Positions 1 through 36,758 of a stretch of 36,758 nt of DNA are shown here, piece after piece. Position 1 is the first letter of the stretch. The number at the start of each line of letters is the position of its first letter. The notes under the pieces were generated by a model. That model was not told the origin of the DNA, searched no databases, and worked only from the letters and a program-made list of their open reading frames with translations. The translations under genes were made by a program, and so were the position numbers. This stretch comes from Macrostomum lignano (lineage: Eukaryota): the NCBI GenBank assembly GCA_002269645.1, contig NIVC01002644.1, positions 63,726 to 100,483 of the forward strand, in the 5' to 3' direction.

Positions 1-114
1 ATCAATAGTTTACAGTATCTTTGGCTTTAGCAAGGCGATCTTGGTTAAGATATATTGGACAGAAAATTTTCCCTATATATAATTTGTGTAACTCTTGATT
101 TCCAGGTGAAAAAA

Positions 115-747
115 ATGGATATTTCAACTCCCGATCTAAAGCCACCGCCGCCGCCTCAGCAGCAGCGGGCTCAGCGGCATCTTCCACCTGTTCCACCCCC
201 GACGCCCCGTCGGGCTCTTGACGATGTTAGCCGACTGTTGCCGCAGTGCCAGATGCGCGCGCTTGAATGCGTCGGCTTCTGGCTGGCAGAAATTGCCGAT
301 TGTCTGCTGGCTAAAGGAGGTGGCGGTGGAGGAGGCGCCTGCGGCAGCAGCGGCTCAGCGCAGTCGGCCTGCGAGCTCATACTGAGCCTGGGCTCCGACG
401 GCTATACCGCCTACTGTTTAGCCAAATCCTATTTGGATCGGGGAGAATTTCTACGCGCTTGCGCCTACGCTAAGAAGCGTTGCGCTAACGATAGCGCTGA
501 GCAGTCGTCGCATCCGCTGCTGTATTTTCTGTATTTGTACTCAAAGTATCGAGCCGCTGAGAAGCGTCGATTGGACGACGAAGCCGAGCTGCGTTGGCTG
601 CAACAGCAGCAACCGTCGACGCAGCAACAACAGCAGCAGCAACAATCACCGCAGCAGCAGCAACAGCAGCAGCCTGCTCCTGTAGTTGGCGGAGCGGCCG
701 GTTTAGGAGGCTCCCGTAGTGCCGTTGTGCAGAATGAACTGATCGAG
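115..747 (+). CDS. CDC23: CDC23 exon 1 (N-terminal APC8 domain with polyP/polyG/polyQ insertions)
   Basis: ATG at 115 follows TTTCCAG (AG 104-105). Donor GAG|GTTAGT at 748, phase 0. Confidence 0.9.
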
Positions 748-3700
748 GTTAGTGCGGGGATAGCTATGCGTGTAAAGGCTACTCTGGGCATTCCTGCCCA
801 GCAGTCAATGTACACTTAAAACAATTATTCCTGCCCCGCCGCCAATGTACATTTAAAACAATTATTCCTGCCCCGCCGCCAATGTACATTTAAAACAATT
901 ATTCCTGCCCCGCCGCCAATTTACATTTAAAACAATTATTCCTGCCCCGCCGCCAATGTACATTCAAAACAATTCTTCCTGCCCCGCCGCCAATGTACAT
1001 TTAAAACAATTATTCCCGCCCCGCCGCTAATGTACATTCCAAACTATTATCCCTACCCTGCCGGGATAGTCGCCGTAATCGCCGCCAATGTACATCAAAG
1101 TACAAGAGCTTAAAGCATGCATTCTAGTTTCTTATCTACACCTCCAATTAAAAATAAAACTTTTGCAGATCAAACGCGAACTCGAACTTCGAATTCGCCG
1201 TCCAGGTCCCGGCCTGGACGCCTACTGTTACTATCTGTACGCGCTGGTGCTGAAATCGTTGGCTACGAGGATCAGGCTAGCGCGGCGCTGACCACCTCAC
1301 TGAGGCAGGAGTCAGCCCTGTGGCCGGCCTGGTCAATGCTGGCCGATCTGGTACGAAATCGGCACGAACTGGAAGGCCTAGTCTTGCCTAGGCATTGGAT
1401 GCGTCAGTTCTTTTTAGTTGCCGCCTATGTTCGACTGCACGAGAGCGGCAAAGCGGAACTGCTGCTAAACGAATTGACTGCAGCGCATGGCGGCTGCCTT
1501 GCCGATTGCGCCTATCTGATGCGCTATCTGGGCATTGTGAAGGATCAGCAGAGATCCATGGGCGAGGCTAAGGCTGTGTTTAAACAGCTGTTCGAGTCTG
1601 ATAGGCAAGTTTCTGGATTTGTTCGACTTTGCTTTTTTGCTTGTTTGGTTTTTTATACATTTCTAGAGCCGTTCTAAGAATTCCGATTAAGCTGATTTAA
1701 TGGTTCCAGTTTTAGCAGATTAACGGTGTGAATTTCGGTGGATTAACAGGGTGTGAATTTCGGTGGATTAACAGGGTATGAGATTCAGCGGATTAACAGA
1801 GTAATGAGATTCAGCGGATGAACTTGGTATGAAGTTTAGTGGATTAACGGGGTATGAGATTCAGCGGATTAACAGAGTATGAGATTCAGCGGATTAACAG
1901 AGTATGAGATTCAGCGGATTAACAGAGTATGAGATTCAGCGGATTAACAGAGTATGAGATTCAGCGGATTAACAGAGTATGAGATTCAGCGGATTAACAG
2001 AGTATGAGATTCAGCGATTAACAGAGTATGAGATTCAGCGGATTAAAATAATTAGATCCTACAGATTAACGGTGTGGTATTTGCGCGGATGAACAGCTGA
2101 ACAGGCGATTCTGTGGAAATCAATTGAGAGTAGCTGAGTAGCAGTGTAGCAAAATCAATTGAGTAGCTGAGTAGCAGTGTAGCAGAAATCAATTGAGTAG
2201 CTGAGTAGCAGTGTAGCAGAAATCAATTGAGTAGCTGAGTAGCAGTGTAGCAGAAATCAATTGAGTAGCTGAGTAGCAGTGTAGCAGAAATCTATTGAGT
2301 AGCTGAGTAGCAGTGTAGCAGAAATCAATTGAGTAGCTGAGTAGCAGTGTAGCAGAAATCTATTGAGTAGCTGTGCTCGCAACTCGCTCGCTAATTAAAA
2401 AACAAACTGGCCTACCCACCCTGACAGATGCGCCCTAGATGGTGCCGATGTCTACTCCAACATTCTGTACGTTGACAACAATCACTCTCTGATGGCCGAT
2501 CTGGCGCACCAATGCGTCCTAGTTGATAGTACCGCAGACCTGCTGCGTTGTTGGCAATTATTACGGATTAAGAGGCAGTCACGACAAGGCGCTGTCTTAT
2601 TTTCAACGGGCCCTGCGACTCAGGCCCGACTATGCTTTGGTGTGGATCCTGGTTGGGCACGAGTACCTGGAATTGAAGCAGGTAGCTGTTCCGCTTCGTG
2701 ACTTTTTTGGATTGACATTTTCTATAGGACAGGTAGATTTCAGTGTTCTCAGATAGAGTGGACAGGTAGAGTTCAGATCAGTTCAGATCAGATCAGATCA
2801 GATAGAGTGGACAATTAGAGTTCTAGAACGAGTGGACATGTAGAGTTCAGATAGAGTGGACAGGTAGAGTTCAGATAGAGTGGACAGTTCAGATAGTGGA
2901 CATGTAAAGTTCAGATAGAGTGGACAGGTAGAGTTCAGATAGAGTGGACAGGTAGAGCTCAGATAAAGTAGACAGGTAGAGTTCAGACAGTCTGGTGACA
3001 GGTAGAGTTCAGACAGTCTGGTGGACAGGTAGAGTTCAGACAGTTGTGGTGGACTGGTAGAGTTCAGACAGTGTGGTGGACAGGTAGAGTTCAGACAGTT
3101 GTGGTGGACAGGTAGAGTTCAGACAATTGTGGTGGACAGGTAGAGTTCAGACAGTTGTGGTGGACAGGTAGAGTTCAGACAGTGTGGTGGACAGGTAGAG
3201 TTCAGACAGTTGTGGTGGACAGGTAGAGTTCAGACAGTTGTGGTGGACAGGTAGAGTTCAGACAGTGTGGTGGACAGGTAGACAGCTAAGAGTGACCTGC
3301 GCAGGTAATAATCCCTATCCCTAACCCGCCCGAGCAGGTGAGCAATGCTATCCAAGCCTACCACAAGGCGGTCACCTTCAACCCGGCGGACTACCGCGGC
3401 TGGTACGGCCTGGGCCACGCGCACGAATTAAACAACAAATCCTATTACGCAATTTATTATTTCCGCGAATGCGAACGCCTGTGCAATACAGATCCTCGCA
3501 TTATGGTTGCCCTGGGCGAGAGCTACAGTCGGGTTAGTCTCAATGAGGAGGCGAAGAAATGCTACGTGAAAGCGTTTCACTTGGGCGATCCGGACACAAT
3601 GGCCCTGTTCCGGTTGGCTGAGCTGTACGAACATCTGGCGAGAAGGTGAGACTACCGTCGGGTTCTTTGATGACCGCTTCAACTCCTGGGGAATGCTGTT

Positions 3701-4469
3701 CGAATAAATGAGATTCTTATAGCAGATAAAAATCTCACTCTTGAGATTATCACGGGTGAGATTCTTGGAAAAGATAGTCTGAAGAGTGAGATTCTTGGAA
3801 AAGATAGTCTTAAGAGTGAGATTCTTGGAAAAGATAGTCTTCAGAGTGAGATTCTTGGAAAATATAGTCTTAAGAGTGAGATTCTTATGGCAGATAATCT
3901 CACGGGGGAGATTCTTAGAACAGAAAAACTCAAGTTTGAGATTCTTATAGCAGATCAAATCTCGGGGATTCGTGATACGGAAAATCCTAATAGTGGGATT
4001 TTTAATACAGATTTTCTCAATGATAATCTTATTCGAACGGTGTGAGATTTTGCTGACAGTTAATTTCTAGGGTTGAATTATCGTATTAATCATCACAAGA
4101 ATCCGTAGGTTGAGATTATATAATAAAGACTTAGATTTAATCTATCTAATCTCTCAACTACGCGCCATTAATCCGCAGGACAACGCGTGCAACGCCTACC
4201 TGATGCTGGTCAGCACAGTGATCAAAAGTGGCGCCACAGACACCAAAGCCGAGCCGGCAGCCTATCGATTCTTGGCCCAGCACTATCTGGATCGCAACCA
4301 GACTGAGGAGGCTGCCAAAGCCGCCAAGATGTGCTTAGACTATGCCGAGACTAAAGAATTCGGCAAAGATCTGCTGCGCCAGATTGGACTGCGCGCTACA
4401 GCTGGCGCTGGCGCCGCCGTCGCCGCCACTGGCGCTGTTGCAACTTCGTTTGGTTGGGCAAAGAATTGA
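115..4469 (+). CDS. CDC23: Cell division cycle protein 23 / APC8 (APC/C TPR subunit), 5 coding exons: 115-747, 1169-1604, 2428-2681, 3338-3645, 4179-4469; three apparent frameshifts (~1261, ~2530, ~3637)
   Basis: The spliced translation is collinear with CDC23 as I recall it: LAKSYLDRGEFLRA, YFLYLYSKY..AEKRRLDD, LDAYCYYLYALVLKSL, WPAWSML, DVYSNILYV, TCCVVGNYYGLRGSHDKALSYFQRALRL, GHEYLELK, AIQAYHKAV...DYRGWYGLGHAHE, AYRFLAQHYL, GKDLLRQI. Splice sites flank every block. Confidence 0.95.
791..1050. repeat. 37-bp minisatellite, ~7 copies (CAATGTACATTTAAAACAATTATTCCTGCCCCGCCGC), CDC23 intron 1
   Basis: Units start at 806, 843, 880 and onward, with period 37. Confidence 0.95.
1169..1604 (+). CDS. 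CDC23: CDC23 exon 2 (1-nt frameshift at ~1261)
   Basis: Acceptor TTTTGCAG at 1168. Homology switches from the frame of ORF 1088 to the frame of ORF 1117 at VLKSL/GYEDQA. Ends at a GC donor AG|GCAAGT. Confidence 0.88.
1715..2050. repeat. 25-bp minisatellite (GAGATTCAGCGGATTAACAGAGTAT), CDC23 intron 2
   Basis: Direct tandem copies that degenerate toward the 5' side. Confidence 0.95.
2115..2372. repeat. 34-bp minisatellite (GAGTAGCTGAGTAGCAGTGTAGCAGAAATCAATT), ~7 copies, CDC23 intron 2
   Basis: Units at 2161, 2195 and onward, with period 34. Confidence 0.95.
2428..2681 (+). CDS. CDC23: CDC23 exon 3 (frameshift at ~2528-2534)
   Basis: Acceptor CTGACAG at 2427. CALDGADVYSNILYV...LVD continues as PQTCCVVGNYY...ELKQ in another frame. 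Donor CAG|GTAGCT at 2682. Confidence 0.88.
2730..3283. repeat. 24-bp grading into 27/28-bp minisatellite (core GTGGACAGGTAGAGTTCAGA), CDC23 intron 3
   Basis: Tandem copies; period 28 at 3121, 3149, 3177. Confidence 0.95.
3338..3645 (+). CDS. CDC23: CDC23 exon 4 (TPR repeats)
   Basis: Acceptor GAGCAG at 3337. VSNAIQAY...LAELYEHL. Donor AAG|GTGAGA at 3646; the phase matches exon 5 only if one G is missing at ~3637 (CTG GGC GAG AAG). Confidence 0.9.
3705..3960. repeat. 30-bp minisatellite (GAGTGAGATTCTTGGAAAAGATAGTCTTAA), CDC23 intron 4
   Basis: Tandem copies; these produce the spurious LKTIFSKNLT ORF on the - strand. Confidence 0.9.
4179..4469 (+). CDS. CDC23: CDC23 exon 5 (terminal coding exon)
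   Basis: Acceptor CCGCAG at 4178. DNACNAYL...AYRFLAQHYLDRNQTEEAAKAAKMC...GKDLLRQI, then TGA at 4467-4469. Confidence 0.9.
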   Translation, partial: DNACNAYLMLVSTVIKSGATDTKAEPAAYRFLAQHYLDRNQTEEAAKAAKMCLDYAETKEFGKDLLRQIGLRATAGAGAAVAATGAVATSFGWAKN

Positions 4470-5156
4470 TGCGCCCAGATCGGGGGTTTGGCAAACTTTT
4501 TTGATAACGGGTAACCAGGCCAAGTAGCGTCCCAGAGTCACTTGCGTCGCCCCGGAGTCGTTGCAGGTAACGCACGTAAAATAGGTTCGTAGAGTCGTAT
4601 TTGGTGCGTGCCAAAGTCGCTGTAGATCGTCACTGAGTTGCGATTAAAGCGCATTTGCGTCGCTTCATGAATTAAAGTCACATCTCCGGCGTCTCAGCGG
4701 CGTTCTCCAGTTGCTAGAAAAAGTGGCCGAAAAAAGGCGCTTATTGAATTCGAATTGCACTCTCTAACTAGCCTACTGAGTTAGTAGAAAGTTAAGCGCC
4801 AACACAACAATTCTTGGACGACTCTTTCGCGACTCTTACGACACAACACGTCGCCTCTGGGTTGTTAAAAAGTCGGGAGAGTCGGTCTGGAGTCACTAGT
4901 GATTTGTTTGCAATGACTCTTTAGCGATTCTTGTCACGGTAACGTTTTCAACGGGAGGAGGGCTAAGAGGCTTCGCGGGGCAGCGAATTTGCCAACCCTC
5001 ATTGTCCAAATAATTAATGCTGACAAAGCTCAATTAATTAATAATTTTTTGTGTTTAAAGTGTACAATGTTTAAACTAAAATTTGTGTTTGCATTTTTGT
5101 AATTGCTAATCGAATTGATCAACTGTCTCCTAAAAGTTTGAATGCTATTACCGGTA

Positions 5157-5162
5157 AATAAA
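5157..5162 (+). terminator. Candidate polyadenylation signal for CDC23
   Basis: AATAAA about 690 nt after the stop codon, followed by T/GT-rich sequence. Confidence 0.45.
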
Positions 5163-5329
5163 TACATATTTTTGTAGCTCCATTTTGCGTGTTTGGTTTT
5201 CGCTGCTTTTGACAGCGAAATTTTATGTTACTATACATTTCCTACATTAGATTTTGAACATTTCGAGTACTCTGGTGCTATATCATTCGGCTCAGACTAG
5301 ATTTTGAGGCTACCACATCAGATAGCAAT

Positions 5330-5700
5330 GTTGGGGCTCTCTTCCAGATCAGTTGGAATCTAGGGGCTCTCTACCACATCGGATTAAATGTCGAACGTCT
5401 TCAACACCCGATTGAATTTTGGGGCTCTCTACCACACCAAGCTATATTTTCGGGCTCAACCTCACCAAGCGAGATTTTTCGGTTCCCTACTACGCCAATC
5501 AAGATTTTCGGGCTCTCTACATAACCAAGCGAGTTTTTTTTGGGCTCTCTACCGCACCATAGAAGAATTTTCGGGCTCCCTACGACACCAAAGAATATTT
5601 TCGGGCTCTCCACCACATCGTGCTAGATTTTCGGGCTCTCTACCACACCAAGCAAGATTTTACTAGGCTTTACCACACTAAACAAGATTCTCTAACTCTC
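5330..5700. repeat. Degenerate ~30-bp intergenic minisatellite (core GATTTTCGGGCTCTCTACCACACCAAGC)
   Basis: Recurrent GG(G)CTCTCTACCAC motifs at about 30-nt spacing. Confidence 0.8.
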
Positions 5701-5819
5701 AAGTGCATGGCGATGAAAATGTAGTATTTTTGCACAATAAATTAACTGCAACTGCGAGAGCTAATCAATAAAATAATTGCTCCAGCTAGAGGCAGCAGCC
5801 TCCTACAACCAGTAGCGGC

Positions 5820-6025
5820 ATGTCGGAGTCTCCAAGCGTCGCACCCTTAGTTGGTGACATCGGCTCGATAACCCAATCGATGCTTGACCGCTGGGCCTGT
5901 TTAGCCTACTGGACGCTGAACTGCTCAACCGGGTTGCCTTCGCTTTTGTCTACGGAGCCAATGGCAACGAGGCTGTGTTAGTTACTGGGGACGATTGCGT
6001 ATATTGCATCGGCAACGGACCGCGG
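5820..6025 (+). CDS. RCBTB1: RCBTB exon 1 (1-nt frameshift at ~5896)
   Basis: ATG at 5820 and an in-frame ATG at 5880. MLDRW continues as LFSLLDAELLNRVAFAFVYGANGNEAVLVT in a shifted frame. Donor GTTAGT at 6026; its phase disagrees with exon 2 by 1 nt. Confidence 0.8.
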
Positions 6026-9000
6026 GTTAGTGTGTACTTTTGTTGTATCCCCTCTCTCCCTGTGTCCATCTATGTGCCCCCTCTCTCCCTGTGACCCCCT
6101 CTCATGTGTCCCCTCTATGCCCCCTCTCTCCCCTAATCTCCACCCTCTTTTTCTCCCTTACCCTCCATCCTGTCTCTATTCCCTCCTCCCTTCTTATTGT
6201 GATGAATAAATTCGGGACGTAATGCTGATTAATCAACAATTGATTGACCGCAAATCAAATATATCTGATGCTTCACTAGTACAATATTAGCTAATTTAAA
6301 TGGTTGCTACGCGAAAGTATATCAATATCAATAGTAATCTCGCTACACTGTACTCTAATCTTTCTAGGCCCCGGCATAATCTCCGAAGCGCACCTGAATG
6401 TCCCTGGCGGCCTGGCCGTTCAACTTGACGCCCTGTGCGGCTGTCGAGTAGTTGAATTGGCCAGCGGCAGCGGGCCGCACCTCCTGGCCCTGACTGACAG
6501 CGGAGATCTGTACACCTGGGGCAGCAATAGTCATTGCCAACTAGGCAACGGCAATACTAATCAACTGCTGCAGCCAACCCTGTCCAGCCTGCTCAAGGTG
6601 TGCAGCATCGCCTGCGGCGCCAGTCATTCCTTGGCGCTAACACAGGACGGCGAGGTCTACGCTTGGGGCTGCAATAACTGCGGACAGGTGAGGGAAATTC
6701 TTTCGCTGGCTAATCTCCTCTCTCTCTCCTGGCTAATCTCCTCTCTCTCTCCTGGCTAATCTCCTCTCTCTCCTGGCTAATCTCCTCTCTCTCTCTCCTG
6801 GCTAATCTCCTCTCTCTCTCCTGGCTAATCTCCTCTCTCTCCTGGCTAATCTCCTCTCTCTCTCTCCTGGCTAATCTCCTCTCTCTCTCCTGGCTAATCT
6901 CCTCTCTCTCCTGGCTAATCTCCTCTCTTTCTTCTGGCTAATCTCCTCTCTTTCTTCTGGCTAATCTCCTCTCTTTCTTCTGGCTAATCTCCTCTCTTTC
7001 TTCTGGCTAATCTCCTCTCTTTCTTCTGGCTAATCTCCTCTCTTTCTTCTGGCTAATCTCCTCTCTTTCTTCTGGCTAATCTCCTCTCTCTCTCCTGGCT
7101 AATCTCCTCTCTCTCTCCTGGCTAATCTCCTCTCTCTCCTGGCTAATCTCCTCTCTCTCTCCTGGCTAATCTCCTCTCTCTCCTGGCTAATCTCCTCTCT
7201 CTCTCTCCTGGCTAATCTCCTCTCTCTCCTGGCTAATCTCCTCTCTCTCTCCTGGCTAATCTCCTCTCTCTCTCCTGGCTAATCTCCTCTTTCTTCTGGC
7301 TAATCTCCTCTCTTTCTTCTGGCTAATCTCCTCTCTTTCTTCTGGCTAATCTCCTCTCTTTCTTCTGGCTAATCTCCTCTCTTTCTTCTGGCTAATCTCC
7401 TCTCTTTCTTCTGGCTAATCTCCTCTCTTTCTTCTGGCTAATCTCCTCTCTTTCTTCTGGCTAATCTCCTCTCTTTCTTCTGGCTAATCTCCTCTCTTTC
7501 TTCTGGCTAATCTCCTCTCTCTCTCCTGGCTAATCTCCTCTCTCTCCTGGCTAATCTCCTCTCTCTCTCTCCTGGCTAATCTCCTCTCTCTCCTGGCTAA
7601 TCTCCTCTCTCTCTCCTGGCTAATCTCCTCTCTCTCTCCTGGCTAATCTCCTCTCTCTCCTGGCTAATCTCCTCTCTCTCTCTCCTGGCTAATCTCCTCT
7701 CTCTCCTGGCTAATCTCCTCTCTCTCTCCTGGCTAATCTCCTCTCTCTCTCCTGGCTAATCTCCTCTCTCTCCTGGCTAATCTCCTCTCTCTCTCCTGGC
7801 TAATCTCCTCTCTCTCCTGGCTAATCTCCTCTTTCTTCTGGGTAATCTCCTCTCTTTCTTCTGGCTAATCTCCTCTCTTTCTTCTGGCTAATCTCCTCTC
7901 TTTCTTCTGGCTAATCTCCTCTCTTTCTTCTGGCTAATCTCCTCTCTTTCTTCTGGCTAATCTCCTCTCTTTCTTCTGGCTAATCTCCTCTCTCTCCTGG
8001 CTAATCTCCTCTCTCCTAGAGCTCTAGAAACAAGATGCGGAAGGAAAATACATTTGATAATCCAAAGCGAGTTTCCTTTTTTCTTCTGTATACAGTGACC
8101 CGCTCTCCTGTCTCATCTCTCAGTCTAGTCTAATCGCCCTCCTTCCACAGGTGGGCTCGGGCACCACAGTCAACCAGCCTTCGCCAAGGCGCCTCGCCGG
8201 GCCGCTAACGAATCGTCGAATTCGCCGCGTCGGCGCCTGTCAATCCGCTTCGTTCGCCGTCAGCGTCGCCGGCGAAGTGTTCTCCTGGGGCTGCAACAAG
8301 CACGGCCAGCTGGGCATCGGCGGCGCGAGCGGCGCTAATCAGAACGTGCCAGTCCGATTGACGTCGCTTGAGCGTCGATTTATCGACAGTTTAGCCTGCG
8401 GCCAGAGTCACGTGCTGGCGCTCACGGACGAAGGCGAATTATGGGCCTGGGGTGCGAATTCGTTCGGCCAGTTGGGCCGCTTGGACTGCCGGTCGAATGG
8501 CGATAGCGGCAGCGGAGGGGGCGGCGGCGGCGGCTGCGGAGGCGGCAGCAGCGGCGGCTCCAACAATAACGGCAATAACGCGTTCACGCCGATCCGAGTG
8601 CTGCAACAGCGCGGCAGATTTATTGATATTGGCGCTATACATTATAGTCACACTTCGGCTGGCGTGACCGAGACCGGATTAGTGCTGGCCTGGGGTCTCT
8701 GCCGGGGCCAGCCGGTCTCCGCTCCCATAGTAACCAGATTCCTCAGCGTCAACGACGTGTTCGCCTGCATGTCGCATCCGCCAGTCACGTGCAAACGTTT
8801 AGACTTTAGTAAGTTTGTGTGTATTGTACACTGTATAGGTGAAATCGTTCGATATCGTTCTGATTCGCCGCTAATCCCACTCTGAGATTCGCCGCTACTC
8901 CCTCCCTGAGATTCGTCATTAATCCCTCCCTGAGATTCGCCGCTACTCCCACTCTGAGATTCGCCGCTACTCCCTCCCTGAGATTCGTCATTAATCCCTC

Positions 9001-12000
9001 CCTGAGATTCGCCGCTACTCCCACTCTGAGATTCGCCGCTACTCCCTCCCTGAGATTCGTCATTAATCCCTCCCTGAGATTCGCCGCTAATCCCACTCTG
9101 AGATTCGCCGCTAATCCCACCCTGAGATTCGTCATTAATCCCTCCCTGAGATTCGTCGTTAATCCCTCCCTGAGATTCGCCGCTAATCCCTCCCTGATAT
9201 TTGCCGCTAATCACACCCTGAGATTCGTCATTAATCCCTCCCTGAGATTCGCCGCTACTCCCTCCCTGAGATTCGCCGCTACTCCCTCCCTGAGATTCGC
9301 CGCTACTCCCTCCCTGAGATTCGCCGCTACTCCCTCCCTGAGATTCGCCGCTACCCCCTCCCTGAGATTCGCCGCTACTCCCTCCCTGAGATTCGCCGCT
9401 ACTCCCTCCCTGAGATTCGCCGCTACTCCCTCCCTGAGATTCGCCGCTACTCCCTCCCTGAGATTCGCCGCTACTCCCTCCCTGAGATTCGCCGCTAATC
9501 CCTCCCTGATATTTGCCGCTAATCACACCCTGATATTCGTCATTAATCCCTCCCTGAGATTCGTTGTTAATCCCTCCCTGAGATTCGTTGTTAATCCCTC
9601 CCCATATCCACCGCTAATCCCTGTAAAGTCTGAAGGCCGCGTGTTAAGCTGAGCGAGAAAATCAAACACGGGGCCCTAACTGGCCAGGTTAGCGATATAT
9701 ATATTTGAGGTTTTACGCGTACGGCATACATGACTCATGCGACACAAGATGTACATTTATAATATAACTCACTCGCCTATTTAGAACAAATTGATAATAA
9801 TATTGCGAGGCAATTACACTTCTCCCCAAAAAACGAAAAAGCTCAAAAATGCGGATTAAAAGGATAAGGAAAAAGGAATAAAACATTAAGGGTAAAAAAC
9901 ATTTGTCTCAGCCCTTAGCACCAGTTACCCGTCAAAACCCGTCAAACTCTGTAGCTGATAGGCTTGTCCTTGGCCGCTCTCGGGTGCGGCCTCTCAGCAA
10001 TGCCGCGCTCCGGCGAGGCGGCGCCAGCGTCCGCTTCTGGTGGTGGGTCCTCGGTCGCTGTCAGAGGCCGGATGTGCGTCAGGTGGCGAGTGCATGTCCG
10101 GTCGCCTTGCCGCAGGACGTAGGAATCGCCTCGCCTGTCGGTGACGGTCCAGGGTTCGAGCTCGAAAGGCGTTTGAGTTTTCGTGCGTCTCGTCCGCTTG
10201 CGGAGAACCGCCGAACCCGGCTTGACATTGGCTGTCTTGGCCCTCCTGGAGCGGTTGAAAGCTGCTGCCATCTGGTTGTTGTAGGCCTCGTGACGCTTTG
10301 CGAGTTCGGCTCGGTCGTGCTGCACAGGCTGCGATGGTTGGATTGACGGGAGGCCGTCGTTGAGGGCTCGGCCCATGAGCAGTTCGGCTGGTGCCACGCC
10401 AGTTGCCGAGTGCGGAGTGACGCGATGAGCGAGCAGCCAGTCGTCGAGTGCGGTGCGCCAGTTGCGTCCTTCTGCGATGGCCGCTCTGATGACCTTGTTG
10501 ATGCACCTGTTGACTCGCTCGGTCGCTCCGTTCGCCTCTGGGTGCAGCGGACAGATCCGGCGATGCTTGATGCCGAACTCTGAGAGGAAGTTTGTGAATT
10601 CTGCCGAGTTAAACGGAGGTCCATTGTCGCTGACGATTTCCAACGGGATGCCGTATCTGCTAAACAGAGTCCGGAGATGCGGAAGCACTGCCTCTGCTGA
10701 TGTTGAGCTGACTATGTCGACCTCGGGAAATTTTGAAAAGAGATCGGTTGTCACCAGGAGCATTTTCCCTTGGACTGGGCCGTAAAAGTCCATTCCAAGA
10801 ACTAGCCATGCTCCGTCCGGAAGTTGCGACGGTGAGAGTGGTGGCGGTGCGAGGCTCTTCGGCGATGTCGCTTGGCAAGGGAAGCAAGACTGGACGAACG
10901 TCTGGCAGTCGCTTCTCATCGCTGGCCACCAGACTTTGGTTTGCAGTCTGTCCATAGTTTTTCGGCAGCATTGGTGGCCTGCATGTGCCAGCTGGAGCAC
11001 CGTCCGACGTAAGCTGCTCGGGATGACGATCAACGAGCTCCGTAGTAGCACGCCGTCATGTTCTGAAAGCTCCTGCTGCAGGCAGGACAAGGCTCGCAGT
11101 TCTCTGTTCTGCTTGTCCCATTGACCAGTTCGTAGAGCTGATAGAGCTGCTTGGATCGTGCCGTCTGACTTTGAAGCCTCCTGAATTGTTGCAAAGTTCA
11201 GTCCTTTCGAAGTAGAGCCGATGGCGACTGCGTTGATGAAGCGTCTGTCCAGGAGTTCCCCGGGGTTGTCCTTTGTCTGCATTTCAGGTTGTCTACTGAG
11301 GACATCCGCTGGATTCTGTGGCCCCGGCTGATAGATGAGCTTGAATTTGAGGTGCTGCACTCTTAAAGCCATCCGTTCAATCCTTGGTGGAGGCCTGGAA
11401 CCAGGTTGAAAAAGCGGGACTAATGGGCGGTGATCCGTGATGACTGTGAGATCTGGGCAGCCGCTGAGGTAGTGCTCGAAACGTAGGCACCCGAATTTCA
11501 CCGCAAGCGCCTCGCGTTCAATTTGGGCGTATCGCTGCTCAACTGGCGTGAGCGACCTGCTGGCGAAGGCGACCGGTTTGCGAGCGCCTTTCTCATCCAC
11601 CTGGCTGAGAATGGCACCCAGGCCGACTGGTGAGGCGTCCACATGAACTTCTGTTGGGAGATTCACGTCAAAGAAGGCCAGGACGCTCTCCTTGCAGATC
11701 GCTGCTCTTGTTTGCAGGAATGCTTCTTGTTGCCTTTCTGACCAGTACCATTTATGACCTTTTTTAGCAGTTCTCGCATTGGCTGCGTCAGATCTGAGAA
11801 GTTCGGAACGAACCTGGACAGGTAGGTGGCCAAACCGAGGAATGAGCGCAGCTCTGACACATTTGTTGGCTCCTTAAAGTCTTTGACGGCCTTGATCTTC
11901 TCGGCTGCAGGCTGAACGCCTCGTGCGCTGATGCGCATACCAAGAAAATCGATGAAAGGCTGTGCCAGACGACACTTGTTCGGGTTGAGTGTGATTCCAT

Positions 12001-15000
12001 GGTCTTGTAGGCGCTTGAAGCACTGTTTTAGTCGGATGTTGTGCTCTTCCATCGTGCTCGCAAAGACAGTGATGTCATCGTGTGCCCATCGGACACCGTC
12101 AAGGCCGCTCAGGAAGCCTGTCATAACCCTTTGCAATATCTCGGATGCGTTGGTGAATCCCATGCTGAGTCTGGTCAGTCGCATGAGACCCAGTGGGGTG
12201 CTGAAGGTGAAGATGTGACGGGATTCCGGTTTGACGAGGATCTGGTGGAAAGCCTTTACGATGTCGAGCTCGCTGAATACCGTCGAACCCGCCATTTCGT
12301 CCGTGATCTCTTCAAAGGTTGGGATGGGCTGCTTTTCTGGCACGGCAAATGAGTTGACGTCGCGCAGGTCTTGGCAGATGCGGATGCCACTGCCTTCTTT
12401 CGGGACGACAACCATGCGGGAGACCCACGGTGACGGGCCGTTGACGCGCTCGATGATTCCTTGGTCGAGGAGAGCCTGAAGTTCCGCGATGACCGCCGAC
12501 CGCTGGTGGACGGGAACTCTGGAGGGTGGGTGACAGACTGGGACAGCTTCTGGTCGAAGACGAACGTCGACCTCGACGCCCTTAACGCAGCCAAGGCCTT
12601 CGAAGATTGACTGAAACTCACCAAGGATGCTGCTGATGCGGAGTTCGGTTGGAAGATCTTGGTCGACATCTCTGTACTTGGAGAACAGCTCTTGAATACC
12701 TGATGCGGCTAGATTTTCCGTGGGCTGCACCGAGTTGACTTCAACTGTTGGATGTTGGATGTGCAGAATTCCCATGTTGAAAGCGGTTTCTCAACCAAGT
12801 AGTGTGGTTCCACAGCCTTTGGTGATGTAGAATGAAGCTAGTTGTCTGCTAGCTGCGGTGCTCACGTTGAGGTCAGCGACACCCAGGACTTGGAGAGGCG
12901 TTGTGGACCCGTAGCTGAAAATTGGATGGATGGCGCTGCGCAGTCGAACATTTCTTAGCCGCCGGAAGTTCTCCTCGCTCATGACGTTGCAACTGGCTCC
13001 ACTATCCACGAGTACGATGAAGTCCTTGCCCTCGATCCTCAGATTAGTGTTGGCGGAGTTGCGTCTGGGTGCCGTTTTTTGCGACTGGATAGTGAAAGCC
13101 TCCTCATTTAGCGAATCGTGATCGATGAAGACCCCCTCAGCTTCTTTGTCCGCTACGGCGTTGATGCTGGAGCTTGTTTGAGGCCTGCGTTGTCTGCATG
13201 CTTTGGCGAGATGGTTTGGCTTGCCGCATGCCAGGCAGGTTTTGCCTTTTGCCGCGTTGCATGAGCTGTGCCCGCGTTCGCCGCATCGATAGCAGCTGAT
13301 TGGGCCGCTGTTTGCTTGGCCGCCAGGGACCCGCTGACTGTTCGGGCGCGTTCCGCTGTCTCTGAACTGCTTCGGTGCCGCTCTGTGCACTGCTGCGATG
13401 CTACTGGAGTTCTCAATGGCCGTGGCCTGCTCTTCTGCTGCTTCAAACGCGCGCGCTTGTCTCAACGCATCGCCGAGAGAGATGTTGGACTCCTGCAGTA
13501 ATCTTCGCCGAAGTTTATCGGAGCAGCATGTGGCCACTATCTGATCTCTGATTAGGGAGTCCTTGAGTGCTGAGAACTCGCATGTCTCGGCCGCTGAGTT
13601 GAGTCGGGAGTACCAGGAGTCCACTGGCTCTCCGGTTTGCTGAACGCATAGACGAAACTGATAGCGGGCAAATACGATGTTGTTGCGCTCCTTGAAGTGC
13701 TCTTTTATTGCTGCGAGCAGAGTTTCGAGGCTGTCTTTCTTGTCATTTGGCAGGTCTTTAATGATTTGCGCGATTTCTCTGCCGGCCGTGTAGGCCAGGA
13801 GCTTGCACTTCTGAGTTTCGTCTTTGATGCCTGACGCTTCGATAAAGTCACAAAAATGATCGGACCATTTGTTCCAGCGTTTACCGGCATTCTGCTGATC
13901 TGCACTAGTGCTGAATTGCTCAGGGGGTGGCAGTGAGATGAATTGAGCCATGAGTGACTGGACAAAGTGGGCTTGCTTGCGACGCCACTGTAAAGTCTGA
14001 AGGCCGCGTGTTAAGCTGAACGAGAAAATCAAACACGGGGCCCTAACTGGCCAGGTTAGCGATATATATATTTGAGGTTTTACGCGTACGGCATACATGA
14101 CTCATGCGACACAAGATGTACATTTATAATATAACTCACTCGCCTATTTAGAACAAATTGATAATAATATTGCGAGGCAATTACAATCCCTCCCTGAGAT
14201 TCGTTGCTAATCCCTCCCCTGAGATTCGTCGCTAATCCCTTCCCTGAGATTCGCCGCTAATCCGCCTGCGAACTTTGCTTCAGATCCATCGAAGATAATT
14301 TTAGTTTTAATCCGCCCTGAACAGGGATGCTAATCTGCCTGTATGAAAGCTCTGACTATCGCCCGTAAATTCTGCTTCCAGAGCCAAACTACACCGTCAG
14401 CATAGCACAGAGCATTCAGTTGGCATTCAACGATTCCGCTACTAGCGACGTAACTTTCCAAGTGGACGGCAAGCTGATCCACGCGCACAAGAGCATTCTG
14501 CGAATCCGGTGCGACCATTTTCGCACCATGTTCAACGAGAATTGGAACCAGACACAGTCGGCGGGCGTGGTGAGAAATGCCGTTTTTGGGGCGGAGAGAG
14601 TAGAGAAGAGACAGTAGAGACTAGAGAAGAGACAGTAGAGACTAGAGAAGAGACAGTAGAGACTAGAGAAGAGACAGTATAGAGTAGAGAAGAGACAGTA
14701 GAGACTAGAGAAGAAACAGTATAGAGTAGAGAAGAGACAGTAGAGAGTAGAGAAGAGACAGTAGAGACTAGAGAAGAGACAGTAGAGAGTAGAGAAGAGA
14801 CAGTAGAGAAGAGAAGAGACAGTAGAGAGTAGAGAAGAGACAGTAGAGAAGAGACAGTAGAGACTAGAGAAGAGACAGTAGAGAGTAGAGAAGAGACAGT
14901 AGAGAGTAGAGAAGAGACAGTAGAGAGTAGAGAAGAGACAGTAGAGACTAGAGAAGAGACAGTAGAGAGTAGAGAAGAGACAGTAGAGAGTAGACAAGAG

Positions 15001-16233
15001 ACAGAGAGCAGAGAACAGACAGTAGAGAGAAGAGAATAGACAAAGAAAAAAGAGAAGAGAGTAGAGAGTAAAGAAGAGACAGTAGAGACTAGAGAAGAGA
15101 CAGTAGAGAGTAGAGAAGAGACAGTAGAGAACAGACAGTAGAGAGTAGAGAAGAGACAGTAGAGAGTATAGAGAAAAGAGCGGAATGAGCAAGAGACAAA
15201 CTTCAGTCGTCACTACTTATTTCGCTAATAATTGGTCATGAATTTCCTAACGGCCACTGCACCATCCCAAATTGCATCGCAGATTGCGATTCGCGACTTC
15301 TCCTACCCAGTGTATTGGGCCTTCCTGGAATTCCTGTACACAGACAACGTGAATCTGTCCCCGGAAGAGGCCATCAGCCTGTTGGATTTGGCCAACTGCT
15401 ATTGCGAAGCTCCGCTAAAAGCGCATTGCGAGAGGCTAATTAAAAACAGCATCACCATTGACAACGCCATGATGCTTTATTTAGCTGCTGTAAAATTCTC
15501 CGCTTCGGTAAGTTTAGCTGTGGTTTTTACAGAAATCCAACCAAAACTTTCATTGTCTACTTTTAGTAGAGCGTCAATCGGTTTTTTATTAAAACTGATT
15601 ACTGATATTTAATTGGGAATTGTGGGGGTTGTGGAGTTTGTGGATTGTGGAGTTTCTGGATTGTGCAGTTTGTAGATTGTGGAGTTTGTGGATTGTGGAG
15701 TTTGTGGATTGTGGAGTTTGTGGATTGTGGAGTTTCTGGATTGTGGAGTTTGTGGATTGTGGAGTTTGTAGATTGTGGAGTTTGTGGATTGTGGAGTTTG
15801 TGGATTGTGGAGTTTCTGGATTGTGGAGTTTCTGGATTGTGGAGTTTGTAGATTGTGGAGTTTGTGGATTGTGGAGTTTGTGGATTGTGGAGTTTCTGGA
15901 TTGTGGAGTTTCTGGATTGTGGAGTTTCTGGATTGTGGACATACGAGTTTTGAAAGGTTTTTTAAGTTTCAAGTTAAGTTTCTGTAACAACGTCTCCAAA
16001 ATTATTTTTCAATTTTTATGCTTACTACTCTTAGTAGATTTGATATGCCGCTTTCGAAATAACCTATTAAAATTATCGGTACTATTTGACAGGAGCTTCA
16101 AAAGTTCTGCTTCGAATTCGCCATCCACCATCTGACTCGAGTCGTGTCCACCGAGGCCTTCGACGAGCTCGACGAGGCCACTCTGCGCTCCTTCCTGCGG
16201 CAGGCGGCCGCCGCAGGCGCTTTCAAATATTGA
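5820..16233 (+). CDS. RCBTB1: RCC1 and BTB domain-containing protein (RCBTB1/2-like), 6 coding exons: 5820-6025, 6368-6687, 8151-8808, 14382-14569, 15283-15507, 16093-16233
   Basis: Collinear with RCBTB1 as I recall it: DRW.[79 protein letters not shown], BTB domain SDVTFQVDGKLIHAHKSILRIRCDHFRTMF, FSYPVYWAFLEFLYTD, C-terminal GAFKY. RCBTB1 and RCBTB2 cannot be distinguished. Confidence 0.95.
6045..6190. repeat. Degenerate C/T-rich low-complexity repeat, RCBTB intron 1
   Basis: Repeated CCCCTCTCTCCC-like motifs. Confidence 0.6.
6199..6268 (+). ncRNA. SNORD82: Intronic C/D-box snoRNA, SNORD82/U82-like (predicted 18S rRNA 2'-O-methylation guide)
   Basis: Box C GTGATGA 6199-6205, guide GGGACGTAAT, D' CTGA 6225-6228, C' TGATTGA 6241-6247, D CTGA 6265-6268. 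The guide is the exact complement of conserved 18S ATTACGTCCC. A second copy lies at 19611-19691. Confidence 0.78.
6368..6687 (+). CDS. RCBTB1: RCBTB exon 2 (RCC1 repeats)
   Basis: Acceptor CTAATCTTTCTAG at 6367. Donor CAG|GTGAGG at 6688. Confidence 0.9.
6706..8017. repeat. 21-25-bp minisatellite CTGGCTAATCTCCTCTC(T/C)n, roughly 55-60 copies, RCBTB intron 2
   Basis: Direct tandem copies in alternating blocks of two variants (..CTCTCTC and ..CTTTCTT). Confidence 0.97.
8151..8808 (+). CDS. RCBTB1: RCBTB exon 3 (RCC1 repeats, Gly/Ser/Asn-rich insert)
   Basis: Acceptor CCACAG at 8150. Donor A|GTAAGT at 8809, phase 1. Confidence 0.92.
8866..9621. repeat. 24-bp minisatellite (TGAGATTCGCCGCTACTCCCTCCC), left arm, RCBTB intron 3
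   Basis: Tandem copies, read as GGSSGESQ on the - strand. The array resumes after the LTR element. Confidence 0.95.
9622..9818 (-). repeat. 3' LTR
   Basis: TGTAAAG...AATTACA; identical to 13989-14185 except G9653 versus A14020. Confidence 0.97.
9819..9827 (-). promoter_or_regulatory. Polypurine tract GGGGAGAAG
   Basis: Directly abuts the 3' LTR on the - strand. Confidence 0.85.
9942..11760 (-). CDS. pol: Retrotransposon RNase H + integrase
   Basis: VDASPVGLGAILSQ, YAQIEREALAV, ITDHRPL, an HHCC zinc finger (AHAGHQ...CFPCQ) and the DDE triad (MDFYGP / SDNGPPF / NGATER). The frame extends back to the T-run at 11760-11765. Confidence 0.93.
11663..12790 (-). CDS. pol: Retrotransposon reverse transcriptase
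   Basis: SPWVSRMVVVPK, IRICQDLRDVN, FSELDIVKAFHQI, RLSMGF, WAHDDITVF, LNPNKC, FLG, LRSFLGLATYLSRFVPN. Same frame as gag-PR across the TGA at 12791. Confidence 0.93.
   Translation of the reverse strand, partial: ETAFNMGILHIQHPTVEVNSVQPTENLAASGIQELFSKYRDVDQDLPTELRISSILGEFQSIFEGLGCVKGVEVDVRLRPEAVPVCHPPSRVPVHQRSAVIAELQALLDQGIIERVNGPSPWVSRMVVVPKEGSGIRICQDLRDVNSFAVPEKQPIPTFEEITDEMAGSTVFSELDIVKAFHQILVKPESRHIFTFSTPLGLMRLTRLSMGFTNASEILQRVMTGFLSGLDGVRWAHDDITVFASTMEEHNIRLKQCFKRLQDHGITLNPNKCRLAQPFIDFLGMRISARGVQPAAEKIKAVKDFKEPTNVSELRSFLGLATYLSRFVPNFSDLTQPMRELLKKVINGTGQKGNKKHSCKQEQRSARRASWPSLT
12791..13951 (-). CDS. gag: Retrotransposon Gag + aspartic protease
   Basis: ATG at 13951 (MAQFISLPPP). Two zinc knuckles, CYRCGERGHSSC and CLACGKPNHLAKAC. 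Protease motif VLVDSGAS. Ends at an in-frame TGA that interrupts the polyprotein. Confidence 0.9.
   Translation of the reverse strand: MAQFISLPPPEQFSTSADQQNAGKRWNKWSDHFCDFIEASGIKDETQKCKLLAYTAGREIAQIIKDLPNDKKDSLETLLAAIKEHFKERNNIVFARYQFRLCVQQTGEPVDSWYSRLNSAAETCEFSALKDSLIRDQIVATCCSDKLRRRLLQESNISLGDALRQARAFEAAEEQATAIENSSSIAAVHRAAPKQFRDSGTRPNSQRVPGGQANSGPISCYRCGERGHSSCNAAKGKTCLACGKPNHLAKACRQRRPQTSSSINAVADKEAEGVFIDHDSLNEEAFTIQSQKTAPRRNSANTNLRIEGKDFIVLVDSGASCNVMSEENFRRLRNVRLRSAIHPIFSYGSTTPLQVLGVADLNVSTAASRQLASFYITKGCGTTLLG
13970..13987 (-). promoter_or_regulatory. Candidate primer-binding site TGGCGTCGCAAGC
   Basis: Begins with TGG 1 nt after the 5' LTR and is complementary to a tRNA ending GACG-CCA. 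The tRNA identity is not assignable here. Confidence 0.7.
13989..14185 (-). repeat. 5' LTR
   Basis: Direct repeat of 9622-9818. Confidence 0.97.
14186..14270. repeat. 24-bp minisatellite, right arm (continuation of 8866-9621)
   Basis: CCCTGAGATTCG..GCTAATCCCTCC units resume right after the LTR. Confidence 0.9.
14382..14569 (+). CDS. RCBTB1: RCBTB exon 4 (BTB domain, N-terminal half)
   Basis: Acceptor TTCCAG at 14381; the phase 1 join gives LDF-K-PNYTV. Donor GTG|GTGAGA at 14570. Confidence 0.92.
14592..15178. repeat. 21-bp purine-rich minisatellite (AGAGTAGAGAAGAGACAGTAG), RCBTB intron 4
   Basis: Tandem copies, read as LYCLFST on the - strand. Confidence 0.95.
15283..15507 (+). CDS. RCBTB1: RCBTB exon 5 (BTB domain, C-terminal half)
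   Basis: Acceptor TCGCAG at 15282. IAIRDFSYPVYWAFLEFLYTD. Donor TCG|GTAAGT at 15508. Confidence 0.92.
15621..15939. repeat. 16-bp minisatellite (GGATTGTGGAGTTTGT), ~20 copies, RCBTB intron 5
   Basis: Direct tandem copies. Confidence 0.95.
16093..16233 (+). CDS. RCBTB1: RCBTB exon 6 (terminal; not in the ORF track)
   Basis: Acceptor TTTGACAG at 16092. ELQKFCFEFAIHHLTRVVSTEAFDELDEATLRSFLRQAAAAGAFKY* matches the RCBTB1 C-terminus. Confidence 0.9.
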   Translation, partial: ELQKFCFEFAIHHLTRVVSTEAFDELDEATLRSFLRQAAAAGAFKY

Positions 16234-16367
16234 CGAGCTTGGATTGAACTGGCTTCAGCTAATCAACCATAATGATAGAGACAGAATAGACAAATTGCAA
16301 TTAAGACTGTCTGCCACCAGAAACTCGTGTGCATTTTTCATTTAAGAAAATATAAAATCATTCTTTA

Positions 16368-16373
16368 AATAAA
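16368..16373 (+). terminator. Candidate polyadenylation signal for RCBTB
   Basis: AATAAA 135 nt after the stop codon, followed by a T-rich tract. Confidence 0.6.
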
Positions 16374-16870
16374 GTGCTGCCTTTTTATTTTTACACGTAT
16401 TAATGCGCAAATTTTCCTTGCCCGCTACTTAGTAAGTAGTCAGTTGAAACGCGGCAACTCTTTTTACAATTTTTGTTCTGCCGTCTTTTTCCTGATAACA
16501 GCAGTCGCCTCTAGAAGATCAATGCTTGTAATTTTTTTTACTTTACAGACAGTTTTGGTTATTCTTTTGATTTCAATATTTTGCGTGCTTACTATTGAAC
16601 CCACGTGACCTATAAAATTATAACGAATGCTGAACGAATCTAGTGATTTACAGAAACAAAGACATTGGTTTTCTTTCCTAGATAGATATTCTACATAACT
16701 TCAAGAAGGATATCCCAGCTCCATTGCTGCTCTTCTAAAGCAACAGTTCACTCTGTCTCTACTAAGATTACTGTAAATACATGTATTACATGTAGCATAA
16801 TATACATTATTGATGTCATCTAGAAAAGCAATCTTAATGTTATTCTGAGTCTCTCTTTGAAGGAGAAAAC

Positions 16871-17430
16871 CTGAATCTCATTTTGGGGTCATCCTGAATC
16901 TCACCTTGGAGGTCATCCTGAATCTCACCTTGGAGGTCATCCTGAATACTACCTTGGAGGTCATCAGCTGAATCTCACCTTTGAGGTCATCCTGAATCTC
17001 ACCTTGGATTGGAGGTCATTCTGTATCTCACCTTGGTGGTCATCCTGAATCTCACCTTGAAATTGGAGGTCACCCTGAATCTCTTCTTGGAGGTCATCCT
17101 GAGTCTCACCTTGAAGGTCATCAGCTGAATTTCACCTTTGAGGACATCCTGAATCTCACCTTGGAGATCATCCTGAATCTCACCTTGGATTGGAGGTCAT
17201 CCTGAATCTCACCTTGGATTGGAGGTCATCCTGAATCTCACCTTGGATTGGAGGTCTTCCTGAATCTCACCTTTGATGTCATCCTGAATCTCGCCTTGGA
17301 GGTCAAGTTTGAGATTCTAAATGTCATCCTTACGTGTAGATCTTCTAAGTCTCACCTTTCAGTTATTAAAAATCTCACTCATGACGTCATCCTAATTCTT
17401 ACCTTTGAGTCTTAAATCTTACCTCTGATG
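16871..17430. repeat. ~24-bp minisatellite (CTGAATCTCACCTTGGAGGTCATC) between RCBTB and PRKRIP1
   Basis: Tandem copies that degenerate toward the 3' end. Confidence 0.93.
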
Positions 17431-17551
17431 TTAGATGCCAGTGCCACCTACTTTAGAGATGATCCTCCTTAGCATTCCATCTCATTCCTCGTTTGATTTT
17501 GTAAATCCTACCTGTATTGATCAAACTCGATTTGTAAAAAAACTTTTTTGC

Positions 17552-18187
17552 ATGTCGACGTTCACTTCATCTGCCGCCGGTGCTTCAAAAAATGTCGCCG
17601 CCACCGCCGCGGACTCTGCCAGCGGCGTCTCCAGCGACGACGGCGAGAGCGTTGGCGCTGACGCAAAAAAGAAATTCATCGTAGCGGTTGACACCGGCAA
17701 CACAACAGAGCCGCTGCGTCGAGGCCAGCCAAAAACTGGCTACGATTTGGCGCGCAAACGGCTAGACAAGCTGATGTCGAAGCCGGAAGAGCAGGTCCAG
17801 CTGCCCGGACCAAAGCGAGAGCACCGGCCGCGCGAGCCGTGGCAATTTGTGCGCAACATTCGCGGCAGCTCCGCCGGCGTCGGCTCCGGCGATTTCGACA
17901 TCTATCGGGGCATCCGTCGGCGAGAATTCGAGCGTCGAGAATACATGGATAGAAAGGACGCCGAGGCGCAGGCGGAGAAAGAGTTCGAGGAGCGGGTCAG
18001 CGCCAAGCAGGCCGAGCTGGAGGAGAAGCAGGCTAAGAAGCGGGCGAAACGGGCTAAGAAGAAGGCCAAGGCTAAGCAGGCTAAGGGCAAGCAGCCGAGA
18101 TTAGGGGATAACGCGGCAGCTGCTTCTGCTGGAGCGGGATCTTCGTACGGATCGGAAGACGAGAGCGGCGACGATAACGCAAAGTAA
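17552..18187 (+). CDS. PRKRIP1: PRKR-interacting protein 1 (DUF1168 family, spliceosome-associated), intronless CDS
   Basis: RLDKLMSKPE...P.....PREPWQFVRNIRGSSAGVGSGDFDIYRGIRRREFERREYMD followed by a K/A-rich coiled coil matches PRKRIP1. ATG 17552 is preferred, with ATG 17435 as the alternative. Confidence 0.92.
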   Translation: MSTFTSSAAGASKNVAATAADSASGVSSDDGESVGADAKKKFIVAVDTGNTTEPLRRGQPKTGYDLARKRLDKLMSKPEEQVQLPGPKREHRPREPWQFVRNIRGSSAGVGSGDFDIYRGIRRREFERREYMDRKDAEAQAEKEFEERVSAKQAELEEKQAKKRAKRAKKKAKAKQAKGKQPRLGDNAAAASAGAGSSYGSEDESGDDNAK

Positions 18188-18212
18188 GGAAGGGGTCGAG
18201 AAACGGCCAAAG

Positions 18213-18596
18213 CAATGGAGCTTTTGTCTATGGTAGCAATTGGCTGGCACAGCCAATTTTAATTTAATTTGATCCATCATAGCGCCTATGAAAGCAATTT
18301 ATTTGAGCAAATTTCACTGTACCAATACAAGGTGACGTCAAGTATAACAAAAACGAAGAGCTTTCTTCTAGCGTGGTCAATTAAAACACCGCTTTGATCA
18401 CAAGTCCGTGGCGTTTGTTCGACAGTCCACAATTCTGGGACTGAGCTTGCTCGTTGCTTCTCCTCGCCTTTCGTTCCTACCGCTTGTGACAGTCGTGTCT
18501 AAATGAAAATCTTCAAGGCTGAAACTATTTGGCGGCTTTGGACCAAATCAAATGCTGTTTGTGCCAGCCTTGCTACCATAGACAGAAGCTCCATTG
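18213..18596. mobile_element. MITE-like element, 384 bp, ~38-bp imperfect terminal inverted repeats
   Basis: CAATGGAGCTTTTGTCTATGGTAGCAATTGGCTGGCACA at the left end and TGTGCCAGCCTTGCTACCATAGACAGAAGCTCCATTG at the right end. No internal ORF and no clear TSD. Confidence 0.8.
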
Positions 18597-19199
18597 ATTT
18601 GGCAAACATTGATTTGGATTGAATTTAAATCAGTGAGTGTAAGCTCAGATGATAGGCTGCAAAAATGTATATTACGGTATAGCACGAGTATCATGTATAT
18701 TCTGTGTAATTCGCTGTGCCGTTGTTTTCATTGTCGGCTGATTTTCCATGCAGGAATGGCATTCTTGCACTCTTTTGCGTGCAGGAATGGATGTCTATGG
18801 TAAAATCTCACTGAAAAAGCATTAGGCGCAGAAATGCATTCCTGCACTGTTTTGTGCATTCCTGCACGATGAATAATCCGACAATGGGATTCCTGCACGT
18901 TCACTCGTGCGTGAAGGACATCGTGCACTCGTGCGCTAGCGCACACTCGTGCAGATGTCATTCCCGCACTCGTGACCGTGCAGGAATATATCATTGTGTA
19001 ATGCGCAAATCAATGTCTTGTAATTTTGTTGCTCTTTTTGCGGAACAACTTGACAACTACGTCTGTAATAAATTAACTAATTATATTGTACTTTATGTAC
19101 TTAATAACATCATAACATTAATGACAGATTTAATATCAAGTCTGTCAGTGTCTCTGGTAGTTGTTTACATGAAATTGCTTACTTGTATCAAGTAATCCA

Positions 19200-19472
19200 A
19201 TTTTTATTTGAGGCAACGGGGCTGTGTGCACCCTGGCGCACTTTAAGAGACATTAAGAGACATTGTCACACAACTGGCAAGAGGTTTATCATTAGGCATG
19301 TACACTTCACTGTGACTTGGGGGTTGGTTCAAGGGTGTGACGAGCGTAATTGCACGAGCAGAGGCAAGCCCAGATTCCAATTTAGCCCCAGATTAATGCG
19401 ACTGCACTGGGAATCGAACCTGGGCCGCTGGTACATCAGAGCGCTGCGCTAGACCACAGGGCTACAGCCCCC
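19200..19472 (-). mobile_element. tRNA-derived SINE
   Basis: The - strand head GGGGCTGTAGCCCTGTGGTCTAGCG...CCCAGGTTCGATTCCCAGTGC has an A-box at 19454-19464 and a B-box at 19410-19420. The tail is A-rich (CAAATAAAAA), and the body recurs at 19814-19942. Confidence 0.75.
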
Positions 19473-19610
19473 TCCTTCCGCCCTCAGTCCGCCCCTCTGC
19501 TCCGCTCCTTTCCGCCTTCTAATTTCGCTTTCGTTTTCCATCACTTTTTGTCAATATTCTGGATCAATTGAATAGTGACATTTTTCCTCTAACCAACAAA
19601 GTATTCAAGA

Positions 19611-19691
19611 AGCAAGCAGTGATGACACAAACGGGACGTAATGCTGATCTAGTTTAGTGATTGATCGCAAATCTGATGTCTGAGGCTTGCT
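19611..19691 (+). ncRNA. SNORD82: Second C/D-box snoRNA copy, SNORD82/U82-like
   Basis: Terminal stem AGCAAGC/GCTTGCT, box C GTGATGA 19619-19625, the same guide CGGGACGTAATG, D' CTGA 19644-19647, C' TGATTGA, D CTGA 19680-19683. Confidence 0.82.
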
Positions 19692-19813
19692 TTTTATCTT
19701 AACTTAAAGACCCACAAATCTCTGATGTTTCCGGGTTCTTTTGCAAGTTTTTTTCCAATTTTTCAACCAGAGCCACGCAGGTGAATGTTGAGCAAAACCG
19801 GGACATTCATTTT

Positions 19814-19942
19814 TAGGCATGTATACACTTCACTGTGCCTTGGGGGTTGGCTCTCAAGGGCTTACTATAGTAAAATTGCACGAGCAGAGCCAAGCCGAGA
19901 TTCCAATAGCCTCAAATGAATGTGACTGCACTTGGAATCGAG
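19814..19942 (-). mobile_element. Diverged partial copy of the same SINE
   Basis: TTAGGCATG..TACACTTCACTGTG.CTTGGGGGTTGG...TTGCACGAGCAGAG...ACTGCACT.GGAATCGA aligns to 19292-19418. Confidence 0.75.
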
Positions 19943-20444
19943 CATCGAAGCGCCACACTAGTCCAGGTTAAAATTTCTAGCGCTCAAGGCGCTGTCTTCT
20001 TTAGTCGCCTATAATGCGGTCTAGCAAGTCATGCAGTAATAAGCAGATGTATGCTTATTGGTCAATTTTTTGTTTCCGTGGCGAAAGAATTAACATGCTT
20101 TTAATCGCCGCGGTCGTTGCCTACTGATTGCAATTCACGAATCGAGTGCATATCAGTTCTGGTGTACTCTTTACGTATCCTTGAGGCCTGCGAATTACAT
20201 GTACATTAGTTTTTCATGCATGTGGGTCGATAGATGGTAGATCTGGACTACATATGATTCTAATCTGAATAATAATTTTGGTAGTTATAAACTTTATGTA
20301 CATGTAAACTTACAATTCGCAAACGTCCGGAGGCAGCTGGAAAGTAAAGAATCAATGATTCTACTTATTACTGCTCAAAAACAACGAGCACTATATGCAT
20401 GTATTTACTGCTACATGTGTAGATATACATCATCATCATCACAA

Positions 20445-20900
20445 TCACAATATACTAAATCTCTAAGATCTGTCTGTCTGTCTGTCTGACCGGTATTCCA
20501 GTCCACAGCCTGAATGCCTGAACCGATTTTTTTCAAACTTGCTTCACTCAATTGCAAATTCTTGTGAGATTGTGTGGGTGTAATTGCATTTAAAAAATTC
20601 GAATGGGAAGATGGTTAAATAATCGAAAAACGAGTTTTCCCTATGCTTTCGATGGGAGGCTAGAAAAGGTCAAAATCTCACTAACTGAATTTCAATTCCA
20701 ATTAAGATTGCGCCACAACTTTTCTCTGTTCACTGTGTACGCCTCAATACTGGCTGCAATAAGGGAGAGGAAAATAATGCTCAGTGGCTGCGTGTGTACA
20801 TTCTGACCCTGGCTGACTGGCGGACTGCATAGACAATTGCTATTAATAGATTTCACTCAACTCTGCATTGGCTCTGCCTGCACATAACTGCTTAATGAAC
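20445..20900 (+). mobile_element. Helitron-like non-autonomous element, 5' portion
   Basis: A|TC start TCACAATATACTAAA, then (CTGT)n and AACCGATTTT. Shares blocks with the array monomer (ACTGAATTTCAATTC..TAAGATTGC..CACAAC) and with 23261-23335. The 3' end is uncertain and may be the CTAG at 22887. Confidence 0.55.
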
Positions 20901-21294
20901 TGAGCAGCCTATCACTGCTATGTATTTGACTGCAGTGCCGAAGCATATATGGCTGATTTTTGCGCCCTCCGATCAGTAGGCGGAATAGCCGCAGTGTAGG
21001 CACTAGGACTAGGTTTAGGCTAGGCGTAAGGTCCAAGGTTCGAGTCCGCCTCCCCAGCGGCTAATTAAAATTAAATAAATTCATTCATAAGTAGCTTCTG
21101 CCTAGACTATTTTGAACATTTTTTGATTAATTGTAATTAATTTTTTTTATTAATTACAATAATTTATTTTGCTACTCGCACAAGCCACTAAGCAAATTTG
21201 ATTTGATTTGTAAAATCTTAAGATCCCATTAACTGTTATTATCTAGGTTTATAGAAGTAAATATTACTAAACTGCAGGGGATTAAATTACTTAA

Positions 21295-21565
21295 CTGCAG
21301 ACAATGCTGCTAAACTGCTGAGGTATTGCTAAATGCTGAGTGGTGCAAAAGATTGCCGATATGTATCGAAAATCGATCAGTGAGCCATAAAATGCTGAGC
21401 TAATACATTGTTGAAAGCATCATTGCAGTAGACGATGCTGCTAAACTGCTGAGGTATTGCTAAATGCTGAGTTGCGCAAGACTGCCAATATGTATCGAAA
21501 ATTGATTAGTGCGCCGTCGTAAATGCTGAGCAAAATTTTAAATCATTGAAAAGATCATTGCAGTT
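21295..21565. repeat. Two diverged tandem copies of a 131-bp unit
   Basis: GAC.ATGCTGCTAAACTGCTGAGGTATTGCTAAATGCTGAG at 21300 and 21431. Confidence 0.85.
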
Positions 21566-22074
21566 TGCTGAGAATACTGAGGGGCCAGCTGAGAGAACTG
21601 CAGACTGCTGAAGGGATAAATGAGAATTATTAAGGAAACACTTGCTGACTGCAAATGAATTGACTGCAGACTACTGAGGGGAACTGCAGATTGTTGAAAG
21701 GATCATTGCAGACTGAAAAGGGGACAAACTGCAAACTGCTGACGTTGGTTAGTTTCTCGAGACTTATGAGCGTATAAGCTGCAAACTGCCGAGGGGATAG
21801 CTGCAGACTGCTAGGATAATAATGGCAGACTTCTGAGGAGGATATCTAACTGTGAATAATTGTAGCTTGCAGAAGGGACAATTCTGGGTCCCTGAGGGAT
21901 AAATGAATAATAATAATAAAAGTTGTAGAGTGCTAATGAGTTGTATGACTGCAGTCTATTTTGCAGAATTAGAAGGGATAATTTCAGGTTGTTGTGGTTG
22001 TTGAAACTGCCAATTTCTGGGGAGGGTTTAACTTTAAACTTCTGAGGCGATAATAGTAGTCCCCTTTTAGCAGT

Positions 22075-22695
22075 TTGGGAGTGGTGCTAATCTGGGGAGC
22101 GGTGCTAATCTAAGGGAGTGGGGCTAATATAAAGGAGTGGGGGGGGTAATCTGGGGGATTGGGGCTAATTTGGAGGAAGTAGCGGTGCGAATTTTTGCGG
22201 AGTGGTGCAAATCTGGAGAAGTAGTGCTAATCTGGGAAGGTGAAACTATCTGGGAAGCGGTGGTAATCTGTGGAGCGGTGCTAATCTAGGCTGAATGCTA
22301 ATCTGGGCTGAGTGCTAATCTAGGCTGAGTGCTAATCTGGGCTGAGTGCTAATCTGGGCTGAGTGCTAATCTGGGCTGAGTGCTAATCTGGGCTGAGTGC
22401 TAATCTGGGCTGAGTGCTAATCTGGGCTGAGTGCTAATCTGGGCTGAGTGCTAATCTGGGTGTAGTGCTAATCTGGGGGAAGTGGGGCTAATCTGGGGTG
22501 TAGGGCTAATGTGGGAGAATAGTGCTAATCTAGGCTGAGTGCTAATCTGGGCTGAGTGCTAATCTGGGCTGAGTGCTAATCTAGGCTGAGTGCTAATCTG
22601 GGCGCAGTGCTAATCTGGGCGTAGTGCTAATCTGGGGGAAGTGGGGCTAATCTCGGGGTGTAGGGCTAATGTGGGAGAATAGTACTAATCTGGTG
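22075..22695. repeat. 17-bp minisatellite (GCTAATCTGGGCTGAGT) with degenerate flanks
   Basis: Period 17 at 22331, 22348, 22365. Confidence 0.93.
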
Positions 22696-22887
22696 AGGAT
22701 TTGAAAATAACGAATAATCATAAAAGAACTATAAATGAATTGACATTGCAAAGTTTCAAACATTAAGAAATGTAACTTTTTAGAACTTTTTAGTCTCAGT
22801 AAAATTGGTGTACAACTGCTTAGAGATTAGCTAAAACTGCTTAGCTAAACTGCTAAGAAGCCACCCGGAGGGGGGCTAAATGGCTAG

Positions 22888-23718
22888 TCTTAATACTAAA
22901 GTTGGTGCGATGTTTGTCTGTCTGTATGTTGCAATTTTTCTCCAAGACTACTTGCAACTCAGCGTTGAAACTTATATGGGTAAACTGCAAATTTTCTGGG
23001 TTGGGTTTATAGCTATTTTAATCTTTCATTTTCACATTTTAAGATCCCTAAAAAAGCAGAAATAATATAACAATAGGGAATATGATCCACCTTGCGCAAC
23101 TCTTAGTGATTGCGCCACAACAGCTGGCCTATCTGTGTAGTGTATTCTTTTAGCTGAAGGGGTGTAACCGGGCCAGTTGGCATCAATTTTTAGTGATTAC
23201 GCCATAACTTTCTCCTATCTCGGCAGTGTATTTTCTCTCCAATGGGGGAATGGGGGCGTTCTCAGTGGCTGCGTGTGTACAATCGGACCCTAGCTCACTG
23301 GCTGATTGTATAGACAATTGCGCAACGATATGTTTTCTGATTTTCAATAGGCAGCCCTGTGTATTTGTTGGACACTGTGTATTTGTTGGACAGTAAAATT
23401 CAAGGAATAAACTTGCGAGCCTCCCACTGCTGCAGGCAGTGAACGTACACTCGATAGTTCAATTCCTTAAAACGGGAAATTTCAAAGCCAAACTGTTCTT
23501 CGAGTTTTAAACTTGAGGAGGAGACTTATATTGCTGGAAAGAGGTTGCAACGCTGAGTTAGGGGATATAAGTTGTTTGCTCTAAATGTGAAAATTAAAAG
23601 CACAGCATTCGAAAAGCAATTTCCATACTTTTAACTTTTTGCAAAGATCGTACTCATTTTCGAGGGTTCAATGAGGGTTTGACAGACCCCCAACAGTGGG
23701 GGGGGGTTCAATTTCTAG
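22888..23718 (+). mobile_element. Helitron-like non-autonomous element (~830 bp)
   Basis: Starts TCTTAATACTAAAG...TTTGTCTGTCTGTATG directly after a hairpin+CTAG. The candidate end is ACCCCCAACAGTGGGGG..TTCAATTTCTAG at 23718. Confidence 0.5.
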
Positions 23719-23892
23719 CTGCGCTGCGTATTCGAAGGGGTTCGGTCGCTGTGTATTGGAGGGTTGATTTAGATTGCGCAATTTTTTGTTAACTTTAACC
23801 GAGGCTGATACTGACTGCCTGAGAAATAAGTTGCGCAATTTAATTGGTTCAATGTTTTTACGGCGCCTTTCAACACGCAGCTGTGTGTAGCT

Positions 23893-23916
23893 CTAACCCT
23901 AACCCTAACCATAACC
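23893..23916 (-). repeat. Short interstitial (TTAGGG)n-like tract
   Basis: CTAACCCTAACCCTAACCATAACC on the + strand. Confidence 0.6.
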
Positions 23917-24699
23917 AATGAATTCTGAGAGCTGGGTTCTGTTTGACGGAGAAATTTTGATTGAGTCCAGTTACACGGAGAGGATTTTCGCGGAGAGGAT
24001 TTCGATGGTGTTCAGTCTCACGGAGACGATTTCTGTTTCGCGGAGAGTTCATGGAATGGGATTCCGGTGATGAGAGTTCTTCCCCTTTCTTCTCCGAAGG
24101 AGGAGTTGGCCTCGTTCCAATATACTAAAAATGGTCTGTCTGTGTCTATGTGATCGATTAGAGAAAAAATGGCTGGACCGATTTTGTTCGAACTTGCACT
24201 GTTCGATCAGAAATTTTCCCGTGACTGTACATGCATCGTGGCTAAGAAATTGCTCGATGCTAAAGGCATTAAATATTCGAAAAACATGCTTTTTTGCAAA
24301 GGTCAAGCAAAATTTTCGACTTGAAATGCATTGTAAGAATGCTAGAAAAAAACCTGACTGAATTTCAATTCTGATAAAGATTGCATCACAACAAGTAGAA
24401 AACAGTGCCAAAAAAATGCACACACGACTTGATTTAAATTGCGTAACCAATATTGCTAACTTGAATTGAAACTGATACTGTCTGACTGAGAAATTGATTA
24501 TGTCATAACTTTTTACTCTAATTGACTTGCTGTAAGAATTGAATTATAAGGGCCACAATTGATGTACTCCAATTGAAAAGAGATAGCCCAGATGCGAACA
24601 GACTGGAATGCTAATGTAGCGACCTGGGTTCGAATCTTAGTAGTGCAAAATAATTTTTTTATTAAAACACCTTGAAAACATAAAACTGCTAAACATAAA

Positions 24700-26690
24700 A
24701 GAAGCACAATGTCAAACATATCAGTGGCACCATGTCGAACATTAAAGAGCCACCATGCCAAACATAAACGAGCCACCATGTCAAGCATTAAAAAGCCACC
24801 ATGTCAAACATATTTGTGACTCCATGTAAAACATATATACGTGACTCCATGTCAAACATTAAAGAGCCACCATGTCGAATATAAAAAACCTACCATGTCA
24901 AACATAAAAGAGCCACCATGTCAAACGTAAAAGAACCGACATGTCGAACATTAAAGAGCCACCATGTCAAACGTAAAAGAACCACCATGTCGAACATTAA
25001 AAAGCCACCATGTCAAACGTAAAAGAACCACCATGTCGAACATTAAAGAGCCACCATGTCAAACGTAAAAGAACCGACATGTCGAACATTAAAGAGCCAC
25101 CATTAAGAACATTAAAGAGCCACCATGTCAAAAATTAAAGAGCCACTTTGTCATACTTAAAAGAGCCACCATGTCGAACATTAAAGAGCTACCATGTCAA
25201 ACATAAAAAAGCCACCATGTCAAACTTTAAAGAGCCACCATGTCTAACAATAAAGAACCACTTTTTCGAACATTAAAGAGCTACCATGTCAAGCATAAAA
25301 GAGCCGACATGTCGAAAATTAAAGAGCTACCATGTCAAACATTAACGAGCCACCATGTCAAACATTAAAGAGCCACTTTGTCGAAAATTAAAGAGCTACC
25401 ATGTCAAACATAAAAGAGCCAACATGTCGAAAATTAAAGAGCCACCATGTCAAACGTAAAAGAACCACCATGTCGAACATTTAAGAGCTACAATGTCAAA
25501 CATTAAAGAGCCACCATGTCAAACGTAAAAGAACCACCATGTCGAACATTTAAGAGCTACAATGTCAAACATTAAAGAGCCACCATGTCAAACATTAAAG
25601 AGCCACCATGTCAAACATAAAGGAGCCACTTTGTCGAACATTAAAGAGCCACCACGTCGAACATTAAAGAGCCACCATGTCGAACATTAAAGAACCACCA
25701 TGTCAAACATTAAAGAGCCACCATGTCAAATAATAAAGAGCCACCATGTCAAACACTTGAGAGCCACCATGAAAAAAATTTAAAGAGCCACCATGTCTAA
25801 CATTAAAGAGCCACCATGTCTAACATTAAAGAGCCACCATGTCCAACATATATGTGACTCCATGTCGAACATTAAAGAGCCACCATGTCGAACGTTAAAG
25901 AGCCACCATGTCGAACATAAAAGAGCCACCATGTAAAACATTAAAGAGCCACCATGTCTAACATTAAAGAGCCACCATGTCGAACGTTAAAGAGCCACCA
26001 TGTCAAACATTAACGAGTCACCATGTCAAGCGTATACGTGACTCCATGTCAAACATTAAAGAGCCATCATTTCAGACATTAAAGTGTCACCATGTCGAAC
26101 ATTAAAAAGCCACCATGTCCAACATTAAAGAGCCACCATGTCTAACATATATGTGACTCCAAGTCGAACATTAAAGAGCCACCATATCGAACGTTAAAGA
26201 GCCACCATATCGAACATAAAAGAGCCACCATGTAAAACATTAAAGAGCCACCATGTCAAACATTAACGAGTCACCATGTCAAGCGTATACGTGACTCCAT
26301 GTCAAACATTAAAGAGCCATCATTGCAGACAGTAAAGTGCCACCAGGTCAAACATTAAAGAGCCACCATGTCAAACAATAAAGAGCCATCATGTCGAACA
26401 TAAAAGAGCCACCATGTCAAACATTAAAGAGCCACCATGTCAAACATAAAAGAGCCACCATGTCAAACATAAAAGAGCCACCATGTCAAACATAAAAGAG
26501 CCACCATGTCAAACATAAAAGAGCCACCATGCCAAACATAAAAGAGCCACCATGTCAAACATTAAAGAGCCACCATGTCAAACATAAAAGAGCCACCATG
26601 CCAAACATAAAAGAGCCACCATGTCAAACATAAAAGAGACCATTACAAACGTAAAAAGAAGCGTCATGCCAATCATAAAGAAGCCATCAT
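24700..26690. repeat. 23-bp satellite (ATTAAAGAGCCACCATGTCAAAC), unit A; also fills most of 27760-29440, 29680-30200, 30420-30630, 31790-33700, 33940-34890, 36040-36758
   Basis: Period 23 (e.g. 25571, 25594). There is an 11-monomer (253-bp) higher-order duplication at 26008/26261. Confidence 0.97.
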
Positions 26691-27147
26691 AAAGCTAAGA
26701 AAATTGTTGCACTAGATACTTATTGTCTGGTGGATGCTTGCTATTTAAGGATAGATACTTGCTATCAATTGGATGCTTGCTATGGGGGGGTGCTTGCTAT
26801 CTGGGGGTGCTTGTTATCTGGGGGGGGGGGATGCTTGCATGCTGTCTTGGGATGTTTTCTTTTCGCATTGCTCTTCATTTGAGCAGTTTGTATGTTGTCT
26901 TTGTGAAGGCTTTATTTGGATGTGTTTTTGATCCGTGTGGAGAACAGAGATTCTATCCAGATGTCCCCAATACTTCTTTATTGATTTATTTCTTGTCGAC
27001 TGTATTTTTATGAGTTAGTATATACTATTTCAAAGTGTTTTTTTAGAAAGTGCTTTGTGGAATGTTCTTTTATTAGTATTGAAAAAAACTATTTTATATG
27101 AAATTTGTCGATGGAAATCTAAATATACTAAATCACAATATACTAAA

Positions 27148-30100
27148 TCCTATATACTAAAAATGAGTTGTCTGTATGTGGGTAGGTATGCGATAGATTT
27201 CAGAAAAAATGGCTCAACCAATTTTCTTCAAACCTGCACCATTTGATCAGAAATTTTCCTGGGACGGTACATGCATCTTGGCTAAGAAATTGCTCAATGT
27301 TAAAGGGATTAAATATTCGAAAAACCTGCTTTTTTGCAAAGGTCAAGCAGCTCTTTCGACCTAAAATTCATTGTAAGAATGCTAGAGAAAAAACTGACTG
27401 GCTGAATTCCGATTGTGATAAAGATTGCATCACAACAAGTTGAAAACAGTGCCGAAGAAATGCACACACGACTTGATTTAAATTGCGTAACCAATATTAC
27501 TAACTCAAATTGAGACTGATACTGGCTGACTGAGAAATTGATTATGTCATAACTTTTTACTTCAATTGACTTGCTGTAAGAATTGAATTATAAGGGCCAC
27601 AATTCACGTTCTCCAATTGGAAAGATATAGCCAAGATGCGAACAGACTGGAATGCTAATGTAGCGACATGGGTTCGAATCTTAGTAGTGCAAAAAGATTT
27701 TTTTTATCAAAACACCTTAAAAACACAACAAAACTGCTAAACATAATAGAAGCGCAATGTCAAACAACGAAGAGCCACCATGTCGAACATTATAGAGCCA
27801 ACATTTCGAATATAAAAGAGTTACCATGTCAAACATAAAATAAGCACTATGTCAAACATATACGTGACTCCATGTTAACGATTAAAAAGCCACCATTTCA
27901 AACATAGAAGAGCCACTATGTCAAACCTAAACAAGCCACCACGTCTAACATTTAAGAGCCACCATGTCAAACATTTAAGAGCCACCATGTCAAACATTAA
28001 AGAGCCCCCATGTCAAACATTTAAGAGCCACCATGTCAAACATTTAAGAGCCACCATGTCAAACATATATGTGACTTTATGTCAAACTTTAAAGAGCCAC
28101 CATTTCGAACAACAAATAGCCACTTTGTCGAAAATTAAAGAGCCACCGTGTCAAACATAGAAGAGCCACCATGTTAAACATAGAAGAGCCACCATGTCAG
28201 ACATTAAAAAGCCACCGTATCAAACATAAAAGAGTTACCATGTAGAACAAAAAACAGCCACCATGTCGAACATAAAAGAGCCAACATGTAGAATATTAAA
28301 GAGCCACCATGAAGAACATTAAAGAGCCACCATGAAGAACATTAAAGAGCCACCATGTCAAACATAAAAGAGCCACCATGTCAGACATTAAAAAGCCACC
28401 GTATCAAACATAAAAGAGTTACCATGTAGAACATTAAAGAGCCACCATGTCAAACATTAAAGAGCCACCATGTCAAACATAAAAGAGCCACCATGTCAAA
28501 CATAAAAGTGCCACCATGTCAAACTTCAAAGAGCCACCATGGCGAACATTAAAAAGCCACCATGTCAAACATAAAAGTGCCACCATGTCAAACATTAAAG
28601 AGCCACCATGTCGAACATTAAAGAGCCACCATGTCAAACACTAAAGAGCCACCATGGCGAACATTAAAGAGCCACCATGTCAAAAATAAAGAGCCACCAT
28701 GTCTAACATTATAGAGCCACCATGTCGAACATTAAAGAGCCATCATTACAATAAGGTGCCACCAGGTCAAACATGAAAGAGCCACCATGTCTAACATTTA
28801 CGAGTCACCATGTCTAACATTTTCGAGTCACCATGTCAAACATTAAAGAGCCATCATGTCAAACATTAAAGAGCTACCATGTCAAACATTAAAGAGCCAC
28901 CATGTCAAACATTAAAGAGCCACTATCTCAAACATAAAAGAGCCACCATGTCAAACATATATGTGACTCCATGTCAAACAGTAAAGAGCCACCATGTCAA
29001 GCAAAAAAGAGCCACCATGTCGAACATAAAAGGACCACCATGTCAAACATTAAAGAGGCTCCATGTCGAACATTAAAAAGCCACCATGTCGAACATTAAA
29101 GAGCCACCATGTAAAAATTAAACAGCCACCATGTCTAACATTAAAGAGCCACCATGTGGAACATTAAAGAGGCACCATGTCGAACATTATAGAGCCACCA
29201 TGTCGAACATTAAAGAGCCAGCATGTCAAATATTAAAGAGCCACCATTTCAAACATTAAAGAGCCACCATGTCTAACATTAACGAGTCACCATGTCAAGT
29301 ATATTCGTGACTCCATGTCAAGCATCAAATAGCCATCATACCAAACATTAAGGAGCCAAAAATAAAATGTCGAAAATAAAAAATCCACCATGTAGAACAT
29401 TAAAGAGCCATCATGTCAAACATAAAAGACAAACAATTTCAAACGTAAAAGTAAGCGTCATGCCAATTTTAAAGGAGCCACTATAGAGCTAAGGAAATTG
29501 TTGCACAAGCTACTTTTTGTCTGGTGGATGCTTACTACTTGGGGATGCTTGCTATCTGGGGGATGCTTGCTATCCGGGAGGGGGGATGCTTCCTATCTGG
29601 GGGATGCTTGTTATCCGGGGGATGCTTGCTATCTGGGGGATGCTTGCTATCTGGGGGATGCTTGCTATCTGGGGGAATATTAAAGAGCCACCATGTCGAG
29701 CATAAAAGAGCCACCATGCCAAACATAAAAGAGCCACCATGTCAAACATTAAAGAGACACCATGTCAGACATTAAAAAAACCGAATCAAACATAAAAGAG
29801 CTACCATGTAGAACATAAAGGAGCCAAAAGAGCCACAAACATAAAAGAGCCACCATCTCAAACATATGTGACTCCATGTCAAACATAAAAGAGCCATCAT
29901 GTCAAACACTAAAGAGCCACCATGTCGAACATTAAAGAACCATCATGTCTAACATTAAAGAGCTACCATGTCAAACACTAAAGAGCCACCATGTCGAACA
30001 TCAAAGAGCCACCATGTCAAACATAAAAGAGACACCATTTTGAAAATTAAAGAGCAACCATGTCAAACATTAAAGAGACACCATGTCAGACATTAAAAAA

Positions 30101-31184
30101 ACCCCGATTCAAACATAAAAGAGCTACCATGTAGAAGATAAAAGAGCCCCATGTCAAACATTAAAGAGCCACCATGTCAAACATAAAATATACACAATTT
30201 CAAACTTAAAAGTAAGCGTCATGCCAATTTTAAAGGAGCCACTATAGAGCTAAGGAAATTGTTGCACTAGCTACTTATTGTCTGATAGATGCTTACTATT
30301 TGGGGATGCTTGCTATCTGGGAGGGGGGATGCTTCCTATTTGGGGGATGCTTGCTATCTGGGGGATGCTTGCTATCTGGGGGATGCTTGCTATCTGGGGG
30401 ATGCTTGCTATCTGGGGGAATATTAAAGAGTCACTATGTCGAGCATTAAGGAGCCACCATGTCAACCATAGAAGAGCCACCATGTCGAACATAAAAAAGC
30501 CACCATGTCGAACATAAAAGAGCCACCATGCCAAGCATAAAAGAGCCACCATGTCAAACATAAAAGAGCCACCATGTCAAACATAAAAGAGCCACCATGC
30601 CAAACATGAAAGAGCCACCCTGTCGAACATAAAATGCTTGCTATCTGCGGATGCTTGCTATCTGGGGGATGCTTGCTATCTATGGGATGCTTGCTATCTG
30701 GGGGATGCTTGCTATTTGGGGAATGCTTGCAATCTGGGGGATGCTTGCTATCTGGGGGATGCTTTGCTATTTGGGGGATGCTTGCTATCTGGGGGATGCT
30801 TGCTATCTGGGGATGCTTGCTATCTGGGGATGCTTGCTATTTGGGGGATGCTTGCAATCTGGGGGATGCTTGCTATCTGGGGGATGCTTTGCTATTTGGG
30901 GATGCTTGCTATCTGGGGGATGCTTGCTATCTGGGGGATGCTTGCTATCTGGGGGATGCTTGCTATCTGGGGGATGCTTGCTATTTGGGGGATGCTTGCA
31001 ATATGGGGGATGCTTGCTATCTGGGGGATGCTTGCTGTCTTGGGATGATTTCTTTTTGCATTGCACTTTATTTGAGCAGTTTGTCTGTTGTATTTGAGAA
31101 GGCTTTATCTGGCTGTCTTTTTGTTACCTGTAGAGAGCAGAGATTCTATCCAGATGTCCCCCAACGGGGGGCGAAGATTGCTAG
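27148..31184 (+). mobile_element. Complete Helitron-like unit B (4037 bp)
   Basis: A|TC 5' end, a 3' GC hairpin about 10 nt before the CTAG, no TSD and no coding capacity. Confidence 0.65.
30634..31040. repeat. 18-bp G-rich satellite (GGGGGATGCTTGCTATCT); further blocks at ~26730-26845, 29530-29675, 30290-30418, 33795-33937, 34550-34677, 34892-35300
   Basis: Period 18 (30365, 30383, 30401). It gives hexapeptide pseudo-ORFs GCLLSG, GDACYL and GMLAIW. Confidence 0.97.
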
Positions 31185-34100
31185 TCCTATATACTAAAAA
31201 TGAGTTGTCTGTATATGGGTATGCGATTGATTTCAGAAAAATTGGCTCAACCGATTTTCTTCAAACTTGCACCATTCGATCAGAAATTTTTCTGGGACGG
31301 TACATGCATCTTGGCTAAGAAATTGCTCAATTTTAAAGGGATTAATTATTCGAAAAACATGCTTTTTTGCAAAGGTCAAGCAGCTCTTTCGACCTGAAAT
31401 GCATTGTAAAAATGCTAGAGAAAAAACTGACTGACTGCATTTCAATTCTGATAAAGATTGCATCACAAAAAGATGAAAACAGTGTCGAAAAAATGCACAC
31501 AAGACTTGATTGTAATTGCGTAACCATATTGCTAACTTGAATTGAGACTGATACTGGCTGACTGAGAAATTGATTATGTCATAACTTTTTACTCTAACCG
31601 ATTTGCTATAAGAATTTAATTATAAGGGCCACAATTCAAGTTCTCCAATTGAAAAGAGATAGCCAAGATGCGAACAGACTGGACTGCAAATGTAGCGACC
31701 TGGGTTCGAATCTTAGTAGTGCAAAGAAATTTTTTATTAAAACACTTAAAAAAACACCAAATGCTAAACATAAAAACGCGCAATGCCAAACATAGAAGAG
31801 CCACCATGTTGAACATTAAATTAAGAGCCACAATGTCGAACATTAAAGAGCCACCATGTTTAACATTAAAGAGCCACCATGTCACACATAAAAGAGCCAC
31901 CATGTCAAACATAAAACAGCCACCATTTCGAAAATTAAAGAGCCACCATGTTAAACATTAAAGGGCCACCTTGTCGAATATTAAAGAGCCACCATTTCAA
32001 ACCTAAAAGAGCGACCATGTCGAACATAAAAGAGCCACCATGTCAAACATAAAAGAGCAACCATGTCAAACATAAAAAAGCCACCATGTCAAACATAAAA
32101 GAGCCAACATGAAGAACATTAAAGAGCCACCATGTCGACCATTAAAAGAGCCACCATGTCCAACATACAAGAGCCACCATGTCGAACATAGAAAAGCCAC
32201 CATGTCAAACATTAAAGAGCCACAATGTTAAACATTAAAGAGCCACCATTTCAAACCTAAAGAAGCCACCATGTCGAACATAAAAGAGCCACCATATCGA
32301 ACATAAAAGAGTCACCATGTTAAAAATTAAAGAGCCACCATGTCAAACATAAAACAGCCACCATTTCAAAAATTAAAGAGCCACCATGTCAAACATTAAA
32401 GAGCCACCATGTCAAACAAAAAAGAGCCACCATGTCAAACATAAAAGAGCCACCATGTCAAACAAATATGTGACTCTATGTCAAACAGTTAAGAGCCACC
32501 ATGTCGAACATAAAAGAACCACAATGTCGAACATAAAAGAGCCACCATGTCAAACATTAAAGAGCCACAATGTCAAACATTAAAGAGCCACCATGTGGAA
32601 CATTAAAGAAACACCATGTCAAACATTAAAGAGCCACCATGTCGAACATTAAAGAGCCACCATGTCCAACATATATGTGACTCCATGTCAAACATTAAAG
32701 AGCACTATGTCAAACATAAAAGGACCACCATGTCGAACATTAAAGAGGCACCATGTCGAACATTAAAAAGCCACCATGTCTAACATTATAGAGCCACCAT
32801 GTCGAACATTAAAGCAACCATGTCCAACATAAAAGAGCCACCATTTTGAACATTAAAGAGCCACCATGTCGAACAATAAAGAGCCACCATGTCAAACATA
32901 AAAGAGCCACCATGTCGAACATAAAAGAGCCACCATGTCGAACATAAAAGAACCACAATGTCGAACGTAAAAGAGCACCATGTCAAACATTAAAGAGCCA
33001 CAATGTCAAACATTAAAAGAGCCACCATGTCAAACATAAAACAGCCACCATGTCAAACATAAAAGAGCCACCATGTCAAACATATATGTGACTCCATGTC
33101 AAAAGTAAAGAGCCACCATGTCAAGCATAAAAGAGCCACCATGTCGAACATTAAAGAGCCACCATGTCAAACATTAAAGAGCCGCAATGTAAAACATTAA
33201 AGAGCCATCATGTCTAACATTAAAGAGCCACCATGTCGAACATTAAAGAGCCACTATGTCTAACATTAAAGAGCCACCATGTCGAACATTAAAGAGCCAC
33301 CATGTCTAACATTAAAGAGCCACCATGTCGAACATTAAAGAGCCACCATGTCGAACATTAAAGAGCCACCATGTCTAACATTAAAGAGCCACCATGTAAA
33401 ACATAAAAAAGCCACCATGTCAAACATAAAAGAGCCACCATGTCAAACATATACGTGACTCCATGTCAAACATAAAAGAGCCATCATGTCAAACATATAC
33501 GTGACTCCATGTCAAACATAAAAGAGCCACCATGTCTAACATTAACGAGTCACCATGTCAAGTATATTCGTGACTCCATGTCAAGCATCAAATAGCCATC
33601 ATACCAAACATTAAGGAGCCAAAAATAAAATGTCGAAAATAAAAAATCCACCATGTAGAACATTAAAGAGCCATCATGTCAAACATAAAAGACAAACAAT
33701 TTCAAACGTAAAAGTAAGCGTCATGCCAATTTTAAAGGAGCCACTATAGAGCTAAGGAAATTGTTGCACAAGCTACTTTTTGTCTGGTGGATGCTTACTA
33801 CTTGGGGATGCTTGCTATCTGGGGGATGCTTGCTATCCGGGAGGGGGGATGCTTCCTATCTGGGGATGCTTGTTATCCGGGGGATGCTTGCTATCTGGGG
33901 GATGCTTGCTATCTGGGGGATGCTTGCTATCTGGGGAATATTAAAGAGCCACCATGTCGAGCATAAAAGAGCCACCATGCCAAACATAAAAGAGCCACCA
34001 TGTCAAACATTAAAGAGACACCATGTCAGACATTAAAAAAACCGAATCAAACATAAAAGAGCTACCATGTAGAACATAAAGGAGCCAAAAGAGCCACAAA

Positions 34101-36758
34101 CATAAAAGAGCCACCATCTCAAACATATGTGACTCCATGTCAAACATAAAAGAGCCATCATGTCAAACACTAAAGAGCCACCATGTCGAACATTAAAGAA
34201 CCATCATGTCTAACATTAAAGAGCTACCATGTCAAACACTAAAGAGCCACCATGTCGAACATCAAAGAGCCACCATGTCAAACATAAAAGAGACACCATT
34301 TTGAAAATTAAAGAGCAACCATGTCAAACATTAAAGAGACACCATGTCAGACATTAAAAAAACCCCGATTCAAACATAAAAGAGCTACCATGTAGAAGAT
34401 AAAAGAGCCCATGTCAAACATTAAAGAGCCACCATGTCAAACATAAAATATACACAATTTCAAACTTAAAAGTAAGCGTCATGCCAATTTTAAAGGAGCC
34501 ACTATAGAGCTAAGGAAATTGTTGCACTAGCTACTTATTGTCTGATAGATGCTTACTATTTGGGGATGCTTGCTATCTGGGAGGGGGGATGCTTCCTATT
34601 TGGGGGATGCTTGCTATCTGGGGGATGCTTGCTATCTGGGGATGCTTGCTATCTGGGGGATGCTTGCTATCTGGGGAATATTAAAGAGTCACTATGTCGA
34701 GCATTAAGGAGCCACCATGTCAACCATAGAAGAGCCACCATGTCGAACATAAAAAAGCCACCATGTCGAACATAAAAGAGCCACCATGCCAAGCATAAAA
34801 GAGCCACCATGTCAAACATAAAAGAGCCACCATGTCAAACATAAAAGAGCCACCATGCCAAACATGAAAGAGCCACCCTGTCGAACATAAAATGCTTGCT
34901 ATCTGCGGGATGCTTGCTATCTGGGGGATGCTTGCTATCTATGGGATGCTTGCTATCTGGGGGATGCTTGCTATTTGGGGAATGCTTGCAATCTGGGGGA
35001 TGCTTGCTATCTGGGGGATGCTTTGCTATTTGGGGGATGCTTGCTATCTGGGGGATGCTTGCTATCTGGGGGATGCTTGCTATCTGGGGATGCTTGCTAT
35101 TTGGGGGATGCTTGCAATCTGGGGGATGCTTGCTATCTGGGGGATGCTTTGCTATTTGGGGATGCTTGCTATCTGGGGGATGCTTGCTATCTGGGGGATG
35201 CTTGCTATCTGGGGATGCTTGCTATCTGGGGGATGCTTGCTATTTGGGGGATGCTTGCAATATGGGGGATGCTTGCTATCTGGGGATGCTTGCTGTCTTG
35301 GGATGATTTCTTTTTGCATTGCACTTTATTTGAGCAGTTTGTCTGTTGTATTTGAGAAGGCTTTATCTGGCTGTCTTTTTGTTACCTGTAGAGAGCAGAG
35401 ATTCTATCCAGATGTCCCCCAACGGGCGAAGATTGTCCTATATACTAAAAATGAGTTGTCTGTATATGGGTATGCGATGATTTCAGAAAAATTGGCTCAA
35501 ACCGATTTTCTTCAAACTTGCACCATTCGATCAGAATTTTTCTGTGGACGGTACATGCATCTTGGCTAAGAAATTGCTCAATTTTAAAGGATTAATTATT
35601 CGAAAAACATGCTTTTTTGCAAAGGTCAAGCAGCTCTTTCGACCTGAAATGCATTGTAAAAATGCTTAGAGAAAAAAACTGACTGACTGCATTTCAATTC
35701 TGATAAAGATTGCATCACAAAAAGATGAAACAGTGGTCGAAAAAAATGCACACAAGACTTTGATTGTAATTGCGTAACATATTGCTACTTGAATTGAGAC
35801 TGATACTGGCTGACTGAGAAATTGATTATGTCATAACTTTTTACTCTAACCGATTTGCTATAAGAATTTAATTATAAGGGCCACAATTCAAGTTCTCCAA
35901 TTGAAAAGAGATAGCCAAGATGCGAACAGACTGGACTGCAAATGTAGGACCTGGGTCGAATCTTGTAGTGCAAAGAAATTTTTTATTAAAACACTTAAAA
36001 AAACACCAAATGCTAAACATAAAAACGCGCAATGCCAAACATAGAAGAGCCACCATGTTGAACATTAAATTAAGAGCCACAATGTCGAACATTAAAGAGC
36101 CAATGTTTAACATTAAAGAGCCACCATGTCACACATAAAAGAGCACCACCATGTCAAACATAAAACAGCCACCATTTCGAAATTAAAAGCCACCATGTTA
36201 AACATTAAAGGGCACCTTGTCGAATATTAAAGAGCCACCATTTCAAACCTAAAAGAGCGACCATGTCGAACATAAAAGAGCCACCATGTCAAACATAAAA
36301 GAGCAACCATGTCAAACATAAAAAAGCCACCATGTCAAACATAAAAGAGCCAACATGAAGACATTAAAGAGCCACCATGTCGACCATTAAAAAGCCACCA
36401 TGTCCACATACAAGAGCCACCATGTCGAACATAGAAAAGCACCATGTCAAACATTAAAGAGCCACAATGTTAAACATTAAAGAGCCACCATTTCAAACGA
36501 ATCTAAAGAAGCCACCATGTCGAACATAAAAGAGCCACCATATCGAACATAAAAGAGTCACCATGTTAAAAATTAAAGAGCCACCATGCTCAAACATAAA
36601 ACAGCCACCATTTCAAAAATTAAAGAGCCACCATGTCAAACATTAAAGAGCCACCATGTCAAACAAAAAGAGCCACCATGTCAAACATAAAAGAGCCACC
36701 ATGTCAAACAAATATGTGACTCTATGTCAAACAGTTAAGAGCCACCATGTCGAACATA

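What the first reader, a model, noticed from the sequence alone, without database searches (positions are those of the whole stretch)
6199..6268. Unannotated intronic C/D snoRNA predicted to guide 18S methylation at the human A1678-equivalent
Seen: a complete C, D', C', D box set, with the D box 99 nt upstream of the 3' splice site, and a guide GGGACGTAAT immediately before D'. Known: the conserved 18S segment GAUUACGUCCCUGCCCUUUGUACACACCGCCC pairs with this guide over 10 bp. The D'+5 rule points to the A of UUAC, 25 nt upstream of the C equivalent to human Cm1703, i.e. A1678, which is the SNORD82/U82 target. The guide carries the ACG form matching invertebrate rRNA rather than the human AAG. 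Vertebrate U82 is hosted by nucleolin, so an RCBTB host would be a new host relationship.
Basis: partly seen in the sequence, partly recalled or inferred. Interest (0 to 1): 0.72.

Follow-up and report, generated by a model that had tools for sequence, protein, structure and literature searches.

The report
Flatworm SNORD82-type methylation guide snoRNA
The flagged 70 bases are a real but ordinary flatworm (Macrostomum lignano) copy of the known SNORD82-type small nucleolar RNA that directs a sugar methylation on 18S ribosomal RNA; it lacks the usual closing stem, and a better-formed twin lies 13 kb downstream in the same window.

Summary
On the + strand are GTGATGA (6199-6205), GGGACGTAAT (6214-6223), one spacer G, CTGA (6225-6228), a C'-like TGATTGA (6241-6247) and CTGA (6265-6268). 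They lie in sense orientation in a 342-nt intron (6026-6367) of an RCC1+BTB gene of Macrostomum lignano, 99 nt from the 3' splice site.

It is not chance. The C-box/guide/D' pattern occurs twice in the window and never in 100 shuffles. The second copy (B, about 19607-19695) shares every box and the guide, differs in the spacers, and has an 11-bp terminal stem.

Metagenomic sequences found with the same pattern match Rfam SNORD82 (RF00158), two of them above its gathering score. The SNORD82 consensus has the same layout: guide, one nucleotide, D'. The predicted target is therefore the A homologous to human 18S Am1678 and Drosophila Am1806.

Caveats:
- Copy A has no terminal stem.
- A and B score only 12 and 17 bits against RF00158 (gathering score 43).
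- The M. lignano 18S sequence, expression and methylation could not be checked.
- The RCBTB host is unremarkable, because relatives sit in eEF2 and other genes.

Verdict: a new member of a known kind, of low to moderate interest.

The parts
6026..6367 (+). Host intron of the RCC1+BTB (RCBTB-like) gene; phase 1, G|GTTAGT ... TTTCTAG|GC
   Evidence: Exon translations and the alignment of four copies of the locus. Host protein identified as M. lignano RCC1+BTB.
6199..6205 (+). Copy A: C box GUGAUGA
   Evidence: Identical in all four copies of the locus and in paralogue B.
6214..6223 (+). Copy A: antisense guide GGGACGUAAU, complementary to 18S AUUACGUCCC. U6220 is the fifth nucleotide upstream of D' and pairs with the predicted target A.
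   Evidence: (duplex -17.1 kcal/mol with the ACG form, -11.3 with the human AAG form). Same register as the Rfam SNORD82 consensus.
6225..6228 (+). Copy A: D' box CUGA, preceded by the spacer G6224
6229..6247 (+). Copy A: predicted 8-bp hairpin (6229-6236 paired with 6240-6247) that brings D' next to C'. It includes the C'-like box UGAUUGA at 6241-6247. The only substitution among the four locus copies (A/T at 6231) lies here.
   Evidence: Fold; alignments. The C' box is identical in paralogue B.
6249..6256 (+). Copy A: CGCAAAUC, an 8-mer after C' that is identical in paralogue B. Its role is unknown (second guide, accessory pairing, or shared descent).
   Evidence: Not testable without the species' rRNA.
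6265..6268 (+). Copy A: D box CUGA, 99 nt upstream of the 3' splice site and about 90 nt upstream of the likely branch site CTAAT (6355-6359). No terminal stem follows it.
19607..19695 (+). Copy B, a paralogous SNORD82-type snoRNA. Parts: 5' stem strand 19607-19617; C box 19619-19625; guide 19633-19642; D' 19644-19647; C' UGAUUGA 19658-19664; CGCAAAUC 19666-19673; internal CUGA 19673-19676; D box 19680-19683; 3' stem strand 19685-19695 (11 bp, one G-U).
   Evidence: Weak SNORD82 match of 17.2 bits. Present in L003; present in L002 with a 4-nt insertion in the guide.

Best explanation
Window 6199-6268 is one of two paralogous SNORD82/U82-type (Drosophila snoRNA:CD41-type) box C/D snoRNA genes in this stretch of the Macrostomum lignano genome.

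Proposed mechanism, by analogy with the established box C/D pathway:
1. The RCC1+BTB pre-mRNA is spliced.
2. Snu13/15.5K, Nop56, Nop58 and fibrillarin assemble on the C/D and C'/D' motifs of the intron.
3. After debranching, exonucleases trim the intron to an RNA of about 75 nt.
4. In the nucleolus the 5' guide GGGACGUAAU pairs with 18S AUUACGUCCC, just 5' of the decoding-centre strand.
5. Fibrillarin 2'-O-methylates the A paired to the fifth nucleotide upstream of D'. This is the A homologous to human Am1678 and Drosophila Am1806.

Copy A would act redundantly with copy B at 19.6 kb and probably with further genomic copies.

Shown here: the motifs, their register, the paralogy, the relatedness to SNORD82-matching sequences, and the intronic sense position.

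Inferred: processing, snoRNP assembly, presence of the target sequence in this species' 18S, and the methylation itself.
For: - Complete box set with spacings typical of C/D snoRNAs: 19 nt from C to D', 17 nt from C' to D.
- The pattern occurs twice in the window and 0 times in 100 shuffles.
- Paralogue B keeps the C box, the guide plus D' (16/16 nt), the unusual C' UGAUUGA (7/7) and the D box, while the spacers have diverged. This is the conservation pattern expected of a working guide RNA.
- A metagenome scan with the C-box/guide/D' pattern returned 18 loci. About 10 have D boxes and terminal stems. SNORD82 (RF00158) is their best Rfam family: 50.2 and 43.5 bits are above the gathering score of 43, and the others score 26-40 bits.
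- The RF00158 consensus shows the same layout: 5' guide, one nucleotide, D'.
- SNORD82 is assigned to 18S-Am1678. Drosophila Am1806 is shared with human and Xenopus and lies 25 nt before Cm1831.
- The target string ATTACGTCCC... appears as 18S sequence or primer in 194 papers spanning plants, fungi, algae, nematodes, cnidarians, insects and helminth PCR work.
- The element is in sense orientation in a spliceosomal intron, 99 nt from the 3' splice site.
- It is intact in all four copies of the locus.
Against: - No terminal stem. The best adjacent pairing is 2 bp, and the duplex of the 12-nt flanks is +1.0 kcal/mol. B and ten relatives give -3.9 to -14.3 kcal/mol. Only a weak 5-bp A/U-rich helix lies 13 nt outside the D box.
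- The Rfam SNORD82 model gives 12.3 bits (E = 5.4), far below the gathering score, and SNORD82 is not the top family. The whole-window Rfam scan found nothing.
- Conservation among the four locus copies is no better than the intron background: 1/70 against 8/243 variable columns, p = 0.36.
- The guide duplex is only 10 bp.
- The D box is about 90 nt from the likely branch site, whereas the human optimum is about 50 nt.
- The only flatworm RiboMeth-seq list, from a planarian, has Cm1638 but no Am 25 nt upstream. That list is short, with 24 sites in 18S.
- The M. lignano 18S sequence could not be obtained.
Confidence: 0.62

Rival explanations
1. Copy A is an inactive or decaying duplicate of a B-type SNORD82 gene. 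It kept the boxes and guide through recent descent but lost the 5' strand of the terminal stem. No stable snoRNP would form, the intron would be degraded after splicing, and the methylation would be guided by copy B and other copies.
For: - A is the only one of 12 family members examined that lacks a terminal helix.
- Its 3' flank UGCUUCAC still resembles B's 3' stem strand GGCUUGCU, while its 5' flank is unrelated CU-rich repeat sequence. This points to loss of the 5' strand.
- There is no excess conservation over the intron background among the four locus copies.
- The family tolerates broken copies: B in L002 has a 4-nt insertion in its guide.
- The distance to the branch site is longer than the known optimum.
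Against: - All four boxes and the guide are intact in four locus copies that differ by 3-5% elsewhere and by several indels in the same intron.
- Sense orientation in a spliced intron is the standard productive context.
- According to the review read, assembly of intronic C/D snoRNPs is generally coupled to splicing, and long external stems matter mainly for splicing-independent assembly. From my own knowledge, natural vertebrate C/D snoRNAs without terminal stems are known (Darzacq and Kiss 2000).
Confidence: 0.33
2. The motifs are a chance arrangement in an AT-rich stretch of intron and have no relation to snoRNAs.
For: - The Rfam gathering scan is empty.
- The single-sequence fold is not more stable than shuffles (z = -0.93).
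- C' is imperfect and there is no terminal stem.
Against: - The pattern is absent from 100 shuffles yet present twice.
- The second copy is a textbook C/D snoRNA with an 11-bp stem and shares 16/16 nt of guide plus D' and the odd C' box.
- The same guide and box layout occurs in sequences that pass the SNORD82 model.
- My own rough estimate (inference): a perfect in-register 10-mer to any of about 100 known methylation sites, next to a CTGA, with a perfect C box and a D box at the right spacing, is expected about 1e-5 times per window.
Confidence: 0.02
3. The element is a real C/D RNA whose main role is not 18S methylation. Examples would be action in cis on splicing of its host RCBTB pre-mRNA, or guidance of another target through the conserved CGCAAAUC segment.
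For: - An 8-mer after C' is identical in A and B but sits in a different register to the D box.
- Intronic snoRNAs that pair with neighbouring intron sequence and affect host splicing appear in the reference list of the Drosophila paper (Bergeron et al. 2023, seen).
Against: - The only segment shared with distant relatives is the 18S guide.
- No target for the second segment could be sought without the species' RNAs.
- B is not in the RCBTB gene yet keeps the same sequence, which argues against a host-specific role.
Confidence: 0.03

Closest known systems
Human SNORD82 (U82/Z25), Rfam RF00158
   Same: - Box C/D snoRNA of about 70 nt.
- The guide lies in the 5' half, followed by one nucleotide and then D'.
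- Guide GGGAC(U/G)UAAU pairs with the same 18S segment in the same register, so the homologous A (Am1678) is selected.
- Intron-encoded in sense orientation.
   Different: - The guide has G where the vertebrate-type consensus has U, matching ACG instead of AAG in 18S.
- The D'-C' and C'-D spacers are longer, and C' is UGAUUGA.
- Copy A has no terminal stem, whereas the consensus has 5 bp.
- The model scores 12.3 bits (A) and 17.2 bits (B), below the gathering score of 43.
- The host is an RCC1+BTB gene. From my own knowledge, the vertebrate host is nucleolin intron 5 (Rebane and Metspalu 1999).
Drosophila melanogaster snoRNA:CD41 (FBgn0086074; formerly named Me18S-A1806, from my own knowledge)
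   Same: It is assigned to 18S Am1806, the fly equivalent of human Am1678, 25 nt upstream of Cm1831. Fly 18S has the ACG form, as most invertebrates do (my own knowledge).
   Different: Its sequence and host gene could not be retrieved here, because no supplementary files were held. No direct alignment was made.
Paralogue B in the same window (19607-19695)
   Same: Identical C box, guide plus D', C' box, CGCAAAUC and D box, on the same strand.
   Different: - B has an 11-bp terminal stem and A has none.
- The spacers differ in sequence and length.
- B lies in unannotated sequence 1.4 kb downstream of a DUF1168 gene, between two tRNA-like repeats. It is not in the RCBTB gene.
Metagenomic SNORD82-like snoRNAs (L006, L012, L014, L016-L019, L021, L022)
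   Same: Same C-box/guide/D' block with the ACG-type guide. SNORD82 is their best Rfam family.
   Different: - They are shorter (55-65 nt from C box to D box) and have terminal stems.
- Their hosts are eEF2 introns in six loci and a PLD-like gene in one.
- The source organisms are unknown.

Membership tests
Box C/D snoRNA (general) | C box RUGAUGA near the 5' end and D box CUGA near the 3' end, 55-120 nt apart | tested here: met
   GUGAUGA at 6199-6205 and CUGA at 6265-6268, 70 nt overall.
Box C/D snoRNA (general) | Internal D' and C' boxes | tested here: met
   CUGA at 6225-6228. C' is UGAUUGA at 6241-6247, with one extra U, but is identical in paralogue B.
Box C/D snoRNA (general) | 5'/3' terminal stem next to boxes C and D (stem I of the kink-turn) | tested here: not met
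   The best adjacent pairing is 2 bp, and the flank duplex is +1.0 kcal/mol. Paralogue B has 11 bp. Some natural intronic C/D snoRNAs lack this stem (my own knowledge), so this lowers confidence in activity more than in identity.
Box C/D snoRNA (general) | Antisense element of at least 10 nt ending next to D or D', with the target nucleotide opposite the fifth position | tested here: met
   10 contiguous Watson-Crick pairs with AUUACGUCCC, -17.1 kcal/mol, U6220 at position 5.
Box C/D snoRNA (general) | Accumulates as a stable small RNA bound by fibrillarin, Nop56, Nop58 and Snu13 | not testable with these tools
   No expression data were available.
SNORD82 / U82 (RF00158) | Score at or above the Rfam gathering threshold (43 bits) | tested here: not met
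   A scores 12.3 bits (E = 5.4) and B scores 17.2 bits (E = 0.44). The whole-window gathering scan is empty. Relatives with the same guide reach 50.2 and 43.5 bits.
SNORD82 / U82 (RF00158) | 5' guide complementary to the 18S segment around A1678, in the register guide + 1 nt + D' | tested here: met
   Window GGGACGUAAU-G-CUGA against consensus GGGACUUAAU-A-CUGA. SNORD82 is assigned to Am1678.
SNORD82 / U82 (RF00158) | The species' own 18S contains the complementary sequence and the A is 2'-O-methylated | not testable with these tools
   The M. lignano rRNA is not in the window and could not be retrieved. The segment is widely conserved in eukaryotes. The planarian RiboMeth-seq list does not include the site.
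SNORD82 / U82 (RF00158) | Hosted in a nucleolin intron (a vertebrate feature, not a defining one) | tested here: not met
   The host is an RCC1+BTB gene. Relatives lie in eEF2 and a PLD-like gene, so the host is not a family character.

The most novel reading that the evidence does not exclude
A box C/D snoRNA with no terminal stem is nevertheless processed from the RCBTB intron and is active. The 8-mer CGCAAAUC, conserved after C' in both paralogues, would then be a functional second element. One possibility is accessory pairing to the UUGCG that lies just 5' of the target in typical 18S. Together these would extend the Am1678-equivalent methylation to flatworms, where the only published RiboMeth-seq map (a planarian) does not list it.
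Probability: 0.15. Interest if true: 0.35.

Novelty: new member of a known kind. Interest (0 to 1): 0.25.

Why it matters
- It gives Macrostomum lignano, a regeneration and stem-cell model with no snoRNA catalogue that I could find, a first pair of well-supported methylation-guide genes.
- It predicts that the Am1678/Am1806 site near the decoding centre, listed so far for human, Xenopus and Drosophila, is also methylated in a flatworm.
- The two copies, one with and one without a terminal stem, form a natural test of how much that stem matters for intronic snoRNA production.
- Beyond that it is routine annotation. The host-gene difference is expected for a mobile gene family.

Tried and rejected
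- The Rfam gathering scan of the whole window gave 0 hits. Permissive scans of the intron and of 18.2-23.2 kb gave only sub-threshold hits.
- Single-sequence folding was not informative (z = -0.93).
- I compared the four copies of the locus (window = L004, plus L001, L002, L003) to look for selective constraint. The copies are too similar: 1/70 against 8/243 variable columns, p = 0.36.
- P0002, a 94%-identical paralogue protein, has no contig on record.
- RCBTB orthologues from an unknown organism (L023, intronless) and the annelid Ridgeia (L024) contain no such element. The host relationship is therefore lineage-specific.
- Literature: there are no hits for Me18S-A1806 or for SNORD82 plus A1678. 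No M. lignano snoRNA catalogue was found. No supplements are held for the Drosophila map, so the CD41 sequence was not compared.
- ARAGORN found no tRNA, although there is tRNA-like sequence near B.
- I did not build a covariance model from the metagenomic relatives. They were selected with the same pattern, so a hit on A or B would be circular.
- I found no way to obtain the M. lignano 18S or 28S with these tools. The D-box guide and the CGCAAAUC element therefore could not be scanned for targets.
Full report
**What is in the sequence**

- C box GTGATGA, 6199-6205.
- Spacer ATAAATTC.
- Guide GGGACGTAAT, 6214-6223, followed by a single G (6224).
- D' box CTGA, 6225-6228.
- A 12-nt spacer.
- TGATTGA, 6241-6247, a C' box with one extra U.
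- A 17-nt spacer CCGCAAATCAAATATAT.
- D box CTGA, 6265-6268.

The one-nucleotide gap before D' is a small correction to "immediately before". It is also what puts U6220 at the fifth position upstream of D', opposite the A of UUAC in AUUACGUCCC. The 10-bp guide-target duplex is predicted at -17.1 kcal/mol with the ACG form and -11.3 kcal/mol with the human AAG form.

**Organism and host gene**

The flanking exons encode an RCC1+BTB protein. It is 99% identical to Macrostomum lignano BOX15_Mlig003223g3.

The window is part of contig NIVC01002644.1 of assembly GCA_002269645.1. L004 positions 1-19465 equal window 2769-22233 at 100% identity.

Three further copies of the locus were fetched:
- L001, 99.8% identical.
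- L003, about 97% identical.
- L002, about 95.6% identical. It lies on the same contig as the window, in inverted orientation.

Aligning them showed that the window copy lacks one G in the upstream exon. With that G restored, the intron is phase 1, G|GTTAGT ... TTTCTAG|GC, at window 6026-6367.

**Is it chance?**

No.
- The window contains only eight RTGATGA sites. Only two have both a D' and a D box at snoRNA-like spacing.
- The pattern TGATGA-N(5-18)-GGGACGTAAT-N-CTGA matches twice, against none in 100 shuffles.
- The 15-mer GGGACGTAATGCTGA matches twice, against 0.09 expected even with two mismatches allowed.

**The second copy**

The other match reads:

aagaagcaagc-a-GTGATGA-cacaaac-GGGACGTAATG-CTGA-tctagtttag-TGATTGA-tcgcaaat-CTGA-tgt-CTGA-g-gcttgcttttt

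It spans about 19607-19695. Its flanks form an 11-bp terminal stem with one G-U pair. It is the only C/D candidate in the whole window with a terminal stem of 5 bp or more.

Copies A and B share:
- the C box;
- the guide plus D' (16 of 16 nt);
- the unusual C' box (7 of 7 nt);
- an 8-mer, CGCAAATC;
- the D box.

The C-to-guide spacer, the D'-to-C' spacer and most of the C'-to-D spacer differ in sequence and length. Functional parts kept and the rest free to change is the comparative evidence that the four near-identical locus copies could not give. Among those four copies, 1 of 70 columns varies inside the element against 8 of 243 in the rest of the intron (p = 0.36).

**Which family**

The Rfam gathering scan of the window is empty. 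Against SNORD82 (RF00158, gathering score 43), copy A scores 12.3 bits (E = 5.4) and copy B scores 17.2 bits (E = 0.44). By that criterion neither is a member.

I then scanned metagenome contigs with the C-box/guide/D' pattern and obtained 18 loci.
- About ten have a D box and a terminal stem.
- For these, SNORD82 is the best Rfam family. L014 scores 50.2 bits and L006 scores 43.5 bits, both above the gathering score. The others score 26-40 bits.
- The printed RF00158 consensus is aGCACAAaUGAUGAauaACAAAGGGACUUAAUACUGAAAC...CUGAUGUGC. This is the same architecture: a 5' guide, one nucleotide, then D'.

Because the register is identical, the window's guide selects the A homologous to the SNORD82 target. 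That target is 18S-Am1678. Drosophila has Am1806, shared with human and Xenopus but not with yeast, Arabidopsis or Dictyostelium. It lies 25 nt before Cm1831 and is assigned to snoRNA:CD41.

The string ATTACGTCCCTGCC... appears as 18S sequence or primer in 194 papers across plants, fungi, algae, nematodes, cnidarians, insects and helminth diagnostics. From my own knowledge, mammals have AAG at this place. The M. lignano 18S itself could not be obtained. That is the main untested link, although a guide kept perfectly in two diverged paralogues argues that the target exists.

**Weak points of copy A**

- It has no terminal stem. The best adjacent pairing is 2 bp, and the duplex of the 12-nt flanks is +1.0 kcal/mol. 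B and the ten relatives give -3.9 to -14.3 kcal/mol.
- Only a weak 5-bp A/U helix (6195-6199 with 6282-6286) lies outside the element.
- Its 3' flank TGCTTCAC resembles B's 3' stem strand GGCTTGCT, while its 5' flank is CT-rich repeat. A therefore looks like a copy that lost the 5' strand of the stem.
- Its D box is about 90 nt from the likely branch site (CTAAT, 6355-6359). Human C/D snoRNAs prefer about 50 nt.
- The planarian RiboMeth-seq list has Cm1638 but no Am 25 nt upstream. That list holds only 24 sites in 18S.

On the other side, A is intact in all four locus copies, whereas B carries a GCTA insertion inside its guide in L002. The family is clearly redundant, and either copy could be the working one on a given haplotype.

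**Host gene**

That U82 lies in nucleolin intron 5 is from my own knowledge (Rebane and Metspalu 1999). The point carries little weight:
- Six of the metagenomic relatives lie in introns of eEF2. In L012 and L022 a Z221/R21b-like snoRNA lies 1.3-1.5 kb away.
- One relative lies in a PLD-like gene.
- The annelid Ridgeia RCBTB gene (L024) and an intronless RCBTB (L023) have no such element.

Host switching is therefore normal for this family.

**Mechanism**

The most likely mechanism is the canonical one. The element is released from the spliced intron and protected by Snu13, Nop56, Nop58 and fibrillarin bound to the C/D and C'/D' motifs. A predicted 8-bp hairpin, 6229-6236 with 6240-6247, brings D' and C' together. 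The RNA pairs through GGGACGUAAU with 18S, and fibrillarin 2'-O-methylates the A opposite position 5.

- Shown: motifs, register, paralogy, family link and intronic context.
- Inferred: processing, assembly, the target in this species and the modification.

My estimates:
- About 0.6 that A is an active guide.
- About 0.3 that A is a stem-less relic, with B and other copies doing the work.
- About 0.02 that it is chance.
- About 0.9 that it belongs by descent to the SNORD82-type family.

**Verdict**

This is a correct and careful first-stage call of an ordinary object: a new member of a known kind. Interest is low to moderate. It adds an annotation for a model flatworm and a testable prediction of a conserved rRNA methylation.

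Noticed in passing
window 19607-19695 (+): A second SNORD82-type C/D snoRNA gene (copy B) with the same guide and an 11-bp terminal stem. It lies in sequence with no called protein gene, 1.4 kb downstream of a DUF1168 gene. A strong polypyrimidine tract plus AG at 19740-19770, 87 nt after the D box, suggests it may sit in an intron of an unannotated non-coding host.
   Followed up: partly
L002 20563-20581 (copy of window 19633-19647): The B copy of the inverted duplicate locus carries a 4-nt insertion (GCTA) inside the guide (GGGACGTA-GCTA-ATGCTGA), which would destroy the 18S pairing. It is either a real degenerate copy or an assembly error.
   Followed up: partly
window about 6016-6019: One G is missing from a GGG run in the exon upstream of the host intron, compared with three other copies of the locus. 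This shifts the RCBTB reading frame. The gene product recorded for this copy (P0122) has only 197 aa and only the BTB domain. It is either a pseudogene copy or a long-read homopolymer error.
   Followed up: partly
window 6249-6256 and 19666-19673: CGCAAATC, directly after the C' box, is identical in both paralogues but sits in a different register to the D box (positions 9-16 against 7-14). It could be a second guide, accessory pairing, or simply shared descent.
   Followed up: no
window 19285-19470 and 19806-19950: Two direct copies, 81-94% identical, of an element of about 160 nt flank copy B. The element ends in tRNA-like sequence on the minus strand (GGTTCGATTCC T-arm). ARAGORN calls no tRNA, so it is probably a tRNA-derived SINE.
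   Followed up: partly
window 1-22233 against L002 (same contig NIVC01002644.1, 24947-48395, reversed): The whole ANAPC8 / RCBTB / DUF1168 gene block is present twice in inverted orientation on one contig. Further copies lie on two other contigs (L001, L003). This fits the duplicated M. lignano genome.
   Followed up: partly
window 790-1063, 1708-2373, 2749-3282, 8862-9620: Several minisatellite arrays showed up as stacked self-similar BLAST hits. The one at 8862-9620 has a 24-nt period, lies inside an RCBTB intron and creates a long spurious minus-strand ORF (GGSSGESQ repeats).
   Followed up: no
window 6040-6198: The 5' half of the host intron is a CT-rich repeat (CCCCTCTCTCCCTGTG-like units) with a 30-nt length difference between locus copies. 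The snoRNA-like element starts exactly where this repeat ends.
   Followed up: no
L006, L012, L017, L018, L019, L022 (metagenome contigs): SNORD82-like snoRNAs with the ACG-type guide sit in introns of eEF2 genes of unidentified eukaryotes. L017 holds two copies 1.9 kb apart. L012 and L022 also hold a Z221/R21b-like C/D snoRNA in a neighbouring intron.
   Followed up: partly
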